Of a stretch of 64,000 nucleotides of DNA, positions 1-64,000 are shown piece after piece. The position numbers were made by a program, and so were the translations under genes. This DNA comes from an uncultured delta proteobacterium (GTDB taxonomy: Bacteria > Myxococcota_A > Polyangia > Polyangiales > Polyangiaceae). The notes under the pieces were generated by a model. That model did not search any database. It was not told the origin of the DNA and saw only the letters and a program-made list of their open reading frames with translations. The first letter of the stretch is position 1; each line of letters opens with the position of its first letter. The stretch is from positions 96,001 to 160,000 of the forward strand of contig CAWJCS010000002.1 of assembly GCA_963841435.1 (NCBI GenBank). The letters are read 5' to 3'.

Positions 1-1
1 T

Positions 2-2351
2 CCCGTCACGCCGCTTTCGCTCACCGAGATCGATCTCGGCCCGTCGGGCTTCGTCGAGGTGGAGAACACCTCGGGCGGCGAGCTCGGGCTCGACGCGTTC
101 GAGCTCGGCGTGGCCGCGAACGAAAGCGTCGGTGTCGCGTTCCCAGGGCCCGAGGGGGGCGTGCGGGTCGAGTGGCCGAAGGCGAGGCTCGGCGCGGGTG
201 AGCGCCTTTCGGTGCCGCTCGACCCCAATCTGCTCGACGAGCTCGGCGACGCGCTCCTCGCCGACGGCGCGGTGTCGCTGTTTCGTCGCGAAGGCGGCAG
301 CGTGGATCGCGTGCCGTTCACCGGGTTCCCGCGGGGCGCGGTGCTCGCGCGTGCCGAGCCGGGCGGCACCTTCCGCTTCTGCACCAACCGCACCCCGGGA
401 GCGCCGAACGACGAATGCGACGAGCTTGGCGAGCGCAGCGTCGGGGACTACGAGCGAGCGCTTTTGACCCCCGACGACTTTCACGAGCTCGCCAAGGCAC
501 GCGGTGGCGTCGGCGCGGAGTCGGTCGAAGTCGTCGTCAACCTGCAAAATGACGATGCCGTCTATTTCCTGAACTCTGGGAGCTTCGACCTTCACTACAC
601 CTTCGTGCGCGAGCGTATCGACGGCGATCCGCATCTGGATCGCTGCGACCCCGAGCAGGGTCGCGAATACACCGACGGCTGGGTCGCGTTCAGCCGCGAG
701 CAGTACTTCCAGGTGACGGGGCGGCGCTACCTACTCGGCACGCTGGTCCGGCACGCGGGCACCGACCTTTCGACGATCGAGTTCGCTCCGGGCGACGTGA
801 TCAGCGCCGAGCAGATGACGCGCCTGTTCTTCGACGTGACGGCGCGGCTCCCCGATCCGAAGGCCTGGAAGCTGCGCCCGCAGACCCAGGACCAGATCGA
901 CCGGCTGCGCGCCATCGAGGGGTCGCTGCCGATCGTCGGCCCCAACGCGCCGTTCGTCGGGCTCACGTTCCAGGCGCTCACGCCGGGCGTCGCCTACGGC
1001 ACGCTGCGCTTCGTGCCGTCACAGGAGGTCGAACTCGGCCCCGATCGGCCCGCGCGACATCGTCGTCACCGACGAGGTGCCGAACGACATCCCTCTCATC
1101 GGCGGGCTCGTCACCGAGGCGTTCCAGACGCCGCTCGCCCACGTCAACGTGCTGAGCCGCGGACGCGGCACGCCGAACATGGCGCTCCACGACGCGCGTC
1201 ACGACCCGCGCCTTTTGCCCTACTTCGACCAGGTGGTGCGACTCGAGGTGTCGGGAACCGACTTCGACGTGGCGCCCGCCGTGCCCGAGGAGGCGCTTGG
1301 GTACTGGCAGAGCAGGCTACCGTCCGAGCCGCGCGTTCCCAGGATGGACACGAGCGTTCGCGGCGTGCAGCCGCTCTCGGAGCGTGGGCTCGCCGACATC
1401 CCGTCGATCGGTGGGAAGGCCGCGCAACTCGCAGAGCTCGGGCGCGTTTCGCTTTGTCAGGGTCCCGTGTCGACGCCGGATCGCCCGTTCGCGATTCCGG
1501 TCGTGCATTCGCTCGAGCACTACCGGGCGAGCGGGGCGCTCGCTCTCTTGGATCGGCTGCGGGCCGACCCGAATTTCGAGGTCGATCCGCTGGCGCGCAG
1601 CCGCGGCCTCGCTGAGGTTCGCTCGCTCGTCACCCGCTACCCGATGGATGCCGACCTGCTCGCCGAGGTTCGCGCCGCCGTGCTCGAGCGCTGGCCGGGC
1701 GTGGCCGTGCGCTTTCGGAGCAGCAGCAACACCGAGGATCTGCCGGGCTTCAGCGGCGCCGGGCTCTACACCTCCGAGGGCGTCGACGCCCAGGACATCC
1801 CCGCCGGCATCGAGGACGCCGTGCGTACCGTTTGGGCGAGCTTGTGGGAGCGACGCGGCTACGAGGAGCGGGAGTTCTCGGGCGTCGACCAGCACTCGGT
1901 GGCGATGGCTGTGCTCGTCCACCCGGCGTTTCGCTCGGAACGCGCGAACGGCGTTGCCATCAGCCGGGACGCGCTCCAGCCGACGCGCAACGACCGCTAC
2001 TACGTGAACGCCCAGATCGGCGAGGCGCTCGTCACCAACCCCGCGCCCGGCATCGAAAGCGACGAGCTGACTTACTCGCTCTTTCGCGTGCCGCGCGTGC
2101 AGTATTTCTCGCACAGCACCTTCTCGCCCGCCGTGCCCGTGGCGAGCGAGGCCGAGCTCGGCTTCCTCGTCTGCAACCTCCAGCAGATCCACGAGCATTT
2201 CCGGCCGCTGCTCGATCCCGAACAGAAGAACCCGTGGTTTGCGATGGACATCGAGTGGAAGCTCATGGGCGACGAGCGCGCGCTCGTCATCAAGCAAGCG
2301 CGCTCGTACTCGTTCGGCGCCGAGACGCAGTATGGCTGGTGCGATTTTTGA
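2..2351 (+). CDS. PEP/pyruvate-binding (PPDK_N / PEP-synthase-like) domain protein, 5'-partial, one frameshift near 1038
   Basis: The open frame runs from the window edge (PVTPLSLTEIDLGPSGFVEVENTSG) to ~1038. Removing one base (ctcggccccgatc) joins it to IGPRDIVVTDEVPNDIP...QTPLAHVNVLSRGRGTPN, IGGKAAQLAEL, RFRSSSNTEDLPGFSGAGLYTS and MDIEWK...IKQAR, which are PPDK_N/PPS nucleotide-binding motifs. Confidence 0.8.
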
Positions 2352-2370
2352 GCGCCGCGCGGAAGGGGTG

Positions 2371-5300
2371 TTAGCCCTGCACGCGCCGCGCGCGGTCGTT
2401 CAAGACGACGCGCCAGGCATCGAGCCGGCCGCGCGCGAGGTCGGACCAGCGAAAGTGAAAGAGCCGAGCGAGCAGCTGCGGGGCGTGGTCGCCGGCGCGG
2501 GATCGCGGACCGAAAACCTCCGCGGCCGATTCGACGGATTCGAGCGCCTGATCGAGGTCGTTGTTCTCGGCCTCGAGCCAGGCACGCGTGAGCAAGAAAT
2601 GCTGGCGCGGCTCGGGATCTTCCACGGCGATGCGGCTGCACTCTTCCAGTAGCTCGCGCGCCCGCGCGGAATCGTGTCGGAAGAGCGAGACCTGCGCGAG
2701 GATGAGCTTGGTCTCCATCACGCCCCAGGGGTCGTTCGTCTTGGCGTAGAGGCGATGCGCGCGCTCGCCGTGCATCTCGGCCATTTCAACGTCGTCGGTG
2801 TCGATGCCGATCATCGCGAGCAGGCGGTCGCAGGCGGCCTGGCCGCGCGGCGTGCGTAGCGTCTCGAAGACGGCGAGTGCCTCGAGCGCGCCGACCTCCG
2901 CGCCGTGGTAGTTCATCAAACGGTGCTCGACGTGCGCGAGCGACGCGTCGGCCTGCGCCGTGCCGAGGCGGTAACCAGCGCGCTCGAACTCGGCGCGGGC
3001 TTCGGACGCGAAGCGCCGGGAGCGCTCCGTGGCGCCCTCGGAATGCTCGATCCACGAGAGCAGGAGCAGACATTGCCCTCGACCGAGCGGCTGATCGAGC
3101 TCCGCGAAGTTTCGCTCCGCGTGCACGATGGTGTCGCGGGCCTGCTCGTAGTCGCCCAGCATGTACTCGATTTCCCCGGCCACCGACTGACACAGCGCCT
3201 TGCCGAGCACGTTGCCGAGGCCCTCGAAGGTCGCGAGCGCGCGGCGCACGAGCTCCAGGCCCTCCGCGGACGCGCCCTGCTCGCTCGCGAGGTGACCGAG
3301 CAGGCGCTGGCAATGTGCGATGTTTTCGCCGTCGCCGAGCTCCTCGAAACGCGAGCGAGCGAGCTCGGCGTACGTGCTCGCCTCCGCCATACGCCCGACG
3401 TGCCCCAGCGCCTCGGCTTGCCAGCGGTTCTTGAGAGCCAGGGTGCGCCCGCGCAGCTTGCCCTTGAGCAGCTCGAGGTCGGACAGCGTGGCGAGCGGCT
3501 CGCGCGCACCGTTCCAGCTTTGCTGCAAGAAGTCGAACAGCAGAAGCGCGGCGGTGTCCGAATCGTTCGCCTCGATCAGGTTTACCATCCGCTGGCGCAC
3601 GATGCGGCGCTCGTTCGCGAGCGGGTGCAGCGTGAGCGCGGCGGCGGCGGCACGGAAGATCTTCGCGCGATCGGCGCGGCCCTGGAGCCGTGACAGGAGG
3701 TGCTCCTGCAAGAGCTCGTGGGGCCAGCTGTAGCGGCCGGGCCCACGCGGGATCAGGACTTCGGCGTTGGCCAGGCTCAGCATGGCGCTGTCGGCGGGCT
3801 GCCCGAGCGAGCTCAAAAGGGCGTGCAGCACGTTGCGCCGCACGTCGCCGCCGAGCGTCGCCGCGGCGTAAGCGGCGACGCGGTGCTGCTCCGGCACGGC
3901 CGCGAGCCGGCTGTCCCAGAGCTCCGCGGTCGTCTGCGGGCGCACCAGCAGCACGTCGTTCGGGACCTTGTAGACGCTGCCGCGAAACTCCATGTGCCCG
4001 GAGAGCGCCCACGCGTGGAGCTGCTGCAGCGCGAACAGCGGGTTGCCGCGGCTGCGCCGCGCCGCTTCCTCCGCGGCGGCTTCGTCGAGGGGCAAGGACT
4101 GGCGGATGAGCTCGAGCGTGCGCTCGGGTGTGAGCGGCGGCACCTCCATCACGGCGCCCCTCGTCGCCTCGCGGAGCTGCCTGAGGCGCTCGGCGGCCGA
4201 CGTGCCGAGCGCGACCTCCTCCGAGCGCGCGGTGACGAGCATGAGAATCCGCTGGTCGGGCTCGTCCTCGAGAATGCGCAAGAGGCCGTCGATCGTCGCG
4301 GGCCCGGCGTTGTGCAAGTCGTCGAGCCAGAAAAGGAGCGGGCGCTTGCGCGAGATCTTGCGCAGGGTGTAGCGGATCACCATGCGCCGCGTCTCGAGCG
4401 TGTCGAGCGTGAAGCGGATGCCGCTCGGACCGATGGTCTGCTCGGGGCCCATCGGACGCAGCCATTCCGCTGCGCCGGCGACCCAGGCGCGCCCGTTCTT
4501 GTCGTCGCGGCGCACCTTCCAGCGATCGAGCAACGAGCGCTCGATGGTGTGCCGGTCGACGCGCTCGAAGTTGTAATAGGAAAGGACGGCGCCGAGCATG
4601 CCGTCGAGGGGGCTTCGGATGGCGCGGTAGCGGGCGCGCAACGGCACCATCGCGCCTTCCTCGTGCGTCACCTCGCACAGCCACTCGGCGATGCGGCTCT
4701 TGCCCGATCCGGCGGGCCCGACGAGCATCGCCATGCGGTGCGGCGTGCCTTCGCCGTCGACGAGCTCGTTGTACATCTGGCGCAGCGTCGAGCGCACTTC
4801 CTCGCGACCCACGAGTGGGCTCGGGCGGATGCTGAGCAAGCCCGGCGGGCGGTCGGGCGCCGGCTCGAGATCGGGGTTCGGCGACTGCGCGCCGCTCGGA
4901 CGCGTGGGCGCCGGTTGCTCGCTCGCGCGCTGCGGCATCTGGAAGCGCCAGGTCTTGACGTCGGCGCCCGGTCGCCAGCGCGACCAATCCGCGCGTGCCT
5001 CCGCCGCGAACTCCCAGCGATCCCAGGGTCGCTTGGCGAGCAGGCGCATCACGAACTCGACCACGCCGGTCGGCAGCTCGGTGACCGGTTTGAGCTCGGG
5101 CGGCGGGTCGAACGCGTGCACCCGGAGTAGCTCCTTCGAGTTCCCCGAGAACGGCGCCTTGCCGCCGAGCATTCGGTAAAGGACGCAGCCGAGCGCGTAG
5201 AGGTCGGTGGCCCCGCACACGTGGTGCATCTCGTGCTGGATCTGCTCGGGCGCCATGTAGCCCGGCGTCCCGGCGCCGGCGTGCGGCGCAAACTCCATGG

Positions 5301-6192
5301 GTTTCGAGCCGCTCAGGCGCTCGTCCTGGGCGTCGAGGCGCAGCCAGGCGAGCCCGAAATCCAGCACGTGGATCGTGGGAGGCTCGGTGTCGTGGCGCTC
5401 GACGAGAACGTTCGAGGGCTTGAGATCACCGTGGATGACGCCGCGTGCGTGAGCGTGGGCGAGCGCCGCGAGGATCTGATCGACGATCGACCAAATGATC
5501 GGAAATCCGAGGCGTGCGTGCGTGAGATCGTGCAGGGACGCCCCCGTCACGAGCTCCATGGCCAAGAAGGGCGAGCCGTCGCGCAGCTGTCCGAAGTCGT
5601 GGGCGCGCACGATGTTCGGGTGGTCGAGGGCCGCGAGCGCGCGCGCCTCCTTGTAGAACCACATCACGTACTCGTGAGCGAGGTTGCCGGGCGGCGGGAT
5701 GACGCGCTTGATCGCAACGTGCTGCTGCGTCGAACGGTCCCGGCAGCGATAGACGATGCCCATGCCGCCCTCGCCGAGCACGCCGAGCACGTCGTAGCGG
5801 TTCGCGATGATGTGCCCGGGCAGCACGGCGGTGCTGCCGCGCGGGCTCGGATGGACCGAAGCCGCAGCGGCCGAGGGAATGCTCGGGGGCGCGCTGTCCG
5901 GGCCCTCGCCGCGCTCCGCGACCACGCGTGGGGCGGGCTCCGGATCCGTCTTTGGAGGCTCGGGACGGTCGGCGTCGACCTCTGCGATGTCGCTCTCGTC
6001 GATGCGCGCGTCCTCCTCGACGGGATCCCTGGTCACCGCGCCCGTGCCGGGCTGGGCCGTCGGGGCTCGGGCGTCACCGGTCGAGCGCGAGTGGGTGCTC
6101 GGATCTGGACGCACGGCGGCCTGTGGCCGGGGCTCCGATGATTCTTCCGGCGCTTCGCCCTCGTCGTTGCCGGCTCGGCTCGGCGTTGGCAT
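2371..6192 (-). CDS. Ser/Thr protein kinase fused to a P-loop (STAND/AAA_16-like) ATPase and C-terminal TPR region
   Basis: Kinase motifs LGEGGMGIVY, VAIK, HGDLKPSN, DFG, GTPGYMAPE; Walker A GPAGSGKS; Walker B LLFWLDDLH; GNPLF motif; helical TPR-like repeats. Confidence 0.9.
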   Translation of the reverse strand: MPTPSRAGNDEGEAPEESSEPRPQAAVRPDPSTHSRSTGDARAPTAQPGTGAVTRDPVEEDARIDESDIAEVDADRPEPPKTDPEPAPRVVAERGEGPDSAPPSIPSAAAASVHPSPRGSTAVLPGHIIANRYDVLGVLGEGGMGIVYRCRDRSTQQHVAIKRVIPPPGNLAHEYVMWFYKEARALAALDHPNIVRAHDFGQLRDGSPFLAMELVTGASLHDLTHARLGFPIIWSIVDQILAALAHAHARGVIHGDLKPSNVLVERHDTEPPTIHVLDFGLAWLRLDAQDERLSGSKPMEFAPHAGAGTPGYMAPEQIQHEMHHVCGATDLYALGCVLYRMLGGKAPFSGNSKELLRVHAFDPPPELKPVTELPTGVVEFVMRLLAKRPWDRWEFAAEARADWSRWRPGADVKTWRFQMPQRASEQPAPTRPSGAQSPNPDLEPAPDRPPGLLSIRPSPLVGREEVRSTLRQMYNELVDGEGTPHRMAMLVGPAGSGKSRIAEWLCEVTHEEGAMVPLRARYRAIRSPLDGMLGAVLSYYNFERVDRHTIERSLLDRWKVRRDDKNGRAWVAGAAEWLRPMGPEQTIGPSGIRFTLDTLETRRMVIRYTLRKISRKRPLLFWLDDLHNAGPATIDGLLRILEDEPDQRILMLVTARSEEVALGTSAAERLRQLREATRGAVMEVPPLTPERTLELIRQSLPLDEAAAEEAARRSRGNPLFALQQLHAWALSGHMEFRGSVYKVPNDVLLVRPQTTAELWDSRLAAVPEQHRVAAYAAATLGGDVRRNVLHALLSSLGQPADSAMLSLANAEVLIPRGPGRYSWPHELLQEHLLSRLQGRADRAKIFRAAAAALTLHPLANERRIVRQRMVNLIEANDSDTAALLLFDFLQQSWNGAREPLATLSDLELLKGKLRGRTLALKNRWQAEALGHVGRMAEASTYAELARSRFEELGDGENIAHCQRLLGHLASEQGASAEGLELVRRALATFEGLGNVLGKALCQSVAGEIEYMLGDYEQARDTIVHAERNFAELDQPLGRGQCLLLLSWIEHSEGATERSRRFASEARAEFERAGYRLGTAQADASLAHVEHRLMNYHGAEVGALEALAVFETLRTPRGQAACDRLLAMIGIDTDDVEMAEMHGERAHRLYAKTNDPWGVMETKLILAQVSLFRHDSARARELLEECSRIAVEDPEPRQHFLLTRAWLEAENNDLDQALESVESAAEVFGPRSRAGDHAPQLLARLFHFRWSDLARGRLDAWRVVLNDRARRVQG

Positions 6193-6357
6193 CGCTGAAG
6201 CGCACGATCCTACTCGCTAGTGAGCGCTCGTCGAGCAAACACGTCGAAGCCGTCAGCCGGCCTTCCAGCCAGCCTGCACCTTGCTTCGGGAATGCGAAAC
6301 CCGGCCGCCACGGGGGCGTCCGCAGGGGCTTTTGGTGGTGCTAGCCTCCGCGCTCCC

Positions 6358-7614
6358 ATGTCGAGCCGTGACCCCGAGCTTAGCGAGCGTGACCCCGAGA
6401 TTCACCGCCTGATCTGCGAAGAAGAGGCCCTCGAGAGCCGTACGCTACGGCTCATCCCGAGTGAGAACTACGTTTCGCGCGCCGTGCTCGAGGCGTCCGG
6501 GTCGATCCTCACGAACAAGTACTCGGAAGGATACCCCGGAAAAAGATACTACGAGGGCCAAGCGGTCATCGACAAGGTCGAGGAGATCGCGCGCACACGC
6601 CTCCGGGAGCTCTTCGGTGCCGAGCACGTGAACGTGCAGCCCTACAGCGGCAGTCCGGCGAACCTCGCCGTTTACCTTGCGTTCTGCGCGCCCGGAGATC
6701 CGATCATGGGTCTCGGCCTGCCGTTCGGCGGGCACCTCACGCACGGCTGGAACGTGAGCATCACGGGTCGCTACTTCAAGAGCGTTCCCTACGGCGTGAG
6801 CCCGAAGGATCATCGCATCGACCTCGACGAGGTGCGGCGCCTCGCCCGCGAGCACCGTCCGAAGATCCTTTGGTGTGGCACGAGCGCCTACCCGCGCACG
6901 CTGGATTTTCCGGCCTTTCGCGCGATCGCCGACGAAGTGGGCGCGAAGCTCTGCGCCGACATCGCGCACATCGCCGGGCTCGTCGTGGGCGGCGCGCATC
7001 CGTCCCCCGTCGGCATCGCCGACGTCGTGACGAGCACCACGCACAAGACGCTGCGTGGTCCGCGTGGCGGCATCATCTTGTGCAAGACCGAGCACGCCAA
7101 GGATATCGATCGTGCCGTGTTCCCCGGTCTGCAGGGCGGCCCGCACAACCACACGACGGCCGCCATTGCCGTCGCCGCCAGAGAAGCGGCTGAGCCTTCG
7201 TTTCGCACGTACGCCAAGAACGTCGTCGAGAACGCGAAGACGCTCGCGGAGGGTCTGCTCTCGCGCGGGTTTTCGCTCGTCACGGGTGGCACCGACAATC
7301 ACCTCGTGCTCATCGACCTCACGGCCCGCGGCGTGCCCGGCAAGGTTGCGGCCAAGGCGCTCGACCGCGCGGGCATCACGGCGAACTACAACGCCGTGCC
7401 CTTCGATCCGCGAAAGCCGTTCGACCCGTCGGGGCTTCGGCTCGGCACGCCCGCCGTGACGTCGCGGGGCATGGGCCCAGGCGAAATGACGCGCCTTTCC
7501 GGCTGGATCGACGAAGTCGTCAAGGCTCCCGACGACAGCGCGACGATCGCGCGCATCGCCGGCGAGGTTGCCGACCTCTGCAAGAGCTTCCCCGCGCCGG
7601 GTCTGCGCGTCTGA
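6358..7614 (+). CDS. glyA: Serine hydroxymethyltransferase
   Basis: LIPSENY, NKYSEGYPGKRYYEG, GGHLTHG, PLP-lysine motif TSTTHKTLRGPRGG, FPGLQGGP. ATG at 6358 preferred over the ORF-track start at 6220. Confidence 0.97.
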   Translation: MSSRDPELSERDPEIHRLICEEEALESRTLRLIPSENYVSRAVLEASGSILTNKYSEGYPGKRYYEGQAVIDKVEEIARTRLRELFGAEHVNVQPYSGSPANLAVYLAFCAPGDPIMGLGLPFGGHLTHGWNVSITGRYFKSVPYGVSPKDHRIDLDEVRRLAREHRPKILWCGTSAYPRTLDFPAFRAIADEVGAKLCADIAHIAGLVVGGAHPSPVGIADVVTSTTHKTLRGPRGGIILCKTEHAKDIDRAVFPGLQGGPHNHTTAAIAVAAREAAEPSFRTYAKNVVENAKTLAEGLLSRGFSLVTGGTDNHLVLIDLTARGVPGKVAAKALDRAGITANYNAVPFDPRKPFDPSGLRLGTPAVTSRGMGPGEMTRLSGWIDEVVKAPDDSATIARIAGEVADLCKSFPAPGLRV

Positions 7615-7654
7615 CGCGGCGTCACGAAACGCTTCGACCCCGCGCCGCGTGTTT

Positions 7655-10600
7655 TCAGGGCACGGAGCCGGCGGCCCCGCGTGCGCGCCGTGACAGCGAC
7701 GCGTTCGGGCCGGCGCTGCCGAGGTACGCGCGGACGCCTGGTGCGAGCGGGCGGCGGATGAGCGCGGCGTCGAGCTCGGCCTCTTCCACGGCGGTCGCGT
7801 CGACGAGCAACCGCGTTTCGGCGCCTTCACGCGCGGCGACCGGGACTCCATCCCGATAGAGCACGCGGTTGCCGGCGAGCGCGGCGACGCGGCGCCCCGG
7901 CGTGAGCACTCCCACCACGTTGAGCGGATCGGCGGCGCTCACGGCGAAGAGCGTGCCGTTCTTCGGCAGCTTGCGCGCCGCGCGAAGGCCCGTGACGGCC
8001 TCGGGCAGCGCGTACTGCTCGCCCGTGAAGCCCGCGACGAAGCGTCCGCCGCGGATTTCCCCGCGCGCCTCGAGCCTGCGGTAGCAAGCGAGCAAGTCGC
8101 GCCAGGGTGGCAACGCGCCCTCGCGGTCGATGACGCGCCGGAACACGATGCCCCAGCGCCTCAAGAGCGCGCGAGCGATCGCCTCGACGTCCTCGTCGCT
8201 CGCCTTTTCTTCGCGGCTCGGCGCGGAGAACAACGCCCAGCGGCCGGCGCTCTCCATGCCGAGCACGGCCCCGCGGCCGCGGCGCCGTCCGTGCTCGCTT
8301 TCGCGGCGGCGGCTCGCCGGCACGAGCAGCGCGCGCAGCCCCGTGAAACCGTCGGAGCCAACGAGCCCCCGTGACACGAGCTCGCCGAGCGCCTCCTCCA
8401 CCTCGATACGCAAGAGCCCCGTGGCGCTCACGACGTCGTCGAAGAACGACGCGCCCGAGCGCTCGAGCGCCGTCTTCACCTTCGCGGCGGCATGCGACAC
8501 GGCTTCGCCGGACCCGGCGGGCGCGAGCGAGGACCAGCGCTCGACGGCGCTGCGCGGCACGAGCGCGATGGGCGTGGAGCGCACGGGCGTCGAGCCCGAT
8601 TCGGTCGGAGTGCGCCGCAGCCAGCTCACCGTGCCCGAAAGACACAGGCCGTCGAGCCACGCCGGATCGTAGTGCGTGACGCGGACCGGCAACGAATCCG
8701 CCTCCCACGAGCCAGCCGGTGCCTCGAACCCTTCGAGCAGCTCGAGCGCGGCGCGCACGCCTGTCGGGCCTTCGAGGCGCTCCGTGCCGGCACGCTGCCA
8801 CGCAAATAGGAAGCGCACGAAATCCTGCTGGGTGACGGGCTCGATCTCGGCGCGCAGCCGGTCGATCGTCATGCGGTGAATGCGCGCGAGCAGGCGCCGC
8901 TCGCACCACTCGACGGCCGCCCGCGGCGGCGAGCGGAAGGTGCCACGGAAGATCACGCCCTCGCTCTCGAGCGCGGCGAGTGCCACCTCGACGTCCGGCT
9001 CGGGCACGTCGAGCGACGCCGCGAGCTCGGCGGCCGTCGTGGGACCCACGCCTTCGAGCCGCGAGCGAAGAAGCTCGCGCAGCGCGACATCGGGCGGCAC
9101 GGGCTCGCCCAGAGCGAGGTCGAGCTCAGGCGACACCGCGGCGCCGGGGTGCACGCTTCGCACCTCCGCGAGCCGGTCGGCCGCGACCCAGAGACCGCCC
9201 GCGGCTTCGACGCGCGCTGCACGCCGGCCGGTCGTCAACGCCGTGAAGAGAGGCGCGAGCCCGCCGCGCATCCCCTCGGCCTCGCTGAGGTAGCCGAGCA
9301 CGCCGAGCATGTCGACGAGCTCGTCGGCGTCGCGCGGATCGGGCCAGGCGTCCTCGCAGACGCGGGCGATCGCCGCCTGGTCGAGCGCGCCGAGGTCCTT
9401 GGCCCGGGCCGGATCGAGCCAGCGGCGGCCGAGCACGGCTTGAGTTCGCCGCTCCTCGAGGGGTGCGTCGTCGAGGAACGCGTAGGGCTTGGCCGTGAGG
9501 ATGCCCGCGGCGAACGGCGAGGGCTCGGTGAGATCGCGCGCCACGAGCTCGACCTCGCGCCGTTCGATGCGCTCGACGAGGCGCACGAGGCCGGGACCGT
9601 CCATCGCCTCGGTGGTGGCGTCGTCGAGCGTCTGGCGGACCAGCGGATGGTCGGGGATCTCGCGCTCGCCCACGAGGTTCTCGGCACAGGCGACTTGATC
9701 AGGGAAGCACACCGTCAGAAGGTCGTCGGCATCCATGCGCTGGAAGCGCGGGGGCACCTTCTTGCCACCGCGGAAGCGCAGGACGGCGAGCGAGCGCTGC
9801 GCGTTCCAGCGAAAGCGCGTGCCGAAGACGGGCGCGACGAGCAGCGCCTGAATCAGAGACGTCGAGCGCGTTCTTGCTCTTCAAGAACGACCACACGTCG
9901 GTCACGTCGAAGCTGTGGGTCGGGCCGAGCGAGAGCACGATGGCGTCCTCGTTGGCGGCGGCCTGCAGCTCGAAGTCGAACTTCCGGCAGAAGCACTTCC
10001 TGAGCGCCAGGCCCCAGGCGCGATTGATGCGCCCGCCGAGCGGCGCGTGAACCACGAGGTGCATGCCGCCCGTCTCGTCGAAGAAGCGCTCGAGCACGAG
10101 GCGATCTTCGGTCGGCATGGCGCCGAGCGCCGCGAGGCCGAGGGCGAGAAAATCCACGATCTGGCGGGCGGCGGCCTCGCCGAGGCCGATCTCGCGCTCG
10201 ACGAACCGGCGAGCTTTTTCCGCACCGTCGGGGTCGGCGAGGAGGTCGGCGACGGTCTCGCGTAGCCGCGACACGGCGTGCGACAGCTCCGCCGTACGCG
10301 CCGGTGCCTCACCGAGCCAGAACGGAATCGTCGGCGCCGCACCGCGGGCGTCCTCGACGCGCACGCGCCCCGGCTCGACGCGGCGGATGACGTAGCTCTG
10401 ATTGCCGAGCTGGAACACGTCGCCCGCCATGCTCTCGATCGCGAAATCCTCGTGAATCGAGCCGACCCGCACGCCCTCGGGCTCGAGGATCACTTCGTAG
10501 TCGGCAACGTCCGGAATGGCGCCGCCCGACGTGATGGCCGTGAGGCGCGCGCCGCGGCGCGGCCGGAGCTTCTTCTCCACCGTGTCGCGATGCACGTGCG

Positions 10601-12041
10601 CGCCGCGGCGGCCGCGCGCCGTGGCGAAGCCTTTGGCGAGCATCGTGACGACGGCGTCGAAGGCGTCGCGCGAGAGCGCGCGATACGGATACGCTCGCCG
10701 GCACAGCCCGAAGAGCGCATCCTCGTCCCATTCGCCCTCGGCGGCGACGGTCGCCACGATCTGCTGCGCGAGGATGTCGAGCGGGGCCTCGGGAAGGCGC
10801 ACCTGGTCGAGCTCGCCGCGGCGCACGGCGTCGACCAGCGCGGCCGCCTCGACGAGCTCGTCGCGCGACAGTGGGAACAGGCGCCCCTTGGGCATCCCGC
10901 CCAGAAAATGGCCGGAGCGGCCGACACGCTGCACGAACGCCGCGATCGAGCGCGTCGCGCCCACTTGTACGACGAGATCAACGTCGCCCACGTCGATGCC
11001 GAGCTCGAGTGACGCCGTCGCCACGAGCGCCGACAGCGCGCCGGACTTCAGCCGCTGCTCGGCGAGCAGGCGATGCTCCTTCGACAGGGAGCCGTGGTGC
11101 GACGTGACGCGTTCCTTCCCGAGCCGGTCACCGAGGTTCTTCGCGAGGCGCTCGCAGAGCCTCCGCGTGTTGACGAAGACGAGCGTCGTCTTGTGCTCGC
11201 GGACGAGCTCGGCGATGCGGTCGAATACTTCCTCCCAAACTTCGCCGCTCATCACGGCCTCGAGCGGCGAGGCGGGAACCTCGATCGCGAGATCGCGCGC
11301 GCGCACGTGTCCCGTGTCGACGATCGCGCAGCGCGGGGTGCCGTCGTCCCCGAGACGTCCCGCGCCGACGAGGAAGCGCGCCACCTCCTCGATGGGCTTC
11401 TGCGTGGCGGAAAGGCCAATGCGCTGCACGCGCCGCCCCGTGAGGGCGTCGAGCCGCTCGAGCGACAGCGAAAGGTGGCTGCCGCGTTTGTCCCCGACGA
11501 GCGCGTGGATCTCGTCGACGATGACGGTGCGCACGCTCGAGAGCATGCGGCGCCCCGACTCCGACGTGAGCAGGATGTAGAACGATTCAGGCGTCGTGAC
11601 GTAGACGTGCGGTGGCCGCCCCGTGGCGCGCGCCCGCTCCTTCTGCGGCGTATCGCCGGTGCGGACGGCCGTGCGCACCTCCACGTCGGGGAGGCCGAGG
11701 GCGGCGAGCGACTCGCGAATGCCCGCGAGCGGCTCCACGAGGTTCTTCTGGATGTCGTTCGAGAGCGCGCGGAGAGGGGAGACGTAGAGCACGCGCGTCT
11801 CGTCCGGCAGCGCGCGCTCGACCCCTTCGCGAATCAGCTGATCGATGGCCGAAAGGAACGCCGCGAGCGTCTTCCCCGAGCCGGTGGGCGCTGCGAGCAA
11901 AACGTCCGTCCCGACCTGCGCGTGCGGCCAGGCGCCTGCCTGAGCGTCCGTGGGCGCGTCGAACTTCGCGCAGAACCAGCGCGCGACCGCGGCGTGCAGC
12001 CCCTGCGTCACTTCCCTCGAAATCGGTGCAGCGCTCGACAC
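7655..12041 (-). CDS. lhr: Lhr-family DEAD/DEAH helicase (large form), one frameshift near 9857
   Basis: [55 protein letters not shown]-terminal [23 protein letters not shown]. The two ORFs join in frame ([30 protein letters not shown]) after deleting one base. Start position is approximate. Confidence 0.9.
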
Positions 12042-12232
12042 GATTCGTTCCAAACGTAGCGCCGGCACCCACTTGACGCGAGAGGGTCCGGGTCCGAAGT
12101 GTTTAGAGCGTGACGCTCGGCTCCCTTTCCGCCAAAATCCGCGACCTTGCCGTGTTTCCGCTGGCGTTCGTGGCGGCTTGCGGGCGCGGGCAAGGGTCGT
12201 CGGGTCCAAAACCCACCACGGAGGACAGAAAC

Positions 12233-12718
12233 ATGAGCCTCTACACGCTCAGCGCGAAAACGCTCGAGGGCAAAGAGCAGGCGCTCGGCGACTTTTCCGG
12301 CAAGGTCACGCTGCTCGTCAACGTGGCAAGCCACTGCGGGAACACGCCGCAGTATACTGGCCTCGAAAAGCTCCACGAGAAGTACGCCGCGCGGGGCTTT
12401 TCCGTGCTCGGCTTTCCGAGCAACGATTTCGGCAAGCAGGAACCGGGCAGCGCTCAGGAGATCCGCGAATTTTGCTCGACGAAGTACAAGGTCAGCTTCC
12501 CGCTCTTCGAGAAGGTGCAGACCAAGCCGGGTGCCGGGCAGTCGCCCGTGTACGCGACGCTCGAGCGTGCGTCGGGTCAGCTACCGAACTGGAATTTCGG
12601 CAAGTACCTCGTCGGGCGCGACGGGCGTGTCGTCGAGTACTTCAGCCCGCGCACCAAGCCCGACGATCCGAAGGTCGTCGCCGCCATCGAGAAGGCGCTG
12701 GACGCGCCGGCGAGCTGA
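12233..12718 (+). CDS. Glutathione peroxidase family (Cys-type)
   Basis: [47 protein letters not shown] upstream of ATG 12233. A possible upstream GTG at 12110 would add a lipoprotein-like leader. Confidence 0.93.
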
Positions 12719-12806
12719 GCGCCGGGCCGAGCGGCGTGGCGCGAAGTGTCGCCGCGCCGGGCCCCGCGGCACGCGCGCGCACCCCCGCGCCGCTCGTGAG
12801 GCGCTC

Positions 12807-13668
12807 ATGATCGCGCCCGAGCTCGCGACGCTGCTCGTCGCCTGCCCCGACCGTCGGGGCATCGTCGCGGCGCTCGCGCAGGTGCTCTACGGGCACGGCG
12901 CGAACATCCTCGACTCCGATCAGCACACGGACGCGGTCGCCGGGATGTTCTTCCAGCGCATCCGGTTCGATCTGTCCGCGCTGCAAACCGATCGGCTCAC
13001 GCTCGAGCGCGCCATCAAGGAGGTGGGCGGGCGTTTCGAGATGCGCTACCGGCTGGTCTACGCCGAGCGGCCGAAGCGCGTCGCCATCTTCGTGTCGCGT
13101 CACGACCATTGCCTCTATGATCTCTTGCTCCGCCACCGCGGCAAGGAGCTTGCCTGCGATCTTCGGCTCATCGTCAGCAATCACGTTGACCTCGAGGGCG
13201 TTGCGCGCGACTTCGGTGTCCGGTTCGCCCACTTTCCCGTCGCGCCCGCCACCAAGGCCGAGGTCGAGGCGCAGGAGATTGCGGTGCTCGACGGAGAGGA
13301 CGTTCGAGCTGGTGATCCTCGCGCGGTACATGCAGATCCTCGGCGAGGCGATGGTGACGCACTTCGAGGGCCGCATCATCAACATCCACCATTCGTTTTT
13401 GCCGGCGTTCGTCGGCGGCAAGCCATACCACCAGGCCTACGAGCGCGGCGTGAAGCTCATCGGCGCGACGGCGCACTACGCCACCCCCAGCCTCGACCAG
13501 GGCCCCATCATCGAGCAGGACGTCGTGCGCTGCTCGCACAAGGATTCGATCGAGGACTTGGTGCGCAAGGGGCGCGACCTCGAAAAGGTCGTACTGGCGC
13601 GCGCCGTTCGCTGGCACCTCGACGATCGCGTGCTCGTCTACGGCAACAAGACCGTCGTCTTCGACTGA
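12807..13668 (+). CDS. purU: Formyltetrahydrofolate deformylase, one frameshift near 13303
   Basis: N-terminal ACT ([10 protein letters not shown]), [60 protein letters not shown], end [10 protein letters not shown]. Confidence 0.95.
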
Positions 13669-13741
13669 CACGAGGGCGCTGCCGCGCCGTCGAAAGAAAC
13701 GCCGGCGGACCCGCGCGCGGCCTCGCACGACGCTCGCGCGA

Positions 13742-14482
13742 CTACAGCGTCTTCGCGTTCTGCGCCGCGCGGATGGCCTGGTCGAGGGCGCCGGGGCTGT
13801 AGCCCACCATGAGCTGGCCCATGATGTCGATGACGGGGATCGAGGCGCCGCCACGTCCCGCGCGCGCCAGCTTGTCCTGCATCTCGGCCTGCGCGGCCTC
13901 GCTCGCCTCGATGTCCTTCATGATCACCGTGACGCCGCGACTCCTGAGGTAGTCCGCCGCAGCGTGGCAGGGCTTGCACCAGGATGCCCCGTAGATGATG
14001 GCCACGATCTTTTTGGTCGGGCTTGCTGCGCGCTCGGAGCCCCCGGGCGCAGAGCTCGGCGCTGGGGGCGCAGCGCTCGGGGCGAGGGACTCGAGCCGCT
14101 CCTTGCGGAGCGATGCGCCGAGCTCGTCCCAGGCGGCGCGCGACATGGTCTTCAAGCGGTAGCTGCCGTCGGGCGTCGTCTCGTCGAGGTTCGCGACGTA
14201 GACGAGGTCGGCCGTGCCGGCAGGCTTGTCGACGACGACGACTCGCACCCGATCACGATGCGTGGCCGGCACGTCGGATGGCTTCTGGACGACGTGAAAA
14301 TCGCCCTTCTCGTCGATCCAGGTCAAAAGCAGGTTCGGCGTGTCGGGTTTCACGACGAGAGCGGGCAGCGCGCTCGAGCTCGGCGCCGCCGACGCCGGGT
14401 CCTGACGTTCGTCGCCGCCTGCCTGCTTGCAGGACACGGCGAAAAAAAGCAGCGCGAACGCCCAGGCAAGCCCCGATTTCAC
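13742..14482 (-). CDS. Lipoprotein with C-terminal glutaredoxin (NrdH-like) domain
   Basis: Signal and lipobox (FFAVSC); YGASWCKPC redox motif; SIPVIDIMGQLMVGYS. GTG start overlaps the TGA of the upstream ABC-F gene. Confidence 0.85.
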   Translation of the reverse strand: MKSGLAWAFALLFFAVSCKQAGGDERQDPASAAPSSSALPALVVKPDTPNLLLTWIDEKGDFHVVQKPSDVPATHRDRVRVVVVDKPAGTADLVYVANLDETTPDGSYRLKTMSRAAWDELGASLRKERLESLAPSAAPPAPSSAPGGSERAASPTKKIVAIIYGASWCKPCHAAADYLRSRGVTVIMKDIEASEAAQAEMQDKLARAGRGGASIPVIDIMGQLMVGYSPGALDQAIRAAQNAKTL

Positions 14483-16539
14483 GCCGAGCCCTCGCCTTCG
14501 CGCGCCTTCCCGAGCTCCTCCGACAGCGAGACCCATGCTTCGATGACTTTCGCGAGCTCGTGACTGAGCTCACGCTCCCTTCTAGCCCATTCGTGGAGCT
14601 TCTCCCAGTCGCCCCCGCCCGCCTCGACCAAAAGCTTCTTGTAGTGGTCGACTTCCGCTTGAAGCTCCGTGCTTCGCGCCTCGAGCAATGCCACCTGCTT
14701 CGTCTTGCGTTCGAGGTCGCGCGCCTGGTCGCGGCGCGCTCGGTACGCCGCGGCGCCGCGATCGGGTTCCGCTTTCTTGTCGCCGTCGGCTTTGTCGCCT
14801 TCGGCCTTGCCGCCGGCTTCGCTGCCGCGACCACCCGCCGACGCCCCGGGCCCACCCGCCTTGCGTCCCCGTTCGCCGTTGCCGCGGCCCGACATGCCAC
14901 GCGGGTGCGGCTCCGCCGCCTCCTTCGCCGCGCGCTCCGCGCGCGCCAGCGCTTCGCCGTAGTCCTTGAAGCCGCCTTCGAACGGATCGAGCCCGCTCGG
15001 CGTGAACGCGAGCGTCCGCGTGCTCACGTTCTCGAGGAAGCGACGGTCGTGCGAAACGAACAGCACGGTGCCCTCGAAGCCGACCAGCGCCTCCTCGAGG
15101 ATCTCGGCCGCGGGGATGTCGAGGTGGTTCGTGGGCTCGTCGAGGAACAAGAGATTGCGCGGCTCGAGGAGCAGCTTCGCGAGCGCGAGCCGCGTGCGCT
15201 CGCCGCCCGACAGGCTCTGCACGGGGCGCAGCGGGTCGTCGCCGTGGAAGCGGAACCGCGCGAGATACTGCCGCGTGCCGTCGACGTTCAAATCGCCGCG
15301 CACGCTGCGGATCTCCTCGACGCAGGTGCGCGCCGGGTCGAGCGTGCCGAGCTGCTGGTCGAAGTAGCCGTCGGCGAGGTTCGTGCCCCGTCGCACGTCG
15401 CCGCGGTCGCCGGCTGCTCCGAGCCCCGCGAGCAGCTTGAGCAGCGTCGACTTGCCGCAGCCGTTCGGACCCACGAGCGCCATGCGATCACCACGCCGCA
15501 CGAGCAGGTCCAGCCCCGAAAATAGCGTGACCCCGCCGCGCTCGGCGGTGAGCCCCTTCGCCTCCAGCACGATGTCGCCGCTGCGCGGTGGGTCGGCGAA
15601 GCGAAAGCGCACGCGCCCCGCGCGCGCCCACACGTCCTCGGGTCGCTCGATGCGCTCGAGCTTGTCGAGCATGCGGCGGCGTGACTGTGCCTGCTTGGTC
15701 TTTTGCCCCGCAATGTTCTTGCGGATGAAGTCTTCCGTCTTCTCGATCATGCTCGCTTGCTCCTCGGCGAGCTTCTGCTCCCGCTCTAGATCGGCGGCGC
15801 GTTCGCGGTGGTAGTCGCTGTAGCAGAGCGGGTAGGTGCGAAACGCGCGTCGGCCGAGCTCGAACGTGAACGGGCAGGCCGCGTCGAGGAACGCGCGATC
15901 GTGCGACACGACGAGCATGGCCGCCCGGAGGCTCGTGAGGTGGCCCTCGAGCCAGCGAATCGTGTCGAGATCGAGGTGATTGGTCGGTTCGTCGAGCAAA
16001 AAGAGCTCGGCCTCGCCCGCGAGCACGAGGCCGAGCTCGAGTCGTCCCCGCTCGCCGCCCGAGAGCGTCGTCACGTCGCGCTCGAGGTCGCTTTCCCTGA
16101 ACCCGAGCTTCGTGGCGATGGCTTCGACGCGATGCTCGAGCGCGTCGGCGCCGGCGTGGTGGTAGCGTTCCGTGAGCTCGGCGAGGCGCTCGAGCGTTGC
16201 CCGGTCGCCGCTCGCGGCGTCTGCCTGTGCCCTGCCGAGCTCGCGCCGGAGCGCCACGATGTCCCCGAAGCCGCGCAGCAGCGCATCGCGCACGCTGCCC
16301 TCGAGGTTGGATTCGTGGCTCTGGTGGTAGTAGCCGACGCCGGCTCCCTTCTTGACGACCACCGAGCCCGCGTCGGGCGACACCTCGCCGGAGATGACGC
16401 GGAGCAGCGTGCTCTTGCCGGCGCCGTTCGGCGCGACGAGCCCGGCGCGCTCACCCGGTTCGAGCCGGAACGTCACGTTCTCGAACAGGGGCTCGTTGGT
16501 GAACCCGAATTTCAACTGGGCGACTTCGAGGACGGGCAC
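14479..16539 (-). CDS. ABC-F family ATP-binding protein (Uup/YheS-like)
   Basis: Two ABC domains (APNGAGKS/LSGGE/LLDEPTNHLD and GPNGCGKS/LSGGE/LDEPTNHLD), interdomain linker KTKQAQSRRRML, C-terminal coiled coil, no TM segments. Confidence 0.92.
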   Translation of the reverse strand: MPVLEVAQLKFGFTNEPLFENVTFRLEPGERAGLVAPNGAGKSTLLRVISGEVSPDAGSVVVKKGAGVGYYHQSHESNLEGSVRDALLRGFGDIVALRRELGRAQADAASGDRATLERLAELTERYHHAGADALEHRVEAIATKLGFRESDLERDVTTLSGGERGRLELGLVLAGEAELFLLDEPTNHLDLDTIRWLEGHLTSLRAAMLVVSHDRAFLDAACPFTFELGRRAFRTYPLCYSDYHRERAADLEREQKLAEEQASMIEKTEDFIRKNIAGQKTKQAQSRRRMLDKLERIERPEDVWARAGRVRFRFADPPRSGDIVLEAKGLTAERGGVTLFSGLDLLVRRGDRMALVGPNGCGKSTLLKLLAGLGAAGDRGDVRRGTNLADGYFDQQLGTLDPARTCVEEIRSVRGDLNVDGTRQYLARFRFHGDDPLRPVQSLSGGERTRLALAKLLLEPRNLLFLDEPTNHLDIPAAEILEEALVGFEGTVLFVSHDRRFLENVSTRTLAFTPSGLDPFEGGFKDYGEALARAERAAKEAAEPHPRGMSGRGNGERGRKAGGPGASAGGRGSEAGGKAEGDKADGDKKAEPDRGAAAYRARRDQARDLERKTKQVALLEARSTELQAEVDHYKKLLVEAGGGDWEKLHEWARRERELSHELAKVIEAWVSLSEELGKAREGEGSA

Positions 16540-16631
16540 GGCAGCTCGGCGGAGGCGGCGATGTTTAGCGCGGATCGCGCGTCGCCCGGGCGTCAACGGG
16601 AAATTCAGTCTCGCTGGAATCAGAAGGCAGC

Positions 16632-16994
16632 GTCGTCGCGATCGCGACGACTTTGGCGCGGGCTACTCCTCGCTGAGCTACCTGCGCTGTTTGCCGCTCG
16701 ACAGCATCAAAGTGGACCGCTCGTTCATTCGCGACGCGACGACGAATCAGGATAGCGCCGCCATTGCTGCCGCGATCCTCGCCATGTCGAAGCAGCTCGC
16801 GACTCGAAGCGGTCGCCGAGGGCGTCGAAACGGCGGACCAGCTCGCATTTTTGATGAATCACCGCTGCCCGCTCGTCCAAGGGTTTCTCTTTAGCCGACC
16901 GCTCCCGCCCGACGAGCTCGTGGCGTGGGTGCGTGGGCGACAGCGTGACAGCCGCCACCCTTCCGGCGTGATCGGCGCGCTCGGCGCCGCCTGA
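16632..16994 (+). pseudogene. EAL (c-di-GMP phosphodiesterase) domain remnant, C-terminal half only, frameshifted
   Basis: DDFGAGYSSLSYL..LPLDSIKVDRSFI, then after a shift AVAEGVET..Q..FL....C..VQGFLFSRP. No N-terminal half and no room for one before the divergent ABC-F start. Confidence 0.8.
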
Positions 16995-17077
16995 CCGAGC
17001 CTTCGGCCCGAAAGGCGCGGAAACGCCGACCCGATGCGCGGCGCCCCCGAGCGCGCGAGCCCGCGAGGCGTTCGGGC

Positions 17078-17923
17078 TCAGCTCGCCGGGGCTTCGGGTG
17101 GGGGGAGCGAGCCACGCTCCCTGCCGGAGAGGCGTGCAAGGAGGGCGCGGAGCGTCTCGACGATGCCGATCAAGAGGTAGACGCTGAGCAGCCAGATGAG
17201 CACGAATTCGGGGCGGAAGCGTCGCCACACGAAGGCGCTCGACGCGATCACGAAGAGCACGAGCAGCACGGTGCCCGTGTCGAGCCTGAGATCCTTGAAG
17301 GAGCGAAAGCGCACGTTCGACACCATGAGCAGGCTCAGGCCCACCGTCACGAGCAAGAGCACGAGCGTGTATTCCGAGCGCCCGATCAGCCCGCCCGCAG
17401 CGTGGTTTGCCACGACGAGCGAGACGAGAATGCCCGAGGCCGGCGGCGTGGGAAGCCCGATGATGTGGCGGCCAGGCTTGACCGGGGCGCCGCTCGAGCC
17501 CGAAGACAGCACGTTGAAGCGTGCGAGCCGCACGGCGGCGCACGCGACGTACAAGAAGGCCGCCAACAGCCCCGGCACGGGAAAGCGGTAGAGCACCCAC
17601 TTGTAGACGAGGAGCGCGGGCGCGAGTCCAAAGGAAATCACGTCGGCGAGTGAATCGAGCTGCAAGCCGAACGCGCTCTGGGTCTTGGTCATGCGTGCCA
17701 CGCGCCCGTCCATGAGATCGAACAGCATGGCGAAGATGAGCAGCACGGCCGCGCGGTAGACATCGGCGTCCGTCGGCTGCTCCTTGGCGACGAGCCGAAT
17801 GGCGTTGAATCCGCAGAAGACGCTGCCGAGCGTGATGAGGTTCGGCAACACGAATAGCGTCTTCCGAAGGTCGAGCTTCCTCCTCGGACGACTCGAGGCC
17901 CGGCCTGGCCGGCGAAACGCCAT
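17078..17923 (-). CDS. pssA: CDP-diacylglycerol--serine O-phosphatidyltransferase
   Basis: LPNLITLG; CDP-alcohol phosphotransferase motif DLMDGRVARMTKTQSAFGLQLDSLADVISFG; RLARFN; GLPTP; multiple TM helices. Confidence 0.93.
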   Translation of the reverse strand: MAFRRPGRASSRPRRKLDLRKTLFVLPNLITLGSVFCGFNAIRLVAKEQPTDADVYRAAVLLIFAMLFDLMDGRVARMTKTQSAFGLQLDSLADVISFGLAPALLVYKWVLYRFPVPGLLAAFLYVACAAVRLARFNVLSSGSSGAPVKPGRHIIGLPTPPASGILVSLVVANHAAGGLIGRSEYTLVLLLVTVGLSLLMVSNVRFRSFKDLRLDTGTVLLVLFVIASSAFVWRRFRPEFVLIWLLSVYLLIGIVETLRALLARLSGRERGSLPPPEAPAS

Positions 17924-18049
17924 GATCAAAAGGGTACGCCGCCCTCGCTCCACCGTCGAGCCCGACCGTAGCGGCCCCCGCGCTCGGCTGCTCTCGGTGC
18001 CGACCCCGCGTATTTGGCCAGGCTCGGCGCGCGGGCGTACGCTCGCGGC

Positions 18050-18490
18050 ATGCGCTCCCCGTGTGGCACGGCCCTTTGCCGGCTTCTCCCGCTCTTCCTC
18101 GTCGCAGGCCCGCTCGCGTGCGCGAGTGATCGCGATGCCGTCGAGAAACAGCTATCGAAGCTTCGCGAACAGGTCACGGAACTGCAGAACGAGACCGACC
18201 TCATGGGGGAGCGGCTCGACGCGGTCGAGCAGCACGGCCCGGCCCGATCCGAGGGCACGAGGACGGCCGCCACGGCGCCCGAGACGCTCACGCGACCGAA
18301 CCTCAAGGTCGTGCGGGTCGAGCCCCCGGGACAGGCCGACGCCGCCGACGCTCAGACGCCCGACGCCGACGCTGATCCGGGGCCGCGCGTCGTGATCCAG
18401 GGCGAAGGCAAGGACCTCGAAACGAAGACCCTGCCGCCCATTGCCAAGGCGCAACCCCGGCCCGAGGCCGCGCGCCCAGCGAAGAACTGA
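18050..18490 (+). CDS. Hypothetical lipoprotein with coiled coil
   Basis: Signal and lipobox (GPLAC), then a heptad segment VEKQLSKLREQVTELQNETDLMGERL; stop 3 nt before the LysM gene. Confidence 0.65.
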   Translation: MRSPCGTALCRLLPLFLVAGPLACASDRDAVEKQLSKLREQVTELQNETDLMGERLDAVEQHGPARSEGTRTAATAPETLTRPNLKVVRVEPPGQADAADAQTPDADADPGPRVVIQGEGKDLETKTLPPIAKAQPRPEAARPAKN

Positions 18491-18493
18491 TCG

Positions 18494-19867
18494 ATGCGCA
18501 CCCACGGCCTTGCCCTCCTTTCCGCGCTGTTCGTGGCGCCCGCCGCCCTCGCGCAGGCACCCGGGCCGAGTGACGCACCGATGGCGCCCGCGACCCCCGC
18601 GCCACAGGCCGCTCCGGCGCCCATCGTCACTTCGCCCGGTCCTGCCGGCGGCGTCATCCTCACGCCCATCACCGGCGTCAACCCGAACGCCGGTCTGCCC
18701 TCGAGCTCGCGGCCCAAGACCGGCAACGAGAGCGACAGCTTCGACCTCGGCAACCGCACTGGCGGCCCCGCGGTCGTCGGCAATCCGGGTGGCTCCGCCG
18801 TGATCGCCGATTCCGCCGGGTCGCGCGCGCTCTCCGTGCCTTCGATCCACCTCGTGCGCCGCGGTGACACGCTCTGGGATCTTTCGGGCCACTACTACGG
18901 CAATCCGTGGCAGTGGCCGCGCATCTGGAGCCAGAACCCGCAGGTCGAGAACCCGCACTGGATTTACCCCGGCGACCAGCTCCGCCTGCAACCCGGCGAC
19001 GGTACGGGCTCGCTCTATGATCGTCTCGGTTCGGGTCGCGGAGGGAGCGGCAGGAACGGCATCACGCGCCGCCCGGGCCTCGTCGACGAGCGACAGAGCC
19101 TCGCGAAGGGCACGCTCGTGCTGCGCGATCAGGGCTTCATCGGCGACCCGGACACCGACGTTTGGGGTGAGATTGCCGGTGCCGTCGAGGAGCAGATGCT
19201 GCTCTCCGAGGGCAATCACGTCTACCTCCTACTCAAGCCCGGCAAGACGGTGAAGCCGGGTGAAGAGCTCACGCTGTTTCGCACGCTGAGGCAGCCCAAG
19301 GACGTACCGGGTGCGCGCACGCCCCCCGGCGAGATCGTCGCCGTGCTCGGCACGGTGAAGCTCGAGAGCGTGGACCCGAAGAACAACATGGCCCGCGCCA
19401 AGATCACCGAATCGGTCAACGTGATCGAGCGGGGTGCGCGCGTCGGACCCGTGCGTCGCCGGTTCGACATCGTTCCACCGTTGAAAAACACGGCGAACGT
19501 GTCCGCCCGCGTGCTCACGAGCCTCTACCCGCACGTATTTCTGGCGCAAAACCAGGTGGTCTTCCTCGATCACGGCAGCCAGGACGGGCTCAAGCCGGGA
19601 AACCGCATGTTCGTTCAGCGCCGCGGGGACGCCTGGCGCCAATCCCTGACGGCAAAAATGAACGGTGACAGACTGCGCACCGACGCCCCCGAGGCGGTCC
19701 TGGTCGAGCGCACCCCGCTCCGCGGCGAAAACGAGAAATTCCCCCAGGAGATCGTGGGCGAGCTCCGGATCCTCACGACCGAGCGCTACAGCTCGCTGGC
19801 CCTCGTCGTGCAGTCCATCCGGGAGGTCGTTCCCGGGGACCTGGTGGTCGCGCGGGCGGGCGAGTAG
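18494..19867 (+). CDS. LysM peptidoglycan-binding domain protein (TsaP-like)
   Basis: Signal peptide; LysM HLVRRGDTLWDLSGHYYGNPWQWPRIWSQNPQVENPHWIYPGD; beta-rich C-terminal region with VFLDHGSQDGLKPG. Confidence 0.85.
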   Translation: MRTHGLALLSALFVAPAALAQAPGPSDAPMAPATPAPQAAPAPIVTSPGPAGGVILTPITGVNPNAGLPSSSRPKTGNESDSFDLGNRTGGPAVVGNPGGSAVIADSAGSRALSVPSIHLVRRGDTLWDLSGHYYGNPWQWPRIWSQNPQVENPHWIYPGDQLRLQPGDGTGSLYDRLGSGRGGSGRNGITRRPGLVDERQSLAKGTLVLRDQGFIGDPDTDVWGEIAGAVEEQMLLSEGNHVYLLLKPGKTVKPGEELTLFRTLRQPKDVPGARTPPGEIVAVLGTVKLESVDPKNNMARAKITESVNVIERGARVGPVRRRFDIVPPLKNTANVSARVLTSLYPHVFLAQNQVVFLDHGSQDGLKPGNRMFVQRRGDAWRQSLTAKMNGDRLRTDAPEAVLVERTPLRGENEKFPQEIVGELRILTTERYSSLALVVQSIREVVPGDLVVARAGE

Positions 19868-19983
19868 TTTCGCGCTGCGTTCTCAGTTTACCGTCCTCTT
19901 GAAACTGGCGTCGGGGGCGGGGTTGACCCGAGGGCCGCCCTGCGGGAAAGACACTGTCGCGGTTTCATTAGCTTCACGGGTCC

Positions 19984-21594
19984 ATGTCGCACGCGGGTCG
20001 TTCACGAATTCGGCGCTGGCTGGCGGGAGCTATTCTCGCGCTGCTCGCGCCGGTCGGCTGCGGCGGGGGTCACGATGACCTGTTCAGCACACCCGGCGAC
20101 AGCGGCTCCGAGACGGGCGGCAGCGCGGGCTCGAGCGGGTCGGCCACGGGCGGTGACGGCGGAAACGGGGGCGTCGGCGGCGGCGGCGCGGGTGGCAGCG
20201 CCGGCGCGAGCGTCGGCGGCAGCACCGGGGGCGACGGAGCGGCGAGTGGCACCGGCGGCGCGGCGGCGACGAGCGCCGCGGGCGGCGGGGCCGGCATGGC
20301 AACCTGTGACAAGGGTGAGACGCTCTGCGATGCCGCCTGCGTCGACACCGACGCGGACGACGACAACTGCGGGGACTGCGGACACGCTTGCCCGGCCCGC
20401 TCTAGTTGCGACTCCGGCGCGTGCGTGTGCGACGGTGACCAGACGCTATGCGACGAGCGTTGCGTCGATACACTCACCAACACGTCGCACTGCGGCGATT
20501 GCGGCATCGCCTGCCCACCGCGCGCGAGCTGCGACGACGGCGAGTGCGTCTGCCCCGACATGGAAACCGAATGTCAGGGCCAGTGCGTCAACACGCAGAC
20601 CAGTCAGACCCACTGCGGCGTCTGCGGCCACGGTTGCCCCGCCCGCGCCATGTGTACCGCGGGCGAATGCCTCTGCCCCGAGGCCGAAACCTTGTGCGTC
20701 AACGTGTGCGCGGACCTCGAGACGAGCAACCAGCATTGTGGCGCCTGCGGCAAACCTTGCGTGGGTGGAACGTGTGAGGGCGGCGACTGCATGTGCCCTG
20801 CGGGCACGGAAAACTGCGACGGCTACTGCTCCGACCTCGACATGGACGTGGACCATTGCGGCGACTGCGACATCGCTTGCCGCTCCGACGAGATCTGCGA
20901 CACGGGGCTCTGCACCTGTGCGCCGAACGAAACGGAATGCGACGGGGTTTGCGCCGACCTCGACAACGACAAGGCGCACTGCGGCGACTGCGACACCGCG
21001 TGCATCAACAACCAGATCTGTGTGAGCGGCGACTGCACCTGCCCGCCCGGTCAGACCGATTGCGACGGCACCTGCTACGATCTCGACAACGATGCCAAGC
21101 ACTGCGGTGGCTGCGACACCGCGTGCATCAACAATCAAATCTGCGCGACGGGTGTCTGTGGCTGCCCCGCCGGTGAAGCGCTGTGCACCGACACCTGCGT
21201 CAACTTCGAGACCGACACCCAGAACTGCGGCAGCTGCGGCCACGCCTGCCCCGCGAACTACCTGTGCTCGGGCGGTACCTGCCTGCGCTCGCCCTGCGAC
21301 ATGATCTGCAACAGCCCCGAGGCCGTGAGCCAGGGCTCGGACGGCTACCGGGTCGAGCCGCTCGGCACCTCGGCGCGCTGCCTCGAGGTGAAGGGCTACG
21401 CCCCCACGGCCACGGTGCCGCGCATCGTTTGCTGGGAATTCACCGGCGGGCGTACCCTCAGGGTCAACGGCATGACCACCCCCTGCCTCAACAACGAGGG
21501 GTCACCGCTCGGCGACCCGCGCGCGGGCGGCTACTGCATCCAGGTGGGGGCTGGGGGCCAGGACTTCGCCGGGATCCTCCTGCCGACGCGCTGA
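19984..21594 (+). CDS. Cys-rich repeat lipoprotein (myxobacterial MXAN_6577-like repeats)
   Basis: Lipobox APVGC, Gly/Ser-rich linker, eight ~41-aa repeats CxxxxxxCxxxCx[DN]xxxxxx[HN]CGxCxxxC...C...C, short C-terminal domain. Confidence 0.85.
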   Translation: MSHAGRSRIRRWLAGAILALLAPVGCGGGHDDLFSTPGDSGSETGGSAGSSGSATGGDGGNGGVGGGGAGGSAGASVGGSTGGDGAASGTGGAAATSAAGGGAGMATCDKGETLCDAACVDTDADDDNCGDCGHACPARSSCDSGACVCDGDQTLCDERCVDTLTNTSHCGDCGIACPPRASCDDGECVCPDMETECQGQCVNTQTSQTHCGVCGHGCPARAMCTAGECLCPEAETLCVNVCADLETSNQHCGACGKPCVGGTCEGGDCMCPAGTENCDGYCSDLDMDVDHCGDCDIACRSDEICDTGLCTCAPNETECDGVCADLDNDKAHCGDCDTACINNQICVSGDCTCPPGQTDCDGTCYDLDNDAKHCGGCDTACINNQICATGVCGCPAGEALCTDTCVNFETDTQNCGSCGHACPANYLCSGGTCLRSPCDMICNSPEAVSQGSDGYRVEPLGTSARCLEVKGYAPTATVPRIVCWEFTGGRTLRVNGMTTPCLNNEGSPLGDPRAGGYCIQVGAGGQDFAGILLPTR

Positions 21595-21623
21595 TCGCGT
21601 CGCTTGCGGGTAGAATCCTCGGC

Positions 21624-21968
21624 ATGGGCAAGTGCCGGGTCTTTTTCCCGCAGACCGTCGTGGACCGCTGGCTCGCCATCGGCGAAGCCGAGCTCACCGG
21701 TGCCGAGCTGTGGTTGCACGCCGAGCGCCGCCGCTACCGGGTCGTCGAGTCGTTGCGGGTCGTGCGCGAGGTCACGGGCACCCCGGACGCCTTCGAGATC
21801 GTGGGCCGCGTGAAGACGTTCGGCTTCGTCACGGAGCTCGGCGCCGAGCTGCTCGGCGACTCGATGATCATCGGCGATAACGCCTACGAGACCGTGCCGG
21901 GCTGGCTGGGCACGCCGCTCATCCCGAAGGGCGAGCTCGAGCGCCGCGGCTCGGGAGCGGACCACTGA
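21624..21968 (+). CDS. Hypothetical protein
   Basis: MGKCRVFFPQTVVDRWL...LGAELLGDSMIIGDNAYETVPGWLG; GC3-biased codons; TGATG coupling to ccsA. Confidence 0.7.
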   Translation: MGKCRVFFPQTVVDRWLAIGEAELTGAELWLHAERRRYRVVESLRVVREVTGTPDAFEIVGRVKTFGFVTELGAELLGDSMIIGDNAYETVPGWLGTPLIPKGELERRGSGADH

Positions 21969-22783
21969 TGGCGACGCTCGCCACGATCGCCTTTTACCTC
22001 GGGGTGATCGCGTATTCGGCGGCGTCGACGCTGTTCTTCCTCGACATCGCGCGGCGCGACGCTTCGGTGGTCCGCTCGATCTGGGCGCCGCGTTTGCTCG
22101 CCGTGGCGGCGGGCCTGCACGCGCTCCACGTCGTCGCGGCGAGCCTGCTCTCGCGGCTCTGCCCCGTGGAGTCGTTGCACTTCGGGTTGAGCTTCAGCGC
22201 GCTGTGCGCTGTGTCCGTGTTCCTCGTGCTCCATCGGCGCACGAACCTGTTCGCGGCGGGCGCCATCGTCGCGCCGACGGCGCTCACCTTCCTGGTCGGT
22301 GCCCAGTTCGTGGCGACCGACGCCGGAAAGGAGGGCGACATCTCGCGCTCGCTGCTCGCCTTCCACATTGCGGCCAACGTGCTCGGCGTGGGCCTGTTCG
22401 TCGTCGCGGGCGCGTCGGGAGTGCTCTATCTCTTCCAGGAGCGTCGCCTGCGGCACAAGCTCGTCGGCGGCGCGCGCCTGCCCTCGCTCGACGCGCTCGA
22501 CCGCGTGACGCACCGGCTGCTCGTCGCGGGCTTTCCGCTCCTCACGTTCGGCGTCGTCACGGGAGCCGTGTTCGCGCGGCAGCTCGAGAGCTCCGGAGGC
22601 GCCGCGCTGGCGCGTACGGTGTTCGGGTTCACGACCTGGCTCGTGCTCGCGGGGGTGCTCGTCGCCCGGCGCGTCGCGGGGGTGCGGGGCCGGCGCGCGG
22701 CCTACGGCACGCTCGCTGGGGTCCTCTGCGTTCTGCTCGTCGTGCTCGTGTATGCCGTGCGCCCGGGAGGTCACGGCTCGTGA
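21968..22783 (+). CDS. Cytochrome c assembly (CcsA/YpjD/HemX-like) membrane protein
   Basis: About 8 TM helices, LAFHIAAN, LYLFQERRLRHK...LPSLDALDR, GFPLLTFGVVTG; directly upstream of hemA. Confidence 0.85.
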   Translation: MATLATIAFYLGVIAYSAASTLFFLDIARRDASVVRSIWAPRLLAVAAGLHALHVVAASLLSRLCPVESLHFGLSFSALCAVSVFLVLHRRTNLFAAGAIVAPTALTFLVGAQFVATDAGKEGDISRSLLAFHIAANVLGVGLFVVAGASGVLYLFQERRLRHKLVGGARLPSLDALDRVTHRLLVAGFPLLTFGVVTGAVFARQLESSGGAALARTVFGFTTWLVLAGVLVARRVAGVRGRRAAYGTLAGVLCVLLVVLVYAVRPGGHGS

Positions 22784-24165
22784 TCACGCTCGTGGGGCTC
22801 TCCCACAAGAGCGCGCCCATCGACGTGCGCGAACGCTTCGCGTTGCCCAAGGAGCGCGTTCCGGAGTTTTTGCTCGAGCTCGTCGGTCGCCCCGAGGTCG
22901 GCGAAGCGCTGCTCGTCTCGACCTGCAACCGCGTGGAGCTCCTCGCGGCGGCGCGCGCGGGCAGCGACCTCGAGCTCGTCGCGGCGTCCTGTCGCGACGC
23001 GTTGCGCGTGCTCGCCCCCGACGCGCCGCCGGACGCGCTGTACTCGCTCACCGGTCCCGAGGCGGTGCGGCACCTGTTCGGCGTCGCGGCGTCGCTCGAG
23101 TCGCTCGTGCTCGGCGAGCCGCAGATCCTCGGCCAGGTGAAGGACGCCTACGAGGTCGCTCGGCGCGCCGGCACGGTGGGCGCGGTGCTTCACCGCGTTT
23201 TGGCGCGCGCCATCCACGCCGCCAAGCTCGTCCGCTCCCAGACGGGCGTGGGCTCGGGGCAGGTCTCCGTGCCCACCGTGGCGACCGAGCTCGCCCGCCG
23301 CATCTTCGGTGAGCTCCGGGGCCACGCCGTGCTCTTGATCGGCTCGGGCGAGATGGCGGAGGCCGTGGCGCGGCTGCTCGCTGCGGCAGGCGCGCGGCTC
23401 TTCGTGATCGGTCGCACGCCGGAGAAAGTGAAAGCGCTCGCCGACGCGGTCGGCGGCGAGCCGCGCGAGCTCGGCGACCTCGTGGCGACGCTGCCCGAGG
23501 TCGACATCGTCATCAGCAGCACGAGCGCGCCAAGCTTCGTGATCGAGCGCGAGCCGGTCGCGCGGGCGCGCCGCTCGCGGCGCGGGCGGAGCCAGTTCTA
23601 CGTCAACCTCGCCGTGCCGCGCGACGTGGACCCCGCCATCGAAACGCTCGACGGCGTGTTCCTCTACAACATCGACGATCTTTCGCGCGTCGTGTCCGAG
23701 TCGCTCGCCTCGCGCTGGCGCGAGGCGGAGCGCGCCCAGGCCATCATCGACGCCGAGGCCAAGAGCTTCGATCGTTGGGTCGACGCCGAGCAGGCGACGC
23801 CGACCATCGTCGCATTGCGCGCGCACATCCGCGGCTCTCTGCGCACCGAGCTCGAGCGCAGCCTCGGCGGGCGGCTCCGGCATCTGGGCGGCCCCGAGCG
23901 CGCCGCCCTCGAAACCATGCTCGAGGCGGCCGTGAATCGCATCCTGCATCGTCCGACGACGCGCCTGCGACAGGCAGCCTCGCTCGATGGCTTCGACGGG
24001 CTGGCGCTGCCCGAGCTCAGCGCGGCGCTCGAAGGCCTGTTCGGGCTGGGCGAGGCCGCCGACAGTGACGCGAGCGACGCGAGTGACGCGAGCGACGCCG
24101 TGGAGGTCGACGATGCCTTCGAGCCGGCGGCGACGGGCGAGATGGCCAAGCGGAGGCTCAGCTGA
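22780..24165 (+). CDS. hemA: Glutamyl-tRNA reductase
   Basis: VGLSHKSAPIDVRERFA, STCNRVE, SLESLVLGEPQILGQVK, GSGEMA, AVPRDVDP; GTG start overlaps the upstream TGA. Confidence 0.96.
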   Translation: MITLVGLSHKSAPIDVRERFALPKERVPEFLLELVGRPEVGEALLVSTCNRVELLAAARAGSDLELVAASCRDALRVLAPDAPPDALYSLTGPEAVRHLFGVAASLESLVLGEPQILGQVKDAYEVARRAGTVGAVLHRVLARAIHAAKLVRSQTGVGSGQVSVPTVATELARRIFGELRGHAVLLIGSGEMAEAVARLLAAAGARLFVIGRTPEKVKALADAVGGEPRELGDLVATLPEVDIVISSTSAPSFVIEREPVARARRSRRGRSQFYVNLAVPRDVDPAIETLDGVFLYNIDDLSRVVSESLASRWREAERAQAIIDAEAKSFDRWVDAEQATPTIVALRAHIRGSLRTELERSLGGRLRHLGGPERAALETMLEAAVNRILHRPTTRLRQAASLDGFDGLALPELSAALEGLFGLGEAADSDASDASDASDAVEVDDAFEPAATGEMAKRRLS

Positions 24166-25067
24166 TGGTGGATCGCGTCGTCTACGCCACGCGCAAGAGC
24201 GCGCTCGCGCTCGCGCAGTCGCGCGCGCTGCTCGAGCGCCTCGCCACGTTCCACCCCGGGCTTGAAATCGTGGAGCTTACCGTCACCACGACGGGCGATC
24301 GGATTCAGGATCGCTCGCTCACCGAGATTGGCGGCAAGGGCTTGTTCGTCAAAGAGATCGAGGAAGCGCTCGTGGAGCGCCGCGCCGACGCCGCCGTGCA
24401 CTCGCTCAAGGACGTGCCCGCCGAGCTCATGCCCGGCCTCCACCTCGGTTGCATTCCCGAACGAGAGGACGCGCGAGACGTGCTCGTGACGCGGGGCGGC
24501 GAACGGCTCGCCGAGCTACCCGCGGGCAGCCGCATCGGCACAACGTCGCTGCGGCGCGCCATCCAGCTCAAGGCGGTGCGCCCCGACATCGAAATCGTGC
24601 CGCTGCGCGGTAACGTCGATACGCGCATCCGGCGCTGCCGCGAGGGGGTGGTCGACGCCGTCGTGCTCGCTCGCGCGGGGCTCCTCAGGCTCGGGCGGGA
24701 GGGCGAGGCGACCGAGATCCTCTCGCCCGAGGTGTCGCTTCCGGCCGTCGGGCAGGGGGCGCTCGCCGTGGAGCTTCGCACGGAGGATCGAAAAAGCGCC
24801 GGCTGGTTCGCGCCGCTCGCCCATCACGAGACGGGTGTCGCCGTGGCGGCCGAACGCGGGGTCCTCTTCGCCGTCGGCGGGAGCTGCCAGACGCCCATCG
24901 CCGCCCATGCGGTCCGCGCCGGGGGGATGCTGGAGCTCCGGGCGCTGCTCGCGGAACCGGACGGCTCGCGGCTCCGCCGCGGCGAGCGGCGTGTTGTTTT
25001 TCCCGAGAACGAAGCCGAAGCGACGCGCCTCGGCCGCGATCTCGGTCAGGAGCTTTCCGCACGCTGA
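24165..25067 (+). CDS. hemC: Hydroxymethylbilane synthase (porphobilinogen deaminase)
   Basis: ATRKSALALAQS, GGKGLFVKEIE, AVHSLKDVP, GTTSLRR, LRGNVDTR, GGSCQTPI. Confidence 0.97.
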   Translation: MVDRVVYATRKSALALAQSRALLERLATFHPGLEIVELTVTTTGDRIQDRSLTEIGGKGLFVKEIEEALVERRADAAVHSLKDVPAELMPGLHLGCIPEREDARDVLVTRGGERLAELPAGSRIGTTSLRRAIQLKAVRPDIEIVPLRGNVDTRIRRCREGVVDAVVLARAGLLRLGREGEATEILSPEVSLPAVGQGALAVELRTEDRKSAGWFAPLAHHETGVAVAAERGVLFAVGGSCQTPIAAHAVRAGGMLELRALLAEPDGSRLRRGERRVVFPENEAEATRLGRDLGQELSAR

Positions 25068-25183
25068 AGAGAGCCGCTCCCCTGGTTCGCTCCCGCCCGG
25101 CAGGCCGGGTCGAGGCGGGGCGTTTCGGGGGCTTTCGATGGGCGCGGGGGTGGTGGTAAGGTCCCGCCCTCTACGAGGCCCCC

Positions 25184-25795
25184 ATGTCACTCAGAATGCT
25201 CTCTCGATGGGTTGGTATCGCAGCGGTCGGTGTGCCGCTGCTTTTCACGGTGGCTTGCGGCAGCAAGGACGAGGTGAAGCACGCGACCGTGCAAGCCGGG
25301 TCCATGCCCGAGGGCGGCGAGTGGCAGGGCGTCTACTACAGCCCCCTGTACGGGTATCTTCACATCATCGCCGACGGCAAGGCGGTCAACGGCGCCTGGC
25401 GTACCGCTGCCGGCGATCGCTTCGGTGAGCTCGCAGGCGAGGTCGACGGAAACCTGCTGCGCTACGAATGGAAGGAACGTCGCATCGGTGCCGTCGGCGC
25501 CGACGCCGTCAAGACGGGCAAGGGCTACTTCGTCTACTCGGTTCCGAAGGCCGGTGAGGCGCACCAGATCAAGGGCGAGTGGGGCCTTGGCGAGAGCGAC
25601 GCCGGCAACACCTGGGAAGCCATCAAGCAGACGAACATGCCGCCCGACCTCAAGAGCGTTCAGCCCGACGAGTACGAAGGCCGCGTGAGCGGCGGCGGTT
25701 GGGATCAAGGCGAAGGCGCAGGCGAAGGCAGCGGCGACTCGGGCAGCAGCGACGATTCGGGCAGCAGCGACGACTCGGGCGGCGAGCTGAAGTAG
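25184..25795 (+). CDS. Hypothetical lipoprotein
   Basis: Lipobox FTVAC, beta-rich body (WQGVYYSPLYG...GEWG), acidic Gly/Ser tail with 18-nt tandem repeats (DSGSSD). Confidence 0.75.
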   Translation: MSLRMLSRWVGIAAVGVPLLFTVACGSKDEVKHATVQAGSMPEGGEWQGVYYSPLYGYLHIIADGKAVNGAWRTAAGDRFGELAGEVDGNLLRYEWKERRIGAVGADAVKTGKGYFVYSVPKAGEAHQIKGEWGLGESDAGNTWEAIKQTNMPPDLKSVQPDEYEGRVSGGGWDQGEGAGEGSGDSGSSDDSGSSDDSGGELK

Positions 25796-25808
25796 CGCCG
25801 GGGCCAAC

Positions 25809-27311
25809 GTGCCGAACGACGCAGCCCAGGGGCTCGAGTGGATCGAGCCCCCGATCTTCGAGCGCGGCGCGCCCGGACGCAGCGGCGTGTCGCTCGGACC
25901 TTCCGACGTCCCCGCCGTCGACCCTCGCGCGGCGCTCGGCGAGCTTTTACGGGTCGACCCGGCGGCGCTGCCCGAGGTGAGCGAGCCCGAGGCCATCCGA
26001 CACTTCGTGCGACTCAGCCAGTACAACTTCAGCATCGACACGCAGTTCTATCCGCTGGGCTCGTGCACCATGAAGCACAACCCGAAGGTCAACGAGTGGG
26101 CCGCGCGCTTGCCGGGCTACGCCAAAGCGCACCCGCTGATGCCGCCGCCCACGATCCAGGGCGCGCTAAAGCTCATGGTCGCGCTGCAGGCCATGATCGG
26201 CGAGATCGTCGGCATGGACGGCGTGTGCCTGCAGCCGGCCGCGGGCGCCCAGGGTGAGCTCACGGGGCTCATGATGATCCGCGCGCATCACCGAGCCGAG
26301 GGGCGCTCCCCGCGCAAGGTGTTCATCCCCGACAGCGCCCACGGCACGAACCCGGCGAGCTCGAACCTCAACGGCTTCGAATCCGTGGCGTTTCCGGCGG
26401 GGCCCGCCGGCGTGGTCGAGCCGGCGACGCTCGCCGCCGCGCTCGAGTCGGCCCCGGGCGATGTCGCGGCGCTCATGATCACGAACCCGAATACCCTCGG
26501 CCTCTACGAACAGGCCATGCCGCAGCTCGCCGAGCTCGTCCACGCCCGCGGTGGCCTCGTCTACGGTGACGGTGCAAACCTCAACGCCGTGCTCGGCCGC
26601 GCCCGCCCGGGTGACGCGGGCGTCGACGTGCTCCAGTTGAACCTCCATAAGACCTTCACGACGCCGCACGGCGGGGGCGGGCCCGGCTCCGGCCCGGTGG
26701 CCTTCAAGGGCGTGCTCGAGCCCTACCAGCCGATTCCCGTGGTGCGCGCCGACGGCGAGCGCGTCGTCGTGGACCACGATCGGCCCGCGAGCGTCGGTCG
26801 CGTGCGCTCGTTCTTCGGCAACTTCGGCATGATGGTGCGCGCGTACGCGTACATCCGCGAGCTCGGTCCCGAGGGCCTTTCGGCCGTCACGAACTACGCC
26901 GTGCTCAACGCACGCTACATCGCCGCGCGGCTCCGCGAGCACTACCCGCTCGCCGTCGCCACGCCGTCGTTGCACGAGGCCGTGTTCACCGATCGCGACC
27001 TCGAAGCCGCGACGGGCGTGAAGACGCTCGATATCGCCAAGCGCCTGATCGACTACGGCGTGCACCCGCCCACGGTGTACTTTCCACTCGTCGTGCGCGG
27101 CGCGCTGATGGTCGAGCCCACGGAGACGGAAACCAAGCAGACGCTCGACGAATTCGTGGCCGCGATGATCGCCATCGCGCGCGAGGCCCGCGAAACGCCC
27201 GACCTCGTGAAGCAGGCGCCGCACCTCACGCGTCTCGGCCGGCTCGACGAGGCGCGCGCTGCGCGGCGCCCACGCCTGCGCTGGAGCAAGCAGCCGCCGC
27301 CGCGCGCGTGA
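25809..27311 (+). CDS. gcvPB: Glycine dehydrogenase (decarboxylating) subunit 2
   Basis: YPLGSCTMKHNP, QPAAGAQGE, SAHGTNPAS, TNPNTLG, NLHKTFTTPHGGGGPG, MVEPTETE. Confidence 0.96.
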   Translation: MPNDAAQGLEWIEPPIFERGAPGRSGVSLGPSDVPAVDPRAALGELLRVDPAALPEVSEPEAIRHFVRLSQYNFSIDTQFYPLGSCTMKHNPKVNEWAARLPGYAKAHPLMPPPTIQGALKLMVALQAMIGEIVGMDGVCLQPAAGAQGELTGLMMIRAHHRAEGRSPRKVFIPDSAHGTNPASSNLNGFESVAFPAGPAGVVEPATLAAALESAPGDVAALMITNPNTLGLYEQAMPQLAELVHARGGLVYGDGANLNAVLGRARPGDAGVDVLQLNLHKTFTTPHGGGGPGSGPVAFKGVLEPYQPIPVVRADGERVVVDHDRPASVGRVRSFFGNFGMMVRAYAYIRELGPEGLSAVTNYAVLNARYIAARLREHYPLAVATPSLHEAVFTDRDLEAATGVKTLDIAKRLIDYGVHPPTVYFPLVVRGALMVEPTETETKQTLDEFVAAMIAIAREARETPDLVKQAPHLTRLGRLDEARAARRPRLRWSKQPPPRA

Positions 27312-27320
27312 GCTTGCCGC

Positions 27321-27716
27321 TCAGGGCGTTCCGAACTCGCAGGCGAGCCACTCGCCGAGCGCGCGCCGCTCGGATTGTGTGGGCCGCGGGTCGCTCGGAG
27401 GCATGAAATCGTTGGAAGCGCGTGGTCCGGACGCCGCGACCGAATCGATGTCGGCCGCGTGCTCCGCGATGCTGTCGTAGTCGTCCCAGTTGTAGCCGGC
27501 GGGTGCGTGCTGCCGGTCGGCCCCCGACTTCGTCGTGCTGTGGCAGCGGGTGCAGTAGTCGTCGAAGAACCCCTGGGCGAAACCCTCGTAGGTGAGCGTC
27601 GAGCCGGACGGGCATGCGCTGCCCGACGCAGCGTTGGACGGGCCGGCGGGCGGGTCGTCGGGGCTGCCGCACCCGTACAAACCGGCCGCGCAAATCAACG
27701 AAATGAGTGACTTCAT
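27321..27716 (-). CDS. Small monoheme c-type cytochrome lipoprotein
   Basis: Lipobox GLYGC, single CTRCH, distal FMPP and ERRALGEWLAC. Confidence 0.8.
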   Translation of the reverse strand: MKSLISLICAAGLYGCGSPDDPPAGPSNAASGSACPSGSTLTYEGFAQGFFDDYCTRCHSTTKSGADRQHAPAGYNWDDYDSIAEHAADIDSVAASGPRASNDFMPPSDPRPTQSERRALGEWLACEFGTP

Positions 27717-27867
27717 CGTGGATGTCATCCGACCGCCACGGCCGTGCGCCGATCGAGAAGCGCCCCGAAACACGGCGGAATCGGGTGCGCGGCCAGATGA
27801 CCTGGCTGGCCGAGCAATCTGAAAAAAGGCACGGCTAGGCTTTGACAGGGTTGCATCCGAGCGTAGC

Positions 27868-29280
27868 ATGCAAGACCGGATGGCCGATCCACCGCTTGCG
27901 GCAGGGCAGATCATCGGGGGTAGGTACCGCGTCGAGGCAATGATCGGGGCAGGGAGCATGGGGTACGTCGTTTCGGCGTGGCATCTCGAGCTCGACCAGC
28001 GAGTAGCACTGAAGATTTTGAACCCTGATGTCTTCGAGCGGGGCGAGGCGCTCCAGCGCTTCCGGCGGGAGGTTCGGGCCGCGGCGCGGATCCGGAGTGA
28101 GCACGTGGCTCGGGTGACCGACGTCGGGACGCTCGAGGCGGGCGAGCCCTACATGGTGATGGAGCTCCTCCAGGGCAACAACGTGGAGGAGGAGATCACT
28201 CGTCGCGGAACGATCCCGCTCACGGAGGCCGTCGGCTACGTGCTCGAGGCCATGGAGGCGGTAGCGGAGGCGCACGCCGCCGGCATCGTGCACCGTGACC
28301 TCAAGCCTGCGAACCTGTTCATCACGCGCCGCGCCGATCGCACGCGGCTCGTCAAGGTGCTCGACTTCGGCATCTCGAAATCGCTCGCCGACAGCCAGGC
28401 GTCTCACGACATGTCGCTCACCAAGACGGGCGTCATCATCGGGTCGCCGCTCTACATGTCGCCCGAGCAGATGCGCTCGACCAAGGACGCCGACGCGCGG
28501 AGCGACATCTGGGCGCTCGGAGCGATCCTCTTCCAGCTCGTGACCGGCCGCCCGCCCTACATGGGAGAGACGATCCCCGAGCTCTGCGCGCAGCTTTTCA
28601 GCGAGGACGCACCCCCGCCGAGCACGCTCAGGCGCGATCTCCCGCCCGGCCTCGATCTCATCCTCGCGCGCGCACTGGCCCGCGACCCCAAGCAGCGTTA
28701 CCAGAACGTGGCCGAGTTCGGCGAGGCGCTCGTCGAGTTCGCCCCCGCGTCGCGGATCCACGTCGAGCGCGCCCGCCGCGTGCTCTTCTCGCAGGAGGGG
28801 CCGAGCTCGGAGTGGCCCGGCAGAGACCAGGCACCGGGCGCCCCGACGATTGCCGCGTCGGTTTCGACGCTCGAGCCGCAGGGGACCACCGCCGCGATTC
28901 GGGCGCGCCGCCGCTGGCCGGCCATCGTCGCCGTCGCGGCGCTGCTCGTCATCGGTGCGTTCGTCGTGAAGCAAGTCGGGCTCGGCGCCTCGCCGAAGGT
29001 CAACCCGGCGTCGGCTCCCGCGGCGCACCCGGAGGCCCCCACCGTCGCCCCGGCGCCGCAAGGAACCGCAGCGCCACCCGCGGAAGCCACGCAACCGGTA
29101 CCGTCCGTCCCCTCGGGCTCGGCGGACGCCGCCCACGTTTCGGTCGAGCCCGTCACGGGAGCAATTCCGACCGTAAGGCCCAGCACACGCGCGCCGAACG
29201 TCTCGCGGCCCAGCACACCCGGGCCCGCCGCTCCCCCGCCGCGCACCGACGGCATTTCGGATTTCGGCGGGCGCCGCTAG
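27868..29280 (+). CDS. Membrane Ser/Thr protein kinase
   Basis: IGAGSMGYV, VALK, HRDLKPANL, DFG, GSPLYMSPEQ, DIWALG; TM helix followed by a Pro-rich tail ending FGGRR. Confidence 0.93.
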   Translation: MQDRMADPPLAAGQIIGGRYRVEAMIGAGSMGYVVSAWHLELDQRVALKILNPDVFERGEALQRFRREVRAAARIRSEHVARVTDVGTLEAGEPYMVMELLQGNNVEEEITRRGTIPLTEAVGYVLEAMEAVAEAHAAGIVHRDLKPANLFITRRADRTRLVKVLDFGISKSLADSQASHDMSLTKTGVIIGSPLYMSPEQMRSTKDADARSDIWALGAILFQLVTGRPPYMGETIPELCAQLFSEDAPPPSTLRRDLPPGLDLILARALARDPKQRYQNVAEFGEALVEFAPASRIHVERARRVLFSQEGPSSEWPGRDQAPGAPTIAASVSTLEPQGTTAAIRARRRWPAIVAVAALLVIGAFVVKQVGLGASPKVNPASAPAAHPEAPTVAPAPQGTAAPPAEATQPVPSVPSGSADAAHVSVEPVTGAIPTVRPSTRAPNVSRPSTPGPAAPPPRTDGISDFGGRR

Positions 29281-29489
29281 CCGCGGGGCGCCGCGTTCCA
29301 GAACGAGGCCAGGCGCGCTCGCCGCACCGGCTTCGCGCCCGAGCGACGCGGTACCGAGGGGCCATCGTGTCGTCTCGTCAACGCAAGGCCGATCCGGGTC
29401 GGAGGCCTGGAAACATGGCCGTTTCGCGTGGCGAGTGGCGCACGGTGCTGGACGCCGCGCCGCTGAAGTGGTGTTAGGGTCCGACCGTG

Positions 29490-30533
29490 ATGGCTTCGAG
29501 GCAACGTTGGGGGATGTTGGTGTTGGCATTAATCGTTGGGCTTTGGTCCGTGCCCGCTCTTGCGGACGCGACGGCCCAAGACAAAGCGTCCGCCGAGGCG
29601 CTCTTCGACCGAGGCGTGAAGCTGATGCACGCCGGGAAGTTCGAAGAGGCGTGTCCCAAGCTCGAGGATAGTCAGCGCATCGATCCGGGTGTCGGAACGC
29701 TGCTCTATCTCGGCGAGTGCTACGAGAAGCTCGGTCGTCCCGCGAGCGCCTGGGCGACCTTCAGGGAGGCTGCTTCCTCGGCCGAGGCCTCGGGGCAGGC
29801 ACGTCGCGCTGGGCTCGCGCGCCAGCGCATCGCGAAGCTCGAGCCGGACCTCGCGTATCTCACGCTCGACGTCGCCGAGGCGACGCGCGGGCTCGAAGGG
29901 CTCACCGTCGTACGCGACGGCGTTGACGTCGGAGCCGGCATCGTCGGCGCCGCAGTGCCCGTCGACCCCGGCACGACCACGATCGAGGTCTCCGCCCCCG
30001 GCTACCAGCCGTACACGGTGACCGTGACGGTGTCTCCGAAGTCGAAGCAATCGCTGCTCATCCCCGTGCTCGTCGCTTTGCCAAAGCCGCCCCCCGAGCC
30101 CGAGGTCGCACCGCTGCCGCCGCCCACGCCCGAGGGCACGCAGCCGCCGCTGCCGTCTCCCGCGCCCCCACCCGAAAGGGGAGCGCATCCGCTGACCGTC
30201 GCCGGGATCGCCGTGGCGGCAGCGGGCGTGGTTGGGCTCGGTATCGGTACGTATTTCGGCGTCAAGGCCATCAACGAAGACAAGAAGGCCGACGACGGCA
30301 CCTGCGACGCGACCGTCTGCCAGGCGCAGGCCGACTACGACCACTCCCAGAACGCGCGCAAGGCTGCTACCGCCGCCAACGTGGCGATTGGCATCGGGGC
30401 CGGTCTGTTCGTCGCCGGCGGCGTGCTGTTCTTCCTCGCGCCGAGCTCGGACGAGAAAGACACGGGCTCGCTGCGCATCGGGCCCACGTTCGGTCCCGGC
30501 ATGGCCGGCGTGCTCGTGAAGGGGCGGCTGTGA
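29490..30533 (+). CDS. Secreted TPR + PEGA-like domain protein
   Basis: Signal peptide, AEALFDRG...EACPKLEDSQRIDPGVGTLLYLGECYE, VPVDPG..IEVSAPGY, C-terminal hydrophobic hairpin and terminal beta-strand. Confidence 0.8.
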   Translation: MASRQRWGMLVLALIVGLWSVPALADATAQDKASAEALFDRGVKLMHAGKFEEACPKLEDSQRIDPGVGTLLYLGECYEKLGRPASAWATFREAASSAEASGQARRAGLARQRIAKLEPDLAYLTLDVAEATRGLEGLTVVRDGVDVGAGIVGAAVPVDPGTTTIEVSAPGYQPYTVTVTVSPKSKQSLLIPVLVALPKPPPEPEVAPLPPPTPEGTQPPLPSPAPPPERGAHPLTVAGIAVAAAGVVGLGIGTYFGVKAINEDKKADDGTCDATVCQAQADYDHSQNARKAATAANVAIGIGAGLFVAGGVLFFLAPSSDEKDTGSLRIGPTFGPGMAGVLVKGRL

Positions 30534-31666
30534 AAAGCGCTCGCGTCAACGCTGCACGCGGCTTCGGCGCCGCGCTCATCGCGCTCATCGCGCTCGTCAC
30601 CGCGGGCGGTTGCCAGTCGATTGCCGGGATCGAAGAGCGCGAGCTCGGACCGTGCGGCGAATTTTGCGACACGGTGATGGCAAACTGCACGGGCGAAAAT
30701 CTGGTCTACGAGACGCGTGCAAAATGCATGGGCGTGTGCCAGCTCCTGCCGATCGGCGACAGCAACGAGCCGCAGGGCACCGACACCGTGGCCTGCCGTT
30801 TCCGCGAAGCGCGGCTCGCCAACACCTCCGTGGTCGAGGACATCCCTCGACACTGCCGCTCCGCCGGCCCAGAGGGCCTCGACTGCGGCGGAACCTGCGA
30901 AAGCTACTGCTTTCTCTACGAGAAGGCGTGTAGCGAGGTGCAGTGCGGCTCCCACGAGACGTGCGTTCAGAAGTGCGAGGCGCTGCTCGACAAGCCGACC
31001 TTCAGCCTCGTCGGCGACTACGAGGGCGACACGCTGCAGTGCCGCCTGGTGCACCTGAGCAACGCCACGATCCAGCCCGACCCCCACTGCGGGCACGCGC
31101 AGATGGTGGGCCCCACGTTGCATTGTTACTGGAACTCGGGCGAGACCGACATCCCCGGGCAACCCGACGAGCCGAGCTGCGAGGACTACTGTCGCGTGAA
31201 CGGCGTGGCGTGCACGGGCACGAGCGCGGTCTACGAGAGCCCCGAGCAGTGCATGGCACTCTGCGAGCACTTCGACCCGGGTGATTTCTCCGACACGTTG
31301 CAGAACACCCGCGGCTGCCGCATCTACCACTCGTACAACGGGCTCTGCGCGCCGGCGACGCACTGCCCCCATGCCGGGCCCCCGGGTGACGGACACTGCG
31401 GCGACGAGGACACGGGCAACTGCGATTCCTACTGCCACCTCGCGGCCGACATCTGTCCGAAGGAGTTCGACGACTCGTTCACCGACGAGGCGGACTGTCT
31501 CGCATCGTGCGCCAACGTCAACGGTGCCAAGAAGGACAGCGGCTACACCATTGCCGAGGCCAAGAAGGGCGGCGACAACCTCGCCTGCCGTTTCCTCGCC
31601 CTGAGCCGCGCGGCGCTCGACGATGCCGAGTGCGACGCGGCTTTCGGCGGCGATCCCTGCAACTAG
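30530..31666 (+). CDS. Cys-rich lipoprotein
   Basis: Lipobox AGGC; repeated CxxYC...C...Y....CxxxC...GDT..CR..H....HCxHA units; GTGA overlap with the upstream gene. Confidence 0.8.
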   Translation: MKSARVNAARGFGAALIALIALVTAGGCQSIAGIEERELGPCGEFCDTVMANCTGENLVYETRAKCMGVCQLLPIGDSNEPQGTDTVACRFREARLANTSVVEDIPRHCRSAGPEGLDCGGTCESYCFLYEKACSEVQCGSHETCVQKCEALLDKPTFSLVGDYEGDTLQCRLVHLSNATIQPDPHCGHAQMVGPTLHCYWNSGETDIPGQPDEPSCEDYCRVNGVACTGTSAVYESPEQCMALCEHFDPGDFSDTLQNTRGCRIYHSYNGLCAPATHCPHAGPPGDGHCGDEDTGNCDSYCHLAADICPKEFDDSFTDEADCLASCANVNGAKKDSGYTIAEAKKGGDNLACRFLALSRAALDDAECDAAFGGDPCN

Positions 31667-31672
31667 GACCCC

Positions 31673-31695
31673 AACCCGGATCGAAGATCCGGGTT
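31673..31695. terminator. Perfect 10-bp stem hairpin between convergent genes
   Basis: AACCCGGATC-gaa-GATCCGGGTT, 7 nt after the stop at 31666; lacks a clear U-tract. Confidence 0.55.
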
Positions 31696-31769
31696 CGTCG
31701 GCGAGCACGGGCGCGTCGGGGCGCGGGCAGCGCCCGCTTCGACGCTACTTGTCTGCGCGAAACTCGCCG

Positions 31770-33602
31770 CTAGCTCTTCGCGACGGCGACGCCGATGCGC
31801 GCCCGGAGGGCGGCGTGCTCGGTGCTCACGGCGAACAGCACGAGGTCGCCGACCTGCTCGGTCACCTCGCCCGCCGCCAGGTCGGCGAAGCGCTCGATGA
31901 GCCGCGCCGAAAGCTCGAGGTTGCCCGTGGCGAGCAGCCCCGCGCGGCTGCCGGCGCGCGCCACGGCACGCTGGAAGCTCGCGAGCCGTTCGGGGAGCCC
32001 CGGGGTGACGACACGGCGTGCGGCCTCGCACGCCTCCGTGAGCGCTGGTCCGCGCAGGTGTCGCTTGAGGCTGCGCGCGAGGAGCTTGGTGTCGCCGTCG
32101 AGACCGCGCTGTCCGCCCGGCGTGTCGAGCGTCGAGGCCGCTCGCAAGAGGGACGCTAGCTCCTCCGCGGTGAAAAGCGCGACGGCGCGGTGCTCGGGGC
32201 GCAGGAGCACGAGGGTGCGCGACCACAGGAAGACGAGCTCTGGCAGACCGAGACCGCTGCCGAGCACCTTGCTCGCGGTCAAGGTGGGATCCTCGACGGG
32301 TGCGAGCGCGAGCCCGCTGCCGGCGACGCTGTCGAGCACGTGGAAGCGAGGCCGGACGAAGCCGAGCAGTCGCGCCGACCAGGCGAGGGTGCGCGCGAGC
32401 GTCGTCGTGCTCTTCTCGAGGTCCTGTTCCGTCGAGGGATCCAGGGCCGGGCCCCGCCGCTTGCGCCGCGCCGTCTCGACGCCGGCCGCGACCACGGCGT
32501 TGCCGAGCGCCGCGAAGGCGGCATCGAGCTCGTCGTCGCGCTCCTTGCAGAGGAGCTTCTTCTTCCAGTCCTCCTCCGAGAGCACGCCCTGTGCCGCGAG
32601 CAGCCCGTCCGGCCGGTGCGCCGATGCGAGCAGGCTCTCGTCAACGTCCGCCGCACCGAGCACCTCGAGCGCGGCGGCGGTCTGGTACTCGCCCTCCGGG
32701 TCGTTGGCCTTTTCGAACGCCTTGAGCAGCCCGCGTAACGTATCGGCGTCGCGCGGAGACGAGCGCAACGCTTCACGGTACGAAACCGCGGCGCCCTCGT
32801 GCTCGCCGCGCTCGAGTGCCGCGCGCGCCTCGCCGAGCGCACGCTCGCGGTCCTCACCGGTCGGCTTCGGTGGCTCCTGCCACGCCGGCTCGGGCTCAAT
32901 GGGCCCCTCGGCGGGCGGCGGCACGCTCGGAACGCCGCTCTGACCCCTCAGCACGACGAACGGCTCGGCGCCCGCGAAATGCCCGGTCGGCGAAAGCTCC
33001 GCGAACAGACCCTCCTCGGCGCGCATGGCGCCGTAGAGCCCGTCGGCCGAAAGCTCCGTGCTCTTGACGGAATGCCAGTCGAGCACGAGCTCGACGAGGC
33101 TCGTGAACGGAGCGCGCCCCGCGAGCGACGTCTCCGGGCGACAGCTCGCGACGAGGTGCACCGATGCTCCAGGGTCGACGAGCGCAGCGCCCAGCGTTTC
33201 GACGCCGGCCGCAGGGTCTGCCGACGGGTCGAGCGCGATCACGGTGTCGAGCACGGCGAGCCCGCACCGGGCGCGTTCCCCGAGCACGCGCTTGAGCCGC
33301 TTGAGCGAGAAGGTCCCGAGGCGTTCGCCGGCGAGCAGCAGCGCCGGCCCGCGTTCGTCCGTCACCACGGCGTAGCCGAGGAAGTAGAAGAAGAGCTCGT
33401 CGATGGGCTCGGTCGCCTCGGCGAGCACCTGCTCCACGGCTTCAGCGAGTCCTCGCTCGGCGCGGAACACGCGAACCTCGAAGCCGGCGTCTGCTTCGCC
33501 GAGGCGCTGGCCGAGCAGATCGAGATCGAGCTCGCTCGTCGAGAGCTCGCTGACCTGGTCGGAGTCGGAATAGGAAGAAGCGGCGAGGATCGCGATGCGC
33601 AT
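31770..33602 (-). CDS. Hypothetical protein: degenerate caspase-like N-terminal domain, TPR, degenerate M48-like C-terminal domain
   Basis: MRIAILAASSY...DELFFYFLGYA...LAVLDT; TPR GAAVSYREALRSSPRD; ELVFLWSRTLVLLRPEH and SRAGLLATGNLE. Confidence 0.6.
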   Translation of the reverse strand: MRIAILAASSYSDSDQVSELSTSELDLDLLGQRLGEADAGFEVRVFRAERGLAEAVEQVLAEATEPIDELFFYFLGYAVVTDERGPALLLAGERLGTFSLKRLKRVLGERARCGLAVLDTVIALDPSADPAAGVETLGAALVDPGASVHLVASCRPETSLAGRAPFTSLVELVLDWHSVKSTELSADGLYGAMRAEEGLFAELSPTGHFAGAEPFVVLRGQSGVPSVPPPAEGPIEPEPAWQEPPKPTGEDRERALGEARAALERGEHEGAAVSYREALRSSPRDADTLRGLLKAFEKANDPEGEYQTAAALEVLGAADVDESLLASAHRPDGLLAAQGVLSEEDWKKKLLCKERDDELDAAFAALGNAVVAAGVETARRKRRGPALDPSTEQDLEKSTTTLARTLAWSARLLGFVRPRFHVLDSVAGSGLALAPVEDPTLTASKVLGSGLGLPELVFLWSRTLVLLRPEHRAVALFTAEELASLLRAASTLDTPGGQRGLDGDTKLLARSLKRHLRGPALTEACEAARRVVTPGLPERLASFQRAVARAGSRAGLLATGNLELSARLIERFADLAAGEVTEQVGDLVLFAVSTEHAALRARIGVAVAKS

Positions 33603-33938
33603 CGTCGAGGACGGCCGGATAGCACAGCCTCGCACGAAGCCCCGAACTCTGACGCGAAACACCCCAAATTCTCGGGCTTCGCTCGCTTCCTCACTTTGGG
33701 CGCCAGCGCGAGGCGTCGAGGTATGGGGCTCGCCTACATGCCCATTCATGTCGCTACACGCGCCTGCCTTCGCGCTCGCGAAAGTCTTGCGGCGTCATCA
33801 CTGCGCAGGGTGACGGAGGCCCTCGCGGCGCCCGAGCGTGGCAAACGAGCACGGAGAAATTTCTAGTGCGGATAGACCGCGCCGAAGCCTGCGGTATCGG
33901 TTGCAGCTCCTGTTTCCGTACGCCAACATCAAGGTGTG

Positions 33939-35756
33939 ATGGTCCGAACGGGAACGCGTCTGAGCGCGGTGGCGCTCGCCGCCGCGAGCGTGCTCGTGCT
34001 GGGGTGCTCGTCGCTCGACGCGTCAATCACGGGCGGGCCGCCTGGGAGCGGCGCTGGCGCCTCCGGAAGCCCAAGTGGTGGCTCGGGCGGCAAGGCGGGA
34101 AGCTCGTCCATCAACGTCGGTGGCAGCAATCCATCGGGCGGCACGAGCAGCGGTGGCTCGGGTGGCTCGTCGGCGGGAAGCGGCACGGGCGGTTCCGGTG
34201 GCGGCGTCGAGCTGCCACCCGACACCGACAAGATCGATCTCTTGCCGGCCGGCATCCGCCGGCTCACGAACGAGGAGTACCGGACCTCGGTGCGAGCGCT
34301 GCTCGGCGTGGACCTGCCCGCCGGCGTGAGCCTCCCGCCCGACGCGCGCCAATCCGGCTTCACCCGCAACGACGCGCAGCGCGTCGATCCCGTGCTCGCC
34401 AAGCAACTCGACGCCGCCGCGCGCCAGGTCGCGTCCGACGCGCGCGCTCGCTTCGCGGATCTCGCTCCCTGCGACGTGCCGGCGGGCAGCGAAGCCTGCG
34501 CCGCGTCGTTCATTGACGACTTCGGAGCCAAGGCGTACCGCCGGCCCCTCACGAGCGAGGAATCGGCCTCGTTGCTCGCGCTCTATCACGTGGGCGCCGA
34601 CGAGGGCGACTACGGCGATGGTATCGAGGTCGTGATCCGCGGCCTGCTTCAGTCCGCCGGGTTTCTCTATCTCACCGAGCTCGGCGACGGCAGGGCGACC
34701 GACCCGATCATGCTGTCGCCCCGTGAGCTCGCGAGCTCGCTTTCGTACCTCGTCACGGCCCAGCCGCCCGATGACGAGCTCGTCGCCGCGGCAGAATCCG
34801 GTTCACTCGCGACGGCCGAGGGGCGCGCGACCGAGGTTTGGCGCCTGCTCAACACGGGTGCCCCGGCGCGAGCCACGGTGCTGCGCATGCTGAGGGAGTG
34901 GCTGGGTGTCGATCGCATCACGGAAACCGGCAAAGACAGCACCGTTTATCCGGACTTCACGCCCGAGGTTCGCACGGCGATGGACGGGGAGGCCGATGCC
35001 TTCCTCGACGCCGTCACGGCGAGCCTCGGCACGGTCGGCGATCTGCTGGGCGCCGACTGGACGATGGTCGATGCGACGCTCGCGCCCGTTTACGGCGTCG
35101 CCTACCCGGGTGGCGGCGGATTCCAGAAAGTCTCGCTGACCGGCACGCGACGGCGCGGCATCCTCACGCAGGGCGCCTTCCTGTCGGTCTTCGCGCACGC
35201 TTCGGAGAGTGCCCCCGTGCTGCGCGGTGTCGCGGTGCTCGATCGCATCGCGTGCCTGCCGCCTCCCTCGCCGGCGACGCTCGATCGGGCGATTCCACCG
35301 CCGCCGCAACCGAACGACACGGACACGACCCGCGAGCGCTTCGAGAACAGCCACAGCACGGACCCCTTCTGTGCCGGCTGCCACACCACGATCGACGCCG
35401 TTGGCTTCGCCTTCGAGGACTTCGACGGCATGGGCGCCTATCGCACCATGGAAAACAAAAAGACCGTGGACCCGAGCACGGCGATCTCGCTCGACATGGG
35501 CATGGACTTTTCGGGAAGCTACGCCGACAGCGCCGAGCTCGCGGCGGCGCTCGCGGCGAGCCCGTCGGTGCGGGAATGCTTCGCGCGGCACCTGTTCCGC
35601 TCCGCGGCGGCGACGAGCGGCGTCGCCGTCCAGACGAGCGAAGACGCCTACGTGGCGGCCTGGAAGAAGGACCCGCTCGCCGAGCCCGGCAGCATCGTCC
35701 AGGCGATCGTCACCTACGTCACGAGCCCGCTGTTCGCTTACCGGAGGGCCCAATGA
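33939..35756 (+). CDS. DUF1592/DUF1588/DUF1595/DUF1587 family lipoprotein with one CxxCH
   Basis: Lipobox VLGC; RRLTNEEY, FGAKAYRRPL, LQSAGFLY, ELASSLSY, RRGILTQG, PVLRG, TTRERF, CAGCH, GFAFEDFDGMGAYR. Confidence 0.88.
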   Translation: MVRTGTRLSAVALAAASVLVLGCSSLDASITGGPPGSGAGASGSPSGGSGGKAGSSSINVGGSNPSGGTSSGGSGGSSAGSGTGGSGGGVELPPDTDKIDLLPAGIRRLTNEEYRTSVRALLGVDLPAGVSLPPDARQSGFTRNDAQRVDPVLAKQLDAAARQVASDARARFADLAPCDVPAGSEACAASFIDDFGAKAYRRPLTSEESASLLALYHVGADEGDYGDGIEVVIRGLLQSAGFLYLTELGDGRATDPIMLSPRELASSLSYLVTAQPPDDELVAAAESGSLATAEGRATEVWRLLNTGAPARATVLRMLREWLGVDRITETGKDSTVYPDFTPEVRTAMDGEADAFLDAVTASLGTVGDLLGADWTMVDATLAPVYGVAYPGGGGFQKVSLTGTRRRGILTQGAFLSVFAHASESAPVLRGVAVLDRIACLPPPSPATLDRAIPPPPQPNDTDTTRERFENSHSTDPFCAGCHTTIDAVGFAFEDFDGMGAYRTMENKKTVDPSTAISLDMGMDFSGSYADSAELAAALAASPSVRECFARHLFRSAAATSGVAVQTSEDAYVAAWKKDPLAEPGSIVQAIVTYVTSPLFAYRRAQ

Positions 35757-37231
35757 GCGGTCGCTTGTTCGCATCGCGCCGCAGTTTCTTGCGCGCCGTC
35801 GGGGCCGGCTTCGCCGCGCTGCCGTGCTTCCGCTTGCTCGAGAACTCCTACGCGCAGGCCGCAGGCGCGGAGCTGCCCCTGAAGCTCGTCACCATCTACC
35901 ACCCGCACGGCATCGCGGCCGAGTACTGGGCGATGGGGCAGGGCGTATCCGGCAATCGCGGCACGATCCAGACGAGCGAGCCGAGCTTCGACATCGGCTA
36001 CCAGAACTGTTCGCTCCAGCCCTTCGACGACGCGGCGACGTACGGCAAGTCGTTCAAGGACAAGATCATGGTCATCGAGGGGATGGACCTGCTCTCCGCG
36101 GCGAACGGCCACGACACGGCGGGCTGTATCCTCACGGGCAGTCGCGTCAGCGGTAAGCCCTCGAACAGCTCGCTCGACCAGTTCCTCGCGGTCGAGAAGG
36201 GCCTCGGGGCCTCCACGCGGCTCGGAAGCATCGCGCTCGGCGTCGGGGACGACTCGCTCACCGTGGGCACGACGCTCTCGTACGGTCCCGGCGGCCAGGC
36301 GCTCCCCAAGATCATCGATCCCGTGCAGGCGTATCAGCAGCTCTTCAACGGCTTCGCGCCTTCGACGGACCCCGTGGCGCAGGCGGCGGCCGCTCGGCAG
36401 AACGTGCTCGGACACGGCGTCGTCGATTTCTTGCGCGAGGACGTGAACCGGCTGCGCACGCGACTCGCCCCGACCGAGCAAATGAAGCTCGACCAACACC
36501 TCTCGGCCCTCGACGAGCTCGACAAGCAGTTCCAGACCATCGAGTCGACGGGCGCCGTGTGCAACGCGCCGACCGAGCCCAGCGCTTCGCAGTTCCCCAA
36601 GCTCAAGCAGTACAATGGCGGGGAGCCCTATTTCGACGCCATCACGAACGCGCACATCGATCTCCTGGCGCAGGCGCTCGCCTGCGACATCACGCGCTTC
36701 GCGACGCTCGTCATGAACGACCTCTCGTACGACGGCAATCCGCTCGGCTTGCCGGCGGACAACCACGGCAGCGTCGCCCATACCTACGGTGCCTCGCCCG
36801 TGGGCAACGACGGGCACGGCTCGGCCGGGAGCGGCGATCAGAATACGTGGCTCACGCTCGCGAAGTTCAACAAGTACTCATACTCCAAGGTCGCGCGCCT
36901 CATGCAGAAGCTCGACGAGCTCGGTGCGCTCGACAGCACGCTCATCTACGTGAGCTCCGACATGGGCAATCCCGCGCTCCACAGCACGCGCAACGTGCCG
37001 ACGGTGCTCGCCGGCGGCGCCAACGGAAAGTTCACGATGGGACGCCGCGTGCAGCTCTCCGCTGATTGCCCGCCCGGTACGCCCGAGTGGTGCAGCGACA
37101 CGCAGCGCGTCGACAAACCGAACAACCACCTGCTCGTGTCGATCGCCCAGGCCTTCGGTGTCGACATCGACTCGTTCGGGACGCAGCCGACGAGCTCGCT
37201 CACGACCGGCACACTCGGCGAGATCGCCTGA
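35753..37231 (+). CDS. DUF1552 family protein, Tat-exported
   Basis: Twin-arginine SRRSFLR, PHG, SLDQFLA, KLDQHL, ALACDITR, LDSTLIY.SSDMG...H....P..LAGG; ATGA overlap with the DUF1592 gene. Confidence 0.88.
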   Translation: MSGRLFASRRSFLRAVGAGFAALPCFRLLENSYAQAAGAELPLKLVTIYHPHGIAAEYWAMGQGVSGNRGTIQTSEPSFDIGYQNCSLQPFDDAATYGKSFKDKIMVIEGMDLLSAANGHDTAGCILTGSRVSGKPSNSSLDQFLAVEKGLGASTRLGSIALGVGDDSLTVGTTLSYGPGGQALPKIIDPVQAYQQLFNGFAPSTDPVAQAAAARQNVLGHGVVDFLREDVNRLRTRLAPTEQMKLDQHLSALDELDKQFQTIESTGAVCNAPTEPSASQFPKLKQYNGGEPYFDAITNAHIDLLAQALACDITRFATLVMNDLSYDGNPLGLPADNHGSVAHTYGASPVGNDGHGSAGSGDQNTWLTLAKFNKYSYSKVARLMQKLDELGALDSTLIYVSSDMGNPALHSTRNVPTVLAGGANGKFTMGRRVQLSADCPPGTPEWCSDTQRVDKPNNHLLVSIAQAFGVDIDSFGTQPTSSLTTGTLGEIA

Positions 37232-37331
37232 GCGGCGCGCCGGTGAGCGCGCCCAACCTGGGCCTGTTTCGCGCTCGGCCACGGCCTTCCGGGAGCCGCC
37301 GGGTCCGTGCTATGTTGAAAGGGTGGTTAGG

Positions 37332-37994
37332 GTGGTGTCGTCGATCGTGGCCCTATTGGTGAGTGTCGCGCTCGCGCCGGCCGCGAGCGCCGAGGAGCGC
37401 GTGCCGTGCGGCGACGGTTCCGACGCACGGAGCGAGGGTGGCGCTGTCGGGCCGAGCGCCGCATTCTCTGCACAGGATGTCGCGGTGAGCTCCGCCGGGC
37501 CGACCTCCGCGGCACCGAACGCGGACGGGCCGTCGAGCACGGCACCGAGTGCGGACGGGCCGTCGAGCACGGTCGCGCCTGCGCGAGACGTGGCGGCCGC
37601 CGCCACGGAGCCGGGGTCTGCCACCGCACTGGCCCGCACGGCCGCGCCCGCTCTGGCCGGGGTCGCCCGCGACCCACTCGCCGACGAGCGCGCTTTCAGC
37701 CGCGAAATACAGCGCTTCGCCCGCCTCTGGGCCTTCACGAAGCGGCTCGTCAGCGCCCGCGAGGCGCGCGCCTTCGAGGAGGCCGAAGAGCGTTACCAGA
37801 AACTTTCCGCGCTCACGCGCGAGCTTGCCGACAAGGAAGCCCAGGCGTCCGAGCGCGAGTTCGAGGGCGCCGTGACGCTCTACCTTCGCAAGCGCGAGCT
37901 CACGCGCGAGCTCACGCTCGCGCAGGCGCGAGGCGCGGCCGCTGCCCCTGCCGCGTCCGAGATCGCCCCATCCCGGCCAGCCCCCACGCGCTGA
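37332..37994 (+). CDS. Hypothetical secreted protein (low complexity + coiled coil)
   Basis: Signal-like VSSIVALLVSVALAPAASA; 30-nt tandem repeat (ADGPSST x2) at ~37521-37572; helical C-terminus. Start uncertain. Confidence 0.55.
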   Translation: MVSSIVALLVSVALAPAASAEERVPCGDGSDARSEGGAVGPSAAFSAQDVAVSSAGPTSAAPNADGPSSTAPSADGPSSTVAPARDVAAAATEPGSATALARTAAPALAGVARDPLADERAFSREIQRFARLWAFTKRLVSAREARAFEEAEERYQKLSALTRELADKEAQASEREFEGAVTLYLRKRELTRELTLAQARGAAAAPAASEIAPSRPAPTR

Positions 37995-38088
37995 GGAGTC
38001 GCTTCGCGGCCCCAACGGCCGCCAGCCGAGTCGATCGTCCGCGAGATCTCTGTTGCGCCCGGGCGCCCGCACCGGTGAGAGATCGGAC

Positions 38089-38610
38089 ATGACCCCCGAA
38101 ACCCTGCGCGCGCTGCAGAGCCCACTCAAGCGAAAGTACCGCGACGATCCGAGCGCCGCCAAGGTCACGCTGTGCGCATCGGGGCGGCTCGGCGAGGACG
38201 TAACGTTCGTGGTCGATACCCTCGGCGGCACGCTCGTTTCGGGCCTGCATCCCGCGGCGGGCGGCGACGGGTTGACGGCGTGCTCCGGAGACCTCCTGCT
38301 CCAGGCGCTGGTCGCCTGCTCGGGCGTCACGCTCGCGGCCGTCGCGACGGCAATGGGCATCAAGCTGCGCGGTGTGCGAGTGGTCGCCGAGGGGGACCTC
38401 GACTTTCGAGGGACGCTGGGCGTCTCGAAGGAGGTGGAGGTCGGCTTCGAGCGGGTGCGTCTGGTGTTCGAGCTCGACACGGATGCGGCCGACGCGGAGC
38501 TCGACACGCTCTTGAAGCTGACCGAACGGTATTGCGTGGTTCTGAAGACGCTGACGCGAGCGCTCGAGGTGACCGCGCGCCGTGCGCCCTTTTTGGGAGG
38601 TGCGTCGTGA
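38089..38610 (+). CDS. OsmC family protein
   Basis: LRALQSPLKRKY, GLHPAAGG, CSGDLLLQALVACSGVT, EGDLDFRGTLG, LTERYCVV. Confidence 0.88.
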   Translation: MTPETLRALQSPLKRKYRDDPSAAKVTLCASGRLGEDVTFVVDTLGGTLVSGLHPAAGGDGLTACSGDLLLQALVACSGVTLAAVATAMGIKLRGVRVVAEGDLDFRGTLGVSKEVEVGFERVRLVFELDTDAADAELDTLLKLTERYCVVLKTLTRALEVTARRAPFLGGAS

Positions 38611-39605
38611 CCCACGTGCCCGATTCGAAACGCTACGACCGCATGCGCTATCAACGCACCGGCAGGAGCGGTCTCAAGCTGCCCCGCATCTCGCTCGGGC
38701 TCTGGCACAATTTCGGGGGAGTCGACGCGCCCGAGGACGGGCGCCGCATGCTCTTGCGCGCCTTCGATCTCGGCATCACGCACTTCGACCTCGCCAACAA
38801 CTACGGCCCACCGCCGGGCTCCGCCGAGGAAGCGTTCGGGCGCGTGCTTTCGCGCGATCTCCGACCCTACCGTGACGAGATCGTGATCTCGAGCAAGGCC
38901 GGCTACTGGATGTGGCCCGGACCCTACGGTGACTTTGGCTCCAGGAAGTATCTGATCGCGAGCCTCGATCAGAGCCTTTTACGGATGAAGCTCGACTACG
39001 TCAACATCTTCTACCATCACCGCCCCGATCCGGAGACGCCGCTCGAAGAAACCCTGGGCGCGCTCGATCACATCGTGCGGAGCGGCAAGGCGCTCCATGC
39101 GGGCGTCTCGAACTACTCGGCGGAGCTGACGCGTCGCGCCGCGGGCATCATGCGTGACCTCGGGACTCCCTTGCTGGTTCATCAGCCGAGCTACAGCATG
39201 CTGAACCGCGGAGCCGAGGGCGCGCTCTTCGGCGCGCTCGAGGACGAAGGCATCGGGTGTATCGTGTTCTCGCCCCTCGCCCAGGGCCTGCTCACGAACA
39301 AGTACCTTGCTGGAATCCCCGAGGATTCGCGCGCCAAGAAGCCCCACGGCTTTCTCAAGCCCGAGCAAGTGACCTCCGAGGTCGTCGGTAAGGTACGAAA
39401 GCTCCAGGAGCTCGCCGAACGGCGCGGGCAGACGCTCGCACAGCTGGCGCTCGCGTGGGTCCTCCGCCACCCGGTCATGACGTTGGCGCTGATCGGCGCG
39501 AGCAAGGTGAGTCAGATCGAGGATGCCGTGGGGGCCCTGGAGCGGCTCGACTTCGGCGTCGACGAGCTCGCCGCGATCGAGCGCATCCTGGGCGGGCTGG
39601 CCTGA
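38607..39605 (+). CDS. Aldo/keto reductase, L-glyceraldehyde-3-phosphate reductase (YghZ/MgrA) type
   Basis: GRSGLKLPRISLGLWHNFG, FDLANNYGPPPGSAE, SKAGYWMWPGPYG, FSPLAQGLLT. Confidence 0.93.
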   Translation: MTHVPDSKRYDRMRYQRTGRSGLKLPRISLGLWHNFGGVDAPEDGRRMLLRAFDLGITHFDLANNYGPPPGSAEEAFGRVLSRDLRPYRDEIVISSKAGYWMWPGPYGDFGSRKYLIASLDQSLLRMKLDYVNIFYHHRPDPETPLEETLGALDHIVRSGKALHAGVSNYSAELTRRAAGIMRDLGTPLLVHQPSYSMLNRGAEGALFGALEDEGIGCIVFSPLAQGLLTNKYLAGIPEDSRAKKPHGFLKPEQVTSEVVGKVRKLQELAERRGQTLAQLALAWVLRHPVMTLALIGASKVSQIEDAVGALERLDFGVDELAAIERILGGLA

Positions 39606-39608
39606 CGG

Positions 39609-39624
39609 GGCGGGCTCGCCCGCC
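39609..39624. terminator. GC hairpin between convergent genes
   Basis: GGCGGG-ctcg-CCCGCC filling the 21-nt gap between the AKR and ACBP stops. Confidence 0.4.
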
Positions 39625-39626
39625 GG

Positions 39627-39893
39627 CTACACGCCGTACTTTCCGACCAGCCGCTCGACGACCGCCACGTAGCTTTCCATGGCCCGCTCGCGGGTCGTCC
39701 CGCGCCGCGCCGACCAGGCGTCGTATTTCGCGCGGCCCTTGAAGTCGAGCATGCCGGGGCGCGTGCCGCGCACATCGCCCTCGGTTGCTTGTTTGTAAAG
39801 AGAGTAGAGCTCGAGTAGCTCGTCGCTCGCCGGTGTTTGCTTGAGGGTCTTCACGCGGGCTTGGGCGGTCGAAAATTCGTCCTCGAGTGGCAT
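39627..39893 (-). CDS. Acyl-CoA-binding protein
   Basis: LELYSLYKQATEGD...PGMLDFKGRAKYDAW...AMESYV; 88 aa. Confidence 0.93.
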   Translation of the reverse strand: MPLEDEFSTAQARVKTLKQTPASDELLELYSLYKQATEGDVRGTRPGMLDFKGRAKYDAWSARRGTTRERAMESYVAVVERLVGKYGV

Positions 39894-39942
39894 CGGGGGT
39901 GTCCTTGCGGGGTGGTAGTGCTCGGCGCTAGCATAGAGCGTT

Positions 39943-41484
39943 GTGTCGGAGTCCGTCGCGCCCGAAGGCGCCCCGTCGGGGCGCCGCCTGCGGGTCGCGC
40001 TCTTGGCCTCGTATCTGAGCGACGAGTACGAGTGGTCGATCGTCAAGGGCGCCCGCGATGTCGTCGAAGCGAGCGGTGGCAGCCTGTTGTGCTTTGCCGG
40101 TGGGGCGCTCGCTGACCCCGATCCGGAGCGGCGCGCTCGCAACTTCGTGCTCGAAGCCCTGAATCCAGAGCTCGTGGACGGGATCCTCAGTATCTCGAGC
40201 TGCGTGGACCAGTACCTCGGTCAGATTGAAGGCGCCGCCTGGCTCGGGCGGTTCGGCCTCCCCGTCGTGAGCGTCGGTGAGCTTCCCGGCGTGACCAGCG
40301 TGGGCATCCAGGACTCCGAGGGCATCACGCAGCTCATGGACCACCTCGTGGCCCACCACGGCCACCGCCGCATCGCTTTCATCGCGGGGACGGGCACGAA
40401 CGCCGAGGCGCTCGAGCGGCGCGAGGCGTATCTCGCCGCGCTCGAGCACCACGGCATCCCGCTCGACGAGCGGCTGCTCCTGTCCGGCGATTTCACGCGT
40501 GAGAGCGGCGCGCGGGCCGTGTTCGAGCTGTTCGACGCACGTCAGGTGCCGGTGGAACAGCTCGACGCAATCGTCGCATCCAACGATTATATGGCGTTCG
40601 GTGCCATCGACGAGCTGTCACGCCGGCGCATTGCCGTGCCCGATCAAGTCGCGGTGGTCGGCTTCGACGACATGGAGCTTGCTCGCATCTTCGACCCGCC
40701 GCTCACGACCGTGCGGCAGCCGCTCGCGCAGCTCGGGCGGGAGGCCGCGCGGCGGCTGCTCGCCGTGCTCGGGGGGGCCGAGCCCGAGCCCTCGGTGACG
40801 CTGGAGACGGAGCTCTTCCTGCGTCGCTCTTGCGGCTGCGTGCCGACCGACATCCCACCGCCGCCCGACGCCCCGTTCGGGGGCGATCGCGCGACCGCCG
40901 AGATGTTGAGCGGATTGATGGCCGAGGTGCGCGGCGAGCAGGGTGCCTTCGCGCGCGCGCTCGACCCGCTGCTCCGGCGTTTGGCGCAGGGCAACGCGCG
41001 CCAGCTCGAGCAGAATCGTCGCCTCGCCGACGAGCTTGCCACGCGCCTGCGCGTCGCGAGCGAGGACCTCGTACACGACCGGCTCCACCGCCTCGCGCGC
41101 GCTCTCGAGCTTCGCATGTTCGGGCCGCAGGCTCAGCTTTCGCACGTGCTCGCCGAGCGCATGCCGGAGCTCGGCATCGAGGGCTGCGTCGTTTCGGAGC
41201 TCACGGGGGCGGAAGGGGAGCTGAAAGTTGCATTCGGCTTCGATGCGCACACGCACCAGCCTCAAATGGTGCCGTTCTTGCGCGAGCGCCTCGTGCCCGA
41301 GGCGCTCGACGGGCTACTCGAAAAGTCGGCCTTCGTGCTCGCGTTGAAATACGGCGAAGAACCCCTCGGCGTCGCCGTCCTGTGTTCGAGCGACCGCAAC
41401 GGCACCTCGTACGAGACCCTCGCCGAAGTGTTCGGCATCGTGCTCAAGGCGTTGCAGGTGCGGCGTCGCGCCGAGGTGCGCTGA
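39943..41484 (+). CDS. LacI-type sugar-binding (Peripla_BP_3) sensor protein without HTH
   Basis: HGHRRIAFIAG, ASNDYMAFGA, VPDQVAVVGFDD, PPLTTVRQP, LRRSCGC; no N-terminal HTH. Confidence 0.85.
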   Translation: MSESVAPEGAPSGRRLRVALLASYLSDEYEWSIVKGARDVVEASGGSLLCFAGGALADPDPERRARNFVLEALNPELVDGILSISSCVDQYLGQIEGAAWLGRFGLPVVSVGELPGVTSVGIQDSEGITQLMDHLVAHHGHRRIAFIAGTGTNAEALERREAYLAALEHHGIPLDERLLLSGDFTRESGARAVFELFDARQVPVEQLDAIVASNDYMAFGAIDELSRRRIAVPDQVAVVGFDDMELARIFDPPLTTVRQPLAQLGREAARRLLAVLGGAEPEPSVTLETELFLRRSCGCVPTDIPPPPDAPFGGDRATAEMLSGLMAEVRGEQGAFARALDPLLRRLAQGNARQLEQNRRLADELATRLRVASEDLVHDRLHRLARALELRMFGPQAQLSHVLAERMPELGIEGCVVSELTGAEGELKVAFGFDAHTHQPQMVPFLRERLVPEALDGLLEKSAFVLALKYGEEPLGVAVLCSSDRNGTSYETLAEVFGIVLKALQVRRRAEVR

Positions 41485-41505
41485 CGGTCGCGGCTGGCGC
41501 GCGGG

Positions 41506-42204
41506 TCAAGCGCGGGCGCCGCCGACGGCCTCGAGCAGACGCGCCGCCAGTGCGAGACCCTCGGCCGGCTCGCGGGTGCCGCTCGACCAGGCGACGATGG
41601 CGCCGTGCAGCGCGGCGAGCTCGTCGCGTTGGGCGCGGGGCAGCTCGAAGTGCCGCGCGTCGGCGGCCGCAAGGGCGATTTCGCTCTCGGCAACCTCGAG
41701 CAACCAAGCAATCTCGGAGGGCTCCCCGTGCGACGTGTTGGCTGCGAAGCGAGAGAGGTCGTGCATGCCGCCGCGTGGCGCCTCGACAACGTCCGACTGG
41801 CGGGTGAGAGCGCGTACCCGCTCCGCCGATAGCCGCGCGAGGCTGCGAGCGACGAGGCAGAGCGCTCGGTAGAGGCTCCGGCGGGCCTTTGCTAGCGCCT
41901 CGAGGCCCTTCGCGGGGCTCGCCGGCTGGGCGGCGAGCGTCCGGCGGACCTCGGCGACGAGAGCGCGCGCGGCGAAGCAGTGTCCGGACAACAAGTCGTC
42001 CGTCGTCCCGAGATCCACCGCGCGAATCGCCCGATTCGCCCGCAGCGAAAGCTCCTTCAGCGCCTCGCGCGCCGGCTCGGGGTGGCCACCCGCGGCGCCG
42101 AGCGAGATGCTGGCGGTCGCCAGGCGGAGCTCGAGCAACTCCGGGGTCGCGGGCTCGAGGAGCGACCCGGGCGGGGGCAGATGATGTTGGTCGGAAGAGG
42201 GCAT
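41506..42204 (-). CDS. Hypothetical all-helical protein
   Basis: Ala/Leu/Arg-rich ORF filling the gap with plausible codon usage; no motif recognised. Confidence 0.5.
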   Translation of the reverse strand: MPSSDQHHLPPPGSLLEPATPELLELRLATASISLGAAGGHPEPAREALKELSLRANRAIRAVDLGTTDDLLSGHCFAARALVAEVRRTLAAQPASPAKGLEALAKARRSLYRALCLVARSLARLSAERVRALTRQSDVVEAPRGGMHDLSRFAANTSHGEPSEIAWLLEVAESEIALAAADARHFELPRAQRDELAALHGAIVAWSSGTREPAEGLALAARLLEAVGGARA

Positions 42205-42423
42205 CGACCTTCCTCTAAGCAAGACTCGCGCCGCTCGCGATCCCCCTATTTTTCAGCTGCTTCGGGGCCGAACTGCCTCGGCTCGGGACGTCCTCTGCCG
42301 GACGGGTGTCCCGTCGCGGGACGGCCGATAACTTTCCGAAACGAGGGTCGGGCCCGGTCGCGCGAGGCCGGCCCGTGGCCGGAAGCTGGCAAGGGCCCCC
42401 CGACTCTGGTGTAGGGATATCGC

Positions 42424-43620
42424 GTGGGACGCGACGTCCGCGCGGAGCAGGTAAGGACGCTCTACGGGCAGAGCCTGCCGCTCTTGGTCGGCAACGTGGC
42501 GAACGGCGCGATCGTCGCCGCGGTGCTCTGGGCGACCCAGGACCACGGGGTGATTTCCGTGTGGTTCGGAACCGTGCTGCTCGTGACGGGCGCACGGGCG
42601 GCGTTGTGGCGTGCCTTCGTCGCGCTCGCTCCGGGCACGGATGCGGTGCCGGCATGGGGTATCCGTTACTCGATCGGTGTCGCGCTCTCGGGAGCCGCCT
42701 GGGGCTCGGCCTCGCTCTTGTTCCTCGAGCCGGACCGGCCCCTTTCGGTCGCGCTCATCGGCTTTCTCATCGGCGGCATGGGCGCAGCCGCCGCGGGAAC
42801 GCTTGCCTGCTACGTGCCGGCGTTCGTCGCGTATGCGGTGCCGTTGCTCGCCGCCAACGCCCGTGACGCCATGCCCGACGGCGGCGCCCTGGCGGTCAGG
42901 ACCCGAGCCACGTTCAAGCCCGCGTCGCGCGACGCACAAGCAGTTCCGTGCGTGCTGCTCGAGGTGACGGACACCGGTTCGGGAATGCAGCCCGACGTCG
43001 TGCTCCACGCGTTCGACCCGTTCTTCACGACCAAGCCGCAGGGCCAGGGTGCCGGGCTGGGCCTCGCCAGCGTTTTCGGGATCGTCGAGCAAGGGGGAGG
43101 GCGCATCGAGGTCGAGTCGAGCCCCGGCCGCGGCAGCCGCCTCGGCGTGATCCTGCCGCTCGCCGCGGAGCTTCCGGACGCACCCGAGTCGCGCCCGCCG
43201 TCGCGACCGCCAACGGCAGCGCCCTCGCGCCGGGTGACGGTGCTCGTGGCCGAAGACGAGCGCGACGTGCGTGCCGTCGTCGCGCGCGTGCTGCGCCGCG
43301 CGGGTCACGAGGTGATCACGACTGCGGACGGCGTGGAGGCCATCGAGGCGGCCCACGCGCATGCGGAGCCGATCGACGTGCTGGTGACGGACGTCGTGAT
43401 GGCGAGGATGGGAGGGCCAGAGCTCGCCCGGCATCTGCGCGGCGAGCGACCCGAGCTCGGTGTCGTCTTCATGTCCGGGCACGTCGCCGACGACGCGCCG
43501 CCGCCGCATGACCTTTCGCACGGTGTGGTGCATCTCGACAAGCCGTTCCAGCCCCAAGATCTCGTCGCAGCGGTCAACACGTTGCTCGAGCGCGCGGTCG
43601 AGCACGCACGCTCGAGTTGA
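42424..43620 (+). CDS. Hybrid sensor kinase-like protein (TM region + HATPase + receiver) lacking a HisKA domain; probable internal deletion
   Basis: TM helices run directly into NARDAMPDGG, DTGSGM, FDPFFTTK, GAGLGL; receiver VLVAEDE...LVTDVVM...FMSG...KPF. Confidence 0.75.
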   Translation: MGRDVRAEQVRTLYGQSLPLLVGNVANGAIVAAVLWATQDHGVISVWFGTVLLVTGARAALWRAFVALAPGTDAVPAWGIRYSIGVALSGAAWGSASLLFLEPDRPLSVALIGFLIGGMGAAAAGTLACYVPAFVAYAVPLLAANARDAMPDGGALAVRTRATFKPASRDAQAVPCVLLEVTDTGSGMQPDVVLHAFDPFFTTKPQGQGAGLGLASVFGIVEQGGGRIEVESSPGRGSRLGVILPLAAELPDAPESRPPSRPPTAAPSRRVTVLVAEDERDVRAVVARVLRRAGHEVITTADGVEAIEAAHAHAEPIDVLVTDVVMARMGGPELARHLRGERPELGVVFMSGHVADDAPPPHDLSHGVVHLDKPFQPQDLVAAVNTLLERAVEHARSS

Positions 43621-43689
43621 GGCTTCAGAGCGTCGCGCTTGCGAGCAGGGTGCACGCGCACCCTGCCGTGCCGCCGCGCCGCCGAGCGC

Positions 43690-45304
43690 TCACGGCTTTC
43701 GCTTCAACCATCCGAACAACCCACCGCCGGTGGGAAACGTTCCGGAGCGCGCGCGCGGCGGGTGCGACGAACGCGTGTCGCGGCCAAGCTCGTAGAGCCT
43801 CACTTCGCGGGCCGCGTCGATGTGCCGCTCGTCGAGCTCGAGAACCATGCGAAATTCCTGGAGCGCGCTCGCGTGCTTGCCCATGCGTTTGAGCAGCTGA
43901 CCTCGGTAGTAGTGCACGCGTACGGTGTCGTTCGTCCGTGCGACGCGCTCGAGCCGAGCCCAGAGTCGCCGCAAATCGACGTCGGGCTTGCCCGCTTGCA
44001 CGAAGGTCCATAGCGCCATGAGCTCCGGGTGGTCCGGCTCCCGCGCGAGCGCGCTCGCTATCTCGTGCTCCGCCCCGGCCACGTTGCCGTGCGACAGCAT
44101 CGACTCGGCGCGCGTGAGCGTGCTCGCCGTGCTCCGCCCCCCCGAGGGCGGGACGCTCGGCGCCGGTAGGCTGGACCGCTCGCGGAGCGAACGGTCGTAG
44201 CTCCCTCGCTCGAGCGGATCGATGAGCACGCGGCGTGCCTCGACCATCTCGGCGAATTGGCGCGTCGCAACGGCGGAAAGATCGGGGAGCGCGCGCACGG
44301 GGCCGTCGGGGTGAAAGCGCTGCGCGAGCAGCGTGAATGCAGAACGTCACCTCGGAGCGCGAGGCCCCGCTCGAGATTCCCAGGACCTCGTAGTGGGTCC
44401 TTCGCGGTCGCTCGACACGGTCGTGAATTTCGGCGCGCAGCTCGGCCAGCGCAGCGCTCGCCGTCGGAATCGCACTGGGGCGCAGCTGCGGGCGCGTGTC
44501 GGCCGTGGGGGGGACGGTCGAGGTTGCGCGCGGGCCGAGCGAGCTCTCGGGCGCGCCAATCTCCACCGCGTGGGTGATGACGAGGAGGTAGATGACGCGG
44601 CCAACGGCGTCCGGTGCATCGACGCGGAGCGTCGCGAGATCGGTCGCCGAGAGCGCTCGACTTCGCAGCGCATCGACCACGGCGCGGTGCGCTCCGTCGA
44701 GGTGATAGTCGTCGATGGGCGCGTCGTCGCGCAACTTGAGGGGCCGACCGCCCAGCGTCCGGGCGAGCTCCGCCACGTCTTCTGCGCGCACGCCATCGCG
44801 GATCGCCCTCCAAACGAGCGCGCGCGGGTTCACGCGGACACCCTCGGGAGCGCCGAACATCGCGAGGTCGTTCACGCCCTCGCGGAAAACGAGCGCCGTG
44901 CTCGTCGGGAGCCCGATGAGCCAGGCGACCTGCCGTGCGAGCTGCTCCCTGAGGGCCCGGCCGAGCGTCGTCGGGTTGACGATTCCGTCGCTCAGCAACG
45001 CGTCGCCGTAGAGCGTACCGGCCTGCCGAGCGCGCGAGAGGGTCTCCCGGCGCTGCTCGTCGGTGAGCGCTCCGACCTCGACGAGCACGTCGCCGAGCAA
45101 CGCCACGGGCTTCGCGGTGCGCACCTTGCGGGGTGCCCCGGCTTCCAGATGGACGCGGTGCCCCGCGCCGTTCGCCTCCTCGAGCACGAGCGTGCCGCTG
45201 AGCCGCCGGTCAACGGCATCGGCGAGCCACCACGCGAGCGGTGTGCTCTTCAGCGTGACGGAAACGTCAATCCCGGGATCGGACACGACCTTGCCTTCGA
45301 GCAT
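43690..45304 (-). CDS. DUF4388-like + DnaJ (J-domain) + TPR protein, one frameshift near 44343
   Basis: SGTLVL...LLGDVLV..G N-terminal region; HYEVLGI; after deleting one base reads EVTSAFTLLAQRFHPD (HPD motif); TPR VHYYRGQLLK. Confidence 0.8.
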
Positions 45305-45572
45305 TGCATGAGCAAAGTGTCGGGAACGTATCGGCTACCGTGCTCGTGGCTCGCGCTTCGTGCCGTCGCGGACCTCGGAGCCGGTACCCCCCCTGGGTTC
45401 GAATCGAATACGAAAGTCGTCCGTAGCACGAGCGCCACCCGCCTGCCGATGGGGATTTTTTCGGCGCGGACGCGGGAGGCGTTTCATAATCGTCACGGTG
45501 CGCCGCCCGTTTGCCATATCACTTGCGAGGGTAGCCTCGCGAGACTGTGTCGTTCTGGCTCAAGTCGCTGCG

Positions 45573-46319
45573 ATGGTCGCGGCCCTGCTCGGCCCCGGCT
45601 GTGCCAAGCCGCACGAGGACACCCGCCTCGCTCCCGTGGTCGCTTTGGTCGAAAAGAGGCCAGCGTCCCCGTCCCCCCGGTCCGAGGCGAGCGCCGGCGC
45701 GGCGACCCCGCCGACGGCCGGTCCAGGGACCGCCGTCGCCCGCCCTGGAAGCGCGTCGGCCGAACCGGGCGCGCCTTTGCCGTCGGCCGCCGGCGCCTCG
45801 CCGTCGCCTTCGGCTGCCGACGCGACCGCTTGGTTCGAGCCGATCTTCGACGCGCACGGCGTCCCGCTGCCGCAGACCGACGAACGCCCCCGCAGCGACG
45901 ACCCCGCATTCCTCGCACGCATCACGCTGCTCGCCGAAGCCATCGCTCGCGACGACCCGGAGCACGCGCGCCCTGCGTTCTTCCCGCTCGTCGCCTACGA
46001 ACAGGTGAAGGCCATCCGCGACCCCGCGCGCGACTATCGCGTTCGGCTGCTTGCCGCGTTCGAGGAAAACGTCCACGACTATCACCGCGCGCTCGGCAGC
46101 GCCGCGGCGACGGCGCGCTTCGAGAGCGTCGAGGTGCCGGGCACCGGCGTGCGCTTCATGAAGGTCGGCGCCGAAGGGAACCGGCTCGGCTACTTTCGCG
46201 TGCTGCGCTCTCGCCTCACGCTCGGGACCGAGGACGGACGCCGGCATTCCTTCGAGATCACCTCGATGATCTCCTGGCGCGGCGCCTGGTACGTCGTGCA
46301 CCTCCACGGCTTCTCTTGA
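45573..46319 (+). CDS. Hypothetical lipoprotein
   Basis: LGPGC lipobox-like, Pro/Ala linker, globular LPQTDERP...AFFPLVAYEQVK...SMISWRGAWYVVHL. Start uncertain. Confidence 0.65.
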   Translation: MVAALLGPGCAKPHEDTRLAPVVALVEKRPASPSPRSEASAGAATPPTAGPGTAVARPGSASAEPGAPLPSAAGASPSPSAADATAWFEPIFDAHGVPLPQTDERPRSDDPAFLARITLLAEAIARDDPEHARPAFFPLVAYEQVKAIRDPARDYRVRLLAAFEENVHDYHRALGSAAATARFESVEVPGTGVRFMKVGAEGNRLGYFRVLRSRLTLGTEDGRRHSFEITSMISWRGAWYVVHLHGFS

Positions 46320-46407
46320 CCGCCACGGTGAGCAAGCGCCGGGCGTGCGTCCAGCCGCGCGTCGCGCGCTCCCTCGCGGCGCGCGACGAGGGGGCTCGTC
46401 GCGAGTG

Positions 46408-46920
46408 CTACTCGCTGCCGCCCAGCTCGCCGTCGTCCAGGTGTGCGGGCTCGGCGCGGCTGCGGCAGTCGAGACACAAGAGGCCGCGCGCCGCGTGGTG
46501 CTTGAGGTGGGTGCGCGCGCCGCAGACTTCGCAGCGGAAGTTCGCCGTCTCGTTGCCGGATGCCGCCAGCACGTCTTCGCGCGTCACGATTCCGACTGCA
46601 TGCTCGCCGCGCATGATCAACACCGAGCCCACGACTTCGTCGCTCATGCGTTGCATGGCGTCCGCGATCGTGGCCGTCACGTCGAGCACCACGGCGGGGC
46701 GCTGCAGTGCCCGCTTGACGGGCGCGTCGAGCGCGAGCTCCTCGAGGTCGCACGTGCACACCACGCCCAGCAGCTCCTTGCCGTCGAACAACGGCATATG
46801 GTGGATCCCGCACGTCTTGCAGAGCTCGAGCGCGTCGAAGACCGCGGTGTCGGCCTCGATGACGTGGAGCGGAGATTTCATGATGGATTCGAGCGACGGA
46901 GCGAATGGGGCGGCGTGCAT
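46408..46920 (-). CDS. CBS-pair protein with C-terminal Cys4 zinc ribbon
   Basis: IMKSPLHVI...IHHMPLFDGKELLGVV, VGSVLI...VGIVTREDV; CEVC...CLDC. Confidence 0.82.
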   Translation of the reverse strand: MHAAPFAPSLESIMKSPLHVIEADTAVFDALELCKTCGIHHMPLFDGKELLGVVCTCDLEELALDAPVKRALQRPAVVLDVTATIADAMQRMSDEVVGSVLIMRGEHAVGIVTREDVLAASGNETANFRCEVCGARTHLKHHAARGLLCLDCRSRAEPAHLDDGELGGSE

Positions 46921-47041
46921 GGCGGTGCCTCCTCTTCGCGAAACGTGGGCCCCGAACCGCGTCCAGCGAGCTTCGGCTCCGTTTCCGGCGCGCGCGGTGG
47001 GAGCGTCCTTGCGAAAGCGGGCGGAAACGCGCGCCCCCGCG

Positions 47042-48664
<1,623 letters not shown>

Positions 48665-48814
48665 GGGCGCCGACCTAGCCCCGCGCGCGCCGCAGGGCAA
48701 CCCGGGAAGCGCCCAGCGCTTCGGCGTCGCCCCGATTCGTCGGCCACTGCGCAATATCCCCGCTATCTGCGCCGAAGAACGCGGGGTTGCCCGAGCGGTA
48801 CTAGACTCTCGCGC

Positions 48815-49348
48815 ATGGAGTCCGAGTTTCGCCATTGCAGCATCTGCAAGCAGTCGATCGCGTTCGGGCAAGAGTACTATCAATGCAGCGTCTCGACCTG
48901 CAACCGGGCGAGGATCGCGCTCTACTTCTGCTCGGTGTCGTGCTGGGACGCGCACCTACCCGACGCACGCCACCGTGAGGCCTGGGCCGAGCCCGTGACG
49001 GCTCCCTCTCGCGAGGCGTGGGAGCGCGAGCAGGCCGATCAGGCGCGGCGCACGGCGGAAAAGCCCCGCGCGGCCGCGACCGCACAGGCCCCGGCGGCGC
49101 GACTGGCTTCTCCCGATGCCATCCCGCGCGAGGTGCTGATCGTCGCGTCCAAAGCCAAGGACTACGTGCGCACCCGCTCGGGCATGAACACGTCCGACGG
49201 CCTGTTCGAACGGCTCTCGGACCGCCTTCGACACCTGTGCGACCTTGCCATCGCGAGCGCCGCGCGCGACGGTCGAAAGACGGTGCTCGATCGCGATCTG
49301 CCGCGCCCGCTCACCGGTCCACGCGTGATCCGCCGCCCGCCCGCGTAG
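48815..49348 (+). CDS. Bacterial histone-fold protein with N-terminal Cys/His zinc finger (ZZ-histone-like)
   Basis: N-terminal CSIC...CSVSTC...CSVSCWDAH...H; C-terminal EVLIVASKAKDYVRTRSGMNTSDGLFERLSDRLRHLCDLAIASAARDGRKTVLDRD carrying the histone-fold RKTVxxxD signature. Confidence 0.85.
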   Translation: MESEFRHCSICKQSIAFGQEYYQCSVSTCNRARIALYFCSVSCWDAHLPDARHREAWAEPVTAPSREAWEREQADQARRTAEKPRAAATAQAPAARLASPDAIPREVLIVASKAKDYVRTRSGMNTSDGLFERLSDRLRHLCDLAIASAARDGRKTVLDRDLPRPLTGPRVIRRPPA

Positions 49349-49360
49349 GCCGCGCCCCGT

Positions 49361-50002
49361 TCACGGTCGTCCGCGCGCCCAAAGCGGGTTCACGTCGCAC
49401 GCCGCTCCGCCGCGCAGGCGTGAAATGAGCAAAAAGGGCGGTGGATACTCGTAGGGATCCTCGAGCCAAGCCGACAGGTTTAGGACGCTCGACTCCATGC
49501 GCTCGGTGTGCCCGAGGCTGCCGCCCCGGAAAGCAGGGTAATGCTCCTCGGCATAGACGTTGTCGACGCCACGGCGGCAAAGATCACCGGCCTGCACGTA
49601 AGCGCTCAGGCAGGCGTGGTGCACGGCCTCGTCGACGGGCGGATAGGCGGAGCCCCAGGTCAAGCTCGGGTCGACCACGAAACAGGCGAGCCGCGTCATC
49701 TGCACGATGCCGAGAATCGCGAGCGCTCCCCAAGCGAAGCAGAGCCCGGGCCGTCGCGAGAGCGCGCCGTCCCAGCGCGCTGGCAGTCGTTCGGCGAATA
49801 TCCGGAGCGCCGCGCGGCTCCGCGCGTCGACGAGCAGGGCGACCGCCGTCGCGAAAACGAGGGCGCCGACCAGCGGAACCGCGCTCACACCCAGGCCGAC
49901 AGCCCGCTCGACGAGCCCGCCGAGCACCACGAGCGCCGGCAACACGACCAGCAGCACGAGAGCGCCGCCGACGAGCACCCGTTCCAGGCCGATCCTGGCC
50001 AC
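49361..50002 (-). pseudogene. Truncated GT87/DUF2029-like membrane glycosyltransferase (N-terminal part)
   Basis: Three TM helices, then DPYEYPPPFLL (YPP motif); the frame ends ~27 codons later without the expected further TM helices. Confidence 0.5.
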
Positions 50003-50136
50003 GAGGGAGCCTAACCTGTGTGCTCAGCGCGGTCGATGTCGGCGCAGGCACGGGCATCTCGACGCGACTGCTCGTCGAGCTGCGCCGACGTTTACCGTTC
50101 GGAACGCTCGCCGAGGGCCTTCGACGGTTCTCTCGA

Positions 50137-50862
50137 CTAAGGCGCCAGGAAGGGCAGCGGAGTGTCCGCCCCGAGCGCGCTCGCCGCGCGCGCGTCAGTC
50201 CTTGGGGTGACGATCAGGAACGCCTGTTCGAGAACCCGCGTCCCGCCACGCTCGCGGAAGCGCGGCTCGGCGACAGTCAGATCACGCTCGTCGAGCAGCT
50301 CGATGTCAGCGCCCTCGTAGAGCGCGCGGACCTGGTCCTGATCGACGCTGAACGGTGGCCCGACCGTTTGGTCGCCGTCGTGAAAGAGCGTGACGAGCAG
50401 CGTGGGTGCCCTCGGCCGGAGCGCTCGCTTGCAGGTCGCGACGTAGCGCGGGCGATCCTCGGGGCTTAGCGCGATGAGCGCCGCGCGGTCGTACGCGGCG
50501 TCGAAGCGGTCCTCCGGCGGTAGCTCGAGCGCGAAGAAATCGCCCACGGCGATGCGCACGTCGGCAGCCTGAAGCGCGTCGAATTCGTGGAAGCGCTCGC
50601 GCGTCGGGGTGATGTTCCGCTCGCGAAAGAACGCGTCCGCCGCCTCTTCCACGAGCTCGACGCCGGTCACGCTGCAGCCGTGTCGCGCGAGCAGCTCGAG
50701 GTCCGCCGATTTCCCGGCGAGTGGCACGAGCACGTGCCGCCCGCCGTCGGGCGCGGCGGCGAGCAGCCGGTTGACGTGCGCCTTCAAGAAGGCGTTGGGC
50801 TCACCCTCGTGAAAGCCGATGAGCCCGCGTGCCCAGCGCTCGCGCCAGAAGGCCTCGTGCAT
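50137..50862 (-). CDS. Thiopurine S-methyltransferase (TPMT) family
   Basis: FWRERW...IGFH, VLVPLAGKSAD, GVEL, GDFF, YDRAALIAL, GPPFSV. Confidence 0.92.
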   Translation of the reverse strand: MHEAFWRERWARGLIGFHEGEPNAFLKAHVNRLLAAAPDGGRHVLVPLAGKSADLELLARHGCSVTGVELVEEAADAFFRERNITPTRERFHEFDALQAADVRIAVGDFFALELPPEDRFDAAYDRAALIALSPEDRPRYVATCKRALRPRAPTLLVTLFHDGDQTVGPPFSVDQDQVRALYEGADIELLDERDLTVAEPRFRERGGTRVLEQAFLIVTPRTDARAASALGADTPLPFLAP

Positions 50863-50936
50863 GTCGGAGCGAGTCCGGTAGCACGAATCCGACGGCGCCG
50901 CCCGGCGCCTGAGGAGGCGCGGGCCGAGCGGTGACG

Positions 50937-52313
50937 TCACTGTGGACGGGATGGCAGGGTCGTCGGAGCGCTACCGGTGAGCGCGAAGTACGAGTCGTAC
51001 ACGAGCTGGCGCGTGTAGACGGGGTTGTGCACGCCGCCGCCGGAGCCGCGCGCGAGCAGGAGGTAGTTGTAGACGGCGCCCGCGACGTCGGCGGCGATCC
51101 CCGATTGCGAGGCGACCTTGTCCACGGCGAACTCACGATCCGCGAGATCGGTGGAGGTGAGCGGGCCGCTGCCACGCGTGAGGAAGCCCTCCGTGTTGAG
51201 CTCGACGCGAAGCTCCTGGATGTTGTCCATCATCGCCGTCTGCTGGCCGTTGATGTCGAAGCTGTCCGGGTTCGAGTGGCAGCCCTGCTTGCCGCACGCG
51301 GAGAGCTGCGGATAAAACGAGTGATTGCCGACGCCCTGGTTGGAGGCGACCGGAGGCATGTGGCAATCGATGCAGCCGTTCGCGAACGCCTGGTGCGACG
51401 ACGTCTTGTACGTCTTGCCGCTGTAGTGATAGCCGCCCTTGCCCGTGTAGATGTCGGACTGCGGCCCCTCGTGCGGGCCCCAGTAGCCGCTGAGATTGTT
51501 GGACGCGCCGATGTAGTTGGTCACGTCCTTGCGCGACTTGTGGCACCAGATGCAAGCGTTGCCCTTGCCGTAGGGGCCCGCGGGCGTGCCGTCAACGACG
51601 CCGACCGCCGAGCTCTTTTCGAGCAGCGCTTGCTTGCCCGTGCCCGTCGGAACGCGCAGCGGGAACGAGCCCGCCTGATACGTCTCACCCGTGACGTGCG
51701 GGTCGGTCGCGGGGTCAACGTCGTGGCACGTCGTGCAGTGCACGACGGCGACGGTGGCGGTCCCTGCGTAGGTGGCCTCCGTGACACGACTGTTGGTGCT
51801 GTCGAGATAGTTGTTTTGCCCCAGCGCGGATTGGGGGCTGTTCGTGCCGTTGACGTTCACGTTGCCTGCGAGCCGCTGCTCGATGCCGTCGATCGCGTGG
51901 CAGTTGCCGCACGCCGTGGCACCCGTCCAGGTGGGCACTTCTTCTCCGCCGAGGTTCGCGATGAACGTGGCGTAGTGAGTGCTCGTCTTCCACTGCTCCA
52001 CGATGCCGGTGAAGCCGTGGCACGGCGACAGGCATGACGTCTCGAGCGTGCCCGCGGGGATCTCGCCGGGTGGTCCCGGGTCGCCGGGATCGCCCGGGTC
52101 CCCCGGCACGCCCTGCGGACCGGTCTTGCCCTGGTCTCCAGGCGGCCCGAGGTCACCCTGCTGTCCCTGCCCACCCTGCGGCCCCACGTCGCCACGCGGA
52201 CCTGCCGGCCCTTGCGCGCCGGGCTTCCCGTCCTCTCCCGAGCAGGCGAGGACAAGCGATCCCAACGCGAGTGCAACCGACAAGACAGAAGCGATGTTCG
52301 AGCGCCGAAGCAT
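50937..52313 (-). CDS. Multiheme c-type cytochrome lipoprotein with collagen-like stalk (~6 hemes)
   Basis: Lipobox LVLAC; 20 consecutive Gly-X-Y triplets; CGNCH, CTTCH, CIWCH, CIDCH plus non-canonical CLSPCH and CGKQGCH. Confidence 0.88.
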
Positions 52314-52576
52314 GTGTGACCTCCGCAGCAATGTCCCCGAAGAGAATCTCCGCCCGCGAGCGCCATCGAGCGGCGCTTCCACGCGACCATCGTCTCGTAG
52401 CCCGGGAGCCTCCCGACGTTGACCCTTCATGACCGCTACTCTCGACACTCAGCAATTCGGTAAGGTCACGCACCGATGACAGCGACGTTGCGGCCGCAGG
52501 GAAAGAGAGGCGCGCAGATTTATCGCGTCGTCGCGCTAGCTTCGGAATGATTTGCGCGTCACAGGACGCGCGCAAG

Positions 52577-52861
52577 TCACCGCGCAGCGTCCGAAGGTTC
52601 CTTTTGCGGCGCCGGCGGCAAGCTGCTGCCACTCGCCCGTGCCCTGCGCCGCGCAAGATCTGCGATTACCGCCAGGAGGTAACTCGAAAACGCGAGCCCG
52701 CCGAGCACGTGCCCAATGCTCATGGCGCCAATGATTGGCAATGGCTTCGGGAACAAAATCGAGAGCACGAACAGCGAAAGCGCCCCGAGCCCGAGCAAGC
52801 ACGCGACGTTGACGAGCCGCTCGATCGGCCGCGAAATGAGGCGTCTGAACAGGCCCGTCAT
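52577..52861 (-). CDS. Small two-TM membrane protein
   Basis: Two hydrophobic helices, a His at the start of TM2 (SIGHVLGG); ATGA overlap with the NapC-like gene. Confidence 0.7.
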   Translation of the reverse strand: MTGLFRRLISRPIERLVNVACLLGLGALSLFVLSILFPKPLPIIGAMSIGHVLGGLAFSSYLLAVIADLARRRARASGSSLPPAPQKEPSDAAR

Positions 52862-53649
52862 GGTCGCAGCTCCTTTTTGCCGGGCCCTTCGCTCTCGGTT
52901 GCGGCAGCCGGTGCCCGGGCCGGGCGCTGCCCTCTGCCGCTCGCCGAGCTCGACGGCGCGCCGGGCGGGCGCGGTCTAGCGGAGCTCGCTGTCGAGCCGC
53001 TCGCGCTCGGGGGCGGGTTCGATACAGAGCTCGATTCCGCGGGCTTCGTGAAGGGATGCGCATAGCCGTGGCAGCCGGCGCTGGCGCAGCTCACCTGATT
53101 CGAGGCGAGCGCTGCCTTGAGCGATTCGTGCTCGGGGACCCGCCGCCAGTCGCTGAGCGTCGTGGTGTGGCAGTGCCGACAATTCCCGTTGTCGTACGGC
53201 TTGATGAGGTGGATTTCACGCTTTGCCTGCTCGAGTGGCATCGAGCGATAACCCCCTAGATAGTAGAGATAAACATGCCGGAGGCCGCCGAGCTTGGTGA
53301 GGGCGTAGCCGAACATGCCGTAATCGGCGTGGCACACGTAGCAGCTTCGCTCGCCGAAAAAGGCGTTTCGCGAGTGGCGGGCCGCGAGCGATTGAGAGCC
53401 CAGGTTGGCTGCGTCCGTGGCGTGGGCCCCCATGACATGGCACGAGCCGCAAAACGCGCGATCGGTCGTGTGCTCGATGCCCGTGACGGTCGAGCTCGCC
53501 GCCGAGATAGCGGGCAACACGCCCAATCCGAGCAGGAGCACGAGCTTGTAGCGCAGGTCGAGCGCAGGTTGCTTGACGAGATGGAAGACCAAGATCACCG
53601 CTGCGAGGAGCGCGGCGCCCACCGCCACGACGCTGAGGGCAAGGTCCAC
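52858..53649 (-). CDS. NapC/NirT (NrfH/CymA-like) membrane-anchored tetraheme cytochrome c
   Basis: Two N-terminal TM helices; TTDRAFCGSCHVM, CYVCH, K..GLRHVY, CRHCH, CASAGCHGYAH. Confidence 0.88.
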   Translation of the reverse strand: MDLALSVVAVGAALLAAVILVFHLVKQPALDLRYKLVLLLGLGVLPAISAASSTVTGIEHTTDRAFCGSCHVMGAHATDAANLGSQSLAARHSRNAFFGERSCYVCHADYGMFGYALTKLGGLRHVYLYYLGGYRSMPLEQAKREIHLIKPYDNGNCRHCHTTTLSDWRRVPEHESLKAALASNQVSCASAGCHGYAHPFTKPAESSSVSNPPPSASGSTASSARPRPPGAPSSSASGRGQRPARAPAAATESEGPGKKELRP

Positions 53650-53776
53650 GGCGGGTAGGGTTACCTGGAACGGGACGCGCCAACAAGGGGAGCGAGTCCT
53701 CCTTCCGATTTTGCCGTGGACGAAACGACAGCGAAGCGTGCTCGCGCACCTTCTGCGCGAGTATGATGCGTCCGCC

Positions 53777-55545
53777 GTGGATCAGACCCAGCGTCAACTC
53801 CCGACGATCGTGCTCGTTCTCGCGCTGTGTCTCGCGGCGGTGTTCGCGTGCGCGGACGGCCCCCCTTCCGAGGGCAACGTGGCGCTTGGCCGTGGTGTCT
53901 ACGTCCCCGCAAAATGGCAAACGCTGCGCGAGCTCAGCGGGCACCGCGTTCACGTTCAAGAGCGCCGCATCGCCTGCACGAAGTGCCACACGTTCAGCGA
54001 CAGCGACGTGGGCCCGGTGACGCCGGCGCGCTGCGCGGCCTGCCACGAGGACGAAGCGCGCATCGAGCACGCCACGGCGCAGGCCGCCGCGAAGTTCGGC
54101 CCCGGCACGACGGCGGACTGTCGAAGTTGCCACGCGTTCACTCTCGACGGCACGGGGCACCCGCCGCCCGACGCCGGCGACGTGCTCGGCTTCGAGCCGA
54201 GCGACTGCACGCGCTGCCACCAGTCGGCACAGGGAGACCTCCCGGCAGTGACCGTCCATGGCTCGACGACGTGCACGAGCTGCCACCACGTGCACGAGAG
54301 CACGAAGCCGGCGCCCGCGTCCTGCGAAGAGTGCCACGCCGATATCACGACGGCCCATGGCGGCCCGTCGCAGGGCGTCGTCGAACGTTGCACCACCTGT
54401 CACCAGCACCAGCACGCCGAGGCCAAGGACGCCGTGGGCAGCTGCACGGACTGCCACGCCACCCACGAGCCCAAGGTGCCACAGACCGCTCTCTTCGCCG
54501 ACGGGCACGCCGAGTGCACCGCCTGCCACCGGCCCCACGCGTTCGGCAAGAGCGAGACCGTCGCGTGCCGCACGTGCCACGAGGACGTTCATGTGCTCGC
54601 TTCGACGAAGGTCGCTGCGCATCAAGCCTGCACGAGCTGCCATGCGCCGCACGACGTGCGCGGCGCGCCGCAGCAGGCCTGCGTGCGCTGCCACTCGAGC
54701 GTCCACCCCGACCACCCCGTGAAGGGCGCCGCCGGCACCTGCGTCGGATGCCACGACCCGCATCCGACCATGGGGGCGCGCGCGCCGCTCGCGAAACCCT
54801 GCGCCTCCTGTCACCCGAACGCGCTCGCCGATCACGGCTTTCACTCCGAGATCGCTTGCCAGCACTGTCACGAGCCGCATCACTTCGCGCTCGATGGGGC
54901 CGATCGCACACCGTGCGCGGGATGCCATCAGGGCGAGGTCGCCCACGCGACGGCCCTCGCGGGCCACGCGAGCTGCGAGGGTTGCCACCGCGGGCTCCCG
55001 CACCGCCCGTCGTCGCTCAAGGTCGGCTGCGAGTCGTGCCACGCCGGGATCGTCCACGCCGCGCGCGAGGGTCACGAGAAATGCCTCGGCTGCCACGAGC
55101 CACACGGCGGAGCTCTTCAGACGCCGTGCGGGCAATGTCACAAGGCGGAGCTCGCGAGCGCGCCGCGCGGGCACCAGACCTGCACGGGCTGCCACGATCC
55201 GCACACCGGGTCCCCGGCCGCAAAGCCCTGCGAGACCTGCCACGAAAAGGAAGCGGCGTCGGCCCACGGATTGATTCGGAGGGGGCTGCCTCGGGTGCCA
55301 CCGCCCGCACGGCCCCGGGGGTCTCGCTCAGCCCAAGGCGTGCACGAGCTGCCACGACGTTCGGAACCCTGCCCGGCCTTCACCGCGAGGTGAAGCACCA
55401 GGCGTGCAATCGCTGTCACACGGGGCACGGCGCCGCTGACGCCGCACCTCGCGCCGTGTGTGTCGCCTGCCACACTGATCGCGCTCGCCACTTCCCCGAC
55501 GCCGAGCGCTGCACGGGTTGCCACATCTTCAACCAGCACCGCTAG
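53777..55545 (+). CDS. Very high-heme c-type cytochrome lipoprotein (27 CxxCH after repairing two +1 frameshifts at ~55276-55285 and ~55360)
   Basis: Lipobox AVFAC; 22 CxxCH in the first frame, CLGCH and CTSCH in the middle frame, CNRCH, CVACH and CTGCH in the last frame. Confidence 0.88.
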
Positions 55546-55560
55546 CGCGAGCGGTAGGCG

Positions 55561-57258
55561 TTAGTTCGGCAGCTCGAACGTGACCTGGCCGTTAACGTGC
55601 AGATCGGGCCGGACGAACGTGACGTTGTCCTTGTCGAGGTCCTTGTGGCACGCGCTGCAGTCGGGTGATTGGTTGACGTAGGGATGCGGCCGGGGCGGCG
55701 GCAGGCCGTGGCAGGTGCCGCACTTCGCCTCGCTGCCGTTGACGCGCGTCCAGCTCGGAGTCGTGTGAGACCCGCCGGATCCGTACGCCGACGGGAACAC
55801 GGCGCCATGGCACGCGGACTCGACGCACCGGCCGTTCTCGTAGCGTGGTGTCGCGCCGAACGAAAGCGCGGCGCCCGAGAAGACGACCTCGGCCGGCAGG
55901 TCCGAATCGAGGTGCCCCTTTGCGAGCACGTCGGCGGGTACTTCGTGGCACTCGGCGCAAGGCACGGGGCGCGCGCGGCCGTTTTCCACGAGGTGCGCCT
56001 GATGGGCGCCGACGGCCGCTTGGGACGTGAGCGTCTCGCCGAGCACGCCCAGCGGTGGCGCAGCGTTCTTCTTGCCCCCGTGGCACGCGCTGCAATCGTC
56101 CGTGACCACGACATCGACGATGCCGTTGACGTGACGCGCTCGATCGACGATGTGCATCGAGTCGTTGACGACGTTGGCGTGACAGTTTTCGCACCGCGCG
56201 CTCCGCGGGTGCGGGGGCGGGGGCGGCGCACCGTGGCAGCTCGTGCAGGAAAGCTCGGTCGCTTCCGTCCAGAGCGGTGACGTGCCGTGGCGTTCGCCGG
56301 GGCCGTGGCAGTACGTGTCGCTGCAGGTCGCGAGCTCGTGGTCCCAGCGCGGCGCATGGTCGCGCGTCGCGGCCACTCCCGTCAGCGTGACCTCGGCAGG
56401 CGGCTCGTCGATGTGCGTTTCGTCCTCGACGCGCTCGGGCACGCGGTGACATTCGGTGCACTCGAGCGGGCGCCCCGCGCGGCCGCCGCCGAGGTGCGCC
56501 GCGTGCGCCCCCACGCCCAGGGACGAGACCTCCATGTGTCCCAACGTGTCGAGCGGCGGCGCCGGGTTCTCGCCTTCGCCGTGGCAGAGCGTGCACGTGT
56601 CGGCGCCCGCGCGATACTCGACCGTGCCGTTCACGTGCAGCTCGGGCGCGATGATGCGCTGATTTTCGTCGACCACGTCAGCGTGGCACACCGAGCAGCG
56701 CGTCGACGCTGGGTGCGGCGCCGGCGGCGGCAGCGCGTGGCAAGTTCCGCACGCCTCGCCGCTCGACCTCGGCAGTGACCACACGGCGCGAGCACCGCGA
56801 TGGCAGTAGCTGTCCCTGCAGGTCTGACCCGCCGCGTCGTAGCTCGGGTGGTGGTGGTCCGTGCGCGCGAGCGGGCCGAACACGAGCTCGGCGGGGCGTG
56901 CGCTGTCGGCGTGTCCCGGCGAATCCACGCGCTCGGGCACGACGTGACATTCCGTGCACGCGAACGCCGGGTGCGTCGCCGACCCCTCGAGGTGAATCGA
57001 GTGGGCACCGACCCCCGGGTAGCTCGGGTCCGTGGCGCCCGAGAGGTCGGCGGGCGGGGCCGAGCGCGCGAGAAAATCCCCCGGCCGCGCGGGATCGCCG
57101 TGACAGCCCGTGCAGCGCTCCTCGCGCGCAGGCTCCGGCCGCTCGCGCGACTCGAGACAGCTCGGCAAAAGCGCGGCGAGCGCGCCCGCCGCCATGAAGA
57201 GCGCGAGCGTCGCGCTCGCGAGGCGCCGCCGACGGGAAGAGCGCTCTACGTCAGCCAT
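55561..57258 (-). CDS. CxxxxCH/CxxCH-domain multiheme cytochrome lipoprotein (15 heme motifs, three repeated modules)
   Basis: Signal ending LLPSC; 12 CxxCH and 3 Cx4CH (CRDSYCH, CSDTYCH, CVESACH); repeated GAH..H and HVNG motifs. Confidence 0.88.
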   Translation of the reverse strand: MADVERSSRRRRLASATLALFMAAGALAALLPSCLESRERPEPAREERCTGCHGDPARPGDFLARSAPPADLSGATDPSYPGVGAHSIHLEGSATHPAFACTECHVVPERVDSPGHADSARPAELVFGPLARTDHHHPSYDAAGQTCRDSYCHRGARAVWSLPRSSGEACGTCHALPPPAPHPASTRCSVCHADVVDENQRIIAPELHVNGTVEYRAGADTCTLCHGEGENPAPPLDTLGHMEVSSLGVGAHAAHLGGGRAGRPLECTECHRVPERVEDETHIDEPPAEVTLTGVAATRDHAPRWDHELATCSDTYCHGPGERHGTSPLWTEATELSCTSCHGAPPPPPHPRSARCENCHANVVNDSMHIVDRARHVNGIVDVVVTDDCSACHGGKKNAAPPLGVLGETLTSQAAVGAHQAHLVENGRARPVPCAECHEVPADVLAKGHLDSDLPAEVVFSGAALSFGATPRYENGRCVESACHGAVFPSAYGSGGSHTTPSWTRVNGSEAKCGTCHGLPPPRPHPYVNQSPDCSACHKDLDKDNVTFVRPDLHVNGQVTFELPN

Positions 57259-58306
57259 GGCAATACCGGCACATGCCGTCGAACACGCCGCGGCTCGTGC
57301 GGAACGTGCCGGGCGGGTGGGGGTTGCCGCCGTAGCCGCCAACCTTGTGGCAACGGATGCAGTTGGTCGCAGGGCCCTGATCGTGACAGCCGGCGCAGGC
57401 GAGGATGTCGCGCCGTGCCTCGATGCCGTGCTGGCTGTGCAGGCGCGTGTCGTTGCCCACCCAGCCCGGCGGGTGGGGGCTCCGTCCCATGAGCAGCCCG
57501 GCGCTCACGCCGCGCGCGGCGTGGCAGCCGTCGCAGCTCGAGACCTCGTGGCACGCGAGGCAGCGCGTTGGTGACGCCGAGGCCTCGAGCGCGTGGCGCG
57601 TGAGAAAATCCGCACGGTGCACGAAATGCCGTTCGAGCTCATCCGGGTGGCGGAGCTCGACGCGCATCACCTGAGACGTGTCGTGACAATCGTCGCAGTC
57701 GGACTGGCCGTGGCAGGCCTGGCAAAGCTTCCCCTCGTGCGGCACGTACTCGCCGTGCCGCCGCGCGAAATCGCCGTCGTGGCGCAGGAAGGTCGCCGGC
57801 ATGAGCTTTACGAGGTCTTCCTGCTCGTGGCACGGCACGCAGGTTCCGGCATTCCATTCGTCTCGATGCTGGTGGCAGCCGAGGCAAGTGCTCATGGGCG
57901 GCAGGAGCGGCTTTTCATCCTCGACGACGCCCGCGTGGCACGGCACGCACTGCCCCCTGAGCTCGGGCATCGCCAGGTGCTTCGAGTGGTCGAAAGTGAT
58001 GCTGCCGTACGGTTGCGCCGGCAGGACGGCGAGCACGCGTTCGACGTCTCCCTCGTCGTCATGGTGGCAACGGTCGCACTGGGTCTTGGAGGGCAGGTGG
58101 TGCGCCCGGTCAACGGCGCTCGCGGTGTGGCAGCTGTTGCAGTTCAGGCACGAGGGCTGCCCGGGCTTGCCACACGCGACCTCCGCGAGGTGCGTGCGGT
58201 GCGGGAAGCGCGCGGGGCGCGGGTCGCTGCAGGCGGCGAGCACGGCGGCGCCGAGCACGACCACGAGCAAGAGCAAAACGAGCGGTTCCAGACGCCGCGA
58301 GCTCAC
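57251..58306 (-). CDS. Dodecaheme cytochrome c3/c7-like lipoprotein
   Basis: GTG at 58306 after a purine-rich tract; VSSRRLEPLVLLLLVVVLGAAVLAAC lipobox; FPH..H and FDHSKH; 12 CxxCH motifs. Confidence 0.85.
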   Translation of the reverse strand: MSSRRLEPLVLLLLVVVLGAAVLAACSDPRPARFPHRTHLAEVACGKPGQPSCLNCNSCHTASAVDRAHHLPSKTQCDRCHHDDEGDVERVLAVLPAQPYGSITFDHSKHLAMPELRGQCVPCHAGVVEDEKPLLPPMSTCLGCHQHRDEWNAGTCVPCHEQEDLVKLMPATFLRHDGDFARRHGEYVPHEGKLCQACHGQSDCDDCHDTSQVMRVELRHPDELERHFVHRADFLTRHALEASASPTRCLACHEVSSCDGCHAARGVSAGLLMGRSPHPPGWVGNDTRLHSQHGIEARRDILACAGCHDQGPATNCIRCHKVGGYGGNPHPPGTFRTSRGVFDGMCRYCHG

Positions 58307-59719
58307 CGCGCCCCCCTTCTCGTGACGTTCGAAGGCATAGCCGAGTCTGAGCTCGGCCTGCGCCTCGAGCGAGGCGTACGGCGTGTGCGAAAGCGATGCT
58401 CCCGCCATGACGTCGAGCCCCACGTCGAACTCTCGCCGTAGGGTCGCGGCGAAGACGCTCGACGAGCGGTAATCGGCGATCGCGCGGTCGTAGTAGTACT
58501 CGTAGAGATCGAGCGTGCCGGTCACGGCGCGCACGAGCCGGCTCGATAGCGAGCTACGAACGGCTTGGTAGCCATTGTCGGGTGCGAGCAACCGCTCGTA
58601 GGAGACGAGCGCGAACGCGTGATGGGCGCGTGAGAGCGTGAAGCGCGCGGTCCCGCGCGCGCGCGCGCCGGGGCCGCCCTCGGAGTAGACCTCGACGCCC
58701 GCCTCGCCGTCGAGCACGACGGGCCAGGGCGTACGGATCGTCGCGACGACGAGCGCCTCCTCGAAGCTCGTCGTGTTGAACACCGACAGCACCGACTGTC
58801 GCGACAGGAGCAGCGAGGGCTCACTGTGGGAAAGCTCGACGCTCGCGTCGAGTGCCGGCACGGGTGTCGTGCCGACCGAGACGCGCAGGTCCGCGACGCG
58901 TCGCGAATCGAGATCGACGAGCGCGACGCCCCGCACCTCGGTCGCGTCCTCGAGCGCCGCGCGGCCGTCGAGCGCGAGGTTTCGGTGGGCAAGACCGCCG
59001 GTTTCGTGCGCTTCGTGGAAGGAAAGACCGACGGCGGCGTCGTCCGACGCAAAGCCGAGGCGGCCGCCGAACAGAAAGTGATCGAGTCGCGTGAGGTCGG
59101 CGTACGCGTCGGGGCTCCTCATGACCTCGCTCGAGACGGCCCCGAGGTAGCGATACGACGGGCGCTGGTCCCAGCGCGGTAGAACGGAGAGCCCGAAGTA
59201 GGCGCGGGCGTCGAGGCCCTTTCCGAGCTCGAGCTCACCGAGCGCGCCGTCGAAACGCGCGAAGCGCGCGGCGCCCCCCGCGACCATCTGCCGGCCGACC
59301 TTGACGCTCACGGGCCCGCGATGGATGCGTACGTTGGCGGCCTGCACGTCGCCGTCGAGACGGCGCTCCCCGTCGAGGGTCCCGGGCACCAGCTGGCCGT
59401 ACGCCGAGAGCTCGAGGTCGAGAGTGTCGCTGCCGAGCGCCGTATCGAGATCGACGACCCTGAGCGCCACGTACTCCGAGAGCGGCAACAGTGTGTTTTC
59501 CTCGACGAGCGCGCCCTCGCTACCCGGCAAGAGCGCGCGGCGAAACAGCGTCGCGTGAGTTTCGGCGTGAGCGCTGAGCACGTAGCGATCGATCGACGCG
59601 TCTGCTGCGGGCGTGTCTCGGCCTTGCGCGCGCGCGGCGAGCGGCCAGCCGAGGCTGAGCGAGACGAGCAGCATCCACCTGCCGCGCATGCCAGCTAAGG
59701 CCCATAGCTCGGGTCGCAT
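58303..59719 (-). CDS. Putative outer-membrane beta-barrel (porin of a porin-cytochrome conduit); fused in frame to the dodecaheme in the raw sequence
   Basis: Signal peptide (PLAARAQ), alternating amphipathic strands, KVGRQ...RFDG motif, terminal strand LRLGYAF. Removing one base at ~58328 gives a TGA overlapping the cytochrome GTG. Confidence 0.75.
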
Positions 59720-59842
59720 TGCGACCCCAAGTCCCCCAGCGTTCGCTTCTGCTTCGCGCGCTCGCCGGCACCGAAGACGCGCAACATTTGCGCAATTCGG
59801 TCGTGAGGCCCGGCGTCCAAAGTCGCCAGGGAACAGTCGCGT

Positions 59843-60322
59843 TCAGCTGGCGGTGTCGAGCTCCTTCACGAGCTCTCCCCAGGTTTCACCGTCGTCGATG
59901 CCGAGCTCGCGCGCGATCTCGGCGAGCGCGGCTTGCTCCTCCTTCGTGGCGCTCGTCGGAACGTCCATCGCCTTTGCCGTGGTGCGGGCGATCGCCTCGG
60001 CATGCGCGAGCAGTCCCTGGAGCTCTTCGACGTCGAACTCCCATTCATCGGGTGCGTAGGAGAGCGTGACGATGTCGTGCAGGCCCTCGAGGATGTAGGC
60101 CTTGTCCGGGCGACGCGTGAGCCACCCACGGAGGATTTTCTCGCCGTCCTCGCCGATCTGGAAGTGGTTGTGCGCGAGGTCGATCAGACGGCGCTCGCGT
60201 TCTTTGGTCAGCTTGCCCGACGCCCAGGCGACGTAGACCAGCGGTAGGAGCTTCAGCACCTTGTAGTTCGACGAGCGAATGCCGAGGTGCTTGAGCGTCT
60301 TTTGCATACGATCGAGCTGCAT
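59843..60322 (-). CDS. Hypothetical helical protein (possibly TerB-like)
   Basis: LLPLVYVAWASGKLTKERERRL and SATKEEQAALAEIARELG resemble the two TerB-type helical hairpins. Confidence 0.55.
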   Translation of the reverse strand: MQLDRMQKTLKHLGIRSSNYKVLKLLPLVYVAWASGKLTKERERRLIDLAHNHFQIGEDGEKILRGWLTRRPDKAYILEGLHDIVTLSYAPDEWEFDVEELQGLLAHAEAIARTTAKAMDVPTSATKEEQAALAEIARELGIDDGETWGELVKELDTAS

Positions 60323-60474
60323 GCTCGGCGTGAAGCAACTTGCGTGCTCGCGCGCAATCCGCGCCGGTGGCGCCCGGAGAAGGCTCTCGCAGCCGCCCAG
60401 CGCGCGCAATTTGCGTCCGCAGTCGGAAGGCTCGGTAAATTTTGCGTGCCGCGGCGAGCCGCGCGTCACGGTCG

Positions 60475-61791
60475 TCAGTGACGCTCGAGCTTGGCGATCG
60501 CGTCGGTGAGCTGGCTGTCGTTGCGCATGCAGGGGTAGCAGTGCTCGAGATCGTTCGGCGCGCAGAGCGTCTTCTGGTCGAGCTCGTGCAGGTACGAAAG
60601 GACGTACTTGCCGCCGGCCTGAGTGGCGAACTCGAGGAGCCCGCGCTTGTCCTCGCAGGACTTCGCGTTGCGGAGCTTGACGGCCGCGTACACGGGCAGC
60701 GCTGCGGTGCGCTCGAAATCCTTGCCGTCGAGCCACCGCTCGGCGCGCTTTCGCACCCCGTCACGCACGTCGTCGTTGACGCTGAGCTCGTACATCAGCG
60801 CCGCACCGGGCTCGCCCATCGGGCCCGTGAGCAACGTGTAGCTATCCGATGCGGCACGGCGGTCCGTCAACGCCGCCGTCGTCATCAACAGGCGCCCAAC
60901 GTGCTCGTCCTTCTTGAGCTCCGGGTAGCGCGTGATCAAACGCTCCACGAGTAGCGGCACGTCGGCATCGCGGCGCTGGGTCAAGAGCGAGTCGGCGAGG
61001 TGAAGGAGCATGGCGGCCTCGTCGCCTGGCTTCTCCACGGGCTTCGCGCTGGCGGCGGGCCTGTCCTCGGTCGCTTGCGGCGGTGCGGGGGCCTCGGTCG
61101 TGGCCGCGGCGCTCTCGTCCTTCTCCACGGCCTCGCGCTCGTTGGCCGTTTGGGCGCCGTCAGACTTCGCGATGGCTCCGACGAGCGCCTTCGTGCCGAC
61201 ACCCAGCCCGACGAGCACGAGCGCGGCGAGGAGCGCGCTCGCTCCGAGCAGCGCGGCGCCCGGCACGCGCTCGAGCCGCGAGCGGAGCACCGGTGGCAAG
61301 TGATCGCGCGCGGCGTCGCCGACACGGGTCAGGCCGGCGAGCGTGGTCGAGAGCGCACGACCATCGCTCGACGATGCGACGCCGGATGGGTTGCGCCCGA
61401 GCGGCGGAATGGTGGGCGGTGGCGCGCTCGACCTCGGCGGCGGGATGGTGCTGGTGCTCGTGGGCGGCGGCGGCGGGGGCATGCTGCTGGAGCGCGCGAC
61501 GGCGGCCGGTGGCGGCTCGAGCGGTGGAACGACGGGCATCTGTCCCTGGCGGCGCGGCGCCGGCGGCGGGATGTCGGGCATGCCGAGTCCCATTTCGGTC
61601 TTGTGGCGTCGCGGCGGCGGCGGCGGGGAGCTCGTCGTCGGTGTGTCATCGAAGGTCGGGACGGGCCCGACGTCGAACGAAGGCAACGCGTCTGCAGCGC
61701 CGCTGCCCTTCGCCGCTGGACGAGGGGACACGCGAGCCCTGGCGTCGGCGCTACCCGGTGGAGGCGGCGGTGTGCTCGACGTAGCTCCCAT
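60475..61791 (-). CDS. Hypothetical Pro-rich single-pass membrane protein
   Basis: Long Pro/Ser N-terminus, TM helix, C-terminal helical domain ending in a Cys cluster (C...CAPNDLEHCYPCMR). Confidence 0.7.
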   Translation of the reverse strand: MGATSSTPPPPPGSADARARVSPRPAAKGSGAADALPSFDVGPVPTFDDTPTTSSPPPPPRRHKTEMGLGMPDIPPPAPRRQGQMPVVPPLEPPPAAVARSSSMPPPPPPTSTSTIPPPRSSAPPPTIPPLGRNPSGVASSSDGRALSTTLAGLTRVGDAARDHLPPVLRSRLERVPGAALLGASALLAALVLVGLGVGTKALVGAIAKSDGAQTANEREAVEKDESAAATTEAPAPPQATEDRPAASAKPVEKPGDEAAMLLHLADSLLTQRRDADVPLLVERLITRYPELKKDEHVGRLLMTTAALTDRRAASDSYTLLTGPMGEPGAALMYELSVNDDVRDGVRKRAERWLDGKDFERTAALPVYAAVKLRNAKSCEDKRGLLEFATQAGGKYVLSYLHELDQKTLCAPNDLEHCYPCMRNDSQLTDAIAKLERH

Positions 61792-62223
61792 GACAACGTT
61801 AGTCTACGTGGTTAGTTGGCCTCTGTCTTCCATAACGACGAGATCGTCTTGAGTTGCTCGAATCACGTCGCCTGATTTGCGATCCCGAATGCAACGGTGG
61901 GACTTTTCTCATCTGCTTCGAGCTCGCCCACGAATGCTCCAAGACGCGGGCGTGCTGGCGTGCCACTCCGTGCCGCGCGCGCTCTCGTGTCCGACGTCCG
62001 GAGAACATTGCACGGTGAGCAGATATCGAGTGATCGGCGCCGCGGCAGACCGCGCATGAATGCAACATCGAGTGCCCGCTCGAGTGCCGATGCGCTGTCG
62101 GTGAGCTTCTGCCGACGCGACGAGTCGTCGCGAGCGAGGAGCCCCTTTCGCCGAAACGAGGTCGCGCGGTCAACCCGTCGAGCACGCGCTCGCGTGCCGA
62201 ATGCCACGGGCCACGCTGCCCCC

Positions 62224-62256
62224 TTGACAAATCTGTAGTCGGCTACAATATTGTAG
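62224..62256 (+). promoter_or_regulatory. Sigma70-type promoter overlapped by palindromic operator(s) upstream of TetR
   Basis: TTGACA at 62224-62229; TGTAG-tcgg-CTACA at 62234-62247; perfect palindrome CTACAATATTGTAG at 62243-62256; AT-rich island. Confidence 0.7.
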
Positions 62257-62263
62257 TACGTTC

Positions 62264-62935
62264 ATGTCTGAGCGTCCTCCAAATCCAGGCCGACGCGAGC
62301 GGAAACGGCTCGAAACGCGGGGAAAAGTGCTGCGTTCCGCCACGGCGCTGTTCGCCGAGAAGGGCTACCAAAAGACCACGATGGAGGACGTCGCGGCCCG
62401 CGCCGACGTGGGGGTTGGCACCCTGTACAACTACTTTTCCTCGAAGGAGGGGCTCCTGCTCGCGGTCTTCGAGGACGCGACGGAGCCTTTGCTCACGCAG
62501 GCCCAGGCGGTGGTGGCGGAGCCAGGCACGGACGCTGAGGGGGCACTGCTCGGCTTGCTCGAGACGTTCGAGCCGCTCGCGACCTTGTTCGACAAGGCGG
62601 TGCTGCGCGAGATGCTCGCCGCCGCGATGCTTCAGCCTGCCGACCAGGTGGAACAGTTCGCGACGCTCGACGCCAAGCTCGCCGCGAGCATCGCGGAGCT
62701 CTTGTCCAAGCTCGCCGAACGCGGTGCGATCACGCGTGACCTCGACCTGGAAGCGGCCGCCATGGCCCTCTACGGTGCGCTCACCATTTCCACGCTGCTC
62801 TATCTCAGCGTGAGCGACATGGACCAAGGGGCCTTGCGCGAAATGGTTCGCCGGCAGGTCGCTGTCCTCTACGCGGGCCTCGCACCCGCACGCGCGCCGG
62901 AGCGTTCGCCCGACGCCAGAAAGAACGAGAAATGA
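62264..62935 (+). CDS. TetR/AcrR family transcriptional regulator
   Basis: RRERKRLETR...LFAEKGYQKTTMEDVAARADVGVGTLYNYFSSKEGLL HTH. Confidence 0.95.
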   Translation: MSERPPNPGRRERKRLETRGKVLRSATALFAEKGYQKTTMEDVAARADVGVGTLYNYFSSKEGLLLAVFEDATEPLLTQAQAVVAEPGTDAEGALLGLLETFEPLATLFDKAVLREMLAAAMLQPADQVEQFATLDAKLAASIAELLSKLAERGAITRDLDLEAAAMALYGALTISTLLYLSVSDMDQGALREMVRRQVAVLYAGLAPARAPERSPDARKNEK

Positions 62936-63735
62936 CACCAGCTCGCTTTCGGGTACGGCGGGGCATCGTGCTCGCCTTTCTCGGGTTTCCGCTCGTCGCC
63001 GTGATGCCGCGCACCGCGCATGCCGACGAGCTGACGAGCCTCATCGATCGGGCCGACCAGGCTTTTCGTGGCAAAACGAGCGCCGCGGTGCTCAGCATGG
63101 ACGTCAAGACAGAGCGGTACTCGCGTCACTACAAGCTCGTCATCTGGGACGATGCGCGGGGAAAAGACAAGACGCTCGTGAAAATCCTCGGACCTACGTC
63201 GTTCCGGGGCTTTGCGACGCTCAAGGTCGGCAACCAGCTCAAGCTCTACGACCCGAAGACCAACCACGTGCAGGTGGTCGGCAGCTCGATGCTCGCCGAC
63301 AGCTGGATGGGCAGCCATTTCTCGAACGACGACCTCGTCAAGGAAACCCGACTCGCCTACGACTACGCCGCAACGCTCGTCGAGAAGCACGGCGGCAAGG
63401 ACGCCGCCGGGCGACCGGCGACGATCTATCGCATCAAGCTGCTTCCGAAACCGACGGCGCCCGTGGTGTGGGGGCGAATCGAGTTCGAGCTCTCCGACGG
63501 GGGAGGCAAGGTCATGCCGATCAAGAGCACGTACTTCACGCGCGCGGCCGATCAGAAGCCGGCGCGCGCGCTGACGTTCTCCGTGCCCAAGGAGCTCGGC
63601 GGTCGGCTCGTGCCGACCGTCCTCGAGGTGCGCGTCGCCGACAAGCCGGGGGAGTACACGCGCCTCACGTACGAGGAGCTCCGCTTCGACATCGCTATCC
63701 CCGAGAGCAAGTTCACCGAGCAGGCGCTGCGCTGA
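62932..63735 (+). CDS. Outer-membrane lipoprotein-sorting (LolA-like) protein
   Basis: Signal peptide (TAHA-DE), SWMGSHFSNDDL, FTEQALR terminus; followed by an ABC permease. Confidence 0.85.
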   Translation: MTPARFRVRRGIVLAFLGFPLVAVMPRTAHADELTSLIDRADQAFRGKTSAAVLSMDVKTERYSRHYKLVIWDDARGKDKTLVKILGPTSFRGFATLKVGNQLKLYDPKTNHVQVVGSSMLADSWMGSHFSNDDLVKETRLAYDYAATLVEKHGGKDAAGRPATIYRIKLLPKPTAPVVWGRIEFELSDGGGKVMPIKSTYFTRAADQKPARALTFSVPKELGGRLVPTVLEVRVADKPGEYTRLTYEELRFDIAIPESKFTEQALR

Positions 63736-63751
63736 AGGCCGGAGAGACCCG

Positions 63752-64000
63752 ATGCTGCTCACTGAGCTTGCCTTCCGAAATCTCGGTCGCAACCTGCGAC
63801 GCTCGCTCATCACGGGCTTCGGGCTCGCGCTGAGCACGGCGCTCTGCGTCGCCTACTACGCCGTCGCCGACGGCATGAACGCCGAGCTCGTGCATTCGCT
63901 CACGCGCTTCGACCTCGGTCACCTGCAGGTGCACGCTCGCGGATGGGGCAAGGGACAGCGGCTCGACGCGATGCTGCCCGAGCCCGAGCGCGAGCTCGCC
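63752..64000 (+). CDS. ABC transporter permease (FtsX/MacB/LolE type), 3'-partial
   Basis: MLLTELAFRNLGRNLRRSLITG + TM + DLGHLQVH; not listed in the ORF track because it has no stop within the window. Confidence 0.85.
   Translation, partial: MLLTELAFRNLGRNLRRSLITGFGLALSTALCVAYYAVADGMNAELVHSLTRFDLGHLQVHARGWGKGQRLDAMLPEPERELA

What the first reader, a model, noticed from the sequence alone, without database searches (positions are those of the whole stretch)
48815..49348. Bacterial histone fused to an N-terminal zinc finger, hidden at the end of a shadow ORF
Seen: a 177-aa protein with Cx2C-x12-Cx4C-x9-Cx3CWDAH-x5-H, an Ala-rich linker, and a domain at 49130-49300 (EVLIVASKAKDYVR...GMNTS...LS......C..AI.SA..DGRKTVLDRD), followed by a basic Pro/Arg tail. 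From memory, this domain closely resembles Bdellovibrio histone Bd0055 (EVLVVTSKVK...MNTS...DGRKTVMARD), and zinc-finger (ZZ-type) histones have been catalogued computationally in bacteria, but I know of no established function for them. Inference: a chromatin protein whose Zn finger may read peptides, nucleic acid or redox state. The ORF track only shows it as the tail of 47468..49348.
Basis: partly seen in the sequence, partly recalled or inferred. Interest (0 to 1): 0.85.

Follow-up and report, generated by a model that had tools for sequence, protein, structure and literature searches.

The report
ZZ-type zinc-finger bacterial histone gene
This is a real, conserved gene for a small myxobacterial protein that joins a two-zinc finger to a bacterial histone fold; the family is already catalogued but its function has never been tested.

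Summary
Window 48815..49348 (+) encodes a 177-aa protein with the stated Cys/His pattern, an Ala-rich linker, a histone-like domain and a basic tail. The longer + ORF is the antisense shadow of a divergent ABC-F gene.

The C-terminal domain matches the solved Bdellovibrio histone HBb/Bd0055 (phmmer E 5e-8; family profile 4e-16; Foldseek TM 0.82-0.88, rmsd 1.2-1.3 A). It keeps RxTxxxxD and 8 of 10 HBb DNA-contact residues. A homodimer prediction passes (ipSAE 0.49 against 0.00).

All eight zinc ligands of the N-terminal module are invariant. Its nearest solved folds are eukaryotic ZZ domains, but only weakly (E 0.1-0.3), and Pfam ZZ does not match.

The protein belongs to the "ZZ histones" of Schwab et al. 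2024. The family is large (2806 clusters; at least 459 species genomes, mostly Myxococcota) and has no conserved gene neighbour. I found no experimental study.

New side observations:
- 38 of 121 close relatives carry two tandem histone folds.
- A histone-less Bdellovibrionota family keeps the same zinc module and ends in P-K/R-V-I-L-R-R. This resembles the window protein's subclade-specific PRVIRR tail.

Verdict: new member of a known kind, function open, moderate interest.

The parts
48815..49348 (+). Complete gene for the ZZ-type zinc-finger histone (177 aa plus stop at 49346-49348).
   Evidence: Translation. Coding GC profile 0.67/0.57/0.84. 2806 homologues at E<=1e-3. N-terminus agrees with the closest relatives.
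48815..49060 (+). Zinc module, residues 1-82. It is a ZZ-like core with ligands C8, C11, C39, C43 (C4 site) and C24, C29, H47, H53 (C2H2 site; site assignment follows the paper's scheme). A conserved RHR-D/E-AWAE strand and a helix at 66-82 follow.
   Evidence: All eight ligands are invariant in 33 and in 82 aligned sequences. AF2 pLDDT is 80-96 over residues 1-80. The best non-histone Foldseek hits are p62 ZZ domains, E 0.1-0.3, TM by target 0.52-0.65. The module is homologous to that of the histone-less family (hhalign prob 100%, E 2e-43, 85 columns).
49061..49126 (+). Ala/Pro-rich flexible linker, residues 83-104.
   Evidence: AF2 pLDDT is 54-63, with residues 87-93 below 50. Mean pairwise identity is 0.33, against 0.73-0.74 in the two domains.
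49127..49300 (+). Alpha3-truncated histone fold, residues 105-162: alpha1 111-122, L1 (MNTS, 124-127), alpha2 129-151, L2 (RKT, 154-156), one-turn alpha3 158-161. The RxTxxxxD motif is R154/T156/D161.
   Evidence: phmmer against PDB: HBb 8cmp/8fvx E 5e-8. Family profile E 4e-16. Foldseek TM by target 0.82-0.88, rmsd 1.2-1.3 A, 44% identity. Homodimer prediction ipSAE 0.49 against 0.00.
49301..49345 (+). Basic Pro/Arg C-terminal tail, residues 163-177, with the subclade-conserved motif P-R-V-I-R-R (169-174).
   Evidence: The tail is present in only 6 of 82 short-form relatives plus the fragment P0080. It resembles the P-K/R-V-I-L-R-R C-terminus of the histone-less ZZ family. The strict motif occurs 0 times in 939 control ORFs. 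AF2 pLDDT is 57-64, so it is not docked in the monomer model.
48665..48814 (.). 150-bp divergent intergenic region between the ABC-F gene and the histone gene. It holds a perfect 7-bp inverted repeat, GAAGCGC-CCA-GCGCTTC, at 48706-48722.
   Evidence: The ABC-F start is inferred at GTG 48664. The repeat is within I1 and can be read. No sigma-70-like promoter or intrinsic terminator was found, and no Rfam match.
47042..48664 (-). Neighbouring divergent ABC-F-type ATPase gene. It is not part of the feature; its antisense frame creates the long shadow ORF 47468..49348.
   Evidence: Pfam ABC_tran (two stretches) plus ABC_tran_Xtn. GC profile 0.68/0.42/0.87.

Best explanation
The gene encodes a member of the ZZ-histone family of Myxococcota and Bdellovibrionota.

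Two chains pair through their C-terminal alpha3-truncated histone folds into a handshake dimer like HBb/Bd0055. The L1-L2 loops and the start of alpha1 carry the same Ser/Thr/Lys/Asn/Arg residues that contact the DNA backbone in HBb. I therefore expect the dimer to bind DNA without sequence preference in the minor groove and to bend it. I do not expect it to build nucleosome-like or tetrameric particles.

Each chain also carries an N-terminal module on a flexible linker of about 22 residues. This module should hold two zinc ions, one in a C4 site and one in a C2H2 site, in a ZZ-like fold.

I read this module as a tethered interaction module that brings a conserved ligand to the DNA-bound dimer, or links dimers to each other. 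A peptide or protein ligand is the most likely. The subclade's own C-terminal PRVIRR tail is one candidate. On this reading the protein is a low-copy adaptor or specialised nucleoid protein, not a bulk chromatin component.

Shown by computation: domain identities, ligand invariance, and the predicted fold and dimer. Inferred: zinc binding, DNA binding and bending, low abundance (by analogy with Bdellovibrio), and the nature of the zinc module's ligand.
For: Histone half:
- phmmer to HBb E 5e-8; family profile E 4e-16. The profile also hits HLp at 5.7e-9, HmvA at 2e-3 and archaeal histones at 0.03-0.7.
- The AF2 model (mean pLDDT 78.5, pTM 0.48) has helices 111-122, 129-151 and 158-161.
- Foldseek to HBb: TM by target 0.82-0.88, rmsd 1.2-1.3 A over 57 columns.
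- Of the ten HBb residues with most DNA contacts in PMC11317129 (passages), 8 are identical: N125, R160, S112, T156, S127, K113, K115, K155. One is conservative (K16 to R119) and one differs (T8 to A111). The mapping uses the alignment. The RD clamp (R154-D161) and D152 are kept.

Dimer:
- ipSAE 0.49, best of 3 controls 0.00. This mark was reached by 20 of 30 proteins solved as pairs of one chain and by 1 of 23 solved as single chains.
- The runs agree in at least 89% of contacts, and partner pLDDT is at least 68.
- L1 (124-127) pairs with L2 (154-158) of the other copy.
- Independent support: 38 of 121 close relatives carry two tandem histone folds in one chain.
- The FtF tetramer residues (R48 and N52 of the FtF profile) are S148 and D152 here.

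Zinc module:
- All eight ligands are invariant.
- It is as conserved as the histone fold (0.73 against 0.74 mean pairwise identity).
- The nearest named folds are peptide-binding ZZ domains.
- It exists without any histone fold in 119 of the 120 best hits of a Bdellovibrionota family. Of those 119, 112 end in a conserved V-I-L-R-R-type tail.

Low-copy role: Schwab et al. report very low expression of the B. bacteriovorus ZZ histone. Hocher et al. call Bd3044 the less-abundant histone-fold protein, which cannot compensate for loss of Bd0055.
Against: - No experiment exists for any family member.
- The dimer pass may reflect the model's memory of the solved HBb dimer. It shows likeness, not binding.
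- The ZZ assignment is weak. No Foldseek hit for the module has E<=1e-3. Pfam ZZ matched 0 of 33 members. The PDB profile search found no ZZ chain at E<=10.
- Schwab et al. state that the peptide-pocket residues of eukaryotic ZZ domains are not conserved. The positions I recall as equivalent to p62 D129/D147/D149 are S9 and S25-T28 here.
- The tail is not docked in the monomer model (pLDDT 57-64).
- The tail occurs in only a small subclade, so it cannot be the family-wide ligand.
- T8 of HBb is Ala here, and Val in most relatives.
- The zinc core of this protein has net charge 0, which fits no ligand class in particular.
Confidence: 0.6

Rival explanations
1. The zinc module is a second nucleic-acid-binding site. 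The protein would then contact DNA or RNA at two kinds of site: the histone dimer and the two zinc modules. It would act as a bridger, or as a factor with some sequence or structure preference.
For: Besides the ligands, the invariant surface residues are Ser/Thr/Asn/Arg-rich (C-S-V-S-T-C-N-R, R52, R54). This is the residue class that contacts phosphates in HBb. The family's zinc core has a median net charge of +3, range 0 to +7. An F-C-S motif is literally present, with a sub-threshold Pfam zf-FCS hit (E 0.51) and a Foldseek hit to a MYM/TRASH finger (E 0.64). No conserved partner gene lies nearby, which fits a universal ligand such as DNA.
Against: All the zf-FCS/TRASH signals are below significance. 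The zinc core of this particular protein has net charge 0. The nearest solved folds are peptide readers.
Confidence: 0.25
2. The Cys-rich zinc module is a redox or zinc-availability switch. Oxidation or zinc loss would unfold it and change DNA binding or oligomerisation of the histone dimer.
For: There are six invariant cysteines in two zinc sites. Cys4 zinc sites act as redox switches in other bacterial proteins (general knowledge; not tested here).
Against: Nothing in the sequence or context points to it. No redox genes are conserved nearby. The strict conservation of non-ligand surface residues suggests a macromolecular ligand instead.
Confidence: 0.07
3. The histone fold serves only as a dimerisation device, as in TAF or NF-Y-type proteins. 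The protein would then have no nucleoid role.
For: Schwab et al. caution that not all prokaryotic histone-fold proteins need be genome organisers (discussion passage). The Bdellovibrio relative is expressed at a low level.
Against: Eight of ten HBb DNA-contact residues and the RKT/RD-clamp motif are kept, and most are invariant across the family. This would not be needed for dimerisation alone.
Confidence: 0.07
4. The ORF is not a gene, only a chance open frame in GC-rich DNA.
For: It lies inside a long shadow ORF. No promoter, terminator or clear Shine-Dalgarno sequence was detected.
Against: The GC3 profile is coding. There are 2806 homologues with invariant ligand and histone motifs. Both domains give confident fold predictions.
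Confidence: 0.01

Closest known systems
ZZ histones (alpha3-histone family) of Schwab et al. 2024, Nat Commun, PMC11390915. The exemplar is D0LYE7 of Haliangium ochraceum. The B. bacteriovorus member is probably Bd3044; this is my inference.
   Same: The architecture is the same: an N-terminal zinc finger with a C4 and a C2H2 site, and a C-terminal bacterial-dimer-like alpha3-truncated histone fold. Seven of the eight ligand positions given for D0LYE7 (C20, C23, C36, C41, C51, H59, H65) match this protein with a constant offset of 12. The lineage is also the same (Myxococcota and related).
   Different: This protein and six close relatives add a 15-residue basic tail containing PRVIRR. They lack the R-R/K-I/V-V linker motif found in 67 of 121 relatives. 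The paper's eighth ligand (C53) does not fit the offset; C43 here would correspond to position 55. I did not compare directly with the D0LYE7 sequence because it was not at hand.
HBb / Bd0055, the 'bacterial dimer' histone of Bdellovibrio bacteriovorus (PDB 8cmp, 8fvx, 9ezz, 9f0e).
   Same: About 44% identity over 57 residues. It has the same short alpha2 and one-turn alpha3, the RD clamp with the extra Asp, the RKT loop and the MNTS loop. Eight of ten DNA-contact residues match, and a dimer is predicted.
   Different: HBb is a stand-alone, highly expressed protein of about 60 aa that is probably essential. This protein carries an 82-residue zinc module, a linker and a tail. By analogy with Bd3044 it is probably of low abundance.
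Eukaryotic ZZ domains (p62/SQSTM1, HERC2, p300, ZZZ3, plant BIG, KCMF1).
   Same: Small modules with two zinc sites. They are the best non-histone structural matches (p62 TM by target 0.52-0.65). They are also the nearest named clusters for a homologue's Atlas model (TM by query 0.26-0.42).
   Different: There is no sequence-level match (Pfam ZZ 0 of 33; no PDB ZZ chain at E<=10). The acidic pocket that grips a free N-terminus in p62 (D129, N132, D147, D149; PMC6197226) has no evident counterpart. The module is also extended by a conserved strand and helix.
Face-to-face (FtF) histones such as HLp of Leptospira (PDB 9qt0).
   Same: The same alpha3-truncated fold (profile E 5.7e-9; Foldseek TM by target 0.84).
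   Different: The tetramerisation residues of the FtF profile (R48, N52) are S148 and D152 here, so a DNA-wrapping tetramer is not expected (read from the sequence).
Unnamed histone-less ZZ-module proteins of Bdellovibrionota (for example P0145 and P0278; 110-140 aa).
   Same: The zinc module is homologous, including the post-ZZ strand and helix (hhalign prob 100%, E 2e-43, 46% identity over 85 columns). Both end in a basic C-terminal motif of the same type a few residues before the end.
   Different: They have no histone fold (119 of 120). Their tail is P-K/R-V-I-L-R-R, one hydrophobic residue longer than PRVIRR. In a quick tree of the zinc module they group apart from the window's subclade, with weak support.

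Membership tests
ZZ histones (Schwab et al. 2024) | N-terminal zinc finger with one C4 and one C2H2 site (eight ligands). | tested here: met
   C8, C11, C24, C29, C39, C43, H47 and H53 are invariant in A1 (33 sequences), A2 (82) and A3 (32). The pattern is present in 120 of 121 sequences.
ZZ histones (Schwab et al. 2024) | C-terminal bacterial-dimer-like alpha3-truncated histone fold. | tested here: met
   Alpha3 is residues 158-161 (4 residues). The paper's definition is 3-4 residues.
ZZ histones (Schwab et al. 2024) | Direct sequence relationship to a named member (D0LYE7 or the B. bacteriovorus protein). | not tested
The only check was that the ligand spacing agrees at 7 of the 8 published positions.
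ZZ histones (Schwab et al. 2024) | Binding of two zinc ions. | not testable with these tools
   Needs metal analysis of purified protein.
Alpha3 histones, 'bacterial dimer' type (HBb) | RxTxxxxD motif / RD clamp and RKT loop. | tested here: met
   R154, K155, T156 and D161, with R154, T156 and D161 invariant. D152 corresponds to HBb D49.
Alpha3 histones, 'bacterial dimer' type (HBb) | Forms a handshake dimer and nothing larger. | tested here: inconclusive
   The dimer prediction passes: 0.49 against 0.00. The mark was reached by 20 of 30 solved homodimers and 1 of 23 solved monomers. The pass may come from memory of the HBb structure. Higher oligomers were not modelled. The FtF tetramer residues are absent (S148, D152).
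Alpha3 histones, 'bacterial dimer' type (HBb) | Non-specific DNA binding and bending. | not testable with these tools
   Only the conservation of 8 of 10 contact residues could be checked.
Eukaryotic ZZ domain (Pfam PF00569) | Match to the family profile. | tested here: not met
   No PF00569 hit for P0001 at E<=1, nor for any of 33 relatives at E<=0.01. No ZZ chain in PDB at E<=10 with the family profile.
Eukaryotic ZZ domain (Pfam PF00569) | ZZ fold with two zinc sites. | tested here: inconclusive
   Foldseek gives p62 ZZ E 0.1-0.3 with TM by target 0.52-0.65, and HERC2 E 0.8. The Atlas structure search of homologue P0278 gives ZZ clusters at TM by query 0.26-0.42. These are the best named matches, but they are weak.
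Eukaryotic ZZ domain (Pfam PF00569) | Acidic pocket that binds a free peptide N-terminus. | tested here: not met
   The p62 pocket is D129, N132, D147 and D149 (PMC6197226). The corresponding positions are S9 after the first Cys and S25-T28 between the third and fourth Cys; this placement is recalled, not aligned. Schwab et al. also report that the pocket is not conserved.
zf-FCS / MYM / TRASH zinc fingers | Match to the family profile. | tested here: not met
   PF06467 E 0.51, 10.6 bits against a cut-off of 22.4. Foldseek 2das E 0.64.
Face-to-face (FtF) histones | Tetramerisation residues R48 and N52 of the FtF profile. | tested here: not met
   Counting back from R154 (= profile position 54), the residues are S148 and D152 (sequence; definition).

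The most novel reading that the evidence does not exclude
The zinc module and the short C-terminal peptide P-K/R-V-I-(L)-R-R form a conserved two-part unit that does not need a histone. It stands alone in hundreds of Bdellovibrionota proteins. In the window's subclade a histone fold sits between the two parts.

The peptide would be the cognate ligand of the ZZ-like module, as eukaryotic ZZ domains grip short peptides. DNA-bound dimers, each with two modules and two tails, could then link head-to-tail into a cooperative coat or bridge. That would be a peptide-reader/histone-tail system of bacterial origin.
Probability: 0.12. Interest if true: 0.7.

Novelty: new member of a known kind. Interest (0 to 1): 0.35.

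Why it matters
Bacterial histones were recognised only recently, and only HBb and HLp have been studied experimentally. ZZ histones are the one bacterial class that joins a histone fold to a reader-like zinc finger, the domain type that reads histone tails in eukaryotes. Their function is unknown.

This window adds a clean, full-length example. The searches also sharpen the question in four ways:
- The family is far larger than a handful of entries (2806 clusters; at least 459 species genomes).
- It has no operon partner.
- It comes in three architectures: zinc module alone, with one histone fold, and with two.
- A short basic C-terminal motif travels with the zinc module whether or not a histone fold is present.

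These points give concrete constructs for testing what the zinc module binds.

Tried and rejected
**Family and motif scans with no significant result**
- Pfam and NCBIfam on the protein gave nothing significant.
- PHROGs and PADLOC gave nothing for the protein. The neighbouring ABC-F gene's PADLOC 'mad3' hit is generic ABC-ATPase similarity.
- Promoter/terminator scan, Rfam and tRNA scans gave nothing.

**Partner and context searches**
- Stand-alone histone partner. Family HMMs for the histone domain and the zinc module, run against the six-frame translation of the whole window, found only this gene; the next best hits were E 1.3 and E 0.63. In 79 of 80 related loci no second histone lies within about 8 kb.
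- Conserved neighbourhood. ORFs of 80 loci plus the window were clustered. No neighbour family occurs in more than 17 of 80 loci. That family is Ser/Thr kinases, which are so abundant in Myxococcota that I judge the rate to be chance (my estimate, not computed). The window's own neighbours (ABC-F, CBS protein, membrane protein, TPMT) are not conserved next to relatives.

**Architecture and phylogeny**
- Larger fused forms. The 'longer' search gave one 337-aa protein, which is an over-called N-terminus. The zinc-module profile search over all lengths listed nothing above 290 aa among the best 150 of 305 hits; the other 155 were not shown.
- I considered that the linker motif R-R-I-V of most relatives is the same element as the tail. 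hhalign did not align them, so I treat them as separate.
- The tree of the zinc module used the quick method only; the careful search did not finish. Support is weak, so no direction of evolution is claimed.

**Could not be run**
- AF2 of the histone-less family to see whether the tail docks on the module.
- Foldseek against viral structures.
- Cluster-member look-up.
- Atlas search of the window protein's own N-terminal part.
- The HERC2 ZZ paper is not held.
Full report
**1. What is in the sequence**

Window 48815-49348 (+) translates to a 177-aa protein, P0001. Residues 83-104 are Ala/Pro-rich. The stretch EVLIVASKAKDYVR...DGRKTVLDRD covers residues 106-161. The tail is LPRPLTGPRVIRRPPA.

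The ORF list shows this protein only as the end of a 626-aa + ORF, 47468..49348. The upstream part of that ORF is antisense to a minus-strand ABC-F ATPase gene (Pfam ABC_tran twice plus ABC_tran_Xtn). GC by codon position is 0.87/0.41/0.69 there and 0.67/0.57/0.84 over 48815-49348. The latter matches other genes of this 69.6% GC window.

The ABC-F gene most likely starts at GTG 48664. That leaves a 150-bp divergent intergenic region. No sigma-70-type promoter, intrinsic terminator or Rfam element was detected there. This says little for a GC-rich myxobacterium.

**2. It is a real, conserved gene**

A word-indexed search of 5.8 billion proteins gave 2806 proteins at E<=1e-3 among 3416 candidates. 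The closest are 97%, 80% and 63-69% identical. The named hits are Polyangiaceae or Myxococcota MAG proteins, and JGI labels several 'histone H3/H4'.

The eight-ligand pattern is present in 120 of 121 sequences (the query plus the 120 listed hits). The exception is an N-terminally truncated fragment.

The 80 loci kept have their best segment 44-60% identical to the window protein. By record title:
- 60 are named as Myxococcota lineages (Polyangiaceae, Polyangiales, Sorangium, Myxococcales, Myxococcota, Kofleriaceae, Nannocystaceae/Nannocystineae).
- 10 are 'delta proteobacterium' or 'Deltaproteobacteria'.
- 5 are generic Proteobacteria or Pseudomonadota.
- 5 are other labels: Bdellovibrionota, Binatota, Planctomycetaceae, Rickettsiales and 'bacterium'.

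**3. The C-terminal half is an HBb-type histone fold**

- phmmer against PDB sequences aligns residues 105-162 with the Bdellovibrio histone HBb/Bd0055 (8cmp, 8fvx) at E 5e-8.
- A profile of 82 relatives raises this to 4e-16. It also finds HLp of Leptospira (5.7e-9), 9f2c (9e-6), HmvA (2e-3) and archaeal histones (0.03-0.7).
- AlphaFold2 on that alignment gives mean pLDDT 78.5 and pTM 0.48, with helices 111-122, 129-151 and a one-turn 158-161. This fits the published definition of alpha3-truncated histones, an alpha3 of 3-4 residues (PMC11390915, passage).
- Foldseek against PDB puts five HBb chains first (TM by target 0.82-0.88, rmsd 1.2-1.3 A, 56-57 columns, 43-44% identity, E 2-4e-3). HLp follows at E 0.1. 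No hit reached E<=1e-3 because the domain is short.
- R154, T156 and D161 form the RxTxxxxD motif and are invariant.

The alignment gives an offset of 103 between HBb and P0001 numbering. I applied it to the ten HBb residues with the most DNA contacts in PMC11317129 (passages). Eight are identical here: N125, R160, S112, T156, S127, K113, K115 and K155. K16 becomes R119, and T8 becomes A111.

The two residues that make face-to-face tetramers (R48 and N52 of the FtF profile) are S148 and D152. The 'bacterial dimer' type is therefore the closer model.

Pfam's histone model (CBFD_NFYB_HMF) hits 9 of 33 relatives at E<=0.01 but not P0001 itself.

**4. Dimer**

Two copies of residues 98-177, given with the family alignment, were folded three times. 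The score was 0.49, with the best of 3 controls at 0.00. This mark was reached by 20 of 30 proteins solved as pairs of one chain and by 1 of 23 solved as single chains. The runs agree in at least 89% of their contacts, and the partner's pLDDT is at least 68.

The closest contacts join L1 (124-127) of one copy to L2 (154-158) of the other, and alpha2 to alpha2. This is the handshake arrangement. Because the HBb dimer is solved, the pass may come from memory. It shows likeness, not binding.

There is independent support from evolution. Of the 121 sequences, 38 are 228-286 aa long and carry two tandem histone domains after one zinc module. This is what one expects if the single-domain forms act as dimers.

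**5. The N-terminal half**

Residues 1-82 are modelled with pLDDT 80-96: short strands, two short helices, a strand at 58-62 and a helix at 66-82. All eight ligands are invariant. So are non-ligand residues such as V26, S27, R54 and P64; T28, F38, W44 and R52 are invariant or nearly so in each alignment. The module is as conserved as the histone fold (mean pairwise identity 0.73 against 0.74), while the linker is at 0.33.

The best non-histone Foldseek matches are ZZ domains:
- p62: E 0.1-0.3, TM by target 0.52-0.65.
- Plant BIG: E 0.29.
- KCMF1: E 0.69.
- HERC2: E 0.83.

LIM and MYM/TRASH fingers appear at similar E-values. The ESM Atlas model of a histone-less homologue (P0278) also has eukaryotic ZZ-domain clusters as its nearest named neighbours, at TM by query 0.26-0.42.

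At the sequence level there is no link. Pfam ZZ matched 0 of 33 relatives. No ZZ chain in PDB appeared at E<=10 with the family profile. Only a sub-threshold zf-FCS hit was seen (E 0.51).

The p62 pocket for a free N-terminus is D129, N132, D147 and D149 (PMC6197226). By my recalled placement of those residues relative to the cysteines, this protein has S9 and S25-T28 there. Schwab et al. also report that the pocket is not conserved. 'ZZ-like' is therefore a fair description of the fold, not a demonstrated membership.

**6. What is known**

Schwab et al. 2024 (PMC11390915; passages seen; one source-data file searched) define 'ZZ histones' within the alpha3 histones. [quoted passage not shown] The exemplar is D0LYE7 of Haliangium ochraceum.
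- They report very low expression of the B. bacteriovorus ZZ histone.
- They give no function.

Seven of their eight ligand positions match this protein with a constant offset of 12. The eighth (C53) does not; I would expect position 55.

Hocher et al. 2023 (PMC10627809, passages) describe Bd3044 as the longer, less-abundant second histone-fold protein of B. bacteriovorus. It is present in 37% of Bdellovibrionota genomes and cannot readily compensate for loss of Bd0055. That Bd3044 is the ZZ histone is my inference. A 2025 preprint reports that bd0055 and bd3044 expression peaks late in the growth phase.

Full-text searches for 'ZZ histone(s)', for 'bacterial histone' with 'zinc finger' and 'Myxococcota', and for 'Bd3044' found no experimental study of a ZZ histone. 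bioRxiv supplements and the PDF supplementary figures could not be seen. They may bear on whether the variants below were already noted.

**7. Architectures of the zinc module**

A profile of the module alone (32 sequences) was scored against 1.84 billion representatives. It gave 305 proteins at E<=1e-3 (243 at <=1e-10). The best 150 are all 69-290 aa long; the remaining 155 were not listed. Of the 150:
- 61 have one histone domain.
- 9 have two.
- 80 have none by my local HMM. Many of these look truncated or frameshifted.

A search for longer relatives of P0001 found only one 337-aa protein, which is an over-called N-terminus.

A genuine histone-less family does exist. P0145 (125 aa, on a 737-kb contig) has 801 relatives at E<=1e-3 among 803 candidates. 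The best 120 are mostly 102-147 aa. The named ones are labelled Bdellovibrionota, Bdellovibrionales, Bacteriovoracia or Oligoflexia (one record also carries a Methylotenera label), and they lie on contigs up to 909 kb. Of these 120, 119 lack a histone domain. Their zinc module is homologous to that of the ZZ histones over 85 columns (hhalign probability 100%, E 2e-43).

**8. The tail**

Of those 119 histone-less proteins, 112 end with a hydrophobic-hydrophobic-basic-basic motif within the last 20 residues. Anchored logos give S/A-A/P-P-K/R-V-I-L-R-R followed by 2-6 residues in most, and up to 10 (113 of 119 anchored).

The window protein ends ...G-P-R-V-I-R-R-P-P-A. The core P/T-R-V-I-R-R is kept in all seven sequences of its subclade while the flanking residues vary. 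It is absent from the other 76 short forms in A2 and from the 80 genome loci.

A strict form of the motif occurs:
- 0 times in 939 candidate ORFs (302,223 residues) from the loci and the window.
- In 7 of 121 ZZ-histone sequences.
- In 54 of 119 histone-less proteins.

In a quick maximum-likelihood tree of the module (69 rows, 65 columns, weak support, careful search unfinished), the window subclade is one clade (SH-aLRT 91) among Myxococcota short forms. Of the 27 histone-less rows, 24 group elsewhere. The shared tail is therefore not explained by close kinship of the modules.

Most other short forms (67 of 121) carry a different basic motif, R-R/K-I/V-V, at a fixed distance before alpha1. 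The window subclade has A-R-L-A-S there. In the monomer model the tail is not docked (pLDDT 57-64), but only 6 of the 82 alignment rows had a tail. The test I wanted, AF2 on the histone-less family, could not be run.

**9. Context**

The family HMMs found no second histone or zinc module anywhere in the 64-kb window. They found none in the flanks of 79 of the 80 related loci.

Clustering of neighbouring ORFs found no family in more than 17 of 80 loci. That family is Ser/Thr kinases, which I judge to be at the chance level for Myxococcota (my estimate, not computed).

The window's neighbours are a CBS-domain protein, the ABC-F ATPase, an unassigned membrane-like protein, a TPMT-type methyltransferase and multihaem cytochromes. 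None is conserved beside relatives. The gene thus appears to be monocistronic, without a dedicated partner.

**10. How it most likely works**

*Shown by computation.* The protein has two well-conserved domains joined by a variable, low-confidence linker. The histone domain is HBb-like, with the DNA-contact residues kept, and is predicted to dimerise. The zinc module has eight invariant ligands and also exists on its own.

*Inferred.* The dimer binds the DNA backbone non-specifically and bends it, as HBb does. The two zinc modules, each holding two zinc ions, swing on the linkers and bind a conserved ligand.

I commit to a peptide or protein ligand as the most likely (about 0.4 of the probability for this step). 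The nearest folds are peptide readers, and a conserved short peptide motif travels with the module. A nucleic-acid ligand comes next (about 0.3), because of the invariant Ser/Thr/Asn/Arg surface and the lack of any partner gene. A redox or metal switch (about 0.1) and other roles take the rest.

Low abundance is inferred from the Bdellovibrio data only.

**11. Verdict**

- The protein is a new member of a known, computationally described family whose function is open.
- The tail shared with histone-less relatives and the tandem-histone forms are modest new leads. I did not find them in the passages I read.
- Interest is 0.35: a specialist would not be surprised by the gene itself.
- The boldest reading not excluded is that the module reads the tail and links DNA-bound dimers. 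I give it about 0.12.

Noticed in passing
Relatives P0007-P0020 and others (not in the window): 38 of the 121 closest family sequences (228-286 aa) carry two tandem histone domains after one zinc module, a single-chain pseudodimer. The main text of Schwab et al. 2024 does not mention doublet ZZ histones: 'doublet' and 'tandem' occur only in its reference list. Its supplementary figures could not be read.
   Followed up: partly
Relatives P0145 and P0271-P0388 (not in the window): A family of 102-147-aa (most of the best 120) Bdellovibrionota proteins has the same zinc module and no histone fold (119 of 120). Most end in a conserved P-K/R-V-I-L-R-R motif (112 of 119). They have no precomputed Pfam domain.
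   Followed up: partly
Family linker, equivalent to window 49100-49126: 67 of 121 relatives have a basic motif, R-R/K-I/V-V, at a fixed distance (61-62 residues in 49 of the 67) before the RxT loop. The window's subclade has A-R-L-A-S there and carries a basic motif at the C-terminus instead.
   Followed up: partly
window 48706-48722: A perfect 7-bp inverted repeat with a 3-nt spacer (GAAGCGC-CCA-GCGCTTC) lies in the 150-bp divergent region between the ABC-F gene and the histone gene. It could be an operator, or it could be chance in GC-rich DNA.
   Followed up: no
window 50937-52448 (-), 52858-53781 (-), 53552-55393 (+), 55561-57504 (-): This is a cluster of cytochrome genes: a NapC/NirT-type gene (52858-53781) and two cytochrome c7/c3-type genes (53552-55393 and 55561-57504). 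The 503-aa protein at 50937-52448 has only a collagen triple-helix Pfam match; its translation shows several CxxCH haem motifs, read by eye.
   Followed up: no
window 46408-46920 (-): A 170-aa CBS-domain protein has a Cys-rich C-terminal stretch (CxxC...CxxC) that looks like a small zinc ribbon.
   Followed up: no
PMC11390915, Fig. 4 legend: The published C4 site of D0LYE7 is given as C20, C23, C51, C53. With the constant offset of 12 that fits the other seven ligands, the fourth cysteine would be at position 55, not 53. This may be a slip in the legend or a real difference in D0LYE7. It was not checked against that sequence.
   Followed up: no
L001, L005, L009, L029, L054, L072, L074 and others: A Ser/Thr protein kinase gene lies within about 8 kb of the ZZ-histone gene in 17 of 80 loci, and directly beside it in about six. 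I judge this to be the background rate for kinase-rich Myxococcota.
   Followed up: partly
L064:3844-3900: This is the only one of the 80 loci with a second, weak histone-domain match (E 1.9e-4). It lies about 1.9 kb downstream of the ZZ-histone gene, in a MAG labelled Binatota.
   Followed up: no

Follow-up and report, generated by a model that had tools for sequence, protein, structure and literature searches.

A candidate electron conduit of porin and cytochromes in uncultured Polyangiaceae

Comparison with 80 related loci, supported by structure models, suggested that a seven-gene cluster (positions 50937 to 59719) in the window, that is, the whole 64,000-nucleotide stretch of DNA that was analyzed, encodes a trans-envelope porin-cytochrome electron conduit that is specific to uncultured Polyangiaceae and works outward; we place the probability of this reading at about 0.65. 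Counts of C(x2-4)CH motifs gave four cytochromes with 27, 15, 12, and 6 hemes, and a NapC/NirT-family tetraheme brings the sum to 64 (4 + 6 + 12 + 15 + 27). All the parts that an earlier note on this DNA had named, including the 2-TM partner of the NapC protein and a beta-barrel, were found (Table 1); its description of the cluster as apparently complete holds for the gene content but not for the reading frames, which are disrupted at three places in this copy. A layout with all seven genes on one strand was rejected, as the 27-heme gene lies on the plus strand and the others lie on the minus strand. Each of the four cytochromes has a lipobox-like Cys that is kept in its orthologs. The host is Polyangiaceae-like, as had been proposed: the named relatives of its SHMT, at 75 to 88% identity, are MAGs of Polyangiaceae or Myxococcales.

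In the proposed path, the NapC/NirT-type tetraheme, presumed to be an inner-membrane quinol dehydrogenase, and its 2-TM partner would exchange electrons with the inner-membrane quinone pool, and we infer that the 27-heme c7-type polymer lipoprotein would relay these electrons through the periplasm. The 12-heme lipoprotein would keep its lipidated N-terminal third on the periplasmic side and pass its C-terminal two-thirds through a barrel of about 22 strands, so that electrons could cross the outer membrane. The 15-heme protein and the collagen-stalked 6-heme protein, both probably at the surface, would receive them outside and hand them to an acceptor that is insoluble or macromolecular, for which Fe(III)/Mn(IV) minerals, humics, or a partner cell are candidates.

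Table 1. Features of the cluster, in positions of the window
Feature	Position	Strand	Description
6-heme lipoprotein	50937..52316	-	Lipidated Cys (codon 52242-52244), collagen-like stalk, hexaheme head
Hexaheme head, 373 aa	50940-52058	-	CxxxCH, four CxxCH, CxxxxCH
G-x-x stalk	52059-52238	-	20 unbroken triplets; part of 6-heme lipoprotein
94-aa protein	52577..52861	-	Two hydrophobic segments; ATG overlaps NapC stop by 4 nt (ATGA)
NapC/NirT-family tetraheme	52858..53649	-	Three CxxCH and one CxxxxCH; PF03264
27-heme c7/c3-type polymer lipoprotein	53777..55545	+	Lipobox Cys at 53849
15-heme lipoprotein cytochrome	55561..57258	-	Three 5-heme CxxxxCH/CxxCH modules: 12 CxxCH and 3 CxxxxCH
12-heme lipoprotein cytochrome	57251..58306	-	GTG start; lipobox LAAC followed by SDPRP; mature 326 aa; 12 CxxCH
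Outer-membrane beta-barrel, about 472 aa	58303..59719	-	Sec signal peptide ending ARA, followed by QG; 58303 is the stop of the family (TGA of GTGA), not a stop of the window's frame
Homopolymer	58311..58316		Six G on the coding strand (C on the plus strand)

The outer-membrane module

The barrel protein matched no family in Pfam or NCBIfam, and its profile found 0 PDB sequences at an E value of ≤10. Its AlphaFold2 model, from 40 sequences, had 23 strand elements (mean pLDDT, 80; pTM, 0.73), and Foldseek matched it solely to outer-membrane barrels, e.g., FimD, AlgE, and Occ porins (TM, 0.25 to 0.53); the product of 58303-59719, whose fold the earlier note had treated as decisive for its reading, is therefore modeled as a barrel of about 22 strands. 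A search at an E value of ≤1e-3 gave 198 relatives, and among the 120 matches listed, lengths ranged from 367 to 538 aa, apart from the window's own 822 aa; homologs stop 5 to 7 residues past the "..Y.FD" strand.

All 80 related loci are MAG records, with no cultured genome among them, and 39 have at least 9 kb on both sides. The 12-heme gene directly follows the barrel gene in 78 of the 80, and the other two end at a contig edge; the two genes are translationally coupled, the barrel stop overlapping the 12-heme start by 4 nt (ATGA, GTGA, or TTGA) in 76 of 78 loci and the 12-heme frame being the barrel frame +2 in all 78. In 38 of the 39 fully flanked loci, the 12-heme gene is in turn followed by the 15-heme gene; 21 of the 39 contain the 27-heme and NapC genes. 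The genes are thus co-conserved elsewhere, a point on which the earlier note had staked its reading, and none of the neighbors that flank the cluster in the window recurs at the related loci (0 of 80), except for one doubtful ORF found at 2 of them.

Exactly 12 motifs are found in 68 of 71 complete orthologs of the 12-heme cytochrome, and the lipobox is found in 68 of 69. Over residues 28 to 137, its profile matches the c7-type dodecaheme GSU1996 of Geobacter (3ov0_A; 3.9e-11), whereas the comparison with MtrA (6r2q_A) gave an E value of 0.91. A model of the barrel and this cytochrome together, built without hemes, scored 0.79 (runs of 0.36, 0.79, and 0.79), against 0.05 for the best of three controls; 58 of 80 solved complexes attained the mark for such scores, as did 2 of 110 mismatched pairs, counts that hold only roughly because our own alignments were used. 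At least 20% of the contacts agree between runs, and the partner pLDDT is at least 62. In the model, the C-terminal part of the cytochrome (~190 residues, 137 to 324) occupies the barrel lumen, in contact with alternate residues on nearly every strand, and 27 of 48 invariant barrel residues fall within the modeled 129-residue interface (hypergeometric P = 6e-5). It supports binding of the two proteins, short of demonstrating it, and its confidence may be owed in part to the solved MtrAB complex of like design, though neither chain is Mtr-like in sequence. Alongside the barrel fold and the co-conservation, the score of 0.79 versus 0.05 strengthens the trans-envelope reading that had been proposed.

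The start of the 15-heme gene overlaps the end of the 12-heme gene by 8 nt. Its product scores 101.5 bits against TIGR01904 (cutoff, 27), in three stretches. The 12+3 motif pattern recurs in 39 of 60 complete orthologs, most others differing in module number, from 8+2 to 24+6, and a lipobox followed by "CLERRD" was detected by regular expression in 52 of 60.

Presumed quinol-oxidizing partners and the direction of flow

The tetraheme scores 50.9 bits against PF03264 (cutoff, 24.1), has two hydrophobic N-terminal segments ahead of its heme domain by hydropathy, and shares its 3+1 motif pattern with 32 of 34 orthologs; its scores against the NrfH, TorC, and NapC equivalog models all lie far under the cutoffs. 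The partner that the earlier note had described as coupled to it is indeed so, with a 4-nt ATGA overlap and two hydrophobic segments. This 94-aa protein matched nothing in Pfam or NCBIfam, its gene adjoins NapC in 30 of 80 loci, and 28 aligned orthologs have the conserved motifs "AC," "P..L.V...MS.G...G," and "AV..D."

At the thresholds used, the barrel/12-heme/15-heme trio stands alone within 9 kb in 17 of the 39 fully flanked loci; therefore, the trio is not strictly tied to the NapC module. In other loci, CbcL-like, Rieske/cytochrome b, or NrfCD modules and MtrC-like cytochromes with collagen stalks take the place of the NapC/27-heme module. In three variant loci examined (L012, L017, and L080), the trio is linked to 9-heme/cytochrome b561 fusions, 6-heme NapC-like proteins, 33- to 34-heme polymers, Rieske/cytochrome b (in L080), NrfC/NrfD, and MtrC/MtrF-domain cytochromes that also bear collagen repeats (PF22113; 1e-56 and 1e-47). 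By these computational comparisons, the outer-membrane trio goes with several alternative quinol-oxidase modules.

The sequence itself does not fix the direction of flow, and NapC/NirT proteins are reversible quinol/quinone oxidoreductases, which would also allow electrons to move inward, from surface oxidation of Fe(II), Mn(II), reduced humics, minerals, or a partner cell to the quinone pool or a periplasmic oxidase. MtoAB/PioAB systems with a CymA-type protein are thought to run this way. The hosts are akin to aerobes, in which oxygen could serve as the sink, and the Rieske/cytochrome b beside the trio in L080 belongs to a type of module typical of quinol oxidation toward high-potential acceptors. 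We nevertheless consider inward flow unlikely: large surface cytochromes (here 15 hemes; stalked MtrC-domain decahemes) and CbcL-like modules belong to known metal reducers and not to minimal Mto/Pio systems, and neither Cyc2 nor another iron-oxidase marker was detected in the window.

The 6-heme lipoprotein scores 36.9 bits against PF01391 (Collagen; cutoff, 27.2), and in 23 of 24 complete orthologs the Cys leads into a collagen-like run of 8 to 22 triplets. Its gene is codirectional with the NrfH-like gene, an arrangement that fits a periplasmic enzyme too. The head gives a subthreshold signal for the NrfA family (PF02335; 19.5 bits; cutoff, 24.1) in the region of its last two hemes and C-terminal helices. 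For its low-confidence model (pLDDT, 56.5), the fold comparison ranked two NrfA-related extracellular terminal reductases first, OcwA of Thermincola (6i5b) and the Carboxydothermus S-layer undecaheme (6qvm) (E value, 0.012 to 0.023; TM, 0.32). The likeness is weak; where these reductases have 9 or 11 hemes, the window's protein has 6, and it combines a lipid anchor and a collagen-like stalk with a diderm host. With a head that is weakly NrfA/OcwA-like, the earlier statement that the cluster contains no catalytic reductase is not safe.

It is conceivable, though in our judgment quite improbable, that the operon of the NapC, 2-TM, and 6-heme genes encodes a periplasmic enzyme of the NrfH/NrfA kind that reduces a soluble compound (e.g., nitrite, hydroxylamine, or an oxyanion of sulfur or selenium), and that the barrel, 12-heme, and 15-heme genes are a separate module that happens to adjoin it. 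The top NCBIfam match of the tetraheme is NrfH (TIGR03153; 2.7e-9), the head matches Cytochrom_C552 at 5e-4 and octaheme nitrite reductase at an E value of 0.32, and NrfA structures are among its fold matches; yet every NrfA and NrfH score is under the curated cutoffs, the CxxCK active-site motif is absent from the head, and the top fold matches are the extracellular OcwA and 6qvm. The order and orientation of the NapC and barrel modules vary among loci (L013, L014, L033, and L043), and the NapC module is missing from 17 of the 39, which would suit two independent modules, but in 21 the NapC module, including the 27-heme wire, stands beside the trio. The lipoprotein nature and collagen-like stalk also speak against a periplasmic enzyme, such a stalk being borne in other loci by MtrC-family outer-membrane cytochromes.

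Frame disruptions in this copy

No in-frame barrel stop is present at 58303, and the barrel and 12-heme genes form a single ORF of 822 aa (57251-59719). The GTGA stop/start is retained at 58303-58306, but the barrel frame is out of register with it because the G run is one base longer than in the family pattern; one G less would restore the family ending. All 78 related loci have a separate barrel stop, and none is fused.

The 27-heme gene, which starts with GTG at 53777 or 53738 and is divergent to the NapC gene and convergent to the 15-heme gene, is disrupted by two +1 frame changes, near 55275-55285 and near 55361-55369. Its 27 CxxCH motifs are spread over three frames (22 + 2 + 3); these are regarded as frameshifts because an ortholog aligns colinearly over all three frames and 32 of 35 complete orthologs have the 27 motifs in a single ORF. 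The protein matches PF14522 (3e-15) and PF14537 (2e-13) and, among PDB sequences, weakly matches small tetraheme cytochromes (E value, 0.002 to 0.003).

The conduit in this window is thus interrupted, or else mis-assembled, at three places in 8.8 kb, against one disruption detected in the other 55 kb (an Lhr helicase gene split within its DEAD_assoc domain). This density could mean decay rather than sequencing error, with real mutations having ended production of the conduit in this genome, a possibility that we take seriously but regard as doubtful. By our own arithmetic, the chance of at least three of four random events falling in the cluster is ~0.01, and no long homopolymer lies at the second frameshift of the 27-heme gene. 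However, detection outside the cluster used split Pfam domains only and had far lower sensitivity, G/C homopolymers (G6 and G5) occupy two of the three sites, and the contig, at 1.2 Mb, is of a length usual in long-read assemblies, which are prone to homopolymer-type frame errors. GC3 is 0.84 to 0.85 in all pieces and every heme motif is intact; therefore, any decay would be very recent. A fusion is not necessarily lethal to function either, since a natural one (P0320; 774 aa) joins a barrel to a 13-heme cytochrome without an internal signal peptide.

Relation to known conduits

In Shewanella, CymA and MtrCAB provide a NapC/NirT quinol dehydrogenase, a barrel-threaded cytochrome, and lipoprotein cytochromes beyond. 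The outward conduit that we favor resembles this system in its NapC/NirT protein, its lipoprotein cytochromes, and the modeled position of a cytochrome inside the barrel, but the inserted cytochrome is lipidated and has 12 hemes versus 10, and the barrel has about 22 strands versus 26. As had been suspected, the parts are unlike MtrA and MtrB: neither MtrB/PioB nor MtrA/DmsE families matched anything in the cluster, in line with the poor MtrA comparison and the lack of PDB sequences matching the barrel profile. With its closely spaced c7/c3-type motifs, the 27-heme protein is like long periplasmic "wire" cytochromes; the window's proteins differ from the c7-type polymer cytochromes of Geobacter in being lipoproteins.

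The conduit follows not the Mtr design but the Pcc design of Geobacter and Anaeromyxobacter, with differences of its own. In a published account (Shi et al. 2014, PMC4245776), the Geobacter cluster is OmbB-OmaB-OmcB, the two-gene pcc of Anaeromyxobacter encodes a porin and a periplasmic 12-heme cytochrome of 338 to 344 aa (e.g., Adeh_3392), and a porin-cytochrome fusion is on record (GM18_3465). The earlier note had cited 12 rather than 10 hemes as one sign of a possibly uncharacterized conduit type; because that account already has a porin followed by a 12-heme cytochrome of ~340 aa in Anaeromyxobacter, the number is not new by itself. Likened by this description and not by sequence, the order of porin, periplasm-side multiheme, and outer-membrane multiheme lipoprotein is shared, as are a barrel of ~20 strands, not 26, and, with Anaeromyxobacter of the same phylum, a 12-heme partner of similar size. 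Set against the same description, the inserted cytochrome in the window is itself a lipoprotein, as its orthologs are, and its gene is strictly coupled to the barrel gene through a 4-nt overlap; the outer cytochrome is made of TIGR01904 5-heme modules; and the cluster has in addition a 27-heme wire, a collagen-stalked hexaheme, and a protein of the NapC type with its 2-TM partner. In these uncultured soil myxobacteria, the seven-gene set probably carries respiratory electrons across the envelope.

Architecture and conservation of the cluster

Because the window DNA is about 70% G+C, genes were called from third-position GC and heme motifs rather than from ORF length. The seven genes at 50937-59719 are arranged in three transcription blocks (see the table); the start of the small 94-aa protein with two transmembrane segments (2-TM protein) overlaps the stop of the NapC-type gene as ATGA, and the 15-heme start overlaps the 12-heme stop by 8 nt. 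Recounting the C(x2-4)CH motifs gave 4, 6, 12, 15, and 27, the same total of 64 reached in the earlier note, and a motif search found no CxxCK in the whole cluster. We read the cluster as encoding a trans-envelope porin-cytochrome electron conduit, with a probability of roughly 0.65; electrons would cross the envelope through the barrel and its cytochromes.

Features of the window and of related loci (window positions unless locus L012 or L017 is named)
Feature	Position	Strand	Remarks
Lhr-type helicase	7655-12248	-	Overlapping frames 7655-9880 and 9699-12248, split within DEAD_assoc
540-aa protein, Stigma-specific STIG1-like family match	19972-21594	+	PF04885, 2e-35
Heme-supply block	21881-25067	+	Cytochrome c assembly-family protein (PF01578), 521-codon ORF (22600-24165), then porphobilinogen deaminase
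Protein with planctomycete-type PSD3/PSD4/PSD5/PSCyt3 domains	33876-35756	+	DUF1587, DUF1592, DUF1595, DUF1588; one CxxCH
TPMT methyltransferase	50137-50970	-	PF05724, 5e-50; directly downstream of the 6-heme gene
6-heme gene	52316-50937	-	Block 3
94-aa membrane (2-TM) protein	52861-52577	-	Block 3
NapC/NirT tetraheme	53649-52858	-	Block 3, divergent from the 27-heme gene
27-heme gene	~53777-55545	+	Block 2, convergent with the 15-heme block
15-heme gene	end 55561	-	Block 1
12-heme gene		-	Block 1
Barrel gene	start 59719	-	Block 1
Family-type GTGA	58303-58306		Retained in the window
Six-G run	58311-58316		Eight bases upstream of GTGA
TetR-family regulator, then LolA-like outer-membrane lipoprotein-sorting protein	62228-63735	+	LolA-like: PF17131, 9e-30; ~2.5 kb past the barrel gene
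MtrC/MtrF-domain cytochrome with collagen triple-helix repeat	L017:6386-9133	-	PF22113, 1e-56
MtrC/MtrF-domain cytochrome with collagen triple-helix repeat	L012:6277-8742	-	PF22113, 1e-47
9-heme/cytochrome b561 fusion	L017:14586-16325	-	Adjoins 6-heme NapC-like protein and 29-34-heme polymers
9-heme/cytochrome b561 fusion	L012:18220-20373	+	Adjoins 6-heme NapC-like protein and 29-34-heme polymers

Scanning a single genome for each species turned up 88 loci that encode a relative of the barrel, and 80 were kept. All 80 come from metagenome-assembled genomes (MAGs), assigned to the Polyangiaceae wherever a family is named and including one Sorangium sp.; two MAGs have two loci each on separate contigs (L001 with L080, L061 with L065). 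With the window's proteins as tblastn queries (E ≤ 1e-5), the barrel was found at 80 of the 80 loci, the 12-heme protein at 78 (both misses stop at a contig edge), the 15-heme protein at 67, the 27-heme protein at 59 (weak cross-hits counted), the NapC-type protein at 35, the 6-heme protein at 32 (weak matches counted), and the 2-TM protein at 30. The same search found the genes flanking the cluster (TPMT methyltransferase, two unnamed ORFs, and an ABC-F ATPase) at 0/80 loci and one doubtful flanking ORF at 2/80. In a stricter set, defined by bit-score thresholds and restricted to the 39 loci flanked on each side by 9 kb or more, the barrel and 12-heme genes were present at every locus and the 15-heme gene at 38, followed by the 27-heme and NapC-type genes (21/39), the 2-TM protein (19/39), and the 6-heme gene (15/39); the trio of barrel, 12-heme, and 15-heme genes stood alone at 17. 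The genes grouped in the earlier note are co-conserved, and their neighbors are not. The relative order of the trio and the NapC module (the NapC and 27-heme genes, with or without the 2-TM and 6-heme genes) varies at some loci (L013, L014, L033, and L043). On support that is computational throughout, the system is real and strongly conserved.

The TPMT gene was considered as a system component and rejected on its absence from the related loci, and it is probably unrelated to the conduit; bacterial TPMT relatives methylate selenium and tellurium compounds. Elsewhere in the window, the heme-supply block is separated from the cytochrome cluster by 26 kb; its 521-codon ORF, judged by position alone, is probably glutamyl-tRNA reductase, and a frameshift suspected in this hemA candidate proved absent, the ORF being intact. 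The STIG1-like annotation is unusual in a bacterium, and a cysteine-rich repeat probably accounts for it. Window scans returned no Rfam families, tRNAs, or promoter-like sites, and terminator-like sites were uninformative (6, against 4.5 expected).

The barrel, its 12-heme partner, and the reading frames

The product of 58303-59719, previously a beta-barrel candidate, holds up as one in structure prediction: its AlphaFold2 model, made with 40 homologues, has a mean pLDDT of 80 and a pTM of 0.73, and a signal helix is followed by 23 strand elements over residues 45-468, consistent with about 22 strands. The Foldseek matches listed from the PDB were outer-membrane barrels only (the FimD and PapC ushers, AlgE, Occ porins, and chitoporins; TM 0.25-0.53, identity 7-13%), and since these are generic barrels, the fold class is clear and no specific family is indicated. 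The Pfam and NCBIfam scan of the 822-aa ORF that contains it yielded no barrel family, the only Pfam match being Cytochrome_C7 and NCBIfam giving none at E ≤ 0.01, and the barrel profile had no match among PDB sequences at E ≤ 10. Against 1.84 billion representatives, this profile retrieved 602 proteins at E ≤ 1e-3, each a representative at 50% identity, with 196 at E ≤ 1e-30. Its ESM Atlas neighbors are unnamed clusters from Myxococcota and Gemmatimonadota, and the relatives of one second-tier barrel are named only "Deltaproteobacteria bacterium" and "Polyangia bacterium." Such an unannotated family may escape gene finders for extracellular electron transfer (EET) that are built on Mtr, porin-cytochrome cluster (Pcc), or FeGenie models.

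The barrel and the 12-heme protein are linked in four ways: by gene adjacency and overlap, by a natural fusion, by a complex model, and by the modeled interface. The two genes are invariably adjacent and at 76 of 78 loci share a 4-nt stop/start overlap, in which the barrel TGA is overlapped by ATG (45 loci), GTG (28), or TTG (3). A complex model of the two proteins scored 0.79 (runs of 0.36, 0.79, and 0.79), against 0.05 for the highest-scoring of three controls. Of 80 solved complexes, 58 attain the mark used for such models, as do 2 of 110 mismatched pairs; the use of our own alignments makes these counts approximate. The runs share at least 20% of contacts, with a partner pLDDT of at least 62. 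The model supports binding of the 12-heme protein by the barrel, short of proof, and part of its confidence may derive from the solved MtrAB complex, which is of like design, although neither chain is Mtr-like in sequence. The modeled interface takes in alternate residues on nearly all strands and cytochrome residues 137-324, and includes the family's invariant motifs, GRQ..GGAAR.ARFDG and the SRQSVLSVF loop, the latter disordered in the monomer model. Its 129 residues hold 27 of the 48 invariant barrel residues (p = 6e-5), although conservation in the lumen could have other causes. The lipidated N terminus and roughly the first five hemes lie outside the modeled barrel; we infer that this part is periplasmic because in P0320, a natural fusion of 774 aa from the profile search, the cytochrome is attached to the C terminus of the barrel, with 13 CxxCH motifs following directly and no signal peptide between.

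In the window copy, the barrel and 12-heme genes form a single open frame of 822 codons, and the database record of the fusion protein, from a 1,195,417-base contig, likewise has 822 aa. The other barrel relatives among the matches listed have 367-538 aa and stop 5-7 residues past the last strand, typically at "...G.R"; at 78/78 related loci the barrel ends on a stop of its own, and the 12-heme gene has the same relative frame. With five G's in place of the six-G run, the window's barrel would finish "...HEKGAR*" at the TGA of the retained GTGA. The 27-heme gene changes frame twice, with 22 motifs in one frame, 2 in the next, and 3 in the third. Its orthologues are colinear over all three frames (in the protein at related locus L028, the three correspond to residues 16-511, 508-536, and 539-592), and 32 of 35 complete ones have a single ORF with 27 motifs. 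The first shift falls at a G5 run and the second away from any long homopolymer. The description of the cluster as apparently complete therefore stands for its gene content, all seven genes being present, and fails for their integrity, the copy being flawed at three places (one fusion and two frameshifts). The long contig and the homopolymer contexts favor sequencing error, whereas the packing of three events into 8.8 kb favors decay, which would have to be recent, since GC3 is 0.84-0.85 and all heme motifs are intact. That the window holds a recent pseudogene cluster seems to us rather unlikely, and it would be compatible with the conduit function proposed for the family. One further split gene was found in the window, outside the cluster, and this frameshift bears on assembly quality: the DEAD_assoc profile of the Lhr-type helicase is divided between two ORFs, positions 1-88 in one and 90-191 in the other.

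Cytochromes, membrane modules, and collagen-like stalks

The 12-heme profile matches a Geobacter c7-type dodecaheme cytochrome (3ov0_A, 3.9e-11), and the ESM Atlas offers, as a lead only, a cluster with 526 members (score 0.95) that groups 345-aa c7-type cytochromes of Myxococcota. The 15-heme protein consists of three TIGR01904 modules (101.5 bits against a cut-off of 27; PF09698, 23.2 against 21.7); its orthologues have 10-30 hemes, mostly stepping by one 5-heme module, which is what an outer wire that can be lengthened should show. By Pfam, the 27-heme protein is a c7/c3 polymer. When the 6-, 12-, and 15-heme proteins were searched by sequence against PDB chains, the only matches were to collagen or, weakly, to c7/c3 cytochromes, and some searches found none. 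A hydrophobic signal segment that ends in a lipobox, its Cys invariant, was detected by regular expression in 68/69 12-heme, 52/60 15-heme, 32/35 27-heme, and 20/24 6-heme orthologues, with three more of the last recognized by eye; by this motif, all four cytochromes are conserved lipoproteins.

The tetraheme protein belongs to the NapC/NirT family (PF03264, 50.9 bits against a gathering threshold of 24.1), with three CxxCH motifs and one CxxxxCH, and fits no named equivalog (NrfH, 37.2 against 134.2; TorC, 33.4 against 478.2; NapC/NirT subfamily, 29.9 against 310.6). Family members usually have one anchor; here two hydrophobic segments, at residues 1-30 and 34-56, both precede the heme domain and are conserved. 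A long Pro/Ser/Ala-rich tail forms the C terminus.

The 6-heme protein is unusual in carrying 20 consecutive G-x-x triplets right after the lipidated Cys (PF01391, 36.9 bits against 27.2), and a run of 8-22 triplets follows the Cys in 23 of 24 complete orthologues. In the 373-aa head beyond the triplets, similarity to NrfA (PF02335) in the last part could suggest that the NapC, 2-TM, and 6-heme genes are an operon for an NrfHA-like periplasmic enzyme; that similarity stays below the cut-off (19.5 bits against 24.1), the cluster lacks the CxxCK motif, and we consider such an enzyme improbable. The AlphaFold2 model of the head is poor (pLDDT 56.5), so that its OcwA/NrfA fold matches are a lead only, the best being OcwA and the Carboxydothermus S-layer cytochrome (E 0.012-0.023, TM 0.32). 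By the textbook rise per residue of collagen, the 60 residues of the triplets would, as a triple helix, span roughly 17 nm.

Returning to the conduit, three loci that lack the NapC module (L012, L017, and L080) were inspected for other partners. Beside their trios lie 33-34-heme c7/c3 polymers, 9-heme proteins with a fused cytochrome b561 domain (the make-up of Geobacter CbcL), 6-heme NapC-like proteins of 557-706 aa, one Rieske/cytochrome b pair, two NrfC/NrfD pairs, and a sigma-54 two-component system; at a fourth locus, L001, the surrounding 10 kb contain no other cytochrome module. The 9-heme/b561 set is a predicted alternative inner-membrane module for the same trio. The trio is thus a portable unit that is combined with several kinds of quinol-oxidizing and surface modules, the pattern expected of an EET conduit. 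The same hardware could serve electron uptake, which we regard as unlikely; for the conduit as such, outward flow is only somewhat more likely than inward flow. At the inspected loci the trio also has beside it proteins with MtrC/MtrF domains II/IV and 8-10 hemes that likewise carry a collagen repeat, so in these MAGs collagen-like stalks are found on more than one kind of cytochrome head.

It is possible, and we propose it only tentatively, that uncultured Polyangiaceae, whose relatives include aerobic myxobacteria that prey on other cells or degrade cellulose, use a conduit family of their own to respire solids outside the cell. Their terminal cytochromes (an OcwA-like hexaheme here, MtrC-type decahemes in sister loci) would then stand away from the outer membrane on collagen-like triple helices anchored by lipid. 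If true, such a trimeric "stalked cytochrome" would be an appendage for reaching minerals distinct from soluble shuttles, cytochrome filaments, and pili.

Relation to known conduits and implications

The earlier impression that these parts do not resemble MtrA/MtrB is borne out, and the cluster is not Mtr. No MtrB/PioB model (Pfam MtrB_PioB and the NCBIfam decaheme-associated outer membrane protein) matched the 822-aa ORF, and MtrB is absent among the fold matches listed. MtrB/PioB barrels have about 26 strands and about 700 aa, whereas the window's barrel has 472 aa and, by its model, about 22 strands. MtrA/DmsE (TIGR03508) has ten CxxCH motifs; the window's cytochrome has 12, its ORF has no NCBIfam match, and the MtrA chain 6r2q_A matches the 12-heme profile at only E = 0.91.

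Closer parallels are the Pcc systems, likened to ours by shared design, gene order, and partner size: a porin-like barrel followed by a 12-heme cytochrome (78/78), with a 15-heme lipoprotein next (38/39 fully flanked loci). Shi et al. (2014; PMC4245776) report a porin with a 12-heme cytochrome of 338-344 aa in Anaeromyxobacter and a porin-cytochrome fusion in Geobacter sp. M18. Myxococcota MAGs head the list of novel multiheme clusters in a 2022 preprint (10.1101/2022.03.26.485925), so the general idea is already in print; PMC10809760 mentions FeGenie screening only, and a preprint on EET in peat (10.64898/2026.05.27.727921) has none of the terms sought. In our literature searches we did not find the conserved architecture, the barrel family, or the collagen-stalked cytochromes in print, and Supplementary Table 2 of the 2022 preprint, on novel Myxococcota cytochrome clusters, may already list some of the proteins.

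The predicted envelope-spanning cytochrome conduit is conserved in 80 or more species-level genomes, all from uncultured organisms. Its strict barrel-cytochrome coupling, natural fusion, and collagen-stalked cytochromes suggest design principles, open to testing, for moving electrons through membranes and beyond the cell. Polyangiaceae, which are regarded as aerobes, abound in soils, sediments, groundwater, and sludge. A conduit of this kind would offer them metal, humic, or interspecies electron exchange when oxygen is limited, and it would alter the reading of their ecology and of their share in iron, manganese, and carbon cycling.
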